Source: Mycoplasma sp. CAG:956 (GTDB lineage: Bacteria > Bacillota_I > Bacilli_A > RF39 > UBA660). From it: 64,000 nucleotides of DNA. The notes under the pieces are model-generated. The model was not told the origin of the DNA, did no database searches, and saw only the letters and a list, made by a program, of their open reading frames with translations. Position numbers and translations under genes: made by a program. The stretch covers positions 133,712-197,711 of the forward strand of contig HF993109.1 of NCBI GenBank assembly GCA_000433475.1, given 5' to 3'. Positions 1 through 64,000 of this stretch are shown in pieces. How positions within the stretch are numbered: position 1 is the stretch's first letter; every line of letters starts with the position of its first letter.

Positions 1-1
1 T

Positions 2-853
2 TCATATAAAAGTGATGGTACTTTAGATGAAATGTATGAAAGAATATCAATGCTAGATGACGGTGAGAAAAAGGCCAAAGCCTTCTCTAAATATGAGCAA
101 TTATGTCGCAGTGTTGAACAAAGTCAAGGCATTGAAAAAATACTTGGTGATAATTTAAGTCAAGACGGTAAGTATGTTGTTTTCTTACCCGTTGGTCGCA
201 AAAAAGATGGTACCTATTATAATAGTGAAGATGGTAGTAAAATAAGTAGACAACAGGCTGTTTTAATAATGGAAGATTATACTATTTTAATTAGACAATA
301 TTTATATTCCAATGAGTATATGAAAATTCATGGTGATAAGTTATTATCTATTTATGAAAAGATTACTAAAAAACAAGAGTTATCTAAATATGTTGTTTTC
401 TTACCAGTTAGACGTAAAAAAGATGGAAGTTATTATAATAGTGAAGATGGAAGTAAAGTAAGCAAACAACAGGCTGTTTTAATAATGGAAGATTATACTA
501 TTTTAATTAGACAATATTTATATTCTAATGAGTATATGAAGATACATGGTGATAAGTTATTATCTATTTATAATAAAATCATTGCGAAACAAGAACTATC
601 TAGTGAAGATAAAGACTTCTTAAATAAAGAACAAGATAACATTATGTTACTAGATATGGTTAAAATTAAACATAAACCAGCCGTCTTAAATACCTTCAAT
701 AGTACTATAGTAAGTGTGATTGCTAGACACCAAGATTGGGAAAAATTAGATAAAAAAACTCTAAAGATAAGAATAGAAGCCAAGACTTCTGATATGGTTG
801 ATACAAACTCGCTTCTAAGTTACTATAGTAATAGTAAAAATGTTATCTACTGA
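2..853 (+). CDS. 5'-partial N-terminal part of a large tandem-repeat protein, terminated 4 codons after a frame-shifting 247-bp duplication (continues as ORF 840..4355 if one repeat copy is removed)
   Basis: Reading frame is open from window start; contains a 2x74-aa in-frame repeat; last 82 aa are re-encoded in another frame at start of next ORF. Confidence 0.5.
   Translation, partial: SYKSDGTLDEMYERISMLDDGEKKAKAFSKYEQLCRSVEQSQGIEKILGDNLSQDGKYVVFLPVGRKKDGTYYNSEDGSKISRQQAVLIMEDYTILIRQYLYSNEYMKIHGDKLLSIYEKITKKQELSKYVVFLPVRRKKDGSYYNSEDGSKVSKQQAVLIMEDYTILIRQYLYSNEYMKIHGDKLLSIYNKIIAKQELSSEDKDFLNKEQDNIMLLDMVKIKHKPAVLNTFNSTIVSVIARHQDWEKLDKKTLKIRIEAKTSDMVDTNSLLSYYSNSKNVIY
165..608 (+). repeat. 2 x 222-bp in-frame tandem repeat (74-aa unit KYVVFLPV.RKKDG.YYNSEDGSK.S.QQAVLIMEDYTILIRQYLYSNEYMKIHGDKLLSIY)
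   Basis: Direct comparison of nt 165-386 with 387-608; >90 percent identical. Confidence 0.8.
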
Positions 854-1088
854 AGATAAAGATTTCTTAAACAAAGAACAAGATAATATTATGTTACTAG
901 ATATGGTTAAAATTAAACATAAACCTGCCGTCTTAAATACATTCAACAGTACCATAGTAAGTGTGATTGCTAGACACCAAGATTGGGAAAAACTGGATAA
1001 AAAAACTCTAAAGATAAGAATGGAAGCCAAGACTTCCAATATGGTTGATACAAACTCGCTTCTAAGTTACTATAGTAATAGTAAAAAT
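602..1088 (+). repeat. 2 x 247-bp tandem duplication (unit length not divisible by 3) spanning the ORF1/ORF2 junction
   Basis: nt 605-841 and 852-1088 encode the same 80 aa (SEDKDFLNKEQDN...LLSYYSNSKN) in two different frames; ~93 percent nt identity; copy offset 247 nt. Confidence 0.85.
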
Positions 1089-4000
1089 AAATATGAATTA
1101 GCCGAATTTAATAAAGAAACTAATGGTAAACCTAAGTTGTTATTTGTTATGGATAAATTAAACGAAGGAGCCCATTTAAAAGGAGTAAAGGGTATTGTCT
1201 GGTTACGTCCATTAAGTGTTGATTCAAGAATACTATTCTATCAACAGTTAGGTAGATGTATTCATTCTTATCCTGATGGTCATATATTTACCGAAGAAGA
1301 ACGCCCAATAGTAATGGATTTAGTTAATAATATAAATACCGTTAACTTAAAAAGAAATCAATCTCCAATAAATGATTTAGAAGATTTGAAAACTATTATA
1401 GCTTGGATAAATGATAATGGTGGTAAACTTCCTAATAAGAATAGTAATATTTTAGAAGAAAAGAATTATGGTTTAAAATTAGATGTAATTTTATATCGCT
1501 ATATTAAATATTTTAATAATCAAGAAGAATTAAATAGCGTAAAAAATAAAAAAGTAATAGAGGAAATCTTAAGATTAGGTTCCCTAATTGACTTATGGAA
1601 TATCAAAATAGACGAACCGACAAGACAAAGAAAAGAAAAAGAATCAGAAAGAGATGAAGAAAAATTTTTACAAGGATTTTTACAAGTCGAAAGTTCATTC
1701 CGTGATTTTGTTGATTCAAAAGAAGAAATAGATGAGTTGGCATCGCCTGAGTCTACTTTCGATAAGATATTTAATTATTTGACTATTTTAAAAAATCAAG
1801 GGGTTGACATAAATAGTATTAGTAAGTGTGATAAATTGAAGGTAATTAAAACTGATGGTAATTATTTTCTTCAAATAATAAAAAATAAAAGAAAAAAAGG
1901 AAATGGTAAAACAGTTATTATAAATGAAGAAGAATATAAGGAACCGAGCTTAATTTGGATAGGAAGCTATGTCTATGCCTTTAGACAAGGAAAAAATAAT
2001 AAGGATTCAAAAAGTCCAGACTTAGAGGCTGACCAAATTAGTAGATTAAAGACTTTGAATTTCATTTTTGATTGGGAAGTAGATCCTATATTGAATCCAA
2101 GAAGTTTTGAAGATTATATCTTACTCTTAAAAGAGATGCAAAATTCTAAAGATAAGACTGGATATGATATAAACAATATTAAATTTTTAGAAGTAGTAAG
2201 AATATCAAAAATAAATGGTGAGTATGAGTTTGAATATTTTGCTAATAGAGAAGAAGCAAGAAAAAAATATGGCGAAGATGAAGAAATAATTGGAATAGGA
2301 CGCATTATTAATTGCTTTAAAAGAGGAAAAAATATAAATGAAAAAGATTTAACTGCTGAACAGATAAACGAGTTAAGAAATACTGGTTTAATGGTTGTAA
2401 CTGAAAAAGAAAGAGACCATATAATGATGCCCAAAAATTTTGATGATTATGTTAAAGTTTTACAGGCTTTGCAAAATGCTAAAGATAAGACAGGTTGTGA
2501 TATAAATAATATTAAATTTTTAGAGGTAGTAAGAATAATCAAAATAAATGATGAGTATGAGTTTGAATATTTTGCTAATAGAGAAGAAGCAAGAAAAAAA
2601 CATGGTGAAGATGTAGAAATAATTGGGGTAGGCGATGTTATTTATTGGTTCAAAAAAGGAAAAAGCCGTAGTGGAAAAGATTTAACTGTTGAACAGATAA
2701 ATTGGTTAAGAGATATTGGCTTGATGGTTGTAACTGAAAAAGAAAGAGACCCTATAATGAAACCCCAAAATTTTGAAGATTATGTCTTACTCTTAAAAGA
2801 GATGCAAAATTCCAAAGATAAGATTGACCGTGATATAAATGATATTAATAAGAGAAAAGTAGTAAGAATAACCAAAATAAACGATGGGTATGAATTTGAA
2901 TATTTTGCTAATAAAGAAGAAGCAAGAAAAAAATATGGCGAAGACGAAGAAATAATTGGAATAGGAGTAGTTATTAATTATTTTAAAAGAGGAAAAAGCA
3001 GTAGTGGTCAAAAAGATTTAACTACTGAACAGATAAAGCAGTTAAGAGATATTGGCTTGATGGTTGTAACTGAAAAAGAAAGAGATTCTATAATGAAGCC
3101 AAAATATTTTGAAGATTATGTCTTACTTTTAAAAGAAATGCAAAATACCAAAGATAAGACAAGTCGTGATATAAATAGTATTAAATTTTCAGAAGTAGTG
3201 AAAATAACAAAAATAAATGATGATTATGAATTTGAATATTTTGCTAATAGAGAAGAAGCCAGAAAAAAATATGGTAACGATGTAGAAATAATTGGAATAG
3301 GCCTAATTATTTATTGCTTTAAAAGAGGAAAAAGCAGTAGTGGTAAAAAAGATTTAACTGTTGAGCAGATAAAGCAGTTAAGAGATACTGGCTTGATGGT
3401 TGTAACAGAAAACGAAAGAGACCCTCTAATAGAGCCTAAAAGTTTTGATGACTACCTTCTGCTTTTAAAAGAAATGAAAAAGTTCAGAGATAAGACAGGT
3501 CGTGATATAAATGATTTTAAACCAAAAGAAGTAGTGAAAATAACAAAAATAAATGATGAGTATGAGTTTGAATATTTTGCTAATAGTGAAGAAGCAAGAA
3601 AAAAATATGGTGAAGATGTAGAAATAATTGGAATAGGCCTAATTATTTATTGGCTTAAAAAAGGAAAACTTAGCAATCGCGGAAGAGATTTAACTGTTGA
3701 GCAGATAGAAGGGTTAAGAGATATTGGTCTAAGGGTTGTAACCGAAAAAGAAAGAGACACTATAATGGAGCCTAAAAGTTTTGAAGATTATGTTGAACTT
3801 TTAAAAGAATTACAAGAAAATAAAATTGACATCAATGTAATTAAAGTCACAGATAAAATAAGAATTATAAAAAATGATATCGGTTATGATTTTCAAATTG
3901 TTCATAAAAGCAAAGTAATGGTAAATGGTAAAACGACAATTGCTAATAAAGAAGCATATTTTCAGAATGATTTAATGGCGATAGGGATAAAAATTAATCA

Positions 4001-4355
4001 CTTAAGGAAAGGCAAATATTCTGATAAAACATACCTAACCATAGACCAAATGAAAATATTATTAAGCATAGGCTTTAAATTTAATAAAGGAATAGAAGAT
4101 AAAATATATAAACAAGAAATATGTAAGAATCATAATATTGATTTAAAAATAAATGATAAAATAATTGAAAGAATATCAAAAATAGAATTAATAAGTAAGA
4201 TTAACTTTTTAGAAGCAAGTAATTTAGAACTAGTAGATAATGCCGGTAAACTAATAGATATATTTAGTATGAGTAGTATTGATATTCAAGATAACTATGG
4301 TATATCTTTAGAGTCTATAATAAATACTTATGGAAAAGGAGAAACGAGAAAATGA
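840..4355 (+). CDS. Giant HA-like tandem-repeat protein (1171 aa), no signal peptide, conserved family C-terminal module
   Basis: ATG start; ~7 tandem ~112-aa modules (..P.SFEDY..LLKEMQN.KDKTG.DIN.IKF.EVV.I.KIN.EYEFEYFANREEARKKYGEDEEIIGIG.II..FKRGK....KDLT.EQI..LR..GLMVVTEKERD); second half of module resembles HA domain; C-terminus ...ISKIELISKINFL...GKLIDIFSMSSIDI..NYGISLESIINTYG shared with three neighbours. Confidence 0.75.
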   Translation: MLSTEDKDFLNKEQDNIMLLDMVKIKHKPAVLNTFNSTIVSVIARHQDWEKLDKKTLKIRMEAKTSNMVDTNSLLSYYSNSKNKYELAEFNKETNGKPKLLFVMDKLNEGAHLKGVKGIVWLRPLSVDSRILFYQQLGRCIHSYPDGHIFTEEERPIVMDLVNNINTVNLKRNQSPINDLEDLKTIIAWINDNGGKLPNKNSNILEEKNYGLKLDVILYRYIKYFNNQEELNSVKNKKVIEEILRLGSLIDLWNIKIDEPTRQRKEKESERDEEKFLQGFLQVESSFRDFVDSKEEIDELASPESTFDKIFNYLTILKNQGVDINSISKCDKLKVIKTDGNYFLQIIKNKRKKGNGKTVIINEEEYKEPSLIWIGSYVYAFRQGKNNKDSKSPDLEADQISRLKTLNFIFDWEVDPILNPRSFEDYILLLKEMQNSKDKTGYDINNIKFLEVVRISKINGEYEFEYFANREEARKKYGEDEEIIGIGRIINCFKRGKNINEKDLTAEQINELRNTGLMVVTEKERDHIMMPKNFDDYVKVLQALQNAKDKTGCDINNIKFLEVVRIIKINDEYEFEYFANREEARKKHGEDVEIIGVGDVIYWFKKGKSRSGKDLTVEQINWLRDIGLMVVTEKERDPIMKPQNFEDYVLLLKEMQNSKDKIDRDINDINKRKVVRITKINDGYEFEYFANKEEARKKYGEDEEIIGIGVVINYFKRGKSSSGQKDLTTEQIKQLRDIGLMVVTEKERDSIMKPKYFEDYVLLLKEMQNTKDKTSRDINSIKFSEVVKITKINDDYEFEYFANREEARKKYGNDVEIIGIGLIIYCFKRGKSSSGKKDLTVEQIKQLRDTGLMVVTENERDPLIEPKSFDDYLLLLKEMKKFRDKTGRDINDFKPKEVVKITKINDEYEFEYFANSEEARKKYGEDVEIIGIGLIIYWLKKGKLSNRGRDLTVEQIEGLRDIGLRVVTEKERDTIMEPKSFEDYVELLKELQENKIDINVIKVTDKIRIIKNDIGYDFQIVHKSKVMVNGKTTIANKEAYFQNDLMAIGIKINHLRKGKYSDKTYLTIDQMKILLSIGFKFNKGIEDKIYKQEICKNHNIDLKINDKIIERISKIELISKINFLEASNLELVDNAGKLIDIFSMSSIDIQDNYGISLESIINTYGKGETRK
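1750..4100 (+). repeat. Array of ~7 tandem 333-339-bp (111-113-aa) coding repeats; five central copies (approx 2088-3771) near-identical, flanking copies degenerate
   Basis: Repeat starts at ~2088, 2421, 2754, 3090, 3426, 3772 read directly from sequence. Confidence 0.85.
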
Positions 4356-4672
4356 TATTTGATAAATACTTAAATGATACTTATTTAGATATCTTATATA
4401 GTAATTATAATTTAGATTATTTAAAATCAATTGATCCTAATAACTTTGTTGAAATATATAACTTACTTAAAAATAAAGGCTTCTATTTTATAGAAGATAT
4501 TATAATTAATTATATAGATATTTTTGAGTTAGATAGTTATTACTTAAATAAAGTTTTAACTTACTTAGAAAGTAAAATGGGTAAAGATTATATTAAAAGA
4601 ATTGGTCTTAATATGACTATTTTAGATAAAATAATCGATACTACAATAAATCTAGAAATGAAAGAAGACTAG
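4352..4672 (+). CDS. Small hypothetical protein (106 aa) translationally coupled (ATGA overlap) to the giant repeat gene
   Basis: ATG overlaps TGA stop of upstream gene; GGAG ~10 nt upstream; no recognisable motif. Confidence 0.45.
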   Translation: MIFDKYLNDTYLDILYSNYNLDYLKSIDPNNFVEIYNLLKNKGFYFIEDIIINYIDIFELDSYYLNKVLTYLESKMGKDYIKRIGLNMTILDKIIDTTINLEMKED

Positions 4673-4939
4673 CAAGTAACTAAACTGTTAAAGAAATTTA
4701 GCAGTTTTTTGCAAATATCAGTCACATGAAGAATATTTAAAAAAATTGTAAAAAGATCAAATTTAATCGTTGACGTGTTATGATAACAATAGGCATTAGA
4801 ACAAAAAAATATAATGTAATAGTGTTTTTGAAGAAAAATTAAATAAAACTTTGATGTGTAGAAGGTCAAAAGAACCATTACAAAGGAATGCTTAATTTAG
4901 ATGTGCATTTTGTATTTAGGTTACTTGTATAATGTAGTT

Positions 4940-5180
4940 AAGATATTTCTTAACTATATTTTTATATGTATACCTTGCAAACTTCATATTATAAATAACA
5001 TAATAACTTACTGATACTATATCGTCATAAAACTAAAAATTGTATTAAAATTGGTATTTGGCTTTCTAAACAACGTCACTTATTTTATCAAAATAAATTA
5101 ACCCCTAATAAAATAATATCTTTAAAAAACATTGGCATGGTTTAGAATATTAAAACCTATAAAGAAATATCTAGATATCT
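4940..5180 (+). pseudogene. Decayed HA-domain repeat fragment
   Basis: Translation ...HNNLLILYRHKTKNCIKIGIWLSKQRHLFYQNKLTPNKIISLKNIGMV* matches HA consensus (HG.L.IP..Y.T.DG..LG.WL..QR..Y....L....I..L..IGMVW) but with in-frame stop (TAG in place of the TGG Trp codon), no start, flanking AT-rich decay. Confidence 0.5.
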
Positions 5181-5378
5181 AAATACCAAAGAAAATTCAT
5201 GCCAACCTATAATAATTGCTAAAAATATTAATGCTTCTATAAAAATTCTAATTCTAAGAGTCTAAATTTTACTAAAAAACATTAAAATAATAAAATTTAC
5301 TATTATTAAATTAATTTTATGCTTCCAATTCTTAAATAATGTGGTATTATAAAACAACCTCAAGAAAGGAAAAAAAAT

Positions 5379-6530
5379 ATGCCTAAAATTAATCAACCAG
5401 CCTCTAAAATCAGAATGTCATTTGATGAATGGTTTCCTGTAGCCCAAAAATATTATCAAGAACATAAAAATCTCTTAGTACCCCTAGATTATGAAACTAA
5501 AGATGGTAAAAAGTTAGGAAAATGGATAGCCAGTAAAAGAAAAGATTATGCTAATAATTTATTATCCTTAGAAAAAATTAAGGCTTTAGATAGTATTGGT
5601 ATGGTTTGGAGTATCAACGAAAAGAAATGGAATGATATGTTTAATCTTTTAATAGAGTACAAAAATATCCATGGTAATTTAGATATATCATCTTCATATG
5701 TAACCTTAAGTTGTGTAACTTTAGGCATTTGGCTAAGAGAACAACAAAATTCCTATCTTAGGGGTACCCTAAAAGAAGAAAGACAAGAAAAGTTAGAAAG
5801 TATTGGCATTATTTGGCAAACCAATGAAACAAAATGGTATGAAATGTATAAATATGCTAAAGAATATCAAAAAGAACATGGCACTTTAATAACTACCAAG
5901 AATTATATTACTCCAAATGGTAAGTCTCTAACTGAATGGTTACAAGCCCAACGTAGTGGCTACCACAAGAAAACATTAAAACCCGAAAGAATAAAACTTC
6001 TTGAAGCCATTGGCATGGTCTGGAGTATAAATCAAAGTTATACTTGGCATGATATGTATTTACTTGCCCAAGAATATCAAAAAGAACATGGCAATCTAAT
6101 TATTCCTAGAAATTATAAAAGTAAAAATGGCTTAAATTTAGGCTACTGGCTTTATAAAGAAAAACTAAAATATCGTCAAGGAAAATTAGCACCAGAAAAA
6201 ATTATTGCCTTAGAACACATTGGTATCGTTTGGACTAACAAAATTAATCATGACATTTCTAAATATTTAAGAAAACTAAAAGAATCTGACAATCCAATTA
6301 TTATCGATGAAAAAATTAATGCGGATATTTTAAATAATATTTCTTTAATCGAATTAGAAAGTAAAATTAAATATATAACCGATATGGGAGCCCTACCAAT
6401 AGATAACACTGGTCGTTTAATAGATATATTTACTATAAGTAATACTGATATGGAAGAAAGATACGGCATATCTTTAGAAGCCATGATTGAATCATTTGAA
6501 GTAAGCAGTGCTAGAAAACTATATTATTAA
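5379..6530 (+). CDS. HA (helicase-associated) domain repeat protein, 5 tandem HA repeats plus family C-terminal module
   Basis: RBS AAAGGA; repeats of W..(F/Y)....Y...H.NLLVP..Y.T.DGK.LG.WI...R..Y....L..E.I..L.SIGMVW; C-term ...NISLIELESKIKYI...G.LIDIFTISNTDMEERYGISLEAMIESF. Confidence 0.75.
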   Translation: MPKINQPASKIRMSFDEWFPVAQKYYQEHKNLLVPLDYETKDGKKLGKWIASKRKDYANNLLSLEKIKALDSIGMVWSINEKKWNDMFNLLIEYKNIHGNLDISSSYVTLSCVTLGIWLREQQNSYLRGTLKEERQEKLESIGIIWQTNETKWYEMYKYAKEYQKEHGTLITTKNYITPNGKSLTEWLQAQRSGYHKKTLKPERIKLLEAIGMVWSINQSYTWHDMYLLAQEYQKEHGNLIIPRNYKSKNGLNLGYWLYKEKLKYRQGKLAPEKIIALEHIGIVWTNKINHDISKYLRKLKESDNPIIIDEKINADILNNISLIELESKIKYITDMGALPIDNTGRLIDIFTISNTDMEERYGISLEAMIESFEVSSARKLYY

Positions 6531-6547
6531 TATAACAATCGAATTAG

Positions 6548-6667
6548 AAAGAAAAACGTAATGATAACATTTTAAAATGCTTATTCCTAGTAGATAAGCA
6601 AGGCAAATTAATAGACATATTCAGTATGTCAAATTATGAAACCAAAGAAAAATACGGTGTTAGATAA
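6548..6667 (+). pseudogene. Remnant of the family C-terminal module (decayed partial duplicate of 6340-6500)
   Basis: Encodes ...LVDKQGKLIDIFSMSNYETKEKYGVR* with no start codon; preceded at 6533-6560 by a near-copy of the ...aatcgaattagaaag... segment found inside the upstream gene. Confidence 0.45.
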
Positions 6668-6734
6668 TATAAGAAAATATTATCTATAATGGCATTAATA
6701 TATAATTTATAAATTAAATAGGAAGTGACAAAAC

Positions 6735-9359
6735 ATGAATGAATTATTTAATATGACTAATTGTTATACAGATACTGACTATTATTATTTTTATCAAGAT
6801 TTAAATAAAGATAATAAGTTTAATTTTTCTGTTTATAATAATCATACTTTAAAAGACTTACTAAAAATAGTAGAAACTAAATATGGTAAAGATACCAGTT
6901 GTCTTTCTCTAAATGTTTTAACCAATGTTAGTTTAATCTATGGCAGTAATGACTTTATAAAAAAATATATTATAGTTAAAATACCAAAAGTAATTTTAAA
7001 ACAAAAAAAGTTTAAGGAAATAGTAAAAAATATTAATTATTATTTTAATGACGATCAAAAACAAATATTATTTAAAATATATCCCAAAGAAAAAATAAAA
7101 CAAGAATATGATCATTTTTTAAATCCTCAAAATTTTCTAGACTATGCTAATATTTTAAAAAAATTACAAGAAGCTGGATACGACTTAAATGACATAAAAT
7201 TTGATAGTAAATTAAAAGTTGAAAAAGTAAATGATAGTTATAAATTTACTATTATTAGAAAAAAATTAAAAAAAGTAGGTCAAGTTTATGTTATAGATAA
7301 TAAAACTGAGTATAATGATCCTAATCTAATTAAAATAGGTCGCAAATTATATTATTATGAAAAGGGTAAGAAGTACCAATTTGAAGAAAGCATAGATTTA
7401 AATGCCGAAGAAATAAAAACACTACGTGATATTGGATTATATGTTATTTCAGAAAAAAATAGAGATCATATTTTATACCCTAAAAATTTTGAAGATTATT
7501 TTAATCTTTTGAAAAAATTACAAGAATCAGGTATTGATATTAATAGCATTATAGCTAGTGATAATTTAAGAATAATAAAATTTAATAACATTTACAAGTT
7601 TGAAGTAATAAAGAAAAATGTCAAAAAAGCTAAAGATGATAGTAATAACACTTTAAATAACCTAGAATCCAATCAAGTAAACATAATAAAAATTGGTAAA
7701 AAAGTTACTGCTTTTAGAAAAGGTAAAAATTCCGTTGCCACCGATAGTGAACCTTTAAGTGATGATAATTTAGAAAATCTGCAAAGCATTGGCTTTAATA
7801 CCCCTTATCTAAAAAGATTAGAAAGAGAAATAAATCCTAAAACTTTTACTGATTATTTTAATCTTTTAAAAAAATTACAAAATTATGGTGTTGATATAAA
7901 TAAAATAACTAGTAATGATAAAGTAAAAGTTATCAAAATAAATAATGATTTTAGCTTTAAAATTATAAAAAGAATAGTAAAAACAGATAAACAAGGTCAA
8001 AAAATCACAATAAATAGCGATGAATATTATAAAGAAGACCTAATACCAATAGGCTATAAAGTAGTGGCCTTTAAAAAAGCCAAACAAGGTCCCGATAAAG
8101 ATAGTCCTTATCTTACCGAAGAAGAAATTAAAAAATTACAAAGTATTGGTTTAGAAGTAATAAAAGAAAGAGATATAATTTTAAATCCTAAAAGTTTCCT
8201 TGATTATATGGCTATTTTAAAAAAACTCCAAGAAGATGGTTACAATCTTAATGATATCTATTTTACCGATAAGTTAAAAATAACTAAAGAATCAAATAAA
8301 TATAAGTTAGAAATTATAAAAGAAGACTCTAAAGAATATAAAATACCAGGTTTAATGACCATCGGTCAAAAACTATATTGTTTTAAAAGAGGAAAATATA
8401 ATAATAGTCCTAGTAGTAGAGATTTAACCCCAGATGAAATAGCTATTTTAAATACCTTAGGTTTTAAATTAGCTATTGAAGAAAAAAAATCCATTGATTA
8501 TATTGAATTATTAAAAAGATTAAAAGAATCTGGTTATGATATAAATAAGATTAAATATTATGATAAAGTAAAAATAACTAAAAATAATCATGAATTTAAA
8601 TTAGAAATTATAAATGAAAATGATCCATTATATAACCAACCAAATTTAATATTAATCGGACCACACGTTTTATCTTTTAAAAAAGGAAAAAAATTTCAAT
8701 ATTCAGGACCAACTGATTTGAGTTCTGATGAAATAACTAGATTACAGAATATCGGTTTAGTAATATTAAATGATCATGTATTGTATCCGCAAAGTTTTAA
8801 TGATTATTTTAATATTTTAAAACTTTTACATGAGTCTGGTTATAATATAATGGATATCAAGACTACCAGTCGCCTTAAAGTAACAAAAGAAAATGGTAAA
8901 TATTTCTTTAAAATTATTAACAAGGAAGATCAAGAATGGCAAAATAAAGATTTAATTTTTATTGGTCGTAAAGTAAAATCTTTTGAAAGTGGTAAAAATT
9001 CTCCTGGTAATCACTCTAGTTATTTAACTGTAGTAGAAATAAATAATCTCCTTAGTATTGGTTTTACTTTTAAAAAGAAAATCGAAGACATTATTTATAA
9101 AAGAGAAATATGTAAAACTTTTAATATCGATATAAAATTAAATCAAGAAATAATAGATAGAATATCTAAATTGGAATTAATAAGTAAAATTAAATATTTA
9201 ATTAAAGAAAAGAATATGCCTATATTAGATAATAATGGTAATTTAGTAGATATTTTTACCATGAGTAGTCTCGATATAGAAGAAAAATATGGCATATCTT
9301 TAGATACTATAATTTCTACTTATGGTTATAAGCAAGTAAAAAAGTTAAATTTAATATAA
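6735..9359 (+). CDS. HA-like tandem-repeat protein (874 aa), ~7 divergent ~110-aa modules, family C-terminal module
   Basis: Modules .NP..F.DY..LLKKLQE.G.D.N.I......K..K.N..Y.F.II.K.......I.....Y.....I.IG.K...F.KGK........L...EI..L..IG; C-term ICKTFNIDIKLNQEIIDRISKLELISKIKYL...NGNLVDIFTMSSLDIEEKYGISLDTIISTYG. Confidence 0.7.
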   Translation: MNELFNMTNCYTDTDYYYFYQDLNKDNKFNFSVYNNHTLKDLLKIVETKYGKDTSCLSLNVLTNVSLIYGSNDFIKKYIIVKIPKVILKQKKFKEIVKNINYYFNDDQKQILFKIYPKEKIKQEYDHFLNPQNFLDYANILKKLQEAGYDLNDIKFDSKLKVEKVNDSYKFTIIRKKLKKVGQVYVIDNKTEYNDPNLIKIGRKLYYYEKGKKYQFEESIDLNAEEIKTLRDIGLYVISEKNRDHILYPKNFEDYFNLLKKLQESGIDINSIIASDNLRIIKFNNIYKFEVIKKNVKKAKDDSNNTLNNLESNQVNIIKIGKKVTAFRKGKNSVATDSEPLSDDNLENLQSIGFNTPYLKRLEREINPKTFTDYFNLLKKLQNYGVDINKITSNDKVKVIKINNDFSFKIIKRIVKTDKQGQKITINSDEYYKEDLIPIGYKVVAFKKAKQGPDKDSPYLTEEEIKKLQSIGLEVIKERDIILNPKSFLDYMAILKKLQEDGYNLNDIYFTDKLKITKESNKYKLEIIKEDSKEYKIPGLMTIGQKLYCFKRGKYNNSPSSRDLTPDEIAILNTLGFKLAIEEKKSIDYIELLKRLKESGYDINKIKYYDKVKITKNNHEFKLEIINENDPLYNQPNLILIGPHVLSFKKGKKFQYSGPTDLSSDEITRLQNIGLVILNDHVLYPQSFNDYFNILKLLHESGYNIMDIKTTSRLKVTKENGKYFFKIINKEDQEWQNKDLIFIGRKVKSFESGKNSPGNHSSYLTVVEINNLLSIGFTFKKKIEDIIYKREICKTFNIDIKLNQEIIDRISKLELISKIKYLIKEKNMPILDNNGNLVDIFTMSSLDIEEKYGISLDTIISTYGYKQVKKLNLI

Positions 9360-9459
9360 AATAAAATACTATTAAGAAAAAACACTTAATAGTATTTTTA
9401 ATATTGCTAAATTTAAAAAAAGTAGTATAGTATAGAAAATTAATTAAAAAGGGGATTTT

Positions 9460-10857
9460 ATGATTAAAAAAAGTATAAGAAAAAATCCAAAGGATAATTT
9501 TGATGAGTGGTTTAAAATAGCAGCATATTATTATAAAAAACATAACAATCTATTAGTGCCCGCTAACTATTTAACCGAGGATGGTAAAAAATTAGGAGAG
9601 TGGATAATTTATATTCGAACTAAATATAATTCTGATGACCAAAAAATAACTAAAGAGCAAAAAGAAATGCTAGATTCTATTGGTATGGTTTGGAACTTAT
9701 ATGATTATAGATGGCAAGAAAGATTTAATCAAGTTAAAAAGTTTTATGATGAATATGGAACCATAGAACTTTTACCAACCTATCAGGGAAAAGAAGGCTT
9801 AAAACTCTTAAACTGGATAAAATTTCAAAGAAATATTTACTATAGTAAAAGTAAGAAACCAAAAGATCTAGAAAAAATTGCTAAATTAGAAAGTATTGGC
9901 GTCATTTGTCATCATAAAGATGAAATGTGGGTTTCCATGTATAACTTAGCTTTCTTATATTATAAGAAAAACAATAATCTATTGATTCCTGCTTGTTATG
10001 AAACTACTCTTGGTAAAAAACTTGGTATCTGGATAAGAAATCAAAGAAAAAGTTATTCTGATGGTAATTTATCTGAAATTAAAATCGCAGCCTTGGAATC
10101 TATTGGCATGGTTTGGCATGTTTATGAAAATAAGTGGAACCTAATGTATAAAGAAGCCTTAACTTATTATCAAAAATATCATACTATCAGTATTTATAAA
10201 GACTATAAACCAACTTATGTAACCAAAGAAGAACTATGTCAGTGGTTAGCAACTCAAAAGATATATTATAAACAACATAAAAATTTAACTCTTGAGCAAT
10301 ATAAGAAACTAAATTTAATTAAAATAGACTTTGACTATCAAGAAGATAATTGGAATTATATGTATAACTTGGCAACTAATTACTATTTAGAAAATGGTCA
10401 TTTACTAATTCCTAGAACCTTTAAATCTGAAGGTAAGAATTTAGGTATTTGGTTAGAATCACAACGTCAACATTACCAAAAACAAAAACTTTCTGAAGCA
10501 AAAATTCTTCTTTTAGAATCTATCGGTATCATTTGGCAACCGAGAAAAAATCTTTCATCTATATATAATTATTTAGATGAAAATTATCCTTTAATTGATA
10601 AACGACTTAACAGGGATGTTTTAAACCGTATTTCCTTACTAGAACTAATTGCTAAAATTAATTATTTAATTTGTTGTAAACATACTTCCTTTATTTATAG
10701 TAATGGGCTTTTAAAAGATATATTTTCTATGAGTAGTATAGCTATCAAAAATGATCCTAACTATGGTATTTCCTTAGAAGAAATAATTAATACCTATGGT
10801 AAAGAATATATTTTAAAATATAATAAAAATATGAAAGGTAAAACTTTAGACTTATAA
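9460..10857 (+). CDS. HA (helicase-associated) domain repeat protein, 6 tandem HA repeats plus family C-terminal module
   Basis: RBS AAAGGGGA; HA repeats (..W...Y......Y.......L.P..Y.T..GKKLG.WI..QR..Y......E.KI..LESIGMVW); C-term LNRISLLELIAKINYL...NGLLKDIFSMSSIAIKNDPNYGISLEEIINTYG. Confidence 0.75.
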   Translation: MIKKSIRKNPKDNFDEWFKIAAYYYKKHNNLLVPANYLTEDGKKLGEWIIYIRTKYNSDDQKITKEQKEMLDSIGMVWNLYDYRWQERFNQVKKFYDEYGTIELLPTYQGKEGLKLLNWIKFQRNIYYSKSKKPKDLEKIAKLESIGVICHHKDEMWVSMYNLAFLYYKKNNNLLIPACYETTLGKKLGIWIRNQRKSYSDGNLSEIKIAALESIGMVWHVYENKWNLMYKEALTYYQKYHTISIYKDYKPTYVTKEELCQWLATQKIYYKQHKNLTLEQYKKLNLIKIDFDYQEDNWNYMYNLATNYYLENGHLLIPRTFKSEGKNLGIWLESQRQHYQKQKLSEAKILLLESIGIIWQPRKNLSSIYNYLDENYPLIDKRLNRDVLNRISLLELIAKINYLICCKHTSFIYSNGLLKDIFSMSSIAIKNDPNYGISLEEIINTYGKEYILKYNKNMKGKTLDL

Positions 10858-10948
10858 GAAGAAAGAGAAAATTTACTAATTTCCCTTGCTTTTTTTTTCT
10901 ATTTATAAGATAATTAAGAAGTATAGATAGTAAGGAGTCGTAAAAAAT

Positions 10949-13561
10949 ATGGAATATGGTATCGATTATATATTAAAATTACCAACTGAAGATATAAAAA
11001 CTTATTTAGAAAGTGCTAGTATAATAGATATCCTAGCCATCTTAGAAAATATCAAAAAACGTAAGGAAATGGATTATGCTTCTTTAAACAAATTAGAAAA
11101 ATTAGAAGAGCAAATTAAAATAAATAAAAATTACCTTACTGATATCGATAAACGTATAAATTTTGCTACTAAAACTAATGCTCCTAAAGTAGAAGTTGAT
11201 TTATTATGGGAAGAATATAGTCGTTATGATGCCATTATCGATGATTTAACTAGTAAAAAAGAACAATTAATTCAAGGATTTAATGATAAAAAACAAGCCA
11301 TTTTTACTTTAGCATGGAATATGATCTTAGAAGCTCCTGTATCTAAATTAGAAGATTACCGAAACAGCCTTATCACATGGCTAAAAAATAGAATAGAAGC
11401 TATTGAAACTAATAAGAGCAACAGGGAAATAACTACCAATACACTTTTAGAAGATAGAAACTTTACTAAAGAAGATCTAACTGTTAAATCAATTGATGCC
11501 GAGATTAAAGAAATGGAATCTCAAGTTCTAAATCATGAACTTATTTTAAATGAAGAAACTATTGGGAAGATTAAATCATTAAGAGCTAAAAAAGAATCAT
11601 TAGAACATGAAACTTTTACTTTTGTTTGCACAGAAAAGATAAAAACGTCTCTAAAAACTATTAGTAATGATATAACTAAATTACAGATGGAATTATCTAA
11701 CATTATTCAAATGGACATTGAATCTTTAAAAGAAATGATTTTAAGTGATTATGCTCAAGGCAAAGAAGAAATAAAATTAGCCAACTACGTTCGTATTTAT
11801 CGCTCTTATTTAGAAAATATTAGTAAAGTACCTCTTACTTTAAAAGCAGCATATCGTAATATTTGCCTAAACTATGCTAATCTTTTAAATTCCATAGAAA
11901 ATCCTAGCTTTGAAGGGGAAACTCTTAATGATTTAGATATTAAATTAAAAGAATTACATAATTATATAAAAACTTTAGAACAATATAAAACTAAAAAAAA
12001 TGATAAAACTACCGAAACTAAGTTCTTATATACTACTGTAAGACAACAAGGCTTATTTGAACTTCCTTTCTCTAAAGATAAATGGTTATCTTATTTTGGT
12101 AAATATTTTGAATCCTTACTTAACGAAATTAAACCATTAGAAGAAAAGAATAAAGAATATATCTCTTTAACAACAGTTAGTCTAAAGAGTAAAAAGATAG
12201 AAGAAGAATTAGACTTATATCGTAAAGACTTAAGAAGTATGTTAGATGAACTATATAACAAAGTTTTATCCATATATTTAAAGAATAATTTATATATTAA
12301 TGTTAATGTTTATGATTATCGTGATACCGAAACATTTACTAAGTACTTAGAATATCAAACTATTAGTATCGATAAAGAAATAGCAAGTGTTAAAACTACT
12401 ATTGAAGGATTAAATAGTAAGAAGAGTAATATCTTAGAATTAATTAATGATACTTATAGTAAGATTGATACTGATATTAAAGCTAAATTAAATAGTATTT
12501 TTAATGGAACTTATGTAAAAGAAGAAGAACAAGAAGAAAAACCTCATCATTTCTTTGCAAGTCCTACTACATTAGAACCTAGTTATAATGATACTTTTGA
12601 TGATACAACTAGTAATTTAGAACCTATAAGTAAGGTAGAAGAAGAACCAGAAGTATCTGAATTTGATTCTTTCTTTGCTACTGATATTCCTTTTAAAGAT
12701 GATGATACAGAAGAAAATAATGAACTACCAGAAGAAGCTCCTACAAGACCTAAACATGAATTAGAACCAGATGAAGTTCCTTTGAAAGAAAAAGAAATCA
12801 AAGATGAACAAAGTAACAATTCTAGCATAACCACCTTTAATCCCGATGATATCTTTGGTAGTACATCAAATACTTTAGATAATGCTTTAGAAGAAGAGCA
12901 AAAACAAGAACCAGTAGTTTCAAAAGAAGAAGATGATACGGTAATTTCTTTTGATAGTGAAGATATAGCATCAACAAAGGCCTCAGAAAAAAAAGAAGAG
13001 GCTAGTGAAGCTAGTGCAGTATCTGATGATATAAACTTTGATGATGCTATATCATCATCTGATAGAGAAGCTTTTAAAGAACTACTTGAACCTCAAAAAG
13101 TGCCAGATTTTAATACCATAATTAATACTCCTGAACCAAGTACTAAAGAAGAAAAAAACAAAATCAAAAAAAGAGGACTTAAAGTAATTAAACAAGAACC
13201 AGTAGTTTCTAAAAAAATGTCAAAGAAAACACCAGAGGTAGTTTCAAAAACAACTGTTAAAACGGATGCTACTGAGATTAAAGAACGAATCGAAAACAGC
13301 CAAAATGATAGACAAAGTAAAAATGTACCACCACTATTTAATCCGGCTAGTGCTAGTGATGTAAAAAGTGAATACAATGATACTAATGCTCCAATTGATT
13401 TAAATGCTTTTCTAAATGGCAACCTTTCAAATCCAACAGAAAAACAAGAAACTAAAGAAGTTGATGATAAAACTAAAAAATTAACTTTAAGTCAAGATGA
13501 TAATATAAATTTGATGGACTTTTTAAACCAAATTGAAAATAACGATGCTAAAGTAGCTTAA
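10949..13561 (+). CDS. Hypothetical 870-aa coiled-coil protein with long acidic Ser/Glu/Pro-rich disordered C-terminal half
   Basis: RBS AAGGAG; heptad-like K/E/L-rich N-terminal 520 aa; C-terminal ~350 aa dominated by E, D, S, P, T. Confidence 0.7.
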   Translation: MEYGIDYILKLPTEDIKTYLESASIIDILAILENIKKRKEMDYASLNKLEKLEEQIKINKNYLTDIDKRINFATKTNAPKVEVDLLWEEYSRYDAIIDDLTSKKEQLIQGFNDKKQAIFTLAWNMILEAPVSKLEDYRNSLITWLKNRIEAIETNKSNREITTNTLLEDRNFTKEDLTVKSIDAEIKEMESQVLNHELILNEETIGKIKSLRAKKESLEHETFTFVCTEKIKTSLKTISNDITKLQMELSNIIQMDIESLKEMILSDYAQGKEEIKLANYVRIYRSYLENISKVPLTLKAAYRNICLNYANLLNSIENPSFEGETLNDLDIKLKELHNYIKTLEQYKTKKNDKTTETKFLYTTVRQQGLFELPFSKDKWLSYFGKYFESLLNEIKPLEEKNKEYISLTTVSLKSKKIEEELDLYRKDLRSMLDELYNKVLSIYLKNNLYINVNVYDYRDTETFTKYLEYQTISIDKEIASVKTTIEGLNSKKSNILELINDTYSKIDTDIKAKLNSIFNGTYVKEEEQEEKPHHFFASPTTLEPSYNDTFDDTTSNLEPISKVEEEPEVSEFDSFFATDIPFKDDDTEENNELPEEAPTRPKHELEPDEVPLKEKEIKDEQSNNSSITTFNPDDIFGSTSNTLDNALEEEQKQEPVVSKEEDDTVISFDSEDIASTKASEKKEEASEASAVSDDINFDDAISSSDREAFKELLEPQKVPDFNTIINTPEPSTKEEKNKIKKRGLKVIKQEPVVSKKMSKKTPEVVSKTTVKTDATEIKERIENSQNDRQSKNVPPLFNPASASDVKSEYNDTNAPIDLNAFLNGNLSNPTEKQETKEVDDKTKKLTLSQDDNINLMDFLNQIENNDAKVA

Positions 13562-13595
13562 GTTTAATAGATAATAGTAAATACATAAAAAAATT

Positions 13596-14069
13596 GGTTC
13601 AATAAAATCTAGTGTGAAGAGAGATGATAAAATTTCATCTCTTTTTATGTGGTAATATGTAGTAAATAATAATAGGAAGGCGAGTATAGATGAAAGATTA
13701 TTATTTGCTAATAGGATTAAATAGTAAGGAGGTTAAAATAATAATGGATTAATAGAAATTACTATTGAGAATAGGAAAAAGAAAGTAAGGTGTCCTGTCT
13801 GTAATAAATTTACAAGTTCAGTACATGATAAATTAAAGCCTATAAGAAGTGTTTATTTAGATAGTTGTGGTTCAACAAGAAACAAAAATATCTCCAACAT
13901 TAAAAATAAGAAATAAATTTTTTACTCGATTATCAAAATTTTAATAATATTAAAAACGTTCAAAAAATAACTAAAAAAATCATATCAAAAAAAATGTAAA
14001 AAAATCCGTAAATTCCTTATGTTATAAGGCATCATGCAGATTTTTACTTCACACTAGATTTTATTGAAC
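13596..14069. mobile_element. MITE-like internally deleted ISL3-family remnant bounded by perfect 24-bp inverted repeats
   Basis: GGTTCAATAAAATCTAGTGTGAAG at 13596-13619 is the exact reverse complement of 14046-14069; interior encodes fragmented ISL3-like transposase N-terminus (MKDYYLLIGLNSKEVKII.. then ..RCPVCNKFTSSVHDKLKPIRSVYL zinc-finger-like) broken by stops. Confidence 0.55.
13617..13648 (+). terminator. Rho-independent terminator hairpin (agagatga-loop-tcatctct + T-run) after 10949..13561
   Basis: 8-bp perfect stem 13620-13627/13635-13642 followed by TTTTT. Confidence 0.5.
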
Positions 14070-14121
14070 CATAATTCTTGCTTATCCTTTATCTTTGTGT
14101 TACCTTAAATTTGGTGATAAT

Positions 14122-14895
14122 ATGCAAATAATTAAATATACTAAAAAAGGTTCTAATAAATATGAATTGACTTTAAAAGATAATACTAAATTACTAGTAT
14201 ATACTGACCTTATTTTAGAATATAACTTATTAATAAGAAAAAATCTTGATCCTAATACTTTAAAGAAAATAAAAAGTGCTAATCTAAAACTAGAATGTTA
14301 TTATAAAACCTTAAAGTATTTAAAAAATACTAAATGTACTAGTGATATAAAAAACTATTTAAAAGATTATCCTTCTAATATAGTTGATTATACTATTAAA
14401 AGATTAACTAAAGAAGGTTATTTAAATGATAATAATTACATTAAATCTTATATAAATACTAAAATAAATTTAAGTAATGATGGTTATTATAAAATATATT
14501 ATTATTTAAAAAATAAAGATTTAGATGAAACTATTATAAAAAATTATCTAAATGATATTGAAGATAATATCTGGTTAGATAAAATAAATAAGATAGTAAA
14601 TACTAAATTAAAAAGTAATACTAAGTATAGTAATAACTTATTAATAAGTAAAATAAAAACTTATCTTAAAACACTTGGATATCAAGATTATCTAATTAAT
14701 ATAGCCTTAGATAATATTAATTTAGATACCTCTAAAGAAGATGAAAAATTAGAAAAAGACTATCTAAAATTATTTAATAAATATAAAAATAAATATGAAA
14801 AAAATAAGTTAAATTATATTTTAATAGGTAAACTATATCAAAAAGGTTATGATTTAGATAAAGCCAAAAGAGTAGTAGAAACTTCCAATTTGTGA
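14122..14895 (+). CDS. recX: Recombination regulator RecX
   Basis: GGTGA RBS then ATG; three-repeat helical pattern with ..YELTLKDNTKL.V..D.I..Y.L.....L........K.A.......YYKTLKYL..T..S..E...YL......I...I.RL...GYLNDN.Y..SYI.......GY.KI...L..K.. typical of RecX family; tool start 14095 is TTG. Confidence 0.6.
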   Translation: MQIIKYTKKGSNKYELTLKDNTKLLVYTDLILEYNLLIRKNLDPNTLKKIKSANLKLECYYKTLKYLKNTKCTSDIKNYLKDYPSNIVDYTIKRLTKEGYLNDNNYIKSYINTKINLSNDGYYKIYYYLKNKDLDETIIKNYLNDIEDNIWLDKINKIVNTKLKSNTKYSNNLLISKIKTYLKTLGYQDYLINIALDNINLDTSKEDEKLEKDYLKLFNKYKNKYEKNKLNYILIGKLYQKGYDLDKAKRVVETSNL

Positions 14896-14920
14896 TAAAA
14901 TTAGCATAATAGGAGTAAGT

Positions 14921-17900
14921 ATGAATAATAAATTAAGTATTGAAGAATTTAGAAAATATAAAGAACAATTACAAAAAATAATTGATGACTTTAAAAATAA
15001 TTATGAAGTAATGAAAAATAATCCTTCTTATAATGAAGCCCAAGAAGAAGAAAAAAGCATTGCTGCCTATTTTAAAATTGAACAAGATCTTTTTAGTCAT
15101 GATTTAAGTGCTATCCCATACGAAGAGTATCAAAACCTATCAATTATGGCAACAGACCAAGAAGAATTAGATCTGTCAAATAGCCATGCTAATATTGATT
15201 TTTCACTCATCGAGGTATTTGGACACTGCAATTTTAAGGGGTGTAACTTAAAAAATATTGAAAAAGTAAATGATAGAATAAGTCCTAAGTATTTAGATAC
15301 TGATATCTTTTTAAAAAATAAAGATTTATTTTTATCTAGTAGTTTTCCCGAATGGTTCCAAGAAAAATGGTACTATGGTGATTTATCAATCGAAGATGTA
15401 ACTAAATTAGATAAGACTTTAATAGAAGAACTTATCAGTAATCCGCAAATTTTATATCATCTTAGTAATAGTCATGATGTTTATATAATTAGAAATTTAG
15501 GCTTAAAAAAGGCTCTTTCTATCTATAATTATTCTAAAGAAGAATATCAAGTCTTAAATAACCTTATATTTAATCTATCAAGTGCTAATTTTAATAAGAT
15601 AGACCAATCATTAACTGATCCCGAAGCAATTATTAAAAATATTTATCAAATCTCTGTTGATGATATATTAGCGGTAGATAATGAGTATTTTAAAAGAAGA
15701 TTAAAGCCAGAAAGTTATCATCAAAAATTTGTTGAGGCTAATGAAAATATTTTTAAAACTAAGAGTAACTTACCAGAAGATGTTAAAAATAGATATTATG
15801 AACACAATCTTAGTGTAAATGATGTTTTAAATAACTATGAGGAATTCAAAAATATTCCCTTATTAGGATTTATGAAATCAATAACAAGTAGTTCTAAAGA
15901 TATAATTTGTAATATTAATTTAGCTTATGGTAGTATGGCTTTTCAACAAGTTTATCCATTATATCCCAAATTAATTAAACATTTAAATGATGCTGATATT
16001 TTTTTAAGTTTTAATAAAAATTATGATGTAAAAACTGGTTTAAGAGATGCCGTTACTAATTGCTTAGAATGCTTTAAAGAAAAAAAAGTACCCGATTGGG
16101 CAAATGAAATGTTTACAAGTATTGTTCCTAAATATTACGATATAAGCAATTTGAAAAAATATAATCCCCAAATTTGCTTATATGATCCCTTGCAACGCAA
16201 AATAGTAGAAACTAACAACGTTGATAATGCAATCAAATTTAATGACGAAACACATTTTTTTGATTATGTGGACGATAGAAGTCCCGTAAATGCCTTTATC
16301 TTATATTTAAAAAGAAGTAATATTGACTTTAAAGAATTTGCTACTTATCAAGAATTTCGTGCCTTTATGGCAGAGCATTTAGGAAAAATGCGAGAAAAAA
16401 ATTACTTTAAAGATTATGATTCCTACGCCTTTATTCCGACCTATTCCAAAGCTTTTTACCAAGATTTTCGTCATATCTTTATTGATTTAAATAGCAATGG
16501 AACCTTACAAAAAGCCTTCTATGATAATAGATTAACACCTGATTATATAAGGCTTTATCCTAAGTGTTTTAAAGATTTAGAACACGAAGATTTAAGATAT
16601 GTTATAAGTAGCGATAATAAAAAATTTAAAGAAGTATTTATTCCTTTTTATACCAGTCATTTTGGTAATTTAGCATTATTAGATATTTTTAAAAAATATG
16701 CTTATAACAATTATCTAGTTGATTCCCTTGACCAAATAAAGTTAGATGAGGGTATGACTAAGGAACAAATTGATAAAAAAATAAGAAGCATTACTTATAG
16801 TAATATTTTAAAATACAGCCAGTTTTATTGGAAAAATTTAAAAAGTGATCCTTTATTTGCTAAAGAATATCCAGAACTTATTCTATCCGAAGATGAAATA
16901 ATGACACCAAGTGGCATAGTCCAAAATGACATTATCGATAAATTTTACAGAGGTAAATTAACTTTTGATGATATATTTACTTGTAAACCGCTAGCTTTAG
17001 CCTTACAACATAAAAATATCAATGTTGCCATTAGAAACAATAGTACTTATTATTTTGGCAATGGTATGAACGAAGCTCAAATTTATCTAAAACAGTTAGG
17101 CCAAGAAGACTTTCTAAAATTATGTAGTACTTTTGGTAAATTCTTAGATAATTCCATTAACAGAATTAAATTTTCTAATGATATTTCTTATTCCGAATTA
17201 TGTAAACAATTAGAAGAACTAACTGTTAAAAAAGCAACTTATGAAGGTATTCCTTTTAATGAAAGCAATGCCCCTTCCTTCTTAGTACAACAGCATCCTG
17301 AACTTTTCTTGGATGAATCTGCTCCTTGGGGGTTAAAAATGGCTTTTGAGGATGGTATTGATTTTTACTCTTTAGCAGCTAACTATAATGAGACTTTCCC
17401 TTTCTTAAAAGATAAAGCGGCTGTAAGTTTCTTTATCAGAAAAGATAAAGGACATAAAGGTGCCATTGCTAATTATTTTAATCTTTTTGGTAATATAGAT
17501 GCCTTAAAACTTGCTGGTAAAAAGCCCGATATTGTAACTAAAATGATTCATCATGATAAGGTTTACAATTTAAGAACCTGGTATTTAAAAACAGGTGGTA
17601 AATTTATTCCTGATCCAGTTGTTATGGAAAATTTTCCCCTAGATGATGTTGATAAATTCTTAACAGCAGGATTTAAATGGAGCAATTTAATGCGTTTATC
17701 AGAATTTACTAAAAATGATGAAACCAAAGAAGCCTTGCTAAAAATTGCTTATGTTTTTGGTACTTTTGATAATGATGATAGGGGCTATAAAAAAGTATAT
17801 GACTTATTAACTGAATTGCCGACTAAGTTTAAAGAAGATATTGGTTATATCTTTGATAACTTAGATAATGCTCTAGATAGTAATGCTAATTTTAATGTTT

Positions 17901-19513
17901 ATTTTCCTAATAATGATTTGGCAACAAATTTAATATTAACTGCTAATTCTGAAAAATTTCCGATTACTAGACCTAACTTTTTTAAACAGTTATATCGCCA
18001 TAATGCTGATAATACTTATACTTTAACAATTAATCAGCAAAAATATCCTAAAACAAGCCTAGTTATTCATGAAATTCTAAGTAGTTTTAAAGAATTTCAT
18101 TTAATAAATGCTACCAATGCTCATCAATTATTTGGTAACTTTGATTTTCAATATAATCCTGACTTTTATAATTTTTTCATAACTAATTTAGATACAATAT
18201 TAAATGATACTGAAAATTCTAGGTATTTGGGTTCTATTCAAAAACAATTTAAAGATATTAAAACAATAAATTCTAATCGTCACCTAACTTGGCAGATGGC
18301 AGTTAACTATGTTTTAGAAAATAAGTTTACCAATGTTAATCTTGGTAACGAACAAATGGCTGCTGTTTCATCTATTGCAGGCTATACCCAAGAACAATTT
18401 GAAAAACTACAAGAAATTTATGAATATAGTAAAAGAAGAGTAAAAAGTAGTATTCCTCATATCGAAGAAAGAACTGATGATTACACTTATGAGACCTTAA
18501 GATTAGATGATCCATTAGGTCTTGCTATTGGTACCCTTACTGATTGCTGTCAGGAAATAGATGATGCTGCCGAAGTTTGTATGGAACACTCAATGACAAG
18601 TTCCGATGGTCGTATTTTTGTCATAAAAGATAAAGAAAATAATATTGTAGCTCAAAGTTGGGTATGGCGAAATCAAAATGTTTTATGTTTTGATAATATA
18701 GAAATTCCTCACAAAGCCTTTGAACGAGCTATCCAAAAAAAGATAAATTTAACCCAAGTAGTTTATGATATATATAAACAAGCTGCTAATATTTTATTAG
18801 AAAAAGATAAAGAAATGTATAAGTCTTTATTGGAAAAAGGAAAGATAACAAAAGAAGAATATGATGCCCTATGTTTATCAAAAGTAACTGTTGGATTAGG
18901 TTATAATGATATTGCCGAAGAATTAGAAAAACAAGCAACACTTGATAATGGTATTCTTACTCATCCTCTTGATTATGATGCTCCAGTAAAGTTAAATCGT
19001 AGTCTTTATACCAATGACTCTAAAACCCAATATATTATTGCTGGCAACCAAGATCGTCTAAATAGAAGCCCAATGGAAACTAAAGCTTTATATACCGATG
19101 ACTTTAAAATTTATGATGATACTAACTTCCAAGAAAAAGATTATTTACATTTAATGAAATTAGAACTATTAACTGAAAATGGTAGCGATGATTTGAACTA
19201 TGCATTAACTAAATCAAGAAAAGATGAAAGCTTCCTAACTATTTTAGCTCGTTGTTATAATTTAGATCCTAAAACAACCCAAGTAATTTATAATAGTAAT
19301 ATGTCTATAATCTATGATATAAAAGATGATACCTTAAGAATAGGTAAAATTCTTTATAATTCAAATAACTATGATGTAGCTTATTACCAAATAAAAATAG
19401 CTATAGAAAAAATAGCCCAAGATAAAAATATAGATTTATCATTATCAGATAAAAATACCCAAGATTTATATAACAAAATAAATCTTAATAATGATATAAA
19501 GAGTAGGAGTTAA
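14921..19513 (+). CDS. Giant (1530 aa) cytoplasmic hypothetical protein
   Basis: RBS TAGGAG; no signal peptide or TM; Cys cluster GTLTDCCQEIDDAAEVCMEHSMTS near aa 1190; no family recognised. Confidence 0.75.
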   Translation: MNNKLSIEEFRKYKEQLQKIIDDFKNNYEVMKNNPSYNEAQEEEKSIAAYFKIEQDLFSHDLSAIPYEEYQNLSIMATDQEELDLSNSHANIDFSLIEVFGHCNFKGCNLKNIEKVNDRISPKYLDTDIFLKNKDLFLSSSFPEWFQEKWYYGDLSIEDVTKLDKTLIEELISNPQILYHLSNSHDVYIIRNLGLKKALSIYNYSKEEYQVLNNLIFNLSSANFNKIDQSLTDPEAIIKNIYQISVDDILAVDNEYFKRRLKPESYHQKFVEANENIFKTKSNLPEDVKNRYYEHNLSVNDVLNNYEEFKNIPLLGFMKSITSSSKDIICNINLAYGSMAFQQVYPLYPKLIKHLNDADIFLSFNKNYDVKTGLRDAVTNCLECFKEKKVPDWANEMFTSIVPKYYDISNLKKYNPQICLYDPLQRKIVETNNVDNAIKFNDETHFFDYVDDRSPVNAFILYLKRSNIDFKEFATYQEFRAFMAEHLGKMREKNYFKDYDSYAFIPTYSKAFYQDFRHIFIDLNSNGTLQKAFYDNRLTPDYIRLYPKCFKDLEHEDLRYVISSDNKKFKEVFIPFYTSHFGNLALLDIFKKYAYNNYLVDSLDQIKLDEGMTKEQIDKKIRSITYSNILKYSQFYWKNLKSDPLFAKEYPELILSEDEIMTPSGIVQNDIIDKFYRGKLTFDDIFTCKPLALALQHKNINVAIRNNSTYYFGNGMNEAQIYLKQLGQEDFLKLCSTFGKFLDNSINRIKFSNDISYSELCKQLEELTVKKATYEGIPFNESNAPSFLVQQHPELFLDESAPWGLKMAFEDGIDFYSLAANYNETFPFLKDKAAVSFFIRKDKGHKGAIANYFNLFGNIDALKLAGKKPDIVTKMIHHDKVYNLRTWYLKTGGKFIPDPVVMENFPLDDVDKFLTAGFKWSNLMRLSEFTKNDETKEALLKIAYVFGTFDNDDRGYKKVYDLLTELPTKFKEDIGYIFDNLDNALDSNANFNVYFPNNDLATNLILTANSEKFPITRPNFFKQLYRHNADNTYTLTINQQKYPKTSLVIHEILSSFKEFHLINATNAHQLFGNFDFQYNPDFYNFFITNLDTILNDTENSRYLGSIQKQFKDIKTINSNRHLTWQMAVNYVLENKFTNVNLGNEQMAAVSSIAGYTQEQFEKLQEIYEYSKRRVKSSIPHIEERTDDYTYETLRLDDPLGLAIGTLTDCCQEIDDAAEVCMEHSMTSSDGRIFVIKDKENNIVAQSWVWRNQNVLCFDNIEIPHKAFERAIQKKINLTQVVYDIYKQAANILLEKDKEMYKSLLEKGKITKEEYDALCLSKVTVGLGYNDIAEELEKQATLDNGILTHPLDYDAPVKLNRSLYTNDSKTQYIIAGNQDRLNRSPMETKALYTDDFKIYDDTNFQEKDYLHLMKLELLTENGSDDLNYALTKSRKDESFLTILARCYNLDPKTTQVIYNSNMSIIYDIKDDTLRIGKILYNSNNYDVAYYQIKIAIEKIAQDKNIDLSLSDKNTQDLYNKINLNNDIKSRS

Positions 19514-19515
19514 CT

Positions 19516-20496
19516 ATGTTAGATAATAATTTAGATACTATAATTAATAAAACTTATATTATCGATAAAACCCCTTTAAATGAAGAAAAAATAAAAAAAG
19601 TAATAATAAGTCTAAAAGACAGTATTATTTCTAGTAAAGAAGAAATTACAGCGGCAAATGCTATAGATATAAAAAATCATAATGGCAATATAATTGACTT
19701 TTCTATTATTGAAAGAATATTTAAAAATATTAATAATGAAAAAATTTATTATGGTAATGTAACAACCCTAAAAAAAGATAATAATAAGTATTATGGCAAA
19801 CAATACTTTGATAAAGGCAATGTCTTAATTTTTAATACAGGCAATCCTTATATTATCTTAGAAATATTTTTAAAAAACTTTTTAGCAGGTAATACTTCTA
19901 TTATTGTTACTACTAATTATGCATATGGCTTAAATAAATTATTAGAAACCATTATTAAAACTGTGTTAGAAACAAATAATCTATCACCAGACTTTATTAA
20001 CTTACTTACAACTGATGCCCCCGAAGAATTATTAAAAAATAATTATGCCAATATTGATTTAGTAATAGCACTTGGTAATAAATCTTTCCAAAATAAGATT
20101 ACTAACTATTCTAAAGTACCTGTTTTACTTAGTGGCTATGAAACATTTGATTTATATATTGATGAAATGTTAGATAAAACTTTTCTAACAAAGATAATTA
20201 ATCTTCATTTACCAATGCACGTTTATATTAATAAAAATTTAAAAATTGATTTACGAGGTAGTATGTTAGTAGATGGAGTAGAGGAAGCTATTATGCAAAT
20301 TAATTATAATGGTAATGGTTATAGTAGTGCTATATTTACTAGTAATGATGATAATGCCGCTAATTTTATTAGTAAAGTTAAGTCCAAGATAGTTACGGTT
20401 AATACTAGTCCTACTATTGAAAGACTAATGGATATACAAGTTAAGGATTTAGTCTTAGAAAAGACCGTTATTTATCCTAATAAAAAGAAAAACTAG
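19516..20496 (+). CDS. Shortened gamma-glutamyl-phosphate reductase (ProA)-like protein lacking the ALDH catalytic Cys (probable pseudoenzyme)
   Basis: 326 aa vs ~415 for ProA; by-eye alignment, recalling the E. coli ProA sequence from memory: LDDAI.HIN.HG..HSDAILT.D...A.RFV..VDS.AVYVNASTRF vs ours VEEAIMQINYNGNGYSSAIFTSNDDNAANFISKVKSKIVTVNTSPTIE; position of the ProA ..STCNTVE.. catalytic Cys reads HLPMHVYINKN; start 3 nt after upstream stop. Confidence 0.5.
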   Translation: MLDNNLDTIINKTYIIDKTPLNEEKIKKVIISLKDSIISSKEEITAANAIDIKNHNGNIIDFSIIERIFKNINNEKIYYGNVTTLKKDNNKYYGKQYFDKGNVLIFNTGNPYIILEIFLKNFLAGNTSIIVTTNYAYGLNKLLETIIKTVLETNNLSPDFINLLTTDAPEELLKNNYANIDLVIALGNKSFQNKITNYSKVPVLLSGYETFDLYIDEMLDKTFLTKIINLHLPMHVYINKNLKIDLRGSMLVDGVEEAIMQINYNGNGYSSAIFTSNDDNAANFISKVKSKIVTVNTSPTIERLMDIQVKDLVLEKTVIYPNKKKN

Positions 20497-20515
20497 AATA
20501 TAAATTGTTTCAAAT

Positions 20516-20551
20516 AAAAAATATCAAGGTTTGTTTTCTTGATATTTTTTT
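20516..20551. terminator. Bidirectional rho-independent terminator between convergent genes
   Basis: aaaaa-ATATCAAG-9nt loop-CTTGATAT-ttttt. Confidence 0.6.
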
Positions 20552-20555
20552 AAAC

Positions 20556-21605
20556 TTAGTTACTAGATGAACTATTTTTTTTGTTTTCTTGAATTTTTAA
20601 TAATGAATTTTGAATATAATTTGTATAATTAGTATTTAAATCATCATCAATAATATTCATACCATATTCTTTACGAACAGCTTGCATTGATTTAATATAA
20701 GCTTCTTGGTTTTTACTTAAATAATCACTTACTAAAGCATCAATAATTTTATCTCTAACATCTTCTAATTTGGCTTTTTCTTTAGTTTCTGTACGATATA
20801 CTAAGTGATATCCTAATTCAGTCTCAACAATGTTAGATGAATATTCACCATCTTTTAATTTGTAAGCTTCAGTAACAAGATTATTATAGTTAGAACCTAA
20901 AGTATCAGTATTAATAAATCCTAAACTACCACCATCGTTTTTAGAAGAATCATCATTAGAATATTCTTTAGCAAGTTCACTAAAAGTATCTGCAATCTTA
21001 CTCTTATCAGCAGCTTTTAATTTATCAAGTGCTTCTTGAGCTTTTGCTTTAGCTTCATTTTTAGCCTTAGTTTTATCATCATCAGAAGCATCAGATGCAT
21101 AATTAACACTAATTAGAATATGAGAAACTTTAATATCAGGTTTAATTTCATCATTATAATATTTTTTGATATCTTTTTCACCAATATTATCTTTAGCATA
21201 ATCTTCAGCTGCTTTATTTTGTAAGTAGCTTAAATATACATAATCTTTATATTCATCAAGTGTTTGATATCCAGTATAAGTTTGGATAGCGCTAAGTAAT
21301 TTATCACCATAACTAGTTTCTAATTGACTCATAACTGAATCAGCATTCTTATGAGCTTCTTCAGTAGAATCAGCATATTTCTTTTCTAATATCATTTTAT
21401 CAATCATATTTAAGATGACTTCAGTTCCATATTTATCCTTCATTTGATTATAGAAATCGGTAACACTGATTTTAGCATCCTCATTAAATGTTACAACAGC
21501 TTGATCTCCGTTTTCTAAAGTTGGTATCGTCTTTGCACCACAACCACTAAGCAATGTCATACTGGCAAGACTAAGTGCTACTACTTTTTGTATTTTCTTA
21601 TTCAT
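20556..21605 (-). CDS. prsA: PrsA-like lipoprotein foldase (PpiC-type peptidyl-prolyl isomerase)
   Basis: Signal peptide with lipobox LLSG-C; parvulin motifs SHILI...GGSLGF...GYHLVY; RBS AGGAGAG. Confidence 0.75.
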   Translation of the reverse strand: MNKKIQKVVALSLASMTLLSGCGAKTIPTLENGDQAVVTFNEDAKISVTDFYNQMKDKYGTEVILNMIDKMILEKKYADSTEEAHKNADSVMSQLETSYGDKLLSAIQTYTGYQTLDEYKDYVYLSYLQNKAAEDYAKDNIGEKDIKKYYNDEIKPDIKVSHILISVNYASDASDDDKTKAKNEAKAKAQEALDKLKAADKSKIADTFSELAKEYSNDDSSKNDGGSLGFINTDTLGSNYNNLVTEAYKLKDGEYSSNIVETELGYHLVYRTETKEKAKLEDVRDKIIDALVSDYLSKNQEAYIKSMQAVRKEYGMNIIDDDLNTNYTNYIQNSLLKIQENKKNSSSSN

Positions 21606-22138
21606 TTTAATCTCTCCTCTAATGCATTATAGCATATTTGCAAGGAGTGTTACTATAAATTTTGATGATTTTGCTTAATTTTTTGGCATACTTCTGGGCT
21701 TTTTATGATATCTTTACAAATTGAAAACAAGTACTAACTAATTTTTGCTTTATTAGTTTGTTCTTTTTGAATCTTAATTACCTCATCAACAGACTATTAA
21801 CAAACTTAGAAATTTGTTCTGGCATTAATCCTAAACCAATAGAATTTTTAATAGTTTCATTTTTTAGAAGTAAGTAACATTAAGGCTCTTTTTTGTCAAT
21901 CATCATAATTTCGTTATGAAAATTATCTTCTAATTTATCAAGGGCAATTAAAATAGTTGTCACTGCAAATGGGTATTTAACTTACAAATCTTCTTCTTTT
22001 ATAACAAAACGATTAACTATCTTACGATTAAATGGCAGACTGGAACATAATCGATATCAATTACTTAATTAAAATATCATACACAAAAAAATTTCCTTAC
22101 CATAATATATAATGAGACTTATAAAAGGAGGGAAATTT

Positions 22139-22231
22139 ATGAATAACGGATGCGGATGCAACGGCATGGGTCCTGCTATTATCTTAGTTTTATTTATATT
22201 ATTAATTATCATAGTTGGAGCTTTTATTTAA
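22139..22231 (+). CDS. Tiny membrane peptide (30 aa) resembling the YjcZ / tiny-TM family of Bacillus-like Firmicutes
   Basis: AAAGGAGGG RBS 7 nt before ATG; MNNGCGCNGMGPAIILVLFILLIIIVGAFI (Gly/Cys head + ..LVLFILLIIVGA.. core); below 60-aa cutoff so absent from ORF track. Confidence 0.55.
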   Translation: MNNGCGCNGMGPAIILVLFILLIIIVGAFI

Positions 22232-22240
22232 GGTGATATT

Positions 22241-22357
22241 ATGGAAAAGTGTGTAAAAAAGGATACTTGTCCTAATAAAACCAATCAAAACTACTTATTT
22301 ATAATAGTTCTTTATATTTTACTTGCTATTATATTATCTAGTTTCATCTTTTATTAA
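22241..22357 (+). CDS. Second tiny membrane peptide (38 aa), tandem to the first
   Basis: ATG 9 nt after previous stop; MEKCVKKDTCPNKTNQNYLFIIVLYILLAIILSSFIFY; Cys-containing head + single TM. Confidence 0.4.
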   Translation: MEKCVKKDTCPNKTNQNYLFIIVLYILLAIILSSFIFY

Positions 22358-22436
22358 AAGGGGAAAACCCTTTTTTTCTAATGCTTTTTTTTAATATTTA
22401 TATTATAATGGAATTGTTAGGAAAGTAGGATGTATT

Positions 22437-24725
22437 ATGGCAAAAAAGAAAAAACGTAAAAATAGTGATGATAAGGCTAAAGGCTATAGTGTTGAGTTAA
22501 CTGGTCTTATTATTGTTTTAATAGGTATTATTGGTTTTGGCTTCGGCATCGTTGGTGCTATGATAAAAAAATTTGCTATCTTTTTAGTTGGTGAATTTTG
22601 GTTTGCCTTACTTATTCTTTTAGTGATTATTGGTATTATGATGTTATTTAGACGTAATTTACCTAACTTTAAATCAGCTAAATGGACCGGTATATTTATA
22701 TTACTAGCAGTTATTTTAATTTTAGCTCATGCTACCTTCATAAAAAATAATTATACATTTACCAGTGTACTTAATGCGACAAAAGATAACTATATGGAAC
22801 GCATTGCAACAATTAATGGTACGGGTCCTATTTTATCAAGTGGTCAAAGTTCTATTAGTGTTGGTGGTGGCATAATTGGGGCTTTACTTGCTGGTGGTTT
22901 AGTCCAATTATTTGGCTACATTGGTACTATGATAACTATTTCTATTTGTGCTATTTTTGGTATTGTCTTATTCTTTGATATTAATTTAGCTGAAGTATTC
23001 ACAAATATTAAAGACTATATTGTTAATACTTTCTTTGAAAGCGATGACGATGAAGAAGATGATGATGAGGAAGAATCAGATAAACACGTCGAAGAAATAC
23101 CTATTACTAAAGCTACTCCGCAAGTGCCAGATGCAGATAACAAAGTAATTATTACTAGTGTTGATGAATTAAAACAACGTACAGGATTTGAACAACCAAG
23201 AGAAATTCCAGTTACAACAGGTGAGACTATAAGCAGCAGTGAACAACAAGAAGACAAATTAGTATTTGTTAATGACAATTATCGTTTGCCTGATATTAAT
23301 AAGATTTTAGATCCTATTAAGAAAGACAATAAAACTAATTCCACAGAATTTATTCGCAGTAATAAAAATATCTTAGAAAGAGTCCTAAAAGAATTTGGCA
23401 TTGAAGGTAAAGTAGTAGAGATTCATATGGGACCAGCTGTTACGCAGTATGAAGTCCATATTCCTGCTGGTACTAAACTAAGTCGTATTGTTTCTTTAGA
23501 TAAAGAAATTGCCCTCGGTATGGCGGCTAAATCAGTTAAAATAGAAGCCCCAATCCCAGGTAAAAATACAGTTGGTATTGAAATCCCTAACCCAGTTATT
23601 TCTTCTGTTCAAATTAAAGAAGTTATGGCAAACATTCCTCCTAATCAGTTAAAAGCTAAGATTTTAGTATCTTTAGGTAAAGATATCATGGGTCGTGTCC
23701 AAACTGCTGATATTTCAAAAATGCCTCACCTTTTAGTAGCGGGTTCTACTGGTTCTGGTAAATCTGTTTGTATTAACTCATTCATCGCTAGTATTTTAAT
23801 GCGTTATCGTCCTGATGAAGTAAAATTAATGATGGTTGATCCTAAGAAAGTTGAACTTTCTAATTACAATGGGGTTCCTCATCTATTATGTCCAGTTGTA
23901 ACTGATCCTAAGAAAGCCTCTCTTGCTCTACAAAGAATAGTAGAAGAGATGGAACATCGCTATGACTTATTTGAAGAAAATGGTGTTAAAAATATTTCTG
24001 GTTATAATGAAATGATAGATAAATATAATGAAGATAATCCTGATGATAAAAAGAAACACATGACTTATATCGTTGTTATAATAGATGAGTTAGCCGACCT
24101 TATGATGGTTGCCTCTAAAGAAGTAGAAGACTCCATTATGCGTATTACCCAGATGGCTCGTGCTGCTGGCATCCATTTAATTGTTGCTACTCAAAGACCA
24201 TCAACTGACGTTATTACTGGTGTTGTTAAAGCTAATATTCCATCTCGTATTTCTTTTGCCGTATCAAGTCAAATCGATTCTCGTACTATCTTAGATTGCT
24301 CAGGAGCTGAAAAACTATTAGGAAAAGGTGATATGTTATATTTACCAATGGGCGAAAATGCCCCAATCCGTATTCAAGGGTGTTTCATTTCTGATGATGA
24401 GATAAGACGTTTAATTGAATATGTTTGTTCACAACAACAAGCAAACTACGATACAAGAATAACCGCTCCTAAAGAAGAAGACCATAATCCGGTATCTGGA
24501 GAAAAAGAAGACTATGAAGATCCTTTATACAATGAAATAGTAGAATTTGCTATAAATACTGGTAAGATTTCTGCATCATTACTTCAAAGAAGATTTAGAC
24601 TAGGTTATAACCGTGCCGCAAGATGTATTGATTTACTTGAAGAACGTGGTATTATTGGACCTGCTAATGGTTCTAAACCAAGAGAGGTTTTAGTTAAATT
24701 AGAATCAAAAACACCAGAAGATTAG
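22437..24725 (+). CDS. ftsK: DNA translocase FtsK/SpoIIIE
   Basis: 4 N-terminal TM helices, acidic linker, Walker A VAGSTGSGKS, Walker B IVVIIDELAD, C-terminal gamma winged-helix LLQRRFRLGYNRAARCIDLLEERGIIGP. Confidence 0.95.
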   Translation: MAKKKKRKNSDDKAKGYSVELTGLIIVLIGIIGFGFGIVGAMIKKFAIFLVGEFWFALLILLVIIGIMMLFRRNLPNFKSAKWTGIFILLAVILILAHATFIKNNYTFTSVLNATKDNYMERIATINGTGPILSSGQSSISVGGGIIGALLAGGLVQLFGYIGTMITISICAIFGIVLFFDINLAEVFTNIKDYIVNTFFESDDDEEDDDEEESDKHVEEIPITKATPQVPDADNKVIITSVDELKQRTGFEQPREIPVTTGETISSSEQQEDKLVFVNDNYRLPDINKILDPIKKDNKTNSTEFIRSNKNILERVLKEFGIEGKVVEIHMGPAVTQYEVHIPAGTKLSRIVSLDKEIALGMAAKSVKIEAPIPGKNTVGIEIPNPVISSVQIKEVMANIPPNQLKAKILVSLGKDIMGRVQTADISKMPHLLVAGSTGSGKSVCINSFIASILMRYRPDEVKLMMVDPKKVELSNYNGVPHLLCPVVTDPKKASLALQRIVEEMEHRYDLFEENGVKNISGYNEMIDKYNEDNPDDKKKHMTYIVVIIDELADLMMVASKEVEDSIMRITQMARAAGIHLIVATQRPSTDVITGVVKANIPSRISFAVSSQIDSRTILDCSGAEKLLGKGDMLYLPMGENAPIRIQGCFISDDEIRRLIEYVCSQQQANYDTRITAPKEEDHNPVSGEKEDYEDPLYNEIVEFAINTGKISASLLQRRFRLGYNRAARCIDLLEERGIIGPANGSKPREVLVKLESKTPED

Positions 24726-24744
24726 AATCTTAATTAATTGGAAA

Positions 24745-25152
24745 ATGCAACAACATGAAGTCATAACTAAATTTAAATTTACTTTTCTTAAATATTATGT
24801 TATTATCGTAGCGAAAAAATGGGAAAAATATGATATATCTAAAAACTTAATAAATACTATTCTTACTGAAAATTATGAAGAAGTATTAAAATATTATAGT
24901 TCAATTAACTTAGTTTTGGCTATTTCGGTTTTAGATGTTTATGAGGCTATAACCTTAATTAATGCTAGTAGTAATCTTTATAGTGCATCTATATTTACAA
25001 GTGATGATACTATCGCTAGAACTTTTATAAAAGATATTCATACTAAAAAAGTAATGGTAAATGCCAGTCCTTTATTAGAAAGTTTTCTTGATATAAAAGA
25101 AGAAGATTTAGTTGATATAAAAGAAATATATAGTGCTTATTCTAATAATTAA
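24745..25152 (+). pseudogene. C-terminal ProA-like fragment, paralogous to the C-terminus of 19516..20496
   Basis: ...ISVLDVYEAITLINASSNLYSASIFTSDDTIARTFIKDIHTKKVMVNASPLLE.. aligns with ..VEEAIMQINYNGNGYSSAIFTSNDDNAANFISKVKSKIVTVNTSPTIE..; only 135 aa, no RBS. Confidence 0.4.
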
Positions 25153-25331
25153 TAAGATAAACCCTGATTCGTATTTTTGCTGAATTGGGGTTTTTATAAT
25201 ACAATCTAAATATTAAGATTATCAATCTTTTTTTGAAATCACCTAAAATAATTATGAAAAATAACCCAAAAGCGGTTGCTAAAAACTGGAAAATATAATA
25301 AAATAATCTATACGGAAGAGTGGGGATTAGA

Positions 25332-26687
25332 ATGCCAGCAAAGAAGAAAATAAAAACAAAAAAAACAACTACAACTAATAAAGGAGTAAAGAAAAGTACC
25401 AAGAAAGTAACTACTAAATCTCCAACTAAAAAATCAACAACTAAAGACTTAAAAAAGGAGATTGAAAAAACAACAACTCCTAAAAAGGTTATAAAAAAGC
25501 AAACTACTAAAACAACTAAGGATACCAAAAAAGTATCTAAAATGCCTAAAACTACTAAGAAGACTACTCCTAAAAAGCCAGTTGTAGTAAAAGCTGAAAA
25601 TGAAAAAATAAAAGAAACCATTGAATTACCAAAAACTAAAGCTCAAGTAAAACTAGAAGAAGAAACTAGAAAATTAGAATTAAAACAAGAGTTAGAACGT
25701 AAATTAGCCTTAGAAGAAAATTTAGAAAAGACTCATGAACTTAATTTAAAGAAGATAAATAAAACTAGAAAGAAAAGCCATGCTCAAAATATTGCTCGTG
25801 AAAAAACCAATGATTTTGTTAAAAAATTAAAAAAATTACAACGAAAAATAAAAATATATGGCATCGATAGTGTTATTCCTAAAAAATATATTGCAACGAC
25901 AGTAGTAGCTATCTTAATAATTCTTATTTGTATTATGAGTATTAATATGGTTAAACCAGAAATTGATAATATTAATCTTGAAAATGTTTCTGAAGAAATT
26001 GATCAGTTAAAGACCCTAAGTTTTGAAATAAGTAATACTAGTAATGTTATTGAAGAAAGCAAAGCCTACAAAAGTGAGTTAAAAGAATATTATGAATACG
26101 ATTTTTCCACCTTCGGTCTCCAAAGAAGTTGGTTAGATGAATTTAAAATATTTTATAATGAAAAAAATAAACAATTGTTTTTTGTTTTAAAACCAACTAA
26201 CGATAATAACGATAATGTAACGGGTGCTATTGAAAAATTTTTAAAAACCAATAAAATTAATACTACTAAAGAAGAATATGATGGTTATATCTTCTATATT
26301 AATAGTAACGATGATAAAAAAGTAGTTAGTAAAATTAAACAAAGTCAAATTAAAGTATTTGATATCTTACAAGAACTAAATAAAGACGAAATCAAAGAAA
26401 AATATGGTATAGAAAGTTCTCTTTATAAAGAATATAAAGTTAAAACAGCCATGATAGTTAAATCTGATGTAACAGAATATTTACTATTTTATCCTAAGAA
26501 CCATACAGCTGCTAAAGAAATAGAAAAGTTGATGGATGAGTATTACGAGAAAAGAGAAGAAAAATGGGCAAACAATGAAGAAAATCTTAACCTCATTAAA
26601 AATCGTTATACTGGTAATTACAATGGCTATTTAGTGTATATTGTTTCTAAAGATAATGACCTAGTTTTACAATTATTGAAAAAATAG
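25332..26687 (+). CDS. Bitopic membrane protein with Lys/Thr-rich low-complexity cytoplasmic N-tail
   Basis: ATG 25332 (tool start 25320 is GTG); ~85 aa of KKTTTK-type repeats, coiled-coil segment, TM IATTVVAILIILICIMSINMV, ~230-aa extracytoplasmic domain. Confidence 0.65.
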   Translation: MPAKKKIKTKKTTTTNKGVKKSTKKVTTKSPTKKSTTKDLKKEIEKTTTPKKVIKKQTTKTTKDTKKVSKMPKTTKKTTPKKPVVVKAENEKIKETIELPKTKAQVKLEEETRKLELKQELERKLALEENLEKTHELNLKKINKTRKKSHAQNIAREKTNDFVKKLKKLQRKIKIYGIDSVIPKKYIATTVVAILIILICIMSINMVKPEIDNINLENVSEEIDQLKTLSFEISNTSNVIEESKAYKSELKEYYEYDFSTFGLQRSWLDEFKIFYNEKNKQLFFVLKPTNDNNDNVTGAIEKFLKTNKINTTKEEYDGYIFYINSNDDKKVVSKIKQSQIKVFDILQELNKDEIKEKYGIESSLYKEYKVKTAMIVKSDVTEYLLFYPKNHTAAKEIEKLMDEYYEKREEKWANNEENLNLIKNRYTGNYNGYLVYIVSKDNDLVLQLLKK

Positions 26688-26828
26688 ATTTTAATAGATA
26701 AAAAATATGTCTAATAAAATCTATTTTTTTTATATTTAATTATCTAGAGTGTGTTAAAATAATTATGATAAGTAAGGTAGGTGAAGTAAAGATTTAAATT
26801 TAAATAATAAGAAAAAGAAAGGAAAAAC

Positions 26829-29381
26829 ATGGAAAAAAAGAATAAAGGCTTTACAATCCCTGAACTTTTGGCTGTTATTGTTATAATTGGCATCTTAGTA
26901 ACCATAGCATCCGCAAGTTATAATGGAATTAGTAAAACCTTAAAAGAAAAAACATATCAAAATAAAATAAACTTGATAAAAACTAAAGCCGTTGAATATG
27001 CAACCGATAATAATGTTGATGCTGAAACTATAAGTGTTGCAAAATTATTAAATGAAGGCTATCTAGAATTGGAAAATGATACGGAAGCCAATGAAAAACT
27101 AAATAATCCTAACGGTGGTTACTTAGATTGCTACCAAGTAAGCATTAATAAAAATATCGATGATTATGATATCAATGTTACTAGTGATGATACTTGTAAT
27201 ATGGCAAATCTTGATAATGCTTCTAGTAAAATTACTATTTATGCTTATGAGACAGAAAAGGTAAATAATAATGTTCAGATTAATTATGAAGCCTTAGGTA
27301 GTAATAACAATACTAAATGGACAAATAAAGACGTTTACTTATTTATTGATCCTAAAACTTTACCAGTTGAAGAACTAAGTAATGTTAAAATAACTTGGAC
27401 TCTTAATAATGAAATAATTACTAAAAATGGTAATTTAACTGATAGTGTTTCTAGTAATTTAGATTATGCCAATATCTATCAGGTAGAAACTAATTACTTA
27501 TATAATGCTATGGTAACTGCTCAGATTGAAATCGATGGTAAAAGATATAGTCAAAAAGCCAGTGTTAAGATTGATAAAGAAAAACCTAGTGTAGCTCTTG
27601 ATTTTAATGCTAGTTATGAAAAAATGGATGAACAAACGAGAAGAGCTACTAAAATTATTAATTTTAATGGTTCTGATGGTAGTGGTTCTGGTATTGGTCT
27701 TACTAAAGAAAATAATACTGTAGTTGGTTATTTCCTTACTGATGATGCCACTTACGTACCAAGTGCTAGTGACTTTAATATAACAACTGAGGCTCATCAA
27801 ACTAATGCTTATGAAAATGGTACTTATTATGGTTATACCATCGATGCTGTAGGTAATATTTCTAATCCTACTAGTATCAATATTGACAATGTTACTTACG
27901 ACTTACCAGTTTGTTTATTACCAAATGCTAATAAAACTTGGACTAACAAAGATTATACTTATACCTATGGCTGTAAAAATGATAAAGGAACTGGTTGTTC
28001 TTATGAATTAATAAGTAAAACTGTAACTACTGATACCGATACTTTACCAGATTTTGAATGGAAAGCAACTGATAATACTGGTAACTCTGTTAATTGTGAA
28101 TCTAAAGGCTTATCTGTTAAAGTTGATAAAACCGCACCAACTTGTAATATTACTGTTATAAGTGGTACCTTAGGACGTAATAATTGGTATACTACTGATG
28201 TTAAGTTAGCCCTAAATTACTCTGATAATTTAAGTGGCATAGCAGCATATGGCATTACAACCAGTACTAATGCCGACTTTAATTCAGAAAAAGAAACAAC
28301 CCTAAATTTTGATACTCCAGGTATAACTTACTATGGTTATGTTAAGGATAATGCTGGTAATGTAGGTACTTGTAATATTACTGTTAAAAGATTAACAACA
28401 CCACCAACTTGTAATCTTTCTCTAAGTGGTACTAAAGGAAATAACAATTGGTATCGTTCTAATGTTGCTGTTACTATGCAAACAAATGGTTATGGTATAA
28501 GTGAAAAGAAAATATACTCACCAAACGGTGCAGTAAATAATGATTATTATACGTTAACTTATGATACTAATAATGCTACTATTACTGGTAATGTGACTAA
28601 TGAAGCTGGTTTAACTGGTACTTGCTCTACAATTATAAAAAGAGATGTTACCCCGCCAGTTGCAACCTTAAGAATGAAAACTACTCATTATTGTTACCAT
28701 ACTATAAATGTAACTACATCTGGTGGTTGTGGTGATAGTAGTAGTTCTAGAGATATTGATTGTACAACTTGGGATAATAAAGGCTTTAATAACAGTTCAA
28801 CTTTAAATAGTTATTTAAGTAGTAATGTTGGCAGTTATAAATCTTATTCTTATAAAGGTAAAACTGAGGGAGATAATGTATCTTATAACCAAGCCGAATT
28901 AGTTTGCTCTGATAATATGACTACTAATGTAAGTTATAAAATAGGTAATAAATCGGGAGCTATTTATGATTTAGATAGCGATTCTAATGCCAGAAGTAAA
29001 ACTAACTATACTATGACCGGTACTTGTACCGATGAAGCTGGTAACCAAGCAAGCTCATCTAAAAACTTTTATCGTTATGAAGATGAACAATACTGTGAAA
29101 AAACCCATACAGAATATACTTGCGATAGTACTCATATCGAAGTTACTAACTGTGATGATGGTAAAAACTATACAACATCTAGTGGTAATAACTGTGGTGG
29201 TGCCGATTCTAACGGTGAATACGGTTCCAACGGTGATGGCTCATATTATGATTGCGGTTGGGGTAGCGGTGGCTCCGGTAGTACCAGTGATTGTGGACAC
29301 GTTAATGAAGTTTGTGACCACGAAACTAGTTACGAAGTATCCGATGGCTTTTATAAATGTGCCGATAATAAATGGAGATAA
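26829..29381 (+). CDS. Large (850 aa) type IV pilin-like / pseudopilin-like protein with class III signal peptide and repeated Ig-like modules
   Basis: RBS AAAGAAAGGA; N-terminus KG/FTIPELLAVIVIIGILVTIASASY (prepilin cleavage G, Glu+5, hydrophobic helix); three ~100-aa modules T.PTCN.(T/S)...G..G.NNWY...V.......D..SG......T......G.TGTC..I.KR; Gly/Ser/Cys-rich C-tail. Confidence 0.65.
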   Translation: MEKKNKGFTIPELLAVIVIIGILVTIASASYNGISKTLKEKTYQNKINLIKTKAVEYATDNNVDAETISVAKLLNEGYLELENDTEANEKLNNPNGGYLDCYQVSINKNIDDYDINVTSDDTCNMANLDNASSKITIYAYETEKVNNNVQINYEALGSNNNTKWTNKDVYLFIDPKTLPVEELSNVKITWTLNNEIITKNGNLTDSVSSNLDYANIYQVETNYLYNAMVTAQIEIDGKRYSQKASVKIDKEKPSVALDFNASYEKMDEQTRRATKIINFNGSDGSGSGIGLTKENNTVVGYFLTDDATYVPSASDFNITTEAHQTNAYENGTYYGYTIDAVGNISNPTSINIDNVTYDLPVCLLPNANKTWTNKDYTYTYGCKNDKGTGCSYELISKTVTTDTDTLPDFEWKATDNTGNSVNCESKGLSVKVDKTAPTCNITVISGTLGRNNWYTTDVKLALNYSDNLSGIAAYGITTSTNADFNSEKETTLNFDTPGITYYGYVKDNAGNVGTCNITVKRLTTPPTCNLSLSGTKGNNNWYRSNVAVTMQTNGYGISEKKIYSPNGAVNNDYYTLTYDTNNATITGNVTNEAGLTGTCSTIIKRDVTPPVATLRMKTTHYCYHTINVTTSGGCGDSSSSRDIDCTTWDNKGFNNSSTLNSYLSSNVGSYKSYSYKGKTEGDNVSYNQAELVCSDNMTTNVSYKIGNKSGAIYDLDSDSNARSKTNYTMTGTCTDEAGNQASSSKNFYRYEDEQYCEKTHTEYTCDSTHIEVTNCDDGKNYTTSSGNNCGGADSNGEYGSNGDGSYYDCGWGSGGSGSTSDCGHVNEVCDHETSYEVSDGFYKCADNKWR

Positions 29382-29384
29382 ATT

Positions 29385-30521
29385 ATGAAGAAGAAAAAAA
29401 ATAGCATGGGAATATTTATCCTTATAATCTTAGTAATACTTATCTTAATTGGACTTGTTATATTCTTCTTAACTAGAAAACCTAAAGTAACTTATGAATA
29501 TTATATTAATAATAATAAAAGTAATATTGCTGGTAATAATATTTCTAATTATGAATGTAATAATGGTACAACCCTAAATATTGATGAAGATAATAATACT
29601 TATAGTATTTCATCTATTACTAAGAATTCTTTATGTAAAATATATTATGAAGATACAGCTGGTGAACAAATTATCAATTTAGCAAGTGGACTAGATACCT
29701 TAGAAGAAAAAAATAAAACTTATATTGATGATGCTAGTACCCTTCGTTATTACGGAGAAAATCCTCTTAATTATGTTTATTTTAATTGCAATAGTGATAC
29801 TGATACTAATACCTGTGAAATATGGCGTATTGTTAGTATAAATAAAGTATCTGATGTAACTAAGAAAAATAAATATAACTTAAAAATAGTAAAAGATACT
29901 CCTCTAAAAGCTATAGATACTACAACTAAAAATGAAATAACCGACTTTGAATGGAATAATAATCGTGACTTTAATATTATAGAATCTAGTATTTATAAAT
30001 TATTAAATGAAGCTTATTATAATGCTTCTAGTAATTATACCTATACTAATAAAGATAACAAGACCATTACTTTAGATTTCTCTAATAGTGGTTTAAAAAA
30101 TGATAATGTTAGAAAGATGGTTTTATCTAATACTTGGCGTATTAATGCTAATACAGATAATAATCAAACTATTACTAATTGGTATAGTGATACCACATCT
30201 GGAAATATGGCTAATTTTAAAATTGGCTTAATAAGTATTAGTGATTATGTTCTAGCTCTAAAAGATAACTGTAAAGATATAAAGATTAATGAATTTGCTA
30301 CTTGCAAGTCTAAATCTTATCTTACTAAAGAAAATGGTTTCTTTGTTTTAGATAGTTATCAAGAAAAAGAGGGATTTGTTTATCGAATTGCTGGCAATAA
30401 TGCTATAAATGCTATCTATCCAACGGCTACTTATAATATTTATCCATCTTTATATTTAAATGAAGATGTTAAGATTGTAAGTGGTGATGGCAGTATATCT
30501 AATCCTTATCATTTAGGATAA
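29385..30521 (+). CDS. N-terminally membrane-anchored hypothetical protein (378 aa), translationally linked to the pilin-like gene
   Basis: GGAG RBS; start 4 nt after upstream stop; TM IFILIILVILILIGLVIFFL then Asn/Thr-rich extracellular domain with Cys pairs. Confidence 0.6.
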   Translation: MKKKKNSMGIFILIILVILILIGLVIFFLTRKPKVTYEYYINNNKSNIAGNNISNYECNNGTTLNIDEDNNTYSISSITKNSLCKIYYEDTAGEQIINLASGLDTLEEKNKTYIDDASTLRYYGENPLNYVYFNCNSDTDTNTCEIWRIVSINKVSDVTKKNKYNLKIVKDTPLKAIDTTTKNEITDFEWNNNRDFNIIESSIYKLLNEAYYNASSNYTYTNKDNKTITLDFSNSGLKNDNVRKMVLSNTWRINANTDNNQTITNWYSDTTSGNMANFKIGLISISDYVLALKDNCKDIKINEFATCKSKSYLTKENGFFVLDSYQEKEGFVYRIAGNNAINAIYPTATYNIYPSLYLNEDVKIVSGDGSISNPYHLG

Positions 30522-30615
30522 TTATTAAAACCTTTTAAAAGTAATAAAATGTCTTATTAATTTAAGGCATTTTTTAATTTGAAATGTTTAAAATATAGAA
30601 GTTTAAATATGTATC

Positions 30616-30645
30616 TTGACAGTAAGCAAACACAAGTGTTAAAGT
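30616..30645 (+). promoter_or_regulatory. Sigma-A-type promoter candidate (TTGACA - 18 nt - extended -10 TGtTAAAGT)
   Basis: Perfect -35 hexamer at 30616-30621; extended -10 at 30637-30645; 35 nt upstream of RBS of 30681. Confidence 0.4.
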
Positions 30646-30680
30646 AGTCATACTTTAAAATTTAAAAAGGGGGAAACCTT

Positions 30681-32282
30681 ATGGATATAAATGATAGTTT
30701 AAATAAAGGAATACCAATTAGCGAACCTGTAATTCTTGATAAAACAGATATTGCCAATAACGTTCAAAATAAAGAAAAAATGGAAGATATGTTAAACGAA
30801 TCTATAGTAAAATATCATAACTTTATACTAAGCCAGTCCCAAATATTATTTGGCTTAGAATTTAATGGTGCTATTGCTATAGTAACTGATTTTACTACTT
30901 TAAAACGTAAAATAGAATTTTCTGTTCATGCTTTTTATGATAGTTTAAAACGAAATTTAAATATGTCCTTATCAACAGATGACTTTGCAAGTGATGAAGA
31001 ATACAGAGAGTCTTTAATAAAGCAAGCTAATAAAAAAATAGAAGCTTTAAAAAGAATAAAGACCCCAGCTGAACTTCAAAGAAAATTTCCTGTTTTACAT
31101 AGAAGATATTTATCATGTGTTCAAGAGTATTATCTAGTTAAAAAGAATATTATTGAACCTCTTAATAAGTTAGATCCAATTACTAGAACTAAAAAAATGT
31201 TCCAACTTAATATAGATTTAGAACAAAAAAATCCGTTTTATAATCCTAAAAATAATATTGTAGCTATAATAGATTATACTAATTCATTCAGTTTAAAAAC
31301 ATTTATTGCTTCTTGTGTTATTGCCCTTCCTAATATCATAAATAATAGGGATAAAATAGTTAATTATATTCATAATAATCCTATCGATTTTAGCTTTTTA
31401 GATGATGCTGATAAAGATAAGTTAGAATTATATTTTGCTTACTGTAATTTAAAACAAGCCAATAATGCTGATAGTAAATATAAACAAGATTATTTATATT
31501 ATGTATCTAATTACTTTAAAGAACATAAAGATACTACAGATGATATTTCTATAATAGTGGGTGCTAGTGATGGTAAAACAATTCAAAGTGGCATTCTTAC
31601 AACCATTTGCCAAGAAGTAAGTACTGGAATAATTATAACACCCAAAATTCTATATGAATTATACCGAAAAGTTTTAATTGAAAATCCTAACTTAAAAATA
31701 ATTGACTTTTCTAGTTTTGATTTTACGGGTATGAATTTAGATGAAGTATCTGCGTTTACAAATGAATATTTAAAAGACTTAGAAGTTAACTGGGAACTTT
31801 TACCACCAGATGATAAAACATTTGAAGAAGATATTATAAGACACTTAAAAGAATCAAGCAAAAATTTAAAAGATGAAACTAAGGAAGAACATGAAAAAAG
31901 ACTATTAGAATTATTTATGAAAAAAAAGAACTTATATGATTCTACCAATCCACTCTTTAGAATAATGGGTAAAAATACTTTTAATGGCTATATTGGCTAT
32001 GTTTATCCCAATGGACGTGTTGTTTTAGATAGATTTTATGATAAACAAAATGATTCTACTCTTGCTGATGGCAATGCCGTTTATGCTATGAATATCGAAG
32101 AATTTTATGAACTAAGTAAGCTAAGTAAATCCGAACTTATTCGAAGTAAGTTGTGCCGAAGATATATTCATAAAGGCAATTGGACAAGTAAAGTCTTAGC
32201 AAAAGAAATTAAGTTAAATGTTTATGATAAAAAGTCTGTTAACGTAAGAAGTCTGCTTAAAAAAGATTCTGATAAAAAGTAA
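30681..32282 (+). CDS. Hypothetical protein (533 aa), cytoplasmic, no recognised domain
   Basis: RBS AAAGGGGGAAA; long ORF with typical codon usage. Confidence 0.7.
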   Translation: MDINDSLNKGIPISEPVILDKTDIANNVQNKEKMEDMLNESIVKYHNFILSQSQILFGLEFNGAIAIVTDFTTLKRKIEFSVHAFYDSLKRNLNMSLSTDDFASDEEYRESLIKQANKKIEALKRIKTPAELQRKFPVLHRRYLSCVQEYYLVKKNIIEPLNKLDPITRTKKMFQLNIDLEQKNPFYNPKNNIVAIIDYTNSFSLKTFIASCVIALPNIINNRDKIVNYIHNNPIDFSFLDDADKDKLELYFAYCNLKQANNADSKYKQDYLYYVSNYFKEHKDTTDDISIIVGASDGKTIQSGILTTICQEVSTGIIITPKILYELYRKVLIENPNLKIIDFSSFDFTGMNLDEVSAFTNEYLKDLEVNWELLPPDDKTFEEDIIRHLKESSKNLKDETKEEHEKRLLELFMKKKNLYDSTNPLFRIMGKNTFNGYIGYVYPNGRVVLDRFYDKQNDSTLADGNAVYAMNIEEFYELSKLSKSELIRSKLCRRYIHKGNWTSKVLAKEIKLNVYDKKSVNVRSLLKKDSDKK

Positions 32283-32380
32283 GAAAAGTATCATATTTTA
32301 TTAAAATAATATAGATAAGGTAGTATTAAAATTATATTTAATATTATCTTTTTCTATTTGCAAAAAGTAAATAAAAAGAT

Positions 32381-32408
32381 TTGACAAATTCAAAATATGT
32401 GCTATACT
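32381..32408 (+). promoter_or_regulatory. Strong sigma-A-type promoter (TTGACA - 16 nt - TATACT)
   Basis: Consensus -35 at 32381-32386 and near-consensus -10 at 32403-32408; the tool's ATG 32397 lies inside this promoter. Confidence 0.6.
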
Positions 32409-32466
32409 AGACAAACTGTAAAAAAGGGGAGTTTTACAAAATCCCAAAAGAAAGAAGGTTTAAAAA

Positions 32467-33113
32467 TGAATGATTTAATAATGCGTACAGAAAAACAAAT
32501 TGAAAAATTGCGTAAAGCTGTATCAGTAGAAAGCAAATATGGCTTAGGAGTAGATGATAAATATAGTGATTTTGTTGTTTATATCATAGTTTCTCTAAGA
32601 AATTATTTAACAACTCTTCAAAGTTATCAGAAAATGGGTATATCTGGTGGCATTTATAGTTGCAATACCGAATTTTTTGCTAAAATGAATGAGTATATTG
32701 AATCTTGTGAATTTTATCCATTAACAAAAACTAGTGAATTTAAGGGTATCTTTGAAGGATTTAGAAGACCAAATACTCCTGATATGGTTGTTTCTTTTAT
32801 TGAAACTAATTTTGATAAAATTTTGAAATTTAGTGCTTTATCTAATGAGGTTTTAAGAAGTAATGAAATATTTGCTGATGAAAAATTATACCATTATCGT
32901 CGTAATGGCAAAGTAAAAGCTAAGTTATCAGATCTTGATACTTCTTCCTTATCTTCGCTTAATGTAGTTGCAGCTTATAGAGATGGCGGCTTCGATAAAC
33001 TATGTCCAAAAGATTTAGAAGAGAAAAAAAGATGTGATATAGCAAGACAAAATAAACTTATTAAGTCTCAAAAAAAATTAAGTTTAGGTAGATTTTTCCA
33101 TGGACTATTTTAG
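32467..33113 (+). CDS. Hypothetical protein (215 aa)
   Basis: Start moved to ATG 32467 (MNDLIMRTEKQ.., RBS AAGAAGG) because the upstream ATG sits inside the promoter. Confidence 0.6.
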
Positions 33114-33933
33114 TGTTTTAAAATTAAATAGCAATGCCACTATTATCGATATAATAGGTATGTATGAAGTATTATTAAAAAATACTAAAAAAGAGATAAA
33201 GGCTGGTAAATCTGATATTTCTAAATTAAATGAACTAAATATGGCATTTATTCTTGCTTGTACTACTAAAAATAAAGATGAATTAGTTAATGTTAAAAAT
33301 AAATATATTCTTAATAATAAAGTAATAATTATTATTAATAAGATTAAACAAACTATTACTACTTTTAAAAGTGCAAGTAATATTGGTTTTGGTATCTATT
33401 TTAATAAACTAATTGAAATCTTAAATGAATATTTAAAAGGTTACTATCGTTTAATAAATCAAATAAGACAAGCTAAAAACTTAGATGAATTTAATAAAAT
33501 AACTAAAGAATTTAAAGAAATTAATTGGAGTAATTATTTTATTACTAACCTTAATGATATAAGTAAAAACATTTTAATGCCAGGCTTACATTATACTAAA
33601 GAACATCAACAGTTCCTTTATGATTTAAAAAGAATAACAAATAATTTAGAACTTATTTCATTCTTAAATAATAATATTAAATATATAGAAAAATTAGAAA
33701 TAATAAATGAAACTTTAGCAAATAATATTTTTTATAATAATTATGATACTTCTAAACTTTCTTACCAAGAGTTAAACATTATTAGCAGTAAAATAAATAA
33801 AATTATTATTGAAGATGTTATTATTCATCATCTAACAATAGATGAATTAGTATGTAAATATAACAGTAGTATGATAGAAAATACCCAAAAAAGATTAGTA
33901 AAAGAACTAGGTTTTCCTAAAAATTATATGTAA
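33100..33933 (+). CDS. Hypothetical protein (277 aa), 14-nt overlap with upstream gene
   Basis: ORF only; Asn/Ile/Lys-rich, no motif. Confidence 0.55.
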   Translation: MDYFSVLKLNSNATIIDIIGMYEVLLKNTKKEIKAGKSDISKLNELNMAFILACTTKNKDELVNVKNKYILNNKVIIIINKIKQTITTFKSASNIGFGIYFNKLIEILNEYLKGYYRLINQIRQAKNLDEFNKITKEFKEINWSNYFITNLNDISKNILMPGLHYTKEHQQFLYDLKRITNNLELISFLNNNIKYIEKLEIINETLANNIFYNNYDTSKLSYQELNIISSKINKIIIEDVIIHHLTIDELVCKYNSSMIENTQKRLVKELGFPKNYM

Positions 33934-34145
33934 TAAATAGACTAGATACTGATGTGAACCCCAATTGGTAGACATCATAAAAAGGACTAATTTTAAAAAA
34001 AATCAAGGGCGAACTTTAGTGAGTTCATCTAGACCCTTGATTTTTATAATGTAATTATAATATTTATTCAAATAAAGTTTGTCTTTATTTGTTATCAATT
34101 AATAAATTAATCATTTATAAAATATTTTCTACACATTCAACAATT

Positions 34146-34940
34146 TTATTTATCATTTTTCTTATAGCCTTTCTTTTTGTTAATTTTCTTTCCTTTAATT
34201 CTAGTTGTATTATAAAATTCTATCCATTCTTCAACTAATTGTATGTATTCTTCTAAAGATGTGATATCATTGTTATACAAAGTTTCCTTTTTTAGGAGAG
34301 AGTGCCAACTCTCAATTGGTGAGTCATCTATTGGAGTACCTTTTCTAGACATAGAAATAGTAATTCCATTAGATTCACAAATAGCTTTGTATTCATAAGA
34401 TGTATACTGGAATCCTTGGTCGGAATGTATTATTAATTCAGATACATCTTTTCTTTTTGCTATCGCTTTATTTAAAGTATCCATAACTAATTTATTATCA
34501 TTATGTTTTGATATTTTATATGCAACTACTTTTCTATCATACAAATCAATTATTGTTGATAAATATGCTCTAGAACCCTTAAATATAAGATATGTTACAT
34601 CTGTATCCCAAACTTTATTAGGTGCATCAGTGTTAAAATTACGATTTAATAAATTAGGTTTAACATTATCTTCAATTCTTTCATTTTTATTTTTCTTTTT
34701 TGATTCCCTTACATATTTAGGAATCAAATTATATTTTTTCATTATTCTTAAAACCTTCTTTCCATTCATTACAACTCCTTCATATTTGACTTTAATGCCT
34801 TCCGCAACGCGACGATATCCATATGTGCCCTTAGATTCATCAAATACTTCTTTAATTATCAAATAATCATAATAATCAGGATCTTCCTTATTTCGATATT
34901 TATAGTAAGTTTTAGAACTTATCTCTAATACGACACACAT
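34146..34940 (-). CDS. IS3-family transposase OrfB (DDE/rve integrase core)
   Basis: D..WDTDVTY, HSDQGFQYTS, ..E.. ..YNTTRIK motifs; frame -1 relative to orfA ((35278-34940) mod 3 = 2); orfB reading frame extends upstream of its first ATG. Confidence 0.85.
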   Translation of the reverse strand: MCVVLEISSKTYYKYRNKEDPDYYDYLIIKEVFDESKGTYGYRRVAEGIKVKYEGVVMNGKKVLRIMKKYNLIPKYVRESKKKNKNERIEDNVKPNLLNRNFNTDAPNKVWDTDVTYLIFKGSRAYLSTIIDLYDRKVVAYKISKHNDNKLVMDTLNKAIAKRKDVSELIIHSDQGFQYTSYEYKAICESNGITISMSRKGTPIDDSPIESWHSLLKKETLYNNDITSLEEYIQLVEEWIEFYNTTRIKGKKINKKKGYKKNDK

Positions 34941-34981
34941 ATTATATAACTTATAATTATCTCTATATAGATTAATAAAAG

Positions 34982-35278
34982 TTACTTTTTCTTTCGTTGT
35001 GCCTTGAGGAAGGCTTGGTATTTTTTTAGTATTTCATATCTTTCTTTATAATCTTCTAAAGATATGCGTCCTTCTTTTTTAGACTTACCACGCGTTTCTT
35101 CTTTTTCAATATATCCACTTTTTCTAAATTTTTCTATCCAATTCCTTAATGAACTTCTAGGAATATTGTATTTACGTGCAAGACTATATGTAGAGCCACC
35201 AACATCATAATACTCATTTACTATTTTCATTTTTTCTTCATACGAATATCTATATGTTTTGTTTACTTTTTCAGCCAT
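34982..35278 (-). CDS. IS3-family transposase OrfA (HTH)
   Basis: Strong RBS AAGGAGGTG; HTH ..YSLARKYNIPRSSLRNWI..; ends AAG AAA AAG TAA, a slippery-like run where the -1 shift into orfB would occur. Confidence 0.85.
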   Translation of the reverse strand: MAEKVNKTYRYSYEEKMKIVNEYYDVGGSTYSLARKYNIPRSSLRNWIEKFRKSGYIEKEETRGKSKKEGRISLEDYKERYEILKKYQAFLKAQRKKK

Positions 35279-35440
35279 TAGAAAAACACCTCCTTTCGGA
35301 GATGTATTCTATCATAAATTAGTCCTTTTTTAATGTCTACCCTAAAGGGTGCATTTCATACCATAGTCTATTTTTCGTTGTCAAAATAAATTATTTAGTT
35401 TATAATTATATTAAGATATAATAAAAAGAGGTTAATTGTT

Positions 35441-36715
35441 ATGAATAATAATACTAATAGTAATACAAATAATACTAATATTAATAATATACCAAGTAAT
35501 ACAGTACCCCAAGTAAATACTAATAATAACAATAATGGCATAGTAAATAGTACTAATACTGCAGTAAATGCCACCATAAATAATCCTGTTAATAATAACG
35601 TAACTAAAGCAAACCATACAAATACTAGCACCACTCAGTCTAATAATTCTACTCCAAGTAATGATTCTAATAGCCAAAATAATATTAAAATTCAAGAAAC
35701 TAGTGTTACTAAATCCCAAAAAGGAACACTTACAGTTGCTACTTTAAATAATGGTACAGTTAATATTGTAAATAATAGCTTTCCTGAACAAATTGATATT
35801 AACGTTAAAGCTAATAAAATAGTTACTAAAAATGGTAAAAGAGTTCGGATAATGACTAAAAGAGAATTAATAACTAATATTATTTTAAGTTTCTTTTTTG
35901 TTCTTGCTTTATGTGGAGTAGGTTATGGAACTTACTATTATATCTTTAGAAATAATCCTCGTAATTTTGAAACTAAAAATGTTACTGTTGAATATGGAGA
36001 AGAAATACCTGTATCTGTTAAGAATTATATTAATTTAACTGATATTAGTGAACCAGATTATAACTTAGATTTATCTGCTGTTAAAAACGAAATAGGTACC
36101 TATACTTATAAAGTAAGCTATGGTAATACAGTTAAAACTGGTACTATAACAATCAATGATACTAAAGCTCCTGTTATAACCTTTAAAACTTTAAATGATA
36201 TTGATAGTGACACTGAAATTACTAAAGATATGTTAGTCGAATCATGCGAAGATCCATCCGATTGTACTTACGATTTAACCAGTCCAGTTGATACAACAAA
36301 TCCTGGCGAAGTAACGGCTAGCATAACTGCTAAAGATAATCTTGGTAATAGCAAAGATTATACTATAAAACTAAATATTATTGAAAAAATAATTAATATA
36401 GTATGTAAGGGTACCGTTGTAACTACCGATGAATCAGGAAAGACTATTTTAGAAAGTAATAATTATAACTTAAAATTCAATACTTCTAAAAATTTAAAAC
36501 CTAGTACTTTAAATACAATTAGAACTTATTTAAGTGAAAGTGATTATCTCTCTGTAAAGGATGGCTTAACAGCAAATGGTTATACTTTAGAAGAAGTAAA
36601 TAAAAGAGCTCAAAAAGATTCAAGTATTGATAATGTTGCTAATTTAACTACGCAAGATGAAATAAAAACTCATTTAGAAAGTAGTGGCTATACTTGTACA
36701 ATTGATGGAAACTAA
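35441..36715 (+). CDS. Bitopic membrane protein with ~150-aa Asn/Thr-rich low-complexity cytoplasmic N-tail and Ig-like extracellular domain
   Basis: RBS AAAGAGG; TM ITNIILSFFFVLALCGVGYGTYYYIF; extracellular GTITINDTKAPVITFK..CEDPSDC.. ; located immediately downstream of IS3. Confidence 0.65.
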   Translation: MNNNTNSNTNNTNINNIPSNTVPQVNTNNNNNGIVNSTNTAVNATINNPVNNNVTKANHTNTSTTQSNNSTPSNDSNSQNNIKIQETSVTKSQKGTLTVATLNNGTVNIVNNSFPEQIDINVKANKIVTKNGKRVRIMTKRELITNIILSFFFVLALCGVGYGTYYYIFRNNPRNFETKNVTVEYGEEIPVSVKNYINLTDISEPDYNLDLSAVKNEIGTYTYKVSYGNTVKTGTITINDTKAPVITFKTLNDIDSDTEITKDMLVESCEDPSDCTYDLTSPVDTTNPGEVTASITAKDNLGNSKDYTIKLNIIEKIINIVCKGTVVTTDESGKTILESNNYNLKFNTSKNLKPSTLNTIRTYLSESDYLSVKDGLTANGYTLEEVNKRAQKDSSIDNVANLTTQDEIKTHLESSGYTCTIDGN

Positions 36716-36836
36716 AAAATAATATTTAAAATTATTTAAAATATAGATGTGTAAATTTTATTGCTTTACACATCTTTTCTATAGAAAAAATATCTTAGAT
36801 GATATATAATTAAAAGGTAGAGAAAAGAGGTAAAAT

Positions 36837-39800
36837 ATGAGAAAAATAGTTGATGGTAATACTGCTTGTAGTAATATTGCTAATCTATTTACAGAAATTG
36901 CATCAATTTATCCTATTACACCATCTAGTCCGATGGCTAGTAATATCGATAATTTAAAATTAAAAAAGAAAAATTTATTCAATGAATCCGTTGAGGTTGT
37001 AGAAATGCAAAGCGAAGCTGGTGCCGCTGGTGCTATGCACGGAGCCTTAATTAGTGGTTCTCTAGCGACTACTTTTACAGCATCGCAAGGACTACTTTTA
37101 ATGATTCCTAATATGTATAAAATTGCCGGTGAAGGCTTACCAGGAGTAATTCACGTTGCGGCTCGTACCGTTGCTACCCATGCCTTATCAATCTTTGGTG
37201 ACCATAGTGATATTTATGCGACTCGTGGTACTGGCTTTGCAATGCTCGCATCAACCAATGTTTTTGATGCCCAAAACTTAGCAGCTGTTGCTCATCTTTC
37301 AACCATTGAAGGTAGTGTTCCTTTCTTACATTTTTTTGATGGTTTTAGAACTAGTCATGAACTAAATAGTATTGAGGAATTACCAGATGAAGAACTTCTA
37401 AAATTAATTGATTTTGATAAAGTAAATGCCTTTAAAAAGCATGCTCTTAATGTTGGCTGTGGCTACCAAAGAGGTATGGCAGAAAACGAAGATATTTACT
37501 TCCAAAGTGTTGAAGCCCGTAATGCTGATTATTTAAAAATACCTGATATCGTAAATAATTATATGGAAAAAATTAATAGTATTATGCATACTGATTATAA
37601 ACCATTCAATTACTATGGCTCAGAGACTGCTAAGTATGTCATTGTTGCCATGGGTAGTGTTTGTGATACCATAAAGCTTACTATTAATGAATTAAATAAA
37701 GAAAATAATATTTATGGTCTAATCGAAGTTCATCTATACCGTCCATTTAGTAAAGATTATCTAACCAAAGTTTTACCAAGTACGGTAGAAAAAATAGCTG
37801 TCTTAGATAGAACAAAAGAATCAGGTAGCATTGGTGAACCATTATATCTAGATGTCGTTGCATCTCTTAATGATAAAAATATCCAAATTGTCGGCGGACG
37901 TTACGGCTTATCTAGCAAAAATACAACTCCAAGTGATATCGCTGGTGTTTATAAAATGCTAGCAACCGAACTTAAAAACAACTTTACAATCGGTATTAAC
38001 GACGATGTAACTAACTTAAGTTTAACAAGAGTGCCAATGGATATTGAGGTTGCCGATAAAGAACTTATTATCTATGGTTATGGTTCTGATGGTATGGTAT
38101 CAACTTCTAAAGATATCATGCATTATCTAGGCGAAGAAAAAGACTTACACGTTCAAGGTTACTTCCAATACGATAGCAAAAAATCTGGTGGTGTAACTGT
38201 CTCTAACCTAAGAATGTCAAGTAAACCAATAAATGCACCTTATTATGTTCTTCATCCATCATTACTAGTTATTACTAAAGATGCTTATTTAAAAGATTTT
38301 GATATGTTTAGTAATTTAAAAGAAAATGGTATTTGCTTAATTAATACTAATAAAAAATCTCATGAATTAGATGAAGTTTTACCTAATAAAGCTAAAGATT
38401 TAATTAAAAATAAAAATATTAAAGTATTATTAATTGATGCTGATAAGATAGCTTTAGAAAATGGTATTAAAGGTAAAATTAGTAAAATTATGGAAATCGT
38501 TATCTTAAAACTAATGGGATTTAATGATGCTGAAGATTATATCAAAGATTCTATTCGTAAAAAGTTCGGTACTAAGGGTGATGATATTGTCAATGCTAAT
38601 ATTAACTCTTTAAGTAGTGCAGTTAAGAGTGTTATCCTTGTTAAAGCTGAATTTAAAAATAAAGAAGAAACAGAGTCCCATGATGATATCTTTACTTTAA
38701 TTAATAAAAGAGAAGGGGATAACCTTAAAGTATCTGATTTAATGGCTTATAAGAATGGTATCTTCCCTAATGGTCTTGCTGCTAATGAAAAACGTAAAAT
38801 AACTAATATGGTACCAAAATGGATACCTGAAAATTGCATTCAATGTGGTATGTGTGCAACCGTTTGTCCTCACGCAGTAATTCGCCCAATTATAACCGAA
38901 GCTAAAGATGAAGAAAGAGGTATTAAAGTACTAGGACATACTGATTATAATTATGAGATTGTCGTTAGTGAAGCTGACTGTACTTCTTGTGGTTTATGTA
39001 TCAATGCTTGTCTTGGTAAATCCGGTAAGAAAGCTCTAGAATTTGGTGAAGCAACATATGAAACTCAAGATTATGCTGATAAAATGTTTAAAGAACATAA
39101 AAATCCGGAAATTTTTGATAGATTTACTTTAAAAGGTGCATCTCTAAGAAAACCATGCTTTGAATTTAGTGGTGCTTGTGCTGGTTGTGGTGAAACTCCA
39201 TACTTAAAGATGCTAAGTCAATTATTTGGTGAAAAATTAGTTATTGCTAATGCAACAGGTTGTTCATCAATCTACGGTGGTTCTGCTCCATCAACCCCAT
39301 ACTTAATTCCTTGGGCTAACTCATTATTTGAAGATAATGCTGAATTCGGTTATGGTATGTATTTAACTTATAAAAATACCCAAAAACGTATTCGTGATAT
39401 TATTGCTAAGTCTATAGATTGCGTAAGCGAAGACGTAAAAGAGTTACTAAATAAATGGTTAGAAAATGAAACTAATTATGATATAACTAAAGAAATCGTT
39501 GATAAATTACAAACTATGGAAATTCCAAAAGACATAAAAGATATTATAGAATACATGGTTGCTCGTAGTGTCTTTATCGTCGGTGGTGATGGTTGGGCTT
39601 ATGATATTGGCTTTGGTGGTATCGACCATGTCTTATCTAGTGGTGAAAATGTTAATGTCTTAGTACTTGATACTGAGGTCTACTCAAATACTGGTGGTCA
39701 AGCATCTAAATCAAGCCGTGTTGGAGCCGTAGCTGAATTTGCTAACATGGGTAAAAAAACAGCTAAGAAAGACTTATTTAAAATAGCTATGTCATATCCA

Positions 39801-40205
39801 AACTGTTATATCGGTAGTATCTCTTTCGGTGCTAACTTCATGCAAACTATAAAAACCATGAAAGAAGCTGAATCTCATAATGGACCAAGTTTGATTATTT
39901 GCTATTGTCCATGTATCGAACAAGGACTTCATGGAGGTATGTCAAACTCTATAAGTGAAGAAAAACTAGCTGTAGAATGTGGTTATGTTAATTTAATGCG
40001 TTATGTACCAGAAGATAAGAAGTTATATATCGATTCTAAAGAACCAGATTTTACTAAGTATGAAGACTTCTTAAAGAATGAAGTAAGATATAGTAGTCTA
40101 ATAAAGAAAGATAACGAACTTGCTAAAGAATTATTAGATATTCAAGTAAATAATGCTAAAGAAAGATATAACTTCTATAAAGATATAGCAAGTAAAAATA
40201 ATTAA
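36837..40205 (+). CDS. nifJ: Pyruvate:ferredoxin (flavodoxin) oxidoreductase, single-polypeptide PFOR
   Basis: 1122 aa; two 4Fe-4S ferredoxin motifs CIQCGMCATVCPH and CTSCGLCINAC; TPP-binding GDGWAYDIGFGG; typical PFOR N-terminus. Confidence 0.95.
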   Translation: MRKIVDGNTACSNIANLFTEIASIYPITPSSPMASNIDNLKLKKKNLFNESVEVVEMQSEAGAAGAMHGALISGSLATTFTASQGLLLMIPNMYKIAGEGLPGVIHVAARTVATHALSIFGDHSDIYATRGTGFAMLASTNVFDAQNLAAVAHLSTIEGSVPFLHFFDGFRTSHELNSIEELPDEELLKLIDFDKVNAFKKHALNVGCGYQRGMAENEDIYFQSVEARNADYLKIPDIVNNYMEKINSIMHTDYKPFNYYGSETAKYVIVAMGSVCDTIKLTINELNKENNIYGLIEVHLYRPFSKDYLTKVLPSTVEKIAVLDRTKESGSIGEPLYLDVVASLNDKNIQIVGGRYGLSSKNTTPSDIAGVYKMLATELKNNFTIGINDDVTNLSLTRVPMDIEVADKELIIYGYGSDGMVSTSKDIMHYLGEEKDLHVQGYFQYDSKKSGGVTVSNLRMSSKPINAPYYVLHPSLLVITKDAYLKDFDMFSNLKENGICLINTNKKSHELDEVLPNKAKDLIKNKNIKVLLIDADKIALENGIKGKISKIMEIVILKLMGFNDAEDYIKDSIRKKFGTKGDDIVNANINSLSSAVKSVILVKAEFKNKEETESHDDIFTLINKREGDNLKVSDLMAYKNGIFPNGLAANEKRKITNMVPKWIPENCIQCGMCATVCPHAVIRPIITEAKDEERGIKVLGHTDYNYEIVVSEADCTSCGLCINACLGKSGKKALEFGEATYETQDYADKMFKEHKNPEIFDRFTLKGASLRKPCFEFSGACAGCGETPYLKMLSQLFGEKLVIANATGCSSIYGGSAPSTPYLIPWANSLFEDNAEFGYGMYLTYKNTQKRIRDIIAKSIDCVSEDVKELLNKWLENETNYDITKEIVDKLQTMEIPKDIKDIIEYMVARSVFIVGGDGWAYDIGFGGIDHVLSSGENVNVLVLDTEVYSNTGGQASKSSRVGAVAEFANMGKKTAKKDLFKIAMSYPNCYIGSISFGANFMQTIKTMKEAESHNGPSLIICYCPCIEQGLHGGMSNSISEEKLAVECGYVNLMRYVPEDKKLYIDSKEPDFTKYEDFLKNEVRYSSLIKKDNELAKELLDIQVNNAKERYNFYKDIASKNN

Positions 40206-40432
40206 AAATGTATTAAAGATGTAGATATTTGTCTATGTCTTTTTTTAAAGGGCAAGCCAAATATAAAAATATAAGTTACTTAAAACTTGAAATATTTATT
40301 ATTTTGTTAGAAGACAAATATTAAATTTAACCAGAAGATAAAAAAGGTTTTAATCTATGTAAACTTTTACTTGACAAATAGTAAAAAAATGTTAAACTAA
40401 TCATCAACCAGAAAAAGAAAGCAGGTGGGTTT

Positions 40433-40786
40433 ATGGTTAAAGGTGATAGATTAAAAGCATTAAGAAAAGAAAAGGGTCTAACCCAAAGTCAATTAGGTGA
40501 ATTAATCGGTGTCAAAAAATCCGTTATTTGTCTTTATGAAAGAGAACTTAGAAATCCAACTATTGAAAGTATCGTTGCCTTATGTCAAATTTTTAATGTC
40601 AATGCTGATTATTTAATTGGTAATGATGAACTAGCAACTATTGATAATAATAATGAAGAACATTTTGCAATGACTAAAGAAGAAGTCGACTTTATAATAG
40701 AGCTTCGCAAAAATAAAGCAGCATATGCTCTTCTAGTAGAAGATTTAAAAAGGGGAATGGATTTTCTAAAATCCAAAATTAATTAA
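40433..40786 (+). CDS. XRE-family HTH transcriptional regulator
   Basis: LKALRKEKGLTQSQLGELIGVKKSVICLYERELRNPTIESIVALCQIFNV; RBS AGGTGGG. Confidence 0.85.
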   Translation: MVKGDRLKALRKEKGLTQSQLGELIGVKKSVICLYERELRNPTIESIVALCQIFNVNADYLIGNDELATIDNNNEEHFAMTKEEVDFIIELRKNKAAYALLVEDLKRGMDFLKSKIN

Positions 40787-40854
40787 AGTCTAGGAAACTA
40801 GATTTATAAAAAGATTAGGGAATAATGACCATTAGAAAAAGTAAAGGGGAAAAT

Positions 40855-41598
40855 ATGAAAAAAGTAACTGAAGATTTAGTAAAAAAATTAGCATATGAAG
40901 AAAGATTATGTATTTATACATTAGCACGTAAAGGAGAAATATCTCCAAACGAAATAGAAAACTATATGTATGTTGTTGAAAATTTAACAAAAATAAATAT
41001 GAGTGGAATCAATTTTGATTTTGAAACAGTTAACCAATTAGGAATAGATAATTGTTGTGCTTTTTTTAAGGCTTTGTGTGAACAATATAGCAAACTTGCT
41101 AGTCCAGATAATGAGTTTGCTCGTTATGAGGCCAGTCAAGTTAGATGTGAAGTAGAAGTCCCTGGTAGCAATAATGCTGTGCCTCAAAAAATGAGCATTG
41201 GATTACATGATTGTGCTTCAATGGTTGATAAAGCCATCGATGAAAATTACAATGAATTAAAAGTCGGTTGTATGTATGGCAATTCTGATGAATCTATTTA
41301 TAGATACGCTCAAGTTGGAACTATAGCTGATGTATATTATAGAATTAGAGATTTAATTGAAGGAAAGAATTATTTTGATGGTAAATTCATGTCAGAATAT
41401 AGAGAACTAGGCCCTATATTTGCCAGTCAAAGCGATACATTAATTGCCAATTATGCACGTCGTAAAAATATCTCAAAAGAAGAAGCTAAGCAAGAATTAC
41501 GCCAAACTTTAGATGATGGATTTGCTGCACTTAGTAAAACACCAATCAAAGTTGAAAAACATGAAACAACATTAGAATTTAAACCAAAAAATAAATAG
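40855..41598 (+). CDS. Hypothetical cytoplasmic protein (247 aa)
   Basis: Start moved to ATG 40855 with RBS AAAGGGGA; several Cys; no motif. Confidence 0.55.
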   Translation: MKKVTEDLVKKLAYEERLCIYTLARKGEISPNEIENYMYVVENLTKINMSGINFDFETVNQLGIDNCCAFFKALCEQYSKLASPDNEFARYEASQVRCEVEVPGSNNAVPQKMSIGLHDCASMVDKAIDENYNELKVGCMYGNSDESIYRYAQVGTIADVYYRIRDLIEGKNYFDGKFMSEYRELGPIFASQSDTLIANYARRKNISKEEAKQELRQTLDDGFAALSKTPIKVEKHETTLEFKPKNK

Positions 41599-41681
41599 TA
41601 TAATGTATTATAATGAATATAGATGTGAAGAACGTCTATATTTTTTAATACTTTTGAATATGATTTTACTAGGTGATCATT

Positions 41682-42458
41682 TTGAAAAAATATAAAAAAT
41701 ACATCCTTTTTAGTCTTTTAGTTCTTTTAAGTTTTTATACTACTAATAAAACAGCTAACCTGGTTCGTAATCAAGATCCCATTTTAAAAGAAATAAGAAA
41801 CATTAGTTTAGAAAAAAAAGAAGACTTTGTTAATGCAGTTATTCAGGATGACTATATTATTCCCGGAATGTATGGAAGCGTTGTAGATGAGTTAAAAAGT
41901 CTATCCAAAATGAAAGAACAAGATGTTTTTAACAATTTATATTTAGTTAGTCAACCGATTAAGCCCGATATTTCCTTAAGTGATAACTTAGATAAAATCA
42001 TAATTAAAGGTAATAGTAAAAAACAGCAAGTAAGCTTCGTTATTGATGAAAATAGTAGTAAAAAAATTAAAGATTACTTAGTAAAAAATAGTATCAAAGC
42101 ATCACTTTTAATTACTAAAGATAATTTTTCTAAAGATAGTTATTTTGAACAAATTAATAACGATTTCAAAAATTATAAGGAATTAGATAAAACACTGAAA
42201 AAAAATAAAATTAATACAAATATTTGTGTACTTGATAATAATAATTCTAATTTAAAATTTTGTAAAAGTAAGAAAAAATATTTAGTAAAACCAGGAATGT
42301 TTCTAGATAATGCTAATATTATTGAAATAAAAACAAAGCTAGATAGTGGCAGTATCATTTATATTAAGGATGCTACTTACCTAGATTGCCTAGTAGAGTA
42401 TATAAAATCTAAAGATTTAAAAATAGTACCTTTAAGTCAGTTAATTAGTGAAAAGTAA
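41682..42458 (+). CDS. Hypothetical secreted/membrane-anchored protein
   Basis: TTG start 5 nt after AGGTGA RBS (tool GTG 41673 is inside the RBS); N-terminal hydrophobic YILFSLLVLLSFYTT. Confidence 0.5.
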   Translation: MKKYKKYILFSLLVLLSFYTTNKTANLVRNQDPILKEIRNISLEKKEDFVNAVIQDDYIIPGMYGSVVDELKSLSKMKEQDVFNNLYLVSQPIKPDISLSDNLDKIIIKGNSKKQQVSFVIDENSSKKIKDYLVKNSIKASLLITKDNFSKDSYFEQINNDFKNYKELDKTLKKNKINTNICVLDNNNSNLKFCKSKKKYLVKPGMFLDNANIIEIKTKLDSGSIIYIKDATYLDCLVEYIKSKDLKIVPLSQLISEK

Positions 42459-42608
42459 TTATTACTAAAAAATAGTTGTAAAGTATTATAAAAGATAATT
42501 TGCCTTTTAAAGTGTGAAAACTAAGTGAAGATTAGGAATAATGTTTGACTAATCTTTTTAGTAATGTTAGAATTATTTTGTTAGTTTCCTAACAATGGTG
42601 GTAAAATT

Positions 42609-43067
42609 ATGCAAGAAAATAATTCAATAGGGTATCATATAATCAATACTGATAAATTAATAGGACGTTACATATTAGATAAATTTGATAAAAAAGCCAG
42701 ACATCGCATTAGTCCTATGCAAGTTATGATTATGAATTACTTACTTAAAAATCAAAATAAGAAAGTATTTCAGCAAGACATTTGTGATACTTTTAACTTA
42801 AGGCGTTCAACTGTAAGTGGTATTCTTACGACTATGGAAAAAAATGATATTATAAGAAGAAAAGTAGATACCGAAGACCCTAGAAAGAATGAAGTTAAAC
42901 TTACTAAAATTTTTATTAATAATACTAAGAGAGTATCTAATGAATTAGTAAAAATGGAAAGTATTTTAGAACAAAATTTTACCCAAGAAGAAAAAAAAGA
43001 ATTGATAAGACTGTTACAAAAATTGGAAGGAAATTTAATAAAAGAAGAGAGGAATAAAAATGTTTAA
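42609..43067 (+). CDS. MarR-family transcriptional regulator
   Basis: Winged-helix ..PMQVMIMNYLLKN....FQQDICDTFNLRRSTVSGILTTMEKNDIIRRKVDTEDPRKNEVKLT; overlaps the downstream ABC gene start by 8 nt. Confidence 0.8.
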   Translation: MQENNSIGYHIINTDKLIGRYILDKFDKKARHRISPMQVMIMNYLLKNQNKKVFQQDICDTFNLRRSTVSGILTTMEKNDIIRRKVDTEDPRKNEVKLTKIFINNTKRVSNELVKMESILEQNFTQEEKKELIRLLQKLEGNLIKEERNKNV

Positions 43068-44820
43068 ATTATTTAAAAATTTTACCAAAAAAGATATAGG
43101 TATGATAATTGTAAGCATTGTTTTAGTTGTTTTTCAAGTATGGTTAGATTTAAAACTACCTGATTATATGTCTGCTATTACTAGACTTGTTCAAACTGAC
43201 GGTGCTGCTATGGCAGATATTCTACGTCAAGGTGGTTATATGTTGCTTTGTGCCTTCGGTTCCCTAATTTCTGCTTGTATTGTTGGCTTTTTAGCTAGTA
43301 ACTTATCAGCAAACTTTTCTTATACTTTAAGAAGCAAAGTTTATAACAAAGTTTTAAACTTAAGTACCGCCGAAATTAAACAATTTCAAACTAGTAGTTT
43401 AATTACTCGTACGACTAACGATATTACCCAGTTAGAAATGCTTATATCTATTGGCTTACAATTACTTATTAAAGCTCCAATTATGGCTGTTTGGGCAATT
43501 ACTAAAATTCTAAATAAATCCATTGAGTGGAGTATGTTAACAGCCGGCTGTGTAGTAATTTTACTATGTGTAGTTATTGGCTTAATGTTAATCGTTTTAC
43601 CAAGATTTGAAAAAGTTCAGAAACTTATTGATAAAATCAATAATGTAACTAGAGAATCTATTACCGGTATCCGTGTTATAAGAGCTTTCAATGCGGAAAA
43701 ATACCAAGAAAATCGTTTTGAAAAAGTAAATGATGACTTAACTAATATGCAATTATTTAACCAAAAATGCTTTGCTATCCTAAATCCCATCATGATGCTC
43801 GTCATGAATGGTCTAACTTTGGGAATTTATGTTATTGGAACATATTTAATAAATAATGCAATTATCAGTGTTAAAATTAGTTTATTTAGTGATATGGTCA
43901 TTTTCTCTAGTTATGGTATACAAGTTATTATGTCATTTTTAATGCTTGCCATGATTTTTATGATGTGGCCTCGTGCTCAAATATCAGCTCGCCGTATTAA
44001 TGAAGTTCTAGATTGCAAAGTTAGTATTGAAGACGGTAAAGATGATATCAAACCTACAGAGGTAGGAACCGTTGAATTTAAAAATGTATCCTTTAAATAT
44101 CCAGATGCCGATGAATATTTATTACGTAATATCTCATTTAAAGTTAATAAAGGAGAAACTATTGCTTTTATTGGTTCGACTGGTTCCGGTAAAAGTAGCC
44201 TTATTAACCTAGTACCAAGATTTTATGATGCAACCGACGGCGAAGTTTTAGTGGACGGTGTTAATGTGAAAAATTACTCTTTAGAAGAATTACATAATAA
44301 ATTAGGATATATTCCTCAAAAAGCTGTTATGTTTACTGGTACAGTTAAGAGTAATGTTGCTTATGGTACTAAAAAAGGTAAGAAGCCTAGTGATAAAAAA
44401 GTGAGTGAAGCCATTAATATTGCTCAAGCTGAAGAATTCGTATCTAAAATGGAAGGTGGTCTTGATGCTCACATCGCCCGTGGTGGTACAAATGTATCCG
44501 GTGGTCAAAAACAACGTTTAGCTATTGCTAGAAGTATTGCTCGTGACCCAGAAATTTATATATTTGACGATTCATTCTCAGCCCTAGATTATAAGACTGA
44601 TGCCACCTTAAGAAGTGAATTAAAAAAATATACTAAAGATGCAACTAGTATGATTGTTGCCCAAAGAATTGGTACTATTATAAATGCTGACAAAATAGTC
44701 GTTTTAGATAAAGGTACTTGTGTTGGCATAGGTACTCATCAAGAATTATTAAAAAATTGTGAAGTCTATAAAGAAATAGCCTTATCACAATTATCAAAGG
44801 AGGAGTTAGAAAATGCCTAG
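43060..44820 (+). CDS. ABC exporter permease/ATPase fusion, subunit 1 of heterodimeric multidrug-type exporter
   Basis: 6 TM + NBD; Walker A GSTGSGKSS, signature VSGGQKQRLAIAR, Walker B IYIFDDSFSALD. Confidence 0.9.
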   Translation: MFKLFKNFTKKDIGMIIVSIVLVVFQVWLDLKLPDYMSAITRLVQTDGAAMADILRQGGYMLLCAFGSLISACIVGFLASNLSANFSYTLRSKVYNKVLNLSTAEIKQFQTSSLITRTTNDITQLEMLISIGLQLLIKAPIMAVWAITKILNKSIEWSMLTAGCVVILLCVVIGLMLIVLPRFEKVQKLIDKINNVTRESITGIRVIRAFNAEKYQENRFEKVNDDLTNMQLFNQKCFAILNPIMMLVMNGLTLGIYVIGTYLINNAIISVKISLFSDMVIFSSYGIQVIMSFLMLAMIFMMWPRAQISARRINEVLDCKVSIEDGKDDIKPTEVGTVEFKNVSFKYPDADEYLLRNISFKVNKGETIAFIGSTGSGKSSLINLVPRFYDATDGEVLVDGVNVKNYSLEELHNKLGYIPQKAVMFTGTVKSNVAYGTKKGKKPSDKKVSEAINIAQAEEFVSKMEGGLDAHIARGGTNVSGGQKQRLAIARSIARDPEIYIFDDSFSALDYKTDATLRSELKKYTKDATSMIVAQRIGTIINADKIVVLDKGTCVGIGTHQELLKNCEVYKEIALSQLSKEELENA

Positions 44821-47008
44821 ACCTATGCATGCTTCAAGTGAAAAATCAAAGGATTTCGTTGGCTCAATCAAAAGATTACTAGCTAATTTAAAACCATGGA
44901 AAGTTCTAATGGGTTTAGCTATTACTTTGGCATTTTTATCAGCCATTCTTTCTCTTACAGCTCCCAATAAACTATCTAGTCTAACTGATGTTATAACAAA
45001 TGGTATTAAACCTAATACTGATGTTTTACAAGAAATTGTTACAGAAATTAGTAATAACTTTGATAGTGAGGTCATGAGTGAAAAGACAATGCTTATTTTA
45101 ACAAGCGAAGATATAAGTACTGAAGATAAAGCAACTTATCAAGCCTTCTTAACTAAAATGCAAGAAACCACTAATAAAAGCGATATTACCGAAAATGATA
45201 GTAATACTTCTGATAATAAAGAGATCATGAAAACAATTCTTGATTTACCAAGTAGTATTTTAAATGTTTTAGTTGATGGTATTACAGTAAGTGGCATTAC
45301 AATAAGTTCTGAAGATGAAATTGCCTTCTTAAAAAGTGTAATTGATATCGATGCAAGTAAGGTGAAAGATGACACATTAAAAGTAATGGATAACTTGCCA
45401 GCATCTATCTATAATTTGATTAAACCTAATATGGATTTGGCTGCCGCTAAGAAAATTATTATTACTTTAGTATGCTTATATCTACTAAGTGCTATATTTG
45501 GCTATATTCAAAGCTATTCAATGACAACTGTATCTAATGGTTTTGCCAAAAATTTAAGAGCAAAAATTTCTATTAAGATCAATAAATTACCATTAAAATT
45601 CTTTGATTCTCATGAAATAGGTGATATTTTAAGCCGTGTTACTAACGATGTTGATACAATTGCTCAAAATTTAAATCAAAGTTTAGCTACTTTAATTAGT
45701 TCTATTACACTATTTATTGGTTCTATTATCATGATGTTTACAACTAACTGGGTAATGGCTATAACTGCAATTTTGTCGACTTTATTTGGCTTTACTTTCA
45801 TGATATCTATTCTAAAAAAATCTCAAAAATATTTTATTGCTCGTCAAGAAGAACTGGGCAATATAAATGGTCATATCGAAGAAATCTATAGTGGTCATAA
45901 TGTAGTAGAATGCTACAATGCTAAAAGCGAGGTAACAAAGACCTTCGACGAGTTAAATGGACGTTTGCGTGAGTGCAATAAAAAGAGTCAGTTTCTATCC
46001 GGACTTATGCAACCAATGATGGGATTTATTGGTAACTTTGGCTACGTTATGGTTTGTATTGTTGGTGCCTTGCTTACTATGAAAGGATATATAACATTCG
46101 GGGTAATTGTCGCTTTCATGATTTACGTTCGTTTGTTTACAAATCCACTTTCACAAATTGCTCAAGCCATGACATCACTTCAAACAACTGCTGCTGCATC
46201 AGAACGTGTTTTTGAATTCTTAGATGAAAAAGAAATGACTGATGAAAGTAATAAGACAAAAGTTTTAGACAAAAGAAAAGTTAAAGGCGATATCGAATTT
46301 AAAAACGTTAAATTTGGTTATGATGATTCAAGATTAATTATTAAAAACTTCTCAGCTAGTGCCCATCCTGGGGAAAAGATTGCTATTGTTGGTCCAACTG
46401 GTGCTGGCAAAACAACCATGGTTAACCTGCTTATGAAATTCTATGAAATAAATTCTGGTGATATTTTGATTGACGGTGTTTCTACTAAGGATTTAACAAG
46501 AGAAAATATTCATGATTTATTTATCATGGTTTTACAAGACACATGGCTATTCGAAGGCTCTATTCGTGATAATATTAAGTTTAATCAAGAAGATGTAACT
46601 GATGAAGAAATATGGGCTGCTTGTAAGACTGTTGGTGTAGACCATTTCATTAAGACTTTACCAGGGGGACTAGACTGTGTAATTGGCGAGAATGACTCTA
46701 TTAGTAGCGGTCAAAAACAATTACTTACTATTGCTCGTGGTATGATTGAAAATGCTCCATTTTTAATTTTGGATGAAGCTACTTCCAACGTTGATACCAG
46801 AACCGAGGAATTGGTACAAAAAGCCATGGATAAGTTGATGGAAGGACGTACATCATTTATTATTGCTCACCGCTTATCAACCATTAAAAATGCTAACCTT
46901 ATTCTTGTAATGAATGAAGGTAATATCATTGAACAAGGTACTCATGAAGAATTAATGAAAAAAAATGGCTTCTATGCTGACCTTTATAATTCTCAATTTA
47001 AAAAATAA
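44813..47008 (+). CDS. ABC exporter permease/ATPase fusion, subunit 2 (long extracytoplasmic loop)
   Basis: Walker A GPTGAGKTT, signature ISSGQKQLLTIARG, Walker B FLILDEATSNVD, H-loop IAHRLST; 8-nt overlap with partner. Confidence 0.9.
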   Translation: MPRPMHASSEKSKDFVGSIKRLLANLKPWKVLMGLAITLAFLSAILSLTAPNKLSSLTDVITNGIKPNTDVLQEIVTEISNNFDSEVMSEKTMLILTSEDISTEDKATYQAFLTKMQETTNKSDITENDSNTSDNKEIMKTILDLPSSILNVLVDGITVSGITISSEDEIAFLKSVIDIDASKVKDDTLKVMDNLPASIYNLIKPNMDLAAAKKIIITLVCLYLLSAIFGYIQSYSMTTVSNGFAKNLRAKISIKINKLPLKFFDSHEIGDILSRVTNDVDTIAQNLNQSLATLISSITLFIGSIIMMFTTNWVMAITAILSTLFGFTFMISILKKSQKYFIARQEELGNINGHIEEIYSGHNVVECYNAKSEVTKTFDELNGRLRECNKKSQFLSGLMQPMMGFIGNFGYVMVCIVGALLTMKGYITFGVIVAFMIYVRLFTNPLSQIAQAMTSLQTTAAASERVFEFLDEKEMTDESNKTKVLDKRKVKGDIEFKNVKFGYDDSRLIIKNFSASAHPGEKIAIVGPTGAGKTTMVNLLMKFYEINSGDILIDGVSTKDLTRENIHDLFIMVLQDTWLFEGSIRDNIKFNQEDVTDEEIWAACKTVGVDHFIKTLPGGLDCVIGENDSISSGQKQLLTIARGMIENAPFLILDEATSNVDTRTEELVQKAMDKLMEGRTSFIIAHRLSTIKNANLILVMNEGNIIEQGTHEELMKKNGFYADLYNSQFKK

Positions 47009-47029
47009 ATGTTTTAAATTAATATCTTA

Positions 47030-47064
47030 AAGAATCATTGTTTGCAATAATGGTTCTTTTCTTT
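47030..47064 (+). terminator. Rho-independent terminator after ABC exporter operon
   Basis: aagaatcatt / aatggttctt 10-bp stem (one G-U), 9-nt loop, T-run. Confidence 0.5.
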
Positions 47065-47091
47065 TATAATAGAAACTAACGGGTGATTATT

Positions 47092-47847
47092 ATGTTTAAA
47101 AATGATACAGACTATTTAGATCAACATTTTTTGGTTGATGAAGATATTATAAATAAGTATATTGATTTTCCAAAATTTAACAAAAATGATGTAGTCCTAG
47201 AAATAGGACCAGGGAAGGGGACTCTAACTAAAAAAATAGCTCCCAAGGTAAGAAAAATGTATGCTATTGAGTTGGATGAGAGATTAAAAAACTACTTAGA
47301 GGCAATTCCTAATTTAGAAGTTATTTGGGGAAGCGTTTTAGATGTAAAAATACCTAAAGCAAATAAAATCATTACCTCACTTCCATATAGTATAATTGAG
47401 CCATTTATTTATAAGATGATTAAGACGGACTTTGATGAAATGTATATGCTAATGGGGGATAAATTTGTTTTAAATGTTGTAGATAAAGAAATTACAAAGC
47501 TAAGTGTTATCACTAACAGTTTTTTTAAAACAGAAAAATTACTAGAAGTTCCTCCTATAGCATTTGATATTCCTCCTCGTACTGATTCTTATATTGTCAA
47601 AATGGAAAAAGTTGCTGAACCAGAATCAAAAAAATATCAAATTTATCGTGGCTTATATTTACTCGATGAAAAGAAAATCAAAAATAGTTTAATGGAAACT
47701 TTAATAAAATTAAATAAACTGACTAAAAGAGAAGCCAAAGAAATTATTAAAAATATGCATCTTTCTGAAAGAATATTAGAAGAAAAATTCTCTAGTTTGA
47801 GCAATAACGACTTAAAAATACTAGATAAAGTCCTTGAAAATTTATAA
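47092..47847 (+). CDS. rRNA adenine N6-methyltransferase family protein (Erm/KsgA-like), short form
   Basis: QHFLVDEDII..., SAM motif VLEIGPGKGTLT, AIELDERL, substrate motif ITSLPYSI; 251 aa is nearer Erm length than KsgA; ATG 47092 after GGGTGA RBS. Confidence 0.6.
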   Translation: MFKNDTDYLDQHFLVDEDIINKYIDFPKFNKNDVVLEIGPGKGTLTKKIAPKVRKMYAIELDERLKNYLEAIPNLEVIWGSVLDVKIPKANKIITSLPYSIIEPFIYKMIKTDFDEMYMLMGDKFVLNVVDKEITKLSVITNSFFKTEKLLEVPPIAFDIPPRTDSYIVKMEKVAEPESKKYQIYRGLYLLDEKKIKNSLMETLIKLNKLTKREAKEIIKNMHLSERILEEKFSSLSNNDLKILDKVLENL

Positions 47848-47942
47848 AATTAACAAAAGTAGCAAAAAATAAGCGAAAAAAGTAAGAAAAGCCTTGCTTT
47901 TTTTTTAGAATAATTATACAATTATATTGCGTTGGAAGTTTT

Positions 47943-48019
47943 GCACCCATAGCGCAATTGGATAGAGCGTTAGACTACGGATCTAAAGGTTAGGGGTTCG
48001 ACTCCCTTTGGGCGCACCA
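47943..48019 (+). tRNA. tRNA-Arg (anticodon ACG)
   Basis: Cloverleaf by hand: acceptor GCACCCA/TGGGCGC (one A3-C70 mismatch), D-loop AATTGGATA, anticodon loop CTACGGA, T-arm AGGGG-TTCGACT-CCCTT, encoded CCA. Confidence 0.75.
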
Positions 48020-48026
48020 CGTATTT

Positions 48027-48103
48027 CGAGAAGTAGCACAGTTTGGTAGTGCACTTGGTTTGGGACCAAGGGGTCGCAGGTTCGAATCCTGTCTTCTCGA
48101 CCA
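48027..48103 (+). tRNA. tRNA-Pro (anticodon UGG)
   Basis: Acceptor CGAGAAG/CTTCTCG with C1-G72 typical of bacterial tRNA-Pro, anticodon loop TTTGGGA, T-arm GCAGG-TTCGAAT-CCTGT, encoded CCA. Confidence 0.85.
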
Positions 48104-48263
48104 TTTGAGTTTATTAAATATCGTATTTCTACGGTATTTTTTTTTATCCACCCCTTGGCTCCAAAACAATAGCACTACAAGTCTGTGCTACATATATAAT
48201 ATAGTGATACTTAATATCAAATTAAAATTCAAAGAAAGGTGATACTTATAAAAGAAAGATAAA

Positions 48264-48887
48264 TTGTTTCTATACTATAATTTTGCTTTAAGGATGCTTG
48301 AAACCGAAATAAATATTTTAGTAGATGAGTTTGTTTTTAATCACGGCTATAATCCAGTTGAACATATTAAATCAAGAATTAAAAGTGAAAAAAGCATTAA
48401 AAATAAATTAAAAGATAAAGGATATGACTATACATTAGCTAATATAAAAAAATATATTCATGATGTTGTAGGAATTAGAATTGTTGTTTCATTTTTAAGT
48501 GATGTTTATGATATTGTTAGCGTTCTTAAAAATAGCCAAGACTTAATTATAGTTAAGCAACAAGATTATATTAAAGAACCAAAAGATACTGGTTACATTT
48601 CTTATCATTTAAATGTCTTAATACCTATTTATTTAAATAACAAAACCGAATATGTTGAAGGTGAAATTCAAATAAGAACCATTGCCATGGATTTTTGGGC
48701 TAGTCTTGACCATAAAATTGAATATAAATTCAGTGATACAGAGAAAATACCTTTAGAAGTTTACGATAAAATGTATGAAAATTCTCTAATTATTAAAGAA
48801 CTAGATAAAAAAATGATGCATTTAAATGAAACAGTTAATAAGTATGAAAATGATAAAAAAACTAAAAATCAAGGCAAGTATGAGTAG
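48264..48887 (+). CDS. Small alarmone synthetase (RelA/SpoT synthetase-only domain, RelQ/RelP-like)
   Basis: ..NPVEHIKSRIKSEKSIKNKLKDKG......I..YIHDVVGIRIVVSFLSDVY.......YIKEPKDTGYISYHLNV...EIQIRTIAMDFWASLDHKIEYK; annotated start is TTG, ATG 48294 is an alternative. Confidence 0.8.
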   Translation: MFLYYNFALRMLETEINILVDEFVFNHGYNPVEHIKSRIKSEKSIKNKLKDKGYDYTLANIKKYIHDVVGIRIVVSFLSDVYDIVSVLKNSQDLIIVKQQDYIKEPKDTGYISYHLNVLIPIYLNNKTEYVEGEIQIRTIAMDFWASLDHKIEYKFSDTEKIPLEVYDKMYENSLIIKELDKKMMHLNETVNKYENDKKTKNQGKYE

Positions 48888-48925
48888 TACTCATTAAAGC
48901 CTTGATTTTATTATTTTAAATTACT

Positions 48926-49489
48926 TTATCTGCCCTTTTTTAAATGTTGTTCATAATTAATATCATTTAAACTTTTACAATATTCTTTAAAGTCATTAAT
49001 ATTATCAAAAATAGTGCCATTTATTTGTAACTGACCATTTTTAATATTTAGTAAATCCATTAATTTTAAAATTTTATCACAGGTTGCTATTTCTAATTGT
49101 TTATTAGTACTTAAAGTAGGCATCATTAAAACAAAATTATCGGGGGCTGTTCGCATAATAATACCCATGCCCTTATTTAAAAACATATTGGCAATTATAT
49201 AACGATCTAAAATACCTTCAAATTTTTCCCGAACATAAAATTTAGAACCATCCCTTAATAACAATTCGTTTATTTTACGAAAACAATTAGCATGTCCTTG
49301 TTGTTCAAAATATTTATCATCTTTTTTTGCCCCAAAATTAAGGCGAGGGTATAAATCATATTCACCATTTTCCTTAGGAATTAACACGGTAACTAAGTTA
49401 TAATGAAATGCATTGTAATATTTCTCTCTAACTTCACTAGTACTCATATAAACACCATTAAAAATCATAAAATTACTTTTAAAATCCAT
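48926..49489 (-). CDS. Hypothetical protein (187 aa), convergent with the alarmone synthetase
   Basis: RBS AGGTGA 4-5 nt before ATG; no recognised motif. Confidence 0.6.
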   Translation of the reverse strand: MDFKSNFMIFNGVYMSTSEVREKYYNAFHYNLVTVLIPKENGEYDLYPRLNFGAKKDDKYFEQQGHANCFRKINELLLRDGSKFYVREKFEGILDRYIIANMFLNKGMGIIMRTAPDNFVLMMPTLSTNKQLEIATCDKILKLMDLLNIKNGQLQINGTIFDNINDFKEYCKSLNDINYEQHLKKGR

Positions 49490-49579
49490 AATATCACCTG
49501 CAAATATTCTAACACATTATATCTAGATTTTAAAATTATTTTCTGCTAAAATACCATTTAGAAAAGGAGATAAATTTAT

Positions 49580-50719
49580 ATGAACGAAGAATTACAAATT
49601 AAAATTAAAAATAATATGAATCATGATAATTTTTTAAGCCCTTTGGCATGTCTAAATAAAGATGCCATCCGCTTGCACGAAGAAAAAGAAGACATTAGAC
49701 CACCATATTTTCATGATACAGACCGTATTATATATTCGCTTGCCTACACCCGTTATATAAATAAGACCCAAGTATTTACCAATACTTTAAATGACAATGT
49801 TACAAGACGCAGTACTCATGTTCAATTAGTAAGCAAAATTGCTCGTACTATTGGTAGAGCCCTAGGGCTCAATGAAGATTTAATCGAAGCAGCCAGTCTT
49901 GGTCATGATATTGGTCATACGCCTTTTGGCCATGCTGGTGAGGCCATATTAAATGAAATATCTCTAAGAGTAGGGGAAGGCTATTTTAATCATAACATTC
50001 AAAGTGTTCGTAAACTAGAATTTATTGAAAATAAAGGCAATGGACTAAATTTAACTATGCAAGTAGTAGATGCTATTATGTGTCATAATGGTGAATTAGA
50101 ATTAGAATGTTACCGTCCCAAAAAGAAAACATTTCAAGATTTTTTAAGTGAATACTCAAAAACTTACTACGAAAAAGATGCCAATGCATCACTTATTCCG
50201 TGTACCTTAGAAGGATGTGTAGTAAGAATCAGTGATATTATTTCTTATATTGGTCGTGATATTGAAGATGCCTTAAGACTTCATATAATTACTAAGCATG
50301 ATTTACCTAAGGATATCATGACAACAACAGGCTATACTAATAAAGAAATTGTCAATTATTTTATTAGAGATGTTATTAATAACAGTTTTGGCAAAGACTA
50401 TATCAAAATGAGTAAAGAAGCTTTTGAAAACTTAAAAAAATTAAAAAAGTTTAATTATGAACATATTTATAGCAAAGCTAATTCTAAAGAAACTTTAAAT
50501 AAATGGCATGACATGATGGAAAAAGTATTCGCTAAATCTTTAAAAGACCTAAAAGAAGAAAATGAGACTAGTGACATTTATATTTATTTTTATAAATATA
50601 TGAGCGATGATTATAAAAAGAACACTACTAAAGAAAGAGTTGTAATTGACTACATTTCAGGAATGACAGACCGTTTTTTTATTGCTTCATATGAAAAAGC
50701 TCTTACAGATAATGAATAG
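49580..50719 (+). CDS. HD-domain dGTP triphosphohydrolase-like protein (Dgt family)
   Basis: RBS AAAGGAGA; RRSTHVQLVSKIARTIGRALGLNEDLIEAASLGHDIGHTPFGHAGE (H..HD..H metal-binding core). Confidence 0.8.
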   Translation: MNEELQIKIKNNMNHDNFLSPLACLNKDAIRLHEEKEDIRPPYFHDTDRIIYSLAYTRYINKTQVFTNTLNDNVTRRSTHVQLVSKIARTIGRALGLNEDLIEAASLGHDIGHTPFGHAGEAILNEISLRVGEGYFNHNIQSVRKLEFIENKGNGLNLTMQVVDAIMCHNGELELECYRPKKKTFQDFLSEYSKTYYEKDANASLIPCTLEGCVVRISDIISYIGRDIEDALRLHIITKHDLPKDIMTTTGYTNKEIVNYFIRDVINNSFGKDYIKMSKEAFENLKKLKKFNYEHIYSKANSKETLNKWHDMMEKVFAKSLKDLKEENETSDIYIYFYKYMSDDYKKNTTKERVVIDYISGMTDRFFIASYEKALTDNE

Positions 50720-50906
50720 TTAATTTATTATTTATATTATTATGTAAATTATATAAAAGACTATTTCATTAAATCAAACTAAAATACTCATTTCTTTTTA
50801 AAATACTATCAAACACTATAATCTTTTAAAACAATTCATAAATATTATAAAGTTAAATTGACTTTTTAAACTTTTAATAAGATAATATAAGTAGAGGTGA
50901 ATTACT

Positions 50907-52661
50907 TTGCAAAAGAAAGAAAAAAACTTAACCATAACTCAAGAGGAAATCGAAAGTAACCATATTGTTAAATCAACTAAGTCTTATTTAATAGTATTTA
51001 GTATTTTATTTCTATCTATTTTATTACTGTTAGTAGGTAGTCTTTTCCGTACTAATATTACCCCTGATTATCCAATTGTATTTAAGGGAGCTGATAATCG
51101 TTTAATGGTAATAACTCGTAATAACGATGTTAATGATATAACCAATATTGAAGAAACGGATATAGTCTATGCTAATAGTGATGTTAGATATATCCTTTAT
51201 ACTGATAAGAATACATTATATCTTCTAGATACTACCAGTACAAATAACAAAAAAATCTTAACTAATAATGCTAATAGTTATGGCTTTAGTAGTGATGATA
51301 AATATGTTTATTATATAGAAAACAACAAAGATCTTCATCTTTATAACAGAAAAACTGCTTCTGATACTCTTATTGATACCGATGTAACAAAATTTTTAGA
51401 CATTTCTTTAAACTATGCTATATATGAAAAAGATAATTGCCTAATTGTAAAAGATATTGAAACTGGTTCTTCAGATATAGCAGCCAAGTCTTATGAAGAA
51501 ATTATTCTAAGTAAAGATGGTAAAAAGATGCTTTATTCTAATTTAAATACAGATGAATCTTTAAATTACTATTTATATAATTTTGTTGATTCTAGTAATG
51601 AACGTATTCTAACTGATATCGAAGAACTATTAAGTTACAATGCCAATTTTACTAAATTTATCTATACTACTAAAACTACTGATACAATAAATATTTATAA
51701 TAACATTAAAGATAGCAAAGCTAGTAGTGATAAAAAATTTGTGGCTTTAGACAAAGATAGTGTAACTAAAGAAGAATACGAAGCTAATCAAAAATTAGAA
51801 GCAGAAATAAATTTACGTAACGAAATGCGTGATTATGCCAAAAACTATACTGTTAGTGCTTATGATGTTTATTATCAAAACAATCAAACCAAAACTTTAC
51901 TAGCCAGCAGTGTTAATAAAGTTTACATAAATGATATAACAGACCGTAAATTAATCTATACAAAAATGAATTGGAATAGTAATTTTGACTTAGCAAGTTA
52001 TACATCCTTAGAAGAGTTTAAAAAAGACATTGAAACTAATAAAGAAAATGGACTTTACTATAAAGTAATTGATACTGAAGCTTCTCTTGTAAAAGAAAAT
52101 GTCAACGAAACTCTAGTGGTTGAGTTACTAAGTGGCGATGGTATTTATTTTAGTGAAGATAATAATTTATATTACAGTAAAGTTACCAATAAAAAAGCTG
52201 GTGCTTATAAACTAGTAGCGGAAAATCTAATTAATCCTATAAAAGATATGACTAGTGATGTTGGCTTAATTTATTTAGTTAAAGAAAATGATACTAATAC
52301 TTTAAAATATATTAGTGGTGGTAAATCAAGCATTATCAGTACTAATGTTTATCCAGAATACATAACAATTTCAGAAACAGAAAATGCTATTTATTATTTA
52401 AAAGATTATGAAAATAATCAAGGAAAATTAATGCTTTATAACGGCATTATTAATAGTAAGATTGCTGATGGTGTTAATTCATTCATTTATATTAATGATG
52501 ACTTAATGTATGCAACTAAAAACTTTGATGAAAAGAGTAGTACATGCGATTTATATCGCTTAAATGGTAGTAAATTAACTTTAGTTTATAAGGGAGTTTC
52601 AAAATGGTATAATCCTATTGCCAAAGAAAGTACTAACGATGAAAAAGCCCTAGCTAATTAG
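50907..52661 (+). CDS. N-terminally membrane-anchored hypothetical protein (584 aa)
   Basis: TTG start after GAGGTGA RBS; TM YLIVFSILFLSILLLLVGSLF; large extracytoplasmic domain. Confidence 0.6.
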   Translation: MQKKEKNLTITQEEIESNHIVKSTKSYLIVFSILFLSILLLLVGSLFRTNITPDYPIVFKGADNRLMVITRNNDVNDITNIEETDIVYANSDVRYILYTDKNTLYLLDTTSTNNKKILTNNANSYGFSSDDKYVYYIENNKDLHLYNRKTASDTLIDTDVTKFLDISLNYAIYEKDNCLIVKDIETGSSDIAAKSYEEIILSKDGKKMLYSNLNTDESLNYYLYNFVDSSNERILTDIEELLSYNANFTKFIYTTKTTDTINIYNNIKDSKASSDKKFVALDKDSVTKEEYEANQKLEAEINLRNEMRDYAKNYTVSAYDVYYQNNQTKTLLASSVNKVYINDITDRKLIYTKMNWNSNFDLASYTSLEEFKKDIETNKENGLYYKVIDTEASLVKENVNETLVVELLSGDGIYFSEDNNLYYSKVTNKKAGAYKLVAENLINPIKDMTSDVGLIYLVKENDTNTLKYISGGKSSIISTNVYPEYITISETENAIYYLKDYENNQGKLMLYNGIINSKIADGVNSFIYINDDLMYATKNFDEKSSTCDLYRLNGSKLTLVYKGVSKWYNPIAKESTNDEKALAN

Positions 52662-52757
52662 GACTTTTTTGTTTAAAATTTTAAAAAATGTAAATAATAA
52701 GAAAGAAGGAGAATAATTAATTAAAGAGCAGTACCATTTGATTAATTAAAACTAATT

Positions 52758-54038
52758 ATGGAATATAAAAATTATAAACACGATACATATACATTTTATA
52801 CAATAAAAACAGATAAATTTAAAACTTGTCATTTAGAAATAATATTTAAAAATAAAATAAATAAGGAAGAAATAACTTTATTAAACCTTTTAGGTACTTA
52901 TCTTGCTTATACTTCTAAAAAATATCCTAAACGACGTGATGTTATTGAAGCTCTAGAAGATCTTTATGATACTAACTTTTATGAAACAAATGCGAGAGTA
53001 GGTCAAAATATCTTTGCTTCCTTTATAATGGACTTTTTAGATCCAACTTACTGTGAAAAGAAATTCTTGGATGAAGTTTTAGCTTTTCCTTTTGAATTTA
53101 TCTTTAATCCAAACTTTAAAAATACAATTCCTGATAAGAAAATCTTTGAAGTAATTATCAATATGGTTAAAAGTTCAATTCTTAGTAGTAAAGATAGTCC
53201 AACTAACTATGCCTTTAAACAGGCATTCAAGACTTTAGGAGCAAATAATCCTGCTAGTTTCGACATGAATGGAGATTTAGAAATTTTAAAAAATGTAACT
53301 CCAGAAGATTTATATAACTATTATCAAAAATTCTTAAAAGAGTTTAGCTGTGATATTTATATTATTGGTAATTTAGATATGGAACATGTTGATATGAAAA
53401 TAGCTGAAAACTTTAAAAATAATTATGTTGCTCCAGCAATTACTGATTATTACTTAAATTACCCTTTAAATAGAAAAGTAATTGATAAGTGTGAGATTGG
53501 ACCATATGAACAATCATCATTTATTATGCTTTATAAAACTGATATGCTGACTGAAAAAGAAAAAAATTATGTTATTCATTATTTTAATTCAATCTTTGGT
53601 AGCGGTTCTTTAAACAATAAATTAAATCAATACTTGCGTGAAGATAATGGCTTATGTTACAGTACCTATAGTGCTTATCAAAAAATTGACAACTTATTTA
53701 TTGTATATGCTGGTATCGATGCGGAAAATAAAGATACATGTGTTAAATTAGTAAAGAAGGCTCTAAAAGAAATGCAACAGGGAAAATTTGCTTTAGAAGA
53801 AATAACATTTGCTAAAGAAAATTTAAGAAATCAAATAAAGATGAGTTTAGATACCGAAACAAGCATTTTAGATAATTATGTATTTCATAATTTAATTAAC
53901 TCCCCATTACTTAGTGAACGCATCAAAGAAATTGAAAATGTCACTAAAGAAGAAATTATTGCTTTGGCTAAGAAGATAAAATTAAATTCTATCTATTTAC
54001 TAGGAGGTTCTAATGTTAAAGAAAATCAAAATAAATAA
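52758..54038 (+). CDS. M16 (insulinase/pitrilysin) family protein, non-catalytic partner (no HxxEH)
   Basis: M16-like size, overlaps (26 nt) and is coupled to the catalytic M16 gene; lacks the zinc motif. Confidence 0.55.
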   Translation: MEYKNYKHDTYTFYTIKTDKFKTCHLEIIFKNKINKEEITLLNLLGTYLAYTSKKYPKRRDVIEALEDLYDTNFYETNARVGQNIFASFIMDFLDPTYCEKKFLDEVLAFPFEFIFNPNFKNTIPDKKIFEVIINMVKSSILSSKDSPTNYAFKQAFKTLGANNPASFDMNGDLEILKNVTPEDLYNYYQKFLKEFSCDIYIIGNLDMEHVDMKIAENFKNNYVAPAITDYYLNYPLNRKVIDKCEIGPYEQSSFIMLYKTDMLTEKEKNYVIHYFNSIFGSGSLNNKLNQYLREDNGLCYSTYSAYQKIDNLFIVYAGIDAENKDTCVKLVKKALKEMQQGKFALEEITFAKENLRNQIKMSLDTETSILDNYVFHNLINSPLLSERIKEIENVTKEEIIALAKKIKLNSIYLLGGSNVKENQNK

Positions 54039-55311
54039 ATATAACGAAACCATTTATTATGAAAAATTAGATAATGGGTTAGATGTATATATGTGGCCAA
54101 ATAATAATGTTAGTAGTTATTATGCCACTTTATCAGTTAAATACGGTAGTGTAGATACAAATTTTAAAATCAAAAATAAGACTTATGAAGTATCAAAAGG
54201 TATTGCACATTTTCTTGAACATGTTAAATTTAATGAAGGACCAAATAGAACAGCACATGAATATTTTAATAAACTAGGTTCATCTATAAATGCTTTTACA
54301 ACTTTTGATTATACTTCTTATGAAGTAACAGCAACTGATAAAATTAAAGAAAATATTACTCATTTACTTGATTATGTCCAGACTCCTTACTTTACGAAGG
54401 AACTAATTGAAAAAGAAAGAAAGATTATTCTTTCTGAAGTAAAAATGGGTAAAAATAATCCTTATCAAGTTTTATACTATACATTAAATGGATCCGTATT
54501 TTCAAACGATAATCATCGTTACTATGTTACTGGTGATATTGATGATGTAAAAAATATAACTTTAGATGAAATAAATTTAGTTTATAATACGTTTTATCAT
54601 CCAAGTAATATGTTTTTGACTGTAACTGGTAATTTTGATCCTGAATATCTAAGTGTTGTTATCAAAGAAAATCAAAATAATAAAGAATTTAAAACGTATT
54701 TAGAACCAGAAAAAATAAAAGAAAAAGAACCAGAAAGAGTTGCAGTTCGTGGTATTGATATAGCAGGTAATATAGCTTTACCTAAATTAAAACTAGCTTA
54801 TAAAATAAAAAAAGATTTATTTGGTGATTTATCTGATTTAGAAAAACTATTATATATTCGTATTATTTTAAATGCTAACTTTGGAACGACTAGTCTTTTG
54901 AAAGAAAGGTTATTAGAAAGTAATTTAGTAACTAAACTAAGTACAAGTGCTACTATCGTAGGAGATTACGTTGAAATAGTTATTAGCTCAGAAACTAATT
55001 ATCCAAATGAAATAATTAAAATATTAAAAGAAACATATAGTAATATGGATATTACCAAAAAACGTTTAGAAAGAAGAATACGTTGTAATATTGCAGATTT
55101 TATTTATGGATTAGATGATATAGAATATACTAATACTGTAATTCAAGATAATATAATAATGTATGGTAAATTAATACCTAATACCTATGATATAATTAAT
55201 AGTTTAAATGTTTTAGTAGCAAATAAAATTATTAAAACAATGCAAACTGAAAATAACTGCTTTGTAATTATGCACCCAATAAGTAAAGAAGAACAATCTA
55301 TCAGTGCTTAG
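54013..55311 (+). CDS. M16 family zinc peptidase, catalytic subunit
   Basis: RBS AGGAGG; inverted zincin motif GIAHFLEHVKF with downstream ELIEKERKIILSEV. Confidence 0.75.
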   Translation: MLKKIKINKYNETIYYEKLDNGLDVYMWPNNNVSSYYATLSVKYGSVDTNFKIKNKTYEVSKGIAHFLEHVKFNEGPNRTAHEYFNKLGSSINAFTTFDYTSYEVTATDKIKENITHLLDYVQTPYFTKELIEKERKIILSEVKMGKNNPYQVLYYTLNGSVFSNDNHRYYVTGDIDDVKNITLDEINLVYNTFYHPSNMFLTVTGNFDPEYLSVVIKENQNNKEFKTYLEPEKIKEKEPERVAVRGIDIAGNIALPKLKLAYKIKKDLFGDLSDLEKLLYIRIILNANFGTTSLLKERLLESNLVTKLSTSATIVGDYVEIVISSETNYPNEIIKILKETYSNMDITKKRLERRIRCNIADFIYGLDDIEYTNTVIQDNIIMYGKLIPNTYDIINSLNVLVANKIIKTMQTENNCFVIMHPISKEEQSISA

Positions 55312-55341
55312 ATTGTTCTTTTCATATATTTATGATAAATA

Positions 55342-55368
55342 AAAAACTCTCAGTTGGAGAGTTTTTTT
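55342..55368. terminator. Bidirectional terminator between M16 operon and rpsD
   Basis: aaaaaCTCTC-agttg-GAGAGttttttt. Confidence 0.6.
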
Positions 55369-55369
55369 A

Positions 55370-55972
55370 CTATCTGTTGTAATATTCAACGATTAATGCT
55401 TCATTAATATCAGGATTTAATTCGCTTCTATCTGGATAACGAAGATATTTTCCTGTTAATTTATTAGCATCAAATTCAACATAAGCAGGTCTATTTAAAG
55501 TAGCTTCAACAGCAGCTTTAATAGCAGGATGGTCTAAAGATTGTTCTTTAACAGCGATAACATCACCAGGTTTTACTGTATATGAAGGAATATCAACTTT
55601 GATACCATTAACAGTAATATGACCATGATTTACAATTTGACGAGCAGCACGACGAGTAGTAGCCATTCCCATACGGTAAACTACATTATCAAGTCTTGTT
55701 TCAAGAAGTTGAAGTAAGTTTTCACCAGTAATACCAGCCATTTTAGTAGCACGTTTAAATGTTTTAGCAAATTGTTTTTCATTTAAACCATACATAAATC
55801 TTACTTTTTGTTTTTCTTGTAACTGAACACCATATTCACTTAGTTTTCTTCTTCTATCTTGTCCATGAATACCAGGAGCATAAGGTCTTTTTGCAAGTTC
55901 CTTACCATTTTCTAAAGTAGAAAAACCAAGATGACGTGATTTCTTATATTGAGCACCAGTGTATCTTGCCAT
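55370..55972 (-). CDS. rpsD: 30S ribosomal protein S4
   Basis: [16 protein letters not shown]...; 200 aa; RBS AAGGAG. Confidence 0.95.
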
Positions 55973-56265
55973 AAATAATTCTCCTTTCTTTATATTTGCT
56001 TTTACTTAGTACGAGCCATCATTAAATAGGGGAGTCTATCTAGATATTTTCTCATAGGCAGAGATAGATACTAATAACCATTTCTGGGATAGACACATCT
56101 ACTAAACTTTGGCACTGCCAATTAAATGCAAGAATAATTTATCATATCCTTAATTATAAGTCAATTAAACTATGAAAATTTGTACAAATTTGTCAGAATA
56201 AATTGTTTTTTTAATGAAAAAATGATATTCTTATATTAGTTATGATAGAGAAGGACAGTGTATGT

Positions 56266-57123
56266 ATGAAAAATAAATTGAAAATAAATTTTAAAGACAA
56301 AAAGACTATTATTATCTCCATATTATTAGGACTTATCTTAATTAGCCTAATAATATTTATTTGTACAAAGGTATTTCATAAAGATAAAGAATTGACTCCA
56401 GATGATCCAACAACAAAAGAATTTGAAAATTATTTAAAAGATGCTATAAAACCTTTTGATGAAGATACTATAAAAGATTTTATTAGTAGTACTGATAATG
56501 TTGCCAACGTTGATGAAATATACTTAGCAACAACTCATTCTGCTGATATAGATAAAGAAGTAAAAATCTTATATACATTAAGTAGAATGTTTTATAACGA
56601 TTCTGATATAGTTCATTATATGTCAGGAGCTAATATGTTTGATGAAGATACTGAACTTGGCAATGTAAAACTATCGATTAAATTCATTAACAAAGCTCTA
56701 GCAGCTAAATTTAATGATACAACCATTGATCCAGATACAACAATTACCGATGGCTTTTTTAGAGGAATAAATGCTGTTATTTGTGATGATACATATTGCA
56801 TAATTCCAATATCTAAAACCCAAGAAACTTCTAATGAATCAGATGGATTGTATGAAAGTGTATTTGAAAACATAACCAAAACTTCAAATGGTTATGAATT
56901 AGTAGGTAAATACTATTATTCTGAATTTAGTATGGATGGAGATATGACTTTAGGTGTTTATAATAATATCTTTAAAGAAAAAACTTTCTGTGAAGTATCG
57001 CTTTGGAATGTTTACTTAACCGATGGCGAAGTACCAGAAGAATGTCAAAAAGATAGTGAATATGATAAAGTTAAATACTATTTCGATAAAAACTATCACT
57101 TTATTAAATCAGAAAATGTGTAA
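56266..57123 (+). CDS. N-terminally membrane-anchored hypothetical protein
   Basis: ATG 56266 after GAAGGA; TM IISILLGLILISLIIFICT; several Cys in extracytoplasmic part. Confidence 0.55.
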   Translation: MKNKLKINFKDKKTIIISILLGLILISLIIFICTKVFHKDKELTPDDPTTKEFENYLKDAIKPFDEDTIKDFISSTDNVANVDEIYLATTHSADIDKEVKILYTLSRMFYNDSDIVHYMSGANMFDEDTELGNVKLSIKFINKALAAKFNDTTIDPDTTITDGFFRGINAVICDDTYCIIPISKTQETSNESDGLYESVFENITKTSNGYELVGKYYYSEFSMDGDMTLGVYNNIFKEKTFCEVSLWNVYLTDGEVPEECQKDSEYDKVKYYFDKNYHFIKSENV

Positions 57124-57138
57124 GAAAGGAGTTAAACT

Positions 57139-57855
57139 ATGAAAAAAAATTACTTTATTTTTGGAATTATTGGCTTACTTGCTTGTGTTAAAGTAAATGC
57201 TGAAGTCTGTCCTTTTGAAACCCAAGTTGCTATTAATAATGATGCTGGTTCTGTAAGTGTTAGTACTTCTCCTTTTGAATATGAATTTACTGATACCGAT
57301 ACAGAGACTGATGAAGAATATGATGGCACTGCCTACACTGGCTTAGTTCACATTTATAATTTAACTAAAAATATATATGCTGTAGCTAGTGATGGTACTA
57401 ATAAAATAACATTAAATTATGATGAGGAAAATCCTAATCAAGTAACATTTTCGACTGGTGGTATGGCATTCTTAAAAGAATATAAGATATCAATATATCC
57501 AACTAATACAAGTTGTGGCAAAACGGCTATAAGAGAACTTAATGTCACAGTTCCTAGATTAAATCGTTATTATTCATATGATTCTTGCAGCGATTATCCT
57601 GATTATTTTTATTGCCAACAATTTCTAAGTGTTGAAGATATATCGGAAGAAGATTTTGTTAACGGACTTGATGAATATGCTAAAAGTAATAAAAAGAAAA
57701 GTGATGAAAATCGCAAAGAAGGAATAATAGATGGAACTAAGGATTTTCTAAAAGATCACTGGTTAATTACTGCAATAATTACAATTGTAATTGTAGGTAG
57801 TATTGGTACATTTATATTCTTTAAAAGAAAAAAGAGAAAGGAGCATATCGTCTAA
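57139..57855 (+). CDS. Secreted protein with signal peptide and C-terminal TM anchor + basic tail
   Basis: RBS AAGGAG; SP MKKNYFIFGIIGLLACVKVNA; C-term ITAIITIVIVGSIGTFIFFKRKKRKEH. Confidence 0.6.
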   Translation: MKKNYFIFGIIGLLACVKVNAEVCPFETQVAINNDAGSVSVSTSPFEYEFTDTDTETDEEYDGTAYTGLVHIYNLTKNIYAVASDGTNKITLNYDEENPNQVTFSTGGMAFLKEYKISIYPTNTSCGKTAIRELNVTVPRLNRYYSYDSCSDYPDYFYCQQFLSVEDISEEDFVNGLDEYAKSNKKKSDENRKEGIIDGTKDFLKDHWLITAIITIVIVGSIGTFIFFKRKKRKEHIV

Positions 57856-60800
57856 TGAAAAAAAATAGTAAATTATTAAGTGTCACATTATTTTTAATAT
57901 TAACTTATTTTATTGCAATCCCCAATACTTTAGCTAAAAAGATACAATGTACATATAACAAAACTATAAATGTTGGTGGCCTAGATTCCGCTTACAATGG
58001 TAGCAAGACTATCGATTTAACCAATATTGTAAAATATTGTGATCATGATTTTGATACATCAACGGATTCAATTACTTCTGCTAAGGGTGATTATGTCAAT
58101 GCTACTGCTAAAGATAATAAAGTCACTCTATGGTATTTAAATAATTTAAAAAACGATACGACTGAAACTGAAATTACAATTAAATATAAAAAACCAGTAC
58201 CAATCGGAAGTGCTTTTGGAAGTGATTCTCATACTATTGTTGCAAAAGTTAAACTAGTAAAAACAACTCTCAAACCTGAGATTACAAAAGAAGTTACTAT
58301 TAACACTAAAGAATTAGAAATTAAAAGTTTAGTAGAAGAGTATATGAAAACACACTCAACTAATAAAGAATTTGATGAAACAAAATATAAATATAAATCT
58401 AAAAATTTAGTTAAAAATGGTAATATTGCCTTTTTAACAGGTATGCCTGGAGATATTAATAAGGTTGCTGTAGATGTTAATGCCTTAGCTAAACAGACTA
58501 ATAGCATTAGCAATAATTTGATTATTAAATATTCTTATGCTGGTACTAATTACCAATTAACTGTCCATGTTAACTATAAATATGGTTTTGGAATAACTAC
58601 AATAAATAAAAATTATAATCAAAAAGATTTTGAACATGGAAGTATAAAAATAAATCTAAAAAACGAAGTGGCAAAATCTCAAGGAAATGTTAGTTCTTCT
58701 AGAGTTACTATCGAATCAATCGATTCAGGTAATGGCTTTTTGGTTGGCAAAAAAGATACTAATGAAATAATAATATTTGCGGGCGAAGTTAAAACTTTAA
58801 AAGTAAATACAGTATCTAATCTTAATTTTAAGTATAGAATAGATGGTGGTGTTCTTAAAACTGGCATTTTTAAAGCTAATATTAGAGTAGATGGTAGCCA
58901 ATCATCTTCTAGCAAAACTGATACAGGAACAACAACTCCTGAAGAAGAGGCTTGCTACGAATTTTCTAATACTGGTATTTACTACTGGGGAACAAAAACC
59001 AATGCTGAAGCCAAAAGTCAAGGAATGATGCCTAAAATAACGACTAAGACTAAAGCTGAATGTAATGCTACAAATGCTACAAAAAAGGATACTGATGAAG
59101 AAGCAGATGCTGCCCAGACTCCCGATAGTGGTCTAGCCAGTGGAACATCATCAGTTACTGAATTAGGTGAAAATGCTTGTAAAAGTTATATTATTAGAAG
59201 AGTAAGAGGATATAACTCATCAAGTACCAAGATTCCAACATACAATGATAGCTATTTTAGAAGTGCTATTGGTTTAGCTGGTTCTGCTTATCAATATTAT
59301 TACGTTTATAAAGCAACTTATAATTGCAGTGGTTATGATAAAAATACTAATGTAACTGCTTTCTGTATTGATCCAGGAGCTAGAGGTGCTGAAAATACTG
59401 GTACTAAATATAATGTTGGTAAAACTATAGATAAAGATAAAGCCTTAGGTAAAGGTTTATATCATTTATATACATATTGGTATTTAGATCATCGCAGTGA
59501 GATAAGTTCAACCTATAGTGGTACTAGTCCAAATGGGGCTGAGGATTTAGTTGATTATGTTATTAACAATGTTGCCCGTCAATTAGTTAGCAAATATGGT
59601 GCAGCTTCTGGCATAACATTTACTAATCCTTTAAAAAACGGATATGGTAATAAGAGTCAACTTACATACGAATATAATGCTTATAAAACAAAAACAGTTG
59701 GTATTGATGCTCTAAGCTCCCTTAAGAGTAAAGAAATACTTACTAAAGTATGGCAAGATACTGATGATTATGCAAGTGGCAGAAAGAAAGATGAAAGTAA
59801 TCAAACAGATGTTAAATTCGGTATTAATCTTGATTCTTCATCAACTAAAAATAGTAAAAAAGGCTTCGATGCTGAATTTACTGTTACTATTCAAACTCAA
59901 GACAAAGATATCTTAAAAGCTATTACTGAAAATTATAAAATTACTGCTACCGTAGTAGAAAATGGTACAGAAAAAGATATTACGGATGGTATAACTAGTT
60001 CAATCGATGAATCAGGATGGCAAACAAGTAGTGATGGTACAACTATGACAGCTAAGTTCAAAGCATCCGCTGAAGACATCTATAGTTATGTCTCAGAAAG
60101 TGCTATTGATAATGTTAAAATTAACTTTAACATTCATTATTCTGACAAACGTTCAATCAATAATATCATGTATTTAACACCAACTGGTGGTAAATATCAA
60201 AAATTTATTTCTTTCTTAAATGGTACTATTGATACTAAACGTTCTGTATCAATTGAAATGGGTAAGCAAGAAGTTAACAATTGTCGTCCAACATTTGCTA
60301 TGCCATGTGTTGATAAAGAAACTGTTGTATATTTAATTGAAGGAACTCAATCTGGAACATTATATAATACCGTTATGAATGGTATTAAGTCTGCTGGTGA
60401 TGTTAAAAATATTATAAGTAATGCTTATAACATGGTTAAATCATTACTTGATAATGGTCTTAGTGGTTTAGGTGATTCTGAATTAAAATTAATTAGTAGT
60501 TTTATTTACAATATTGCTGATAAAGTAAATATTACTGGTAATATAAAAAATGAACTTTCATTCTTACAAACTTTAGGAAATAACGGTAATAATACTGCTA
60601 AACAATTATATCAATTATTAACCAATACACAATTTACATCAGACAGTAAACAAAACTATACTCAATTACAAAGTTTATTTGTAAGTAGCATTTTAAATGC
60701 TTTAACTGGTGGGTATGATAAATTAGTTAGTGAATGGCAAGAAATCCTTGCTACTGCCGAAAAACAAGTATCAAACAGTAAGCTTTCAAAATCAACTTAC

Positions 60801-63800
60801 GAATTATTAGAAAATATTCAAAATTTAATTACTAGTGCTAAAGATGGAAATGGACTATCAGGCATCTTGAAAGGTGCTACAACTTTAGCCGAAAATTTCT
60901 TTAAAGATTTAACTGATGTAAGTTCTATTAAAGAATTAGCCGTTTCCTTCGGAGCAGCTATTTCTGGAGCAATTCAATCAGCTAGTGGCAACTTACAAAA
61001 TATATATCAACAATTAAGTAATACTTGGAGTCAAATATTTAATATTAATAGTCTAAGTGATATTAATATCAGTGGCTTATATAATTCCTTAACAAGTGCC
61101 TTTACAGTTGACTGGGAAAAATGTATCATTGGTGAGGGTAATACCGAAGCTACAGATCCAGGTGGAAACTCTTATACCGTTCAAGCCCAAAATATGTATT
61201 GTAAAGTTGTTTGTAAAGAAGACTATGCTATAAAAATGCCAGGAAACTTAGGAACTGTTTATGCTGGTCAAAATTTATCTACTAATATTGATAATATCTA
61301 TCATGCTACTATTGGTATGGCTGGTCAAAGAACTTGTGTAAGTACTAAAATAGATAATGATTCTTATGTAAATGATGCTGCGGCTGTAAAAGATAATATT
61401 TTAACAGCATATAATGAATTCCAAAAGCATTATGCCCATTATAAAGAATTAAAAAATAATTATAGTCAATTTGAAAATAAAGATAAAGAAGCTTATAACG
61501 ATAAAAAAGTTGTATCCGTTGATATATCGTTAGATGGTGTAAAAGCTGACTTTGAAAATGTTATTAAAACTACAATGAGTACTTTCTTAACTAACTTAGT
61601 CAATCCAACTAATGAAGAACAACGTGATTTACTAGATACTTTAAAACAAGAGCTTACAAATAGTTTAGCAGGGGATAATGGTATCGTTATGAAATTAATT
61701 GGTACCTTCATGCAAAAGGGAAGTATTGGAGCCGATGATATAAGTAGTGTTTTAACATCTTCTATCGGAAGTAAAGGTGAAGAATTAGCAAATGGCTTTA
61801 AAAAACGATTTGAAGATGCTTTATCGACAACTGCAACATCACTTCAAAATCAATTAGAAACAATTGCTAAAAAATATGCTACTGACGGTGCTTTATCAGT
61901 TGGTAGTACCGCTGGTAAAATGGCTTTATCAGCAGCATGCAAAATTTTAACTAGACTTCCTTATGTAAATGCTGTTGCAACACCTGTTTGTGAAGCTTAT
62001 GCTGGTGCTACAACAATTGCAAGTAATGCTATAACCTCTGTTAGTAAAGCAACTATTAACAACTTAAAAATATTTGCTATTCATGATTATTCAAATATTA
62101 GTTTAGATGGCTCATATAATAAGTTTAAATATAATACTACCAATACTGATAATATTTCTAAATTAAAAGCTTCCATAACAGAAAATAGTGAAATTGCAAA
62201 TGAAGGTAATTTAACATTTAGTAAAGATAGAAAACAATTATGGGTAATGGAATCAGGTTCTTATAATGTTTCTACCACATATTTTGGTATCTCTGTAGAT
62301 TTAACTATGTTAAAGAAAGCCTTTGATAGCTTTAGTAATTTAGGTAATGCTGATTATGGAGTAATATCAGATACCCTAGAATATATAACAAAAACCGTTT
62401 CTAAGTTAGGAGAATCTACTAGTTATTCTAGTGCTAAAGGCTCAAAAGAAGCTTTAGAAAAAATGCAAAATTCTGGTGTTTTAGACAATGTTCTTTCTAT
62501 TATCGGTAATTTAACTCAAGCCTTAGGAGACATTAGTGGAGCCTTAGGAAATGCTCAAACTGATATAACTAAATATGTTGATACAGCCCTAGATGGTATC
62601 TACTACTTACTTGGTGCCTTTAATCCATACTATTATCAAGTAGCACTTGTAAGAGAGCAAATGCTAAATGCTAAAAATCAATATGATGAATATCGTAAAC
62701 AATTAGAACAACTTGCTGGTAATATGAACCAATGTACAATGTTTGCTAATGAATATGAATTTGATCCAGACTTAGTATTTACTTATGGATATCCAAATAA
62801 TAGTCTATTAGATTATATTGTTGATAAGAAAAATAGTACAGCTGATTCTATTAGACTAAAAGCAATTAATCCTCAAGAATCTGCTGAAACTGTAACTTAT
62901 TATTGTAAAGATGATGTTCCAATTAATAACATTCAAGATATTTCAACTATAATGAGTGGTAAGTGTACAACATCTGATGGTATGTTTGGTGGTATTGTTG
63001 CCTCAGTATTCGGAAGTGATAGTCAAATGTCAACTATCTTGAAAAAATTCCAAGAAAATTCTGATGGTTTACGCAAATTGCTAAATAATGATAAAGTTAA
63101 AGAATATATAAATAGTACTGGTTATGCATCAAAACTTAATGACGTCTTATGTTCTGGTCTTGGTACATCATTCTGTGATTTACTTGATACCGATGATACT
63201 GATGGAGATTCTTTAATTACTAATGTTCCAGGTGATATTGTTTATACTTTAAAAGATACTAAATTATCTACTAGTTCTTGGAGCAATGTTAAATCAATAT
63301 TTAGTGGTGGCATTCATGAAATCGATAAAAATATTACTAATAGTTTAAAATATACAACAACTGGTGATAACAAATTTACTTATCGAAATGCTAAACGAGT
63401 AGTTAGTGTTTCCAGATATGGTAATCCAGGTGTGTCTATTTCTGGTTTAAGCTTTACAAGTTTATTATCAAATATTGCTTCTTGGATATCTAGTGAAGCT
63501 GGTGGCACTACATCAGATGCCCTAAATAAAATCAATGATACTGTTATGAGTGTAACTGGACAAGGTGCTCAAAAATTCATTTACTATCAATCAAGCTTGC
63601 CTTACTTTACGACATCTAATAAAGGTATCTATACAACCTCATCGGCACCTAGCGATGCAATTTATATCGATGCTGGTGATAAAGCTTTAACTGATGATAA
63701 AATTAAGACTACTGATGGTTCGAAAAAAGAAGCAAATGGTTTAGTATATCCAATTGCCTTATCAACAGCATCAGGAACTTATAGTTATCAAATAAAAATT

Positions 63801-64000
63801 AACAATGTTGGTCAATATTATAATAATACTTTAGGTCTTGGACGTATCATTGATAATAATGGTTATGTAAGTGGTTTACTAGCAAACCAATATGTATGTA
63901 AATACGAAGTTGAAACAGAACCACCTACACCAAATCCAACGTGTGAAGAAATCTTAGAATCATCTGATTGTAAAGATGAAAATGGTTACTTTAAAGATTT
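57855..64000 (+). CDS. Giant secreted protein, 3'-partial (>2048 aa), with Gly/Ala/Ser small-residue helical segments
   Basis: ATG overlaps upstream stop (TAATG); SP MKKNSKLLSVTLFLILTYFIAIPNTLA; frame 3 open to window end (spot-checked at 58200, 61440, 63960); absent from ORF track only because no stop is reached; segments such as AVSFGAAISGAIQSASG and GALSVGSTAGKMALSAA. Confidence 0.7.
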   Translation, partial: MKKNSKLLSVTLFLILTYFIAIPNTLAKKIQCTYNKTINVGGLDSAYNGSKTIDLTNIVKYCDHDFDTSTDSITSAKGDYVNATAKDNKVTLWYLNNLKNDTTETEITIKYKKPVPIGSAFGSDSHTIVAKVKLVKTTLKPEITKEVTINTKELEIKSLVEEYMKTHSTNKEFDETKYKYKSKNLVKNGNIAFLTGMPGDINKVAVDVNALAKQTNSISNNLIIKYSYAGTNYQLTVHVNYKYGFGITTINKNYNQKDFEHGSIKINLKNEVAKSQGNVSSSRVTIESIDSGNGFLVGKKDTNEIIIFAGEVKTLKVNTVSNLNFKYRIDGGVLKTGIFKANIRVDGSQSSSSKTDTGTTTPEEEACYEFSNTGIYYWGTKTNAEAKSQGMMPKITTKTKAECNATNATKKDTDEEADAAQTPDSGLASGTSSVTELGENACKSYIIRRVRGYNSSSTKIPTYNDSYFRSAIGLAGSAYQYYYVYKATYNCSGYDKNTNVTAFCIDPGARGAENTGTKYNVGKTIDKDKALGKGLYHLYTYWYLDHRSEISSTYSGTSPNGAEDLVDYVINNVARQLVSKYGAASGITFTNPLKNGYGNKSQLTYEYNAYKTKTVGIDALSSLKSKEILTKVWQDTDDYASGRKKDESNQTDVKFGINLDSSSTKNSKKGFDAEFTVTIQTQDKDILKAITENYKITATVVENGTEKDITDGITSSIDESGWQTSSDGTTMTAKFKASAEDIYSYVSESAIDNVKINFNIHYSDKRSINNIMYLTPTGGKYQKFISFLNGTIDTKRSVSIEMGKQEVNNCRPTFAMPCVDKETVVYLIEGTQSGTLYNTVMNGIKSAGDVKNIISNAYNMVKSLLDNGLSGLGDSELKLISSFIYNIADKVNITGNIKNELSFLQTLGNNGNNTAKQLYQLLTNTQFTSDSKQNYTQLQSLFVSSILNALTGGYDKLVSEWQEILATAEKQVSNSKLSKSTYELLENIQNLITSAKDGNGLSGILKGATTLAENFFKDLTDVSSIKELAVSFGAAISGAIQSASGNLQNIYQQLSNTWSQIFNINSLSDINISGLYNSLTSAFTVDWEKCIIGEGNTEATDPGGNSYTVQAQNMYCKVVCKEDYAIKMPGNLGTVYAGQNLSTNIDNIYHATIGMAGQRTCVSTKIDNDSYVNDAAAVKDNILTAYNEFQKHYAHYKELKNNYSQFENKDKEAYNDKKVVSVDISLDGVKADFENVIKTTMSTFLTNLVNPTNEEQRDLLDTLKQELTNSLAGDNGIVMKLIGTFMQKGSIGADDISSVLTSSIGSKGEELANGFKKRFEDALSTTATSLQNQLETIAKKYATDGALSVGSTAGKMALSAACKILTRLPYVNAVATPVCEAYAGATTIASNAITSVSKATINNLKIFAIHDYSNISLDGSYNKFKYNTTNTDNISKLKASITENSEIANEGNLTFSKDRKQLWVMESGSYNVSTTYFGISVDLTMLKKAFDSFSNLGNADYGVISDTLEYITKTVSKLGESTSYSSAKGSKEALEKMQNSGVLDNVLSIIGNLTQALGDISGALGNAQTDITKYVDTALDGIYYLLGAFNPYYYQVALVREQMLNAKNQYDEYRKQLEQLAGNMNQCTMFANEYEFDPDLVFTYGYPNNSLLDYIVDKKNSTADSIRLKAINPQESAETVTYYCKDDVPINNIQDISTIMSGKCTTSDGMFGGIVASVFGSDSQMSTILKKFQENSDGLRKLLNNDKVKEYINSTGYASKLNDVLCSGLGTSFCDLLDTDDTDGDSLITNVPGDIVYTLKDTKLSTSSWSNVKSIFSGGIHEIDKNITNSLKYTTTGDNKFTYRNAKRVVSVSRYGNPGVSISGLSFTSLLSNIASWISSEAGGTTSDALNKINDTVMSVTGQGAQKFIYYQSSLPYFTTSNKGIYTTSSAPSDAIYIDAGDKALTDDKIKTTDGSKKEANGLVYPIALSTASGTYSYQIKINNVGQYYNNTLGLGRIIDNNGYVSGLLANQYVCKYEVETEPPTPNPTCEEILESSDCKDENGYFKD

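Follow-up and report, generated by a model that had tools for sequence, protein, structure and literature searches.

A giant Sec-exported surface protein with a probable thioester domain, encoded among Tad-like machine genes in uncultured gut Bacilli

The 64,000-nucleotide stretch of DNA analysed here (the window) breaks off within a very large reading frame, for which the initial annotation proposed either a surface adhesin or a toxin-like exoprotein. The locus raises the questions of whether this giant gene is genuine, what type of protein it encodes, and by what means the product might be presented at the cell surface. The features of the locus are collected in Table 1.

Six-frame translation places the start of the giant at the ATG at position 57855 and shows no in-frame stop codon up to position 64000, a run of 2048 codons, so that the description of a protein of more than 2048 amino acids, still open at the window end, was accurate and no stop codon had been overlooked. 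The reported overlap with the preceding gene is likewise real, the ATG sharing a single base with the TAA of gene B (TAATG), while an AGGAG sequence is located 11 nt upstream of the start codon. The downstream sequence that had been called for to complete the gene was obtained from same-species contigs (99% DNA identity) of many metagenomes (L001-L007), in which the giant is complete at 2273 amino acids, with its stop codon 674 nt past the window end. The full product contains 30 cysteine residues. Changes between strains are mostly synonymous (dN/dS: 0.10-0.19), which represents relaxed but purifying selection, with no sign of strong positive selection within the species; the diversification of the giant lies instead between species and between gene cassettes. 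As the gene is complete in the same-species contigs and its substitutions are mostly synonymous, it represents a real gene rather than a chance open reading frame.

The order of three co-directional genes (A, B and the giant) beyond the divergent rpsD was upheld, as were the signal peptide and anchor predictions for all three. The consensus of the promoter-like site in the divergent region is not enriched over shuffled sequences in this AT-rich DNA. Gene A has an alternative ATG at 56242, which would extend its product to 293 amino acids, and is conserved upstream of gene B in the close clade (49-85% identity). Protein B contains four invariant cysteines and a C-terminal transmembrane helix with a basic KRK tail, lacks an LPXTG motif and has index entries in 142 blocks of the assembly collection; in 21 of the loci read, its gene neighbours a member of the giant family. 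Neither A nor B yielded a usable match in Pfam, NCBIfam or PHROGs. The operon does not, however, end with the giant as initially described. In the same-species contigs the giant occupies the middle of a nine-gene operon with gaps of 2-30 nt, where it is followed by six genes encoding a DUF5411 protein, two CpaB/RcpC-like proteins, a CpaF-like ATPase and two polytopic membrane proteins. No terminator-like hairpin occurs between the giant and the DUF5411 gene, while one is found directly after the ninth gene. The locus adjoins rpsD in six of the species-level loci read and in a contig of the sister species (L008).

Table 1. Coordinates of the features of the giant gene and its upstream neighbours in the window (residue numbers refer to the giant protein)
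Feature	Position	Strand	Remarks
rpsD, divergent	55370-55972	-	six-frame check
Promoter-like site TTGGCA-18-AATAAT, rpsD/gene A divergent region	56109..56138	+	weak consensus match
Gene A, 285 aa, N-terminal transmembrane anchor and extracytoplasmic domain	56266..57123	+	
Gene B, 238-aa type I membrane protein	57139..57855	+	signal peptide (VNA/E), C-terminal transmembrane segment
Giant gene, codons 1-2048 of 2273	57855..64000	+	open in frame; complete in L001-L007
Sec-type signal peptide, residues 1-27	57855..57935	+	sole strongly hydrophobic segment
Hypervariable, lineage-specific N-terminal region, residues 28-400	57936..59054	+	low identity, low occupancy
Module 1, probable class II-like thioester domain, residues 426-825	59130..60329	+	predicted Cys504, Gln782
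Predicted bond-forming Cys504	59364-59366	+	FCID, residues 502-505
Predicted bond-forming Gln782	60198-60200	+	YQKFI, residues 781-785
Insertion 1, predicted helical, residues 826-1075, contains AVSFGAAISGAIQSASG	60330..61079	+	occupancy 0.29
Module 2, beta-rich, fold unmatched, residues 1076-1200	61080..61454	+	most conserved block
Variable, mostly helical region, residues 1201-1599	61455..62651	+	alignment, P0139 mapping
Module 3, conserved, beta-rich, residues 1600-1700	62652..62954	+	family alignment, P0139 model
Insertion, largest family members only, residues 1701-1825	62955..63329	+	alignment, P0139 mapping
Start of module 4, conserved Cys-rich C-terminal region, residues 1826-2273	63330..64000, continues past window	+	

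The downstream genes resemble those of a divergent Tad-type machine. The ATPase matches the T2SSE family (PF00437; Bitscore: 101; cutoff: 24.9) and its best solved relative is CpaF (e-value: 1.5e-19), while its best NCBIfam matches, VirB11 (1e-34) and the TadA family conjugal transfer-associated ATPase (2e-30), fall far below the cutoffs. Both CpaB-like proteins match the models for pilus_cpaB (TIGR03177; 3e-6 and 8e-6) and RcpC (PF16976; 8e-6 and 1e-4), under the curated cutoffs. The polytopic proteins (300 and 262 amino acids) match neither T2SSF nor any other Pfam, NCBIfam or PDB-profile entry, and comparison with hhalign shows no similarity between them, leaving a TadB/TadC identity unsupported; their place, size and topology would fit a platform, an assignment made by position. 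A search of the window and seven representative loci for a small open reading frame with a G-x4-E motif followed by a hydrophobic helix identified no Flp pilin. Similarly, the window and the loci scanned yielded no class III signal peptide, no A24 prepilin peptidase (TadV) is encoded in the operon, and a membrane protein with the GxGDxK motif is absent from the window and from every locus scanned. The DUF5411 protein is weakly pilin-like; its N-terminal domain is conserved, its C-terminal domain is specific to the cassette, and it has no conserved cleavage site.

The giant itself has no match in Pfam, NCBIfam or PHROGs, and searches of its family against PDB sequences and profiles were empty. 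The suggested relationships to YhgE/Pip, tape-measure or RTX proteins thus found no backing in these databases, and these candidates, as well as a phage origin, were rejected. An exhaustive HMMER search of 1.84 billion representative proteins identified 70 relatives, compared to only five close clusters recovered by a word-indexed search with either the single sequence or a 34-sequence profile. All 36 relatives whose loci were examined sit in DUF5411 cassettes of uncultured gut or rumen Bacilli, and these 36 large cassette proteins form one BLAST-connected family. The host records are labelled as Tenericutes, Coprobacillus CAG:605 or Erysipelotrichaceae metagenome-assembled genomes (MAGs), and the host lineage is encountered repeatedly in metagenomes of the human gut, rabbit and rumen.

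In each of 41 loci, drawn from distinct MAGs of uncultured Bacilli, the DUF5411 cassette includes a signal-peptide protein of 708-2449 amino acids, usually encoded immediately upstream of the DUF5411 gene and, in L023, L025 and L028, after DUF5411 and B. The machine genes follow the cassette wherever the contig extends. In all machine loci the DUF5411 gene directly adjoins those of the CpaB-like proteins and the ATPase, across species whose giants are less than 30% identical. Between genomes whose giants share only 35-41% identity, the machine proteins remain 92-99% identical, while the DUF5411 protein is split, with 80-95% identity in its N-terminal and 27-66% in its C-terminal domain. Some MAGs harbor extra cassettes (DUF5411, B and giant) without machine genes, and every cassette, including the remote ones, retains its DUF5411 gene. 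No second cassette copy is present within the window, where the other large orphan open reading frames are unrelated.

The giant very probably carries a thioester domain (TED) for covalent attachment to a target, as judged from the structural model of a homologue. In the AF2 model of family member P0139, which is 29% identical overall to the giant of the window, the domain is predicted with pLDDT values of 76-96 and presents the beta-barrel plus helical head of the TED fold. A Foldseek search with this model returned as its only hits at E <=1e-3 two chains of the class II TED 6fwy. The class II signature is also present in P0139, where seven strands (residues 272-380) are inserted between the helical subdomain (191-265) and Gln387. 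Residues 426-825 of the giant align to this modelled domain and retain the Cys/Gln pair, which lends weight to the earlier suggestion of a surface adhesin. The Cys column is occupied by Cys in 54/55 family representatives, within a [FYL]C-hydrophobic-[DENQ] context, and the Gln column by Gln in an equal number, within hydrophobic-Q-hydrophilic-hydrophobic-hydrophobic; both agree with the published TED motifs (PMC6194298). A thioester would be predicted to form between Cys504 and Gln782, residues that are 278 positions apart in the giant as opposed to 171-204 in solved class II TEDs. The TQXX-hydrophobic-W motif on helix alpha2 is absent, the family consensus at this position being AARxL with neither Gln nor Trp conserved; this motif is, however, inessential for bond formation, and only the Cys and Gln are universal (PMC6194298). 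Neither the Pfam TED model nor the NCBIfam TQXA_dom model matches the giant at E <=1 or any of 26 relatives at E <=0.01. On sequence grounds, the most distant family members, of around 1000 amino acids, may lack the TED altogether.

The remainder of the protein alternates conserved modules with variable regions. The signal peptide, found in every family member read, has a hydropathy of 1.83, while no other segment of the giant exceeds 1.3 (19-residue window). Residues 28-400 show 15-68% identity among relatives which are otherwise 65-98% identical, with an alignment occupancy of about 0.4 or less, and paralogues in other genomes have a Peptidase_M15 domain or a collagen-like repeat at this variable position. 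Insertion 1 is restricted to family members of roughly 2000-2450 amino acids and maps between residues 454 and 455 of P0139; its composition, and its location among the helical hairpins of the P0139 model, suggest that it is helical. Module 2 has the consensus WxxCII...CKEDY..PG...GQRxCVxTxID, the region that follows it corresponds to a long helical hairpin in the small homologue that is expanded in the giant of the window, and module 4 gives the most frequent matches among distant relatives. The small-residue stretches which the initial annotation read as membrane-like Gly/Ala/Ser zippers are found at approximately residues 1029-1045, within 1201-1599, and at 1345-1361. As their hydropathy lies far under the signal-peptide value, a location in the membrane was rejected; they represent soluble, lineage-specific insertions, predicted to be helical, which occur only in the largest family members. 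Hydropathy analysis revealed neither a C-terminal nor an internal transmembrane segment, and the giant has no LPXTG-like motif and no Cna or other Pfam domain indicative of an isopeptide/ester (Cna-type) stalk. The giant is a Sec-exported surface protein.

Several characterized systems share features with this locus. The class II TIE adhesins (BaTIE, SaTIE, EfmTIE86 and pLS20 p34) are likewise Sec-exported surface proteins of Firmicutes, with a similar TED head, a beta-sandwich inserted before the Gln-bearing strand and comparable Cys/Gln motifs, and pLS20 p34 also has no LPXTG sortase signal. The giant is, however, three to four times larger, is undetected by the Pfam/NCBIfam TED models, does not have the TQXX-hydrophobic-W motif, and contains helical insertions and unmatched Cys-rich modules in place of a Cna-type isopeptide stalk. 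Furthermore, its TED is not N-terminal, being preceded by about 400 hypervariable residues, and is encoded within a Tad-like operon. Cpa (Spy0125) is a thioester adhesin at the tip of the sortase pili of Streptococcus pyogenes. It is joined to the pilus covalently by sortase, whereas the candidate filament system of the giant is of the type IV/Tad type, in which any attachment may be non-covalent.

The Tad-like Kil pilus of Myxococcus makes use of interchangeable KilLMN 'Tip' cassettes (PMC12075869). As in the present locus, a single Tad-type machine is combined with several paralogous cassettes scattered in the genome, and the largest protein of the cassette combines long helices with a beta scaffold and numerous cysteines; variable domains are directed outward. 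The Kil tips are, however, minor pilins of the TadE/F/G type with prepilin-peptidase sites and no reported TED (PMC12075869), while the giant has an ordinary Sec signal peptide, its only pilin-like partner is the DUF5411 protein, in which no cleavage site is conserved, and the lineage is monoderm and has no secretin. A 'secretion-related' operon comprising CpaF, PilC/GspF, DUF5411 and internalin-like proteins has been predicted in Clostridia, namely in Roseburia, Ruminococcus and Eubacterium (PMC9523054, Miller et al. 2022), and resembles the present operon in its eight to nine genes, CpaF-type ATPase, DUF5411 protein, adhesin-like protein and occurrence in gut Firmicutes. This operon is a purely computational prediction, its partner protein is internalin-B-like rather than a giant TED protein, and the platform proteins of the present locus are unrecognizable as PilC/GspF. 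Finally, the PilY1/PilC tip adhesins of type IVa pili are, like the giant, large, Sec-exported, non-pilin proteins with pilin-like partners, a variable N-terminal and a conserved C-terminal region. Fold searches with the giant family, however, found neither the C-terminal beta-propeller of these adhesins nor a vWA match, and there is no sequence similarity.

On balance, we favour a reading in which the giant is an interchangeable covalent adhesin on a Tad-like machine that has no recognizable pilin or prepilin peptidase. The giant would leave the cell through the Sec pathway and remain outside it, with residues 28-400 as the hypervariable 'business end' and, by analogy with SfbI, Cpa and the TIE proteins, the predicted Cys504-Gln782 thioester would react with an amine of a putative target and tether the bacterium covalently. 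The long helical insertions may serve as a spacer or stalk, and the Cys-rich modules M2-M4 would be the conserved part, of unmatched fold. As the giant lacks both a sortase signal and a membrane anchor, its operon partners A, B, DUF5411 and the divergent Tad-type machine would hold and present it, although giant and machine are linked only at the genomic level. The machine could build a short filament or pseudopilus bearing the adhesin past the envelope, presumably through contact with DUF5411, and the DUF5411-B-giant cassettes (with A in the close clade) would represent exchangeable 'tips' on one machine. More tentatively, the locus might represent a new branch of type IV-filament machines in monoderm gut Firmicutes that dispenses with prepilin peptidase and canonical pilin, uses a leaderless DUF5411 protein as filament or adaptor, and displays exchangeable, fast-evolving covalent thioester giants.

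The lack of an anchor in the giant, and of a visible pilin or prepilin peptidase in the window and loci scanned, would also be expected of a released exoprotein or effector, with Sec-exported giants pushed through the wall by a T2SS-like piston and the variable N-terminus as a toxin or enzyme payload instead of a binding head. The common ancestry of T2SS and Tad machines is in keeping with this, as is the finding that one paralogue has a cell-wall peptidase domain (Peptidase_M15/VanY) in its variable N-terminal region. Such a role nevertheless appears unlikely, given that the TED fold and Cys/Gln pair, the most conserved recognizable feature, serve attachment in every characterized case, that the membrane-anchored A, B and DUF5411 proteins travel with each giant, and that the N-terminus of the giant in the window matches no enzyme or toxin family. 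Sec export requires no special machine, protein B is a membrane-anchored partner with conserved cysteines, and the extra cassettes lie far from any machine genes, so that the giant could alternatively be a stand-alone surface adhesin tethered by B and/or A, next to unrelated pilus genes. We consider this quite unlikely, since even the remote cassettes retain DUF5411, which abuts the CpaB-like and ATPase genes however divergent the giants; the tight spacing, the uninterrupted passage from giant to DUF5411 and the split conservation of the DUF5411 domains also argue against it.

The NCBIfam matches of the ATPase, and the requirement of pLS20 conjugation for p34, a sortase-independent class II TED adhesin, bring to mind a mating or DNA-transfer apparatus with the giant as mating-pair adhesin. 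These matches score far under their cutoffs, however, the best solved relative of the ATPase is CpaF, no relaxase, coupling protein or VirB4-like gene is found in the operon or its flanks, and the conserved position beside rpsD is that of a core chromosomal operon, making this explanation very improbable. A phage derivation of the giant (as a tail, tape-measure or fibre protein), or a membrane protein of the YhgE/Pip type, is suggested only by size and small-residue helical composition, and can hardly be credited in view of the empty database searches, the lack of internal transmembrane segments and the conserved chromosomal context with no phage genes nearby.

No prior description of a giant TED adhesin paired with a Tad-like motor was found in the literature searched. 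If the favoured reading is true, these reduced-genome gut bacteria spend 6.8 kb on a covalent adhesin that is diversified between species and cassettes, a pattern which would be indicative of an arms race at a receptor of the host or of a partner cell. The reach of thioester domains would then extend far past the detection of sequence models and take in non-sortase display, and the DUF5411/CpaF operon family, so far only predicted computationally, would gain a concrete cargo. Should the locus represent a new branch of type IV-filament machines, it may join a covalent 'harpoon' to a pilus motor that is possibly retractile.

Translation of the frame from the ATG at position 57855 reads through 2048 codons (57855-64000) without an in-frame stop, confirming the open gene of the initial annotation together with the three co-directional genes that follow the divergent rpsD. 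The anchoring assigned there to the A protein, and the signal peptide and C-terminal anchor assigned to the B protein, were likewise recovered, and the four cysteines of B are all invariant. The start codon of the giant gene does overlap the TAA of B by one base (TAATG), and AGGAG lies 11 nt upstream of it. The downstream sequence needed to complete the gene was obtained from same-species contigs of many metagenome assemblies, found by exact-sequence look-up of B (99% DNA identity), and places the stop codon 674 nt past the window end, giving a product of 2273 aa. Between strains, the giant gene carries 23-35 synonymous and 12-21 non-synonymous differences, and its dN/dS of 0.10-0.19, against mostly 0.02-0.08 in neighbouring housekeeping genes, indicates a genuine gene held under purifying selection that is somewhat relaxed.

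Features of the window and of the completed operon; giant segment borders were drawn from alignment occupancy, and identities are to the related species L012
Feature	Position	Strand	Characteristics	Identity to L012
rpsD	55370-55972	minus	divergent from gene A	98%
M16 peptidase				88%
gene A	56266-57123	+	285 aa, N-terminal membrane anchor	65-68%
gene B	57139-57855	+	238 aa, cleavable signal peptide, C-terminal TM helix and basic tail	51%
giant	from 57855	+	secreted protein	41%
giant segment	residues 1-27		signal peptide
giant segment	residues 28-400		lineage-specific region
giant segment	residues 426-825		module 1, conserved
giant segment	residues 826-1075		insertion, giants only
giant segment	residues 1076-1200		module 2, best conserved
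giant segment	residues 1201-1599		variable helical region
giant segment	residues 1600-1700		module 3
giant segment	residues 1701-1825		insertion
giant segment	residues 1826-2273		module 4
DUF5411 protein	directly after giant		267 aa; PF17424, 2e-52	79%
two CpaB/RcpC-like proteins	next two genes		paralogous; TIGR03177 and PF16976 matches, sub-threshold	92-95%
secretion ATPase			PF00437, 101 bits	97%
two platform-like proteins	last two genes		polytopic membrane proteins, 300 and 262 aa	99%
orphan ORF	840-4355	+	1171 aa, no Pfam family
orphan ORF	10949-13561	+	870 aa, no Pfam family
orphan ORF	14921-19513	+	1530 aa, no Pfam family
orphan ORF	26829-29381	+	850 aa, no Pfam family
orphan ORF	30681-32282	+	533 aa, no Pfam family
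orphan ORF	50907-52661	+	584 aa, no Pfam family
HA-repeat gene	5379-6530	+	4-5 'helicase-associated' (HA) repeats, PF03457
HA-repeat gene	9460-10857	+	4-5 HA repeats, PF03457

The operon had been taken to end in the giant gene, but six further genes follow at gaps of 2-30 nt in the sister-species loci L008 and L009 and in other species-level loci, with a terminator-like hairpin directly after the final gene. The operon is conserved, comprises nine genes with the giant inside it, and encodes a CpaF-type ATPase, whose top NCBIfam matches (VirB11, TadA-family, TrbB and FlaI) are all below cutoff and whose closest solved relative is CpaF (1.5e-19). The ATPase has a long, N/S/Q-rich, low-complexity C-terminal tail (L008 19351-20994; ATPase genes of L010-L050), the length of which varies widely by species, for a total protein of 359-641 aa (L008, L010-L050). 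No tie of the two platform-like proteins to T2SSF was found, and searches of the available DNA, comprising the window and the scanned loci, revealed neither a Flp-type pilin nor an A24 peptidase. Beyond the terminator, L008 (22914-24742) and L009 (14889-16717) carry an AAA_21 ATPase and RloB gene pair, which is OLD/abortive-infection-like and may represent a defence island. An upstream MvaI/BcnI-type restriction endonuclease gene (L004 532-1281; L008 171-920) is absent from other strains and species and constitutes strain-variable content near the locus.

The giant matches nothing in Pfam, NCBIfam, PHROGs or PDB sequences, and an exhaustive HMMER search of 1.84 billion representative proteins, with residues 1075-2273 as the query, yielded only 70 relatives at E <= 1e-3. 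Many other large ORFs in the window also lack a Pfam family; the six listed share no homology with the giant cassette. Large orphan ORFs are interspersed with the two HA-repeat genes (PF03457; E ~1e-66 to 1e-68), and ORF 840-4355 also has a weak match to this domain. A genome scan with the DUF5411 profile gave 41 loci, all in MAGs of uncultured bacteria from gut or rumen that are labelled 'Bacilli', 'Tenericutes', Coprobacillus CAG:605 or Erysipelotrichaceae, plus two MAGs labelled Muribaculaceae (Bacteroidota). The latter (L045, L049) carry a Bacilli-type operon, and their label probably reflects mis-binning. In every locus extending far enough, the DUF5411 cassette holds a signal-peptide protein of 708-2449 aa, usually directly upstream of DUF5411 and, in L023, L025 and L028, after DUF5411 and B, while the CpaB/RcpC-like, ATPase and platform-like 'machine' genes lie downstream of the cassette wherever the contig reaches. 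The large proteins, 36 in number, form a single BLAST-connected family. The most distant group (L039-L049; e.g. L042 2601-6736) has, upstream of the large protein and in place of A and B, a five-TM protein of 519 aa and N-anchored proteins of ~600 and ~260 aa.

Judged from identities with L012, conservation is strikingly uneven. Even among close relatives, residues 1-400 of the giant are hypervariable (15-68% identity, versus 65-98% in the rest of the protein). DUF5411 is two-part, with an N-terminal domain 80-95% identical and a C-terminal domain 27-66% identical. Several MAGs hold extra cassettes apart from the machine genes, arranged A-B-giant-DUF5411 or DUF5411-B-giant(-giant). The variable N-terminus of one paralogue (P0142; L028 5563-10182) contains a Peptidase_M15/VanY domain at ~residue 220 (SKHNLGVALD), and another (L032 5346-9989) a collagen-like (GNx/GSx)n repeat at ~residue 171. 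The small-residue helices map to the giants-only insertion and the variable helical region; the Gly/Ala/Ser 'zipper' stretches are no membrane segments, the giant's sole strongly hydrophobic segment being its signal peptide.

Within module 1, the motif AFCIDP pointed to a thioester domain (TED), which curated HMMs and PDB profiles did not detect. An AlphaFold2 model was built for the 1194-aa homologue P0139, rather than the window protein, with a 55-sequence family alignment as input (mean pLDDT 77; 76-96 over module 1). Foldseek returned only two matches to this model at E <= 1e-3, both chains of the class II TED 6fwy, and seven β-strands separate the helical subdomain from the Gln strand, as in the class II arrangement. 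[quoted passage not shown] In the family alignment, the Cys and the Gln columns are each occupied accordingly in 54/55 representatives, matching the published contexts, and the candidate residues of the window protein are Cys504 (FCID, 59364-59366) and Gln782 (YQKFI, 60198-60200). Module 1 deviates from known TEDs in its longer Cys-Gln spacing (278 residues) and in the missing TQXX-hydrophobic-W motif; the giant also has neither a Cna-type stalk nor an LPXTG. With its fold taken from the homologue's model, the giant is a Sec-exported protein with a predicted module of TED type in which the Cys/Gln pair is conserved. The large protein of the L039-L049 group may lack this module.

Genomic association suggests a connection between giant and machine. 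As the mechanism we favour, we propose that modules 2-4 would dock the giant on the cassette-specific DUF5411 C-domain and/or A and B, that the conserved DUF5411 N-domain would plug into the shared machine, and that the latter would build a short filament or pseudopilus via a CpaB/RcpC-type ring. PilY1, a Sec-exported tip adhesin, offers a parallel to such display. The cassette logic resembles that of the Kil pilus of Myxococcus, whose minor-pilin tips are interchangeable (PMC12075869), and RcpC is described as a Tad pilus conduit located in the periplasm (PMC12307814). The closest published machine is a computationally predicted CpaF, PilC/GspF, DUF5411 and internalin-like operon of Clostridia (PMC9523054).

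The giant could also be an effector expelled and released by a T2SS-like piston, which we consider unlikely, or an adhesin without relation to the neighbouring pilus genes, to which we assign a slightly lower probability still. A mating apparatus of the kind served by the TED adhesin of pLS20 is distinctly improbable, as relaxase, coupling protein and VirB4 are all absent from the operon and its flanks and the locus is core-chromosomal, and a phage or YhgE-type protein is the least credible reading.

Neither the combination of a TED adhesin with a Tad-type machine, nor a TED this divergent, a giant helical and Cys-rich scaffold for a TED, or the apparent absence of pilin and peptidase in such a system was found in the searchable literature. 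Each of the two, TED adhesin and Tad-type machine, is already known on its own. As a machine-displayed adhesin, the giant would form its thioester and bind the cell covalently to a target that bears an amine, with the hypervariable N-terminus and helical insertions supplying specificity and reach.
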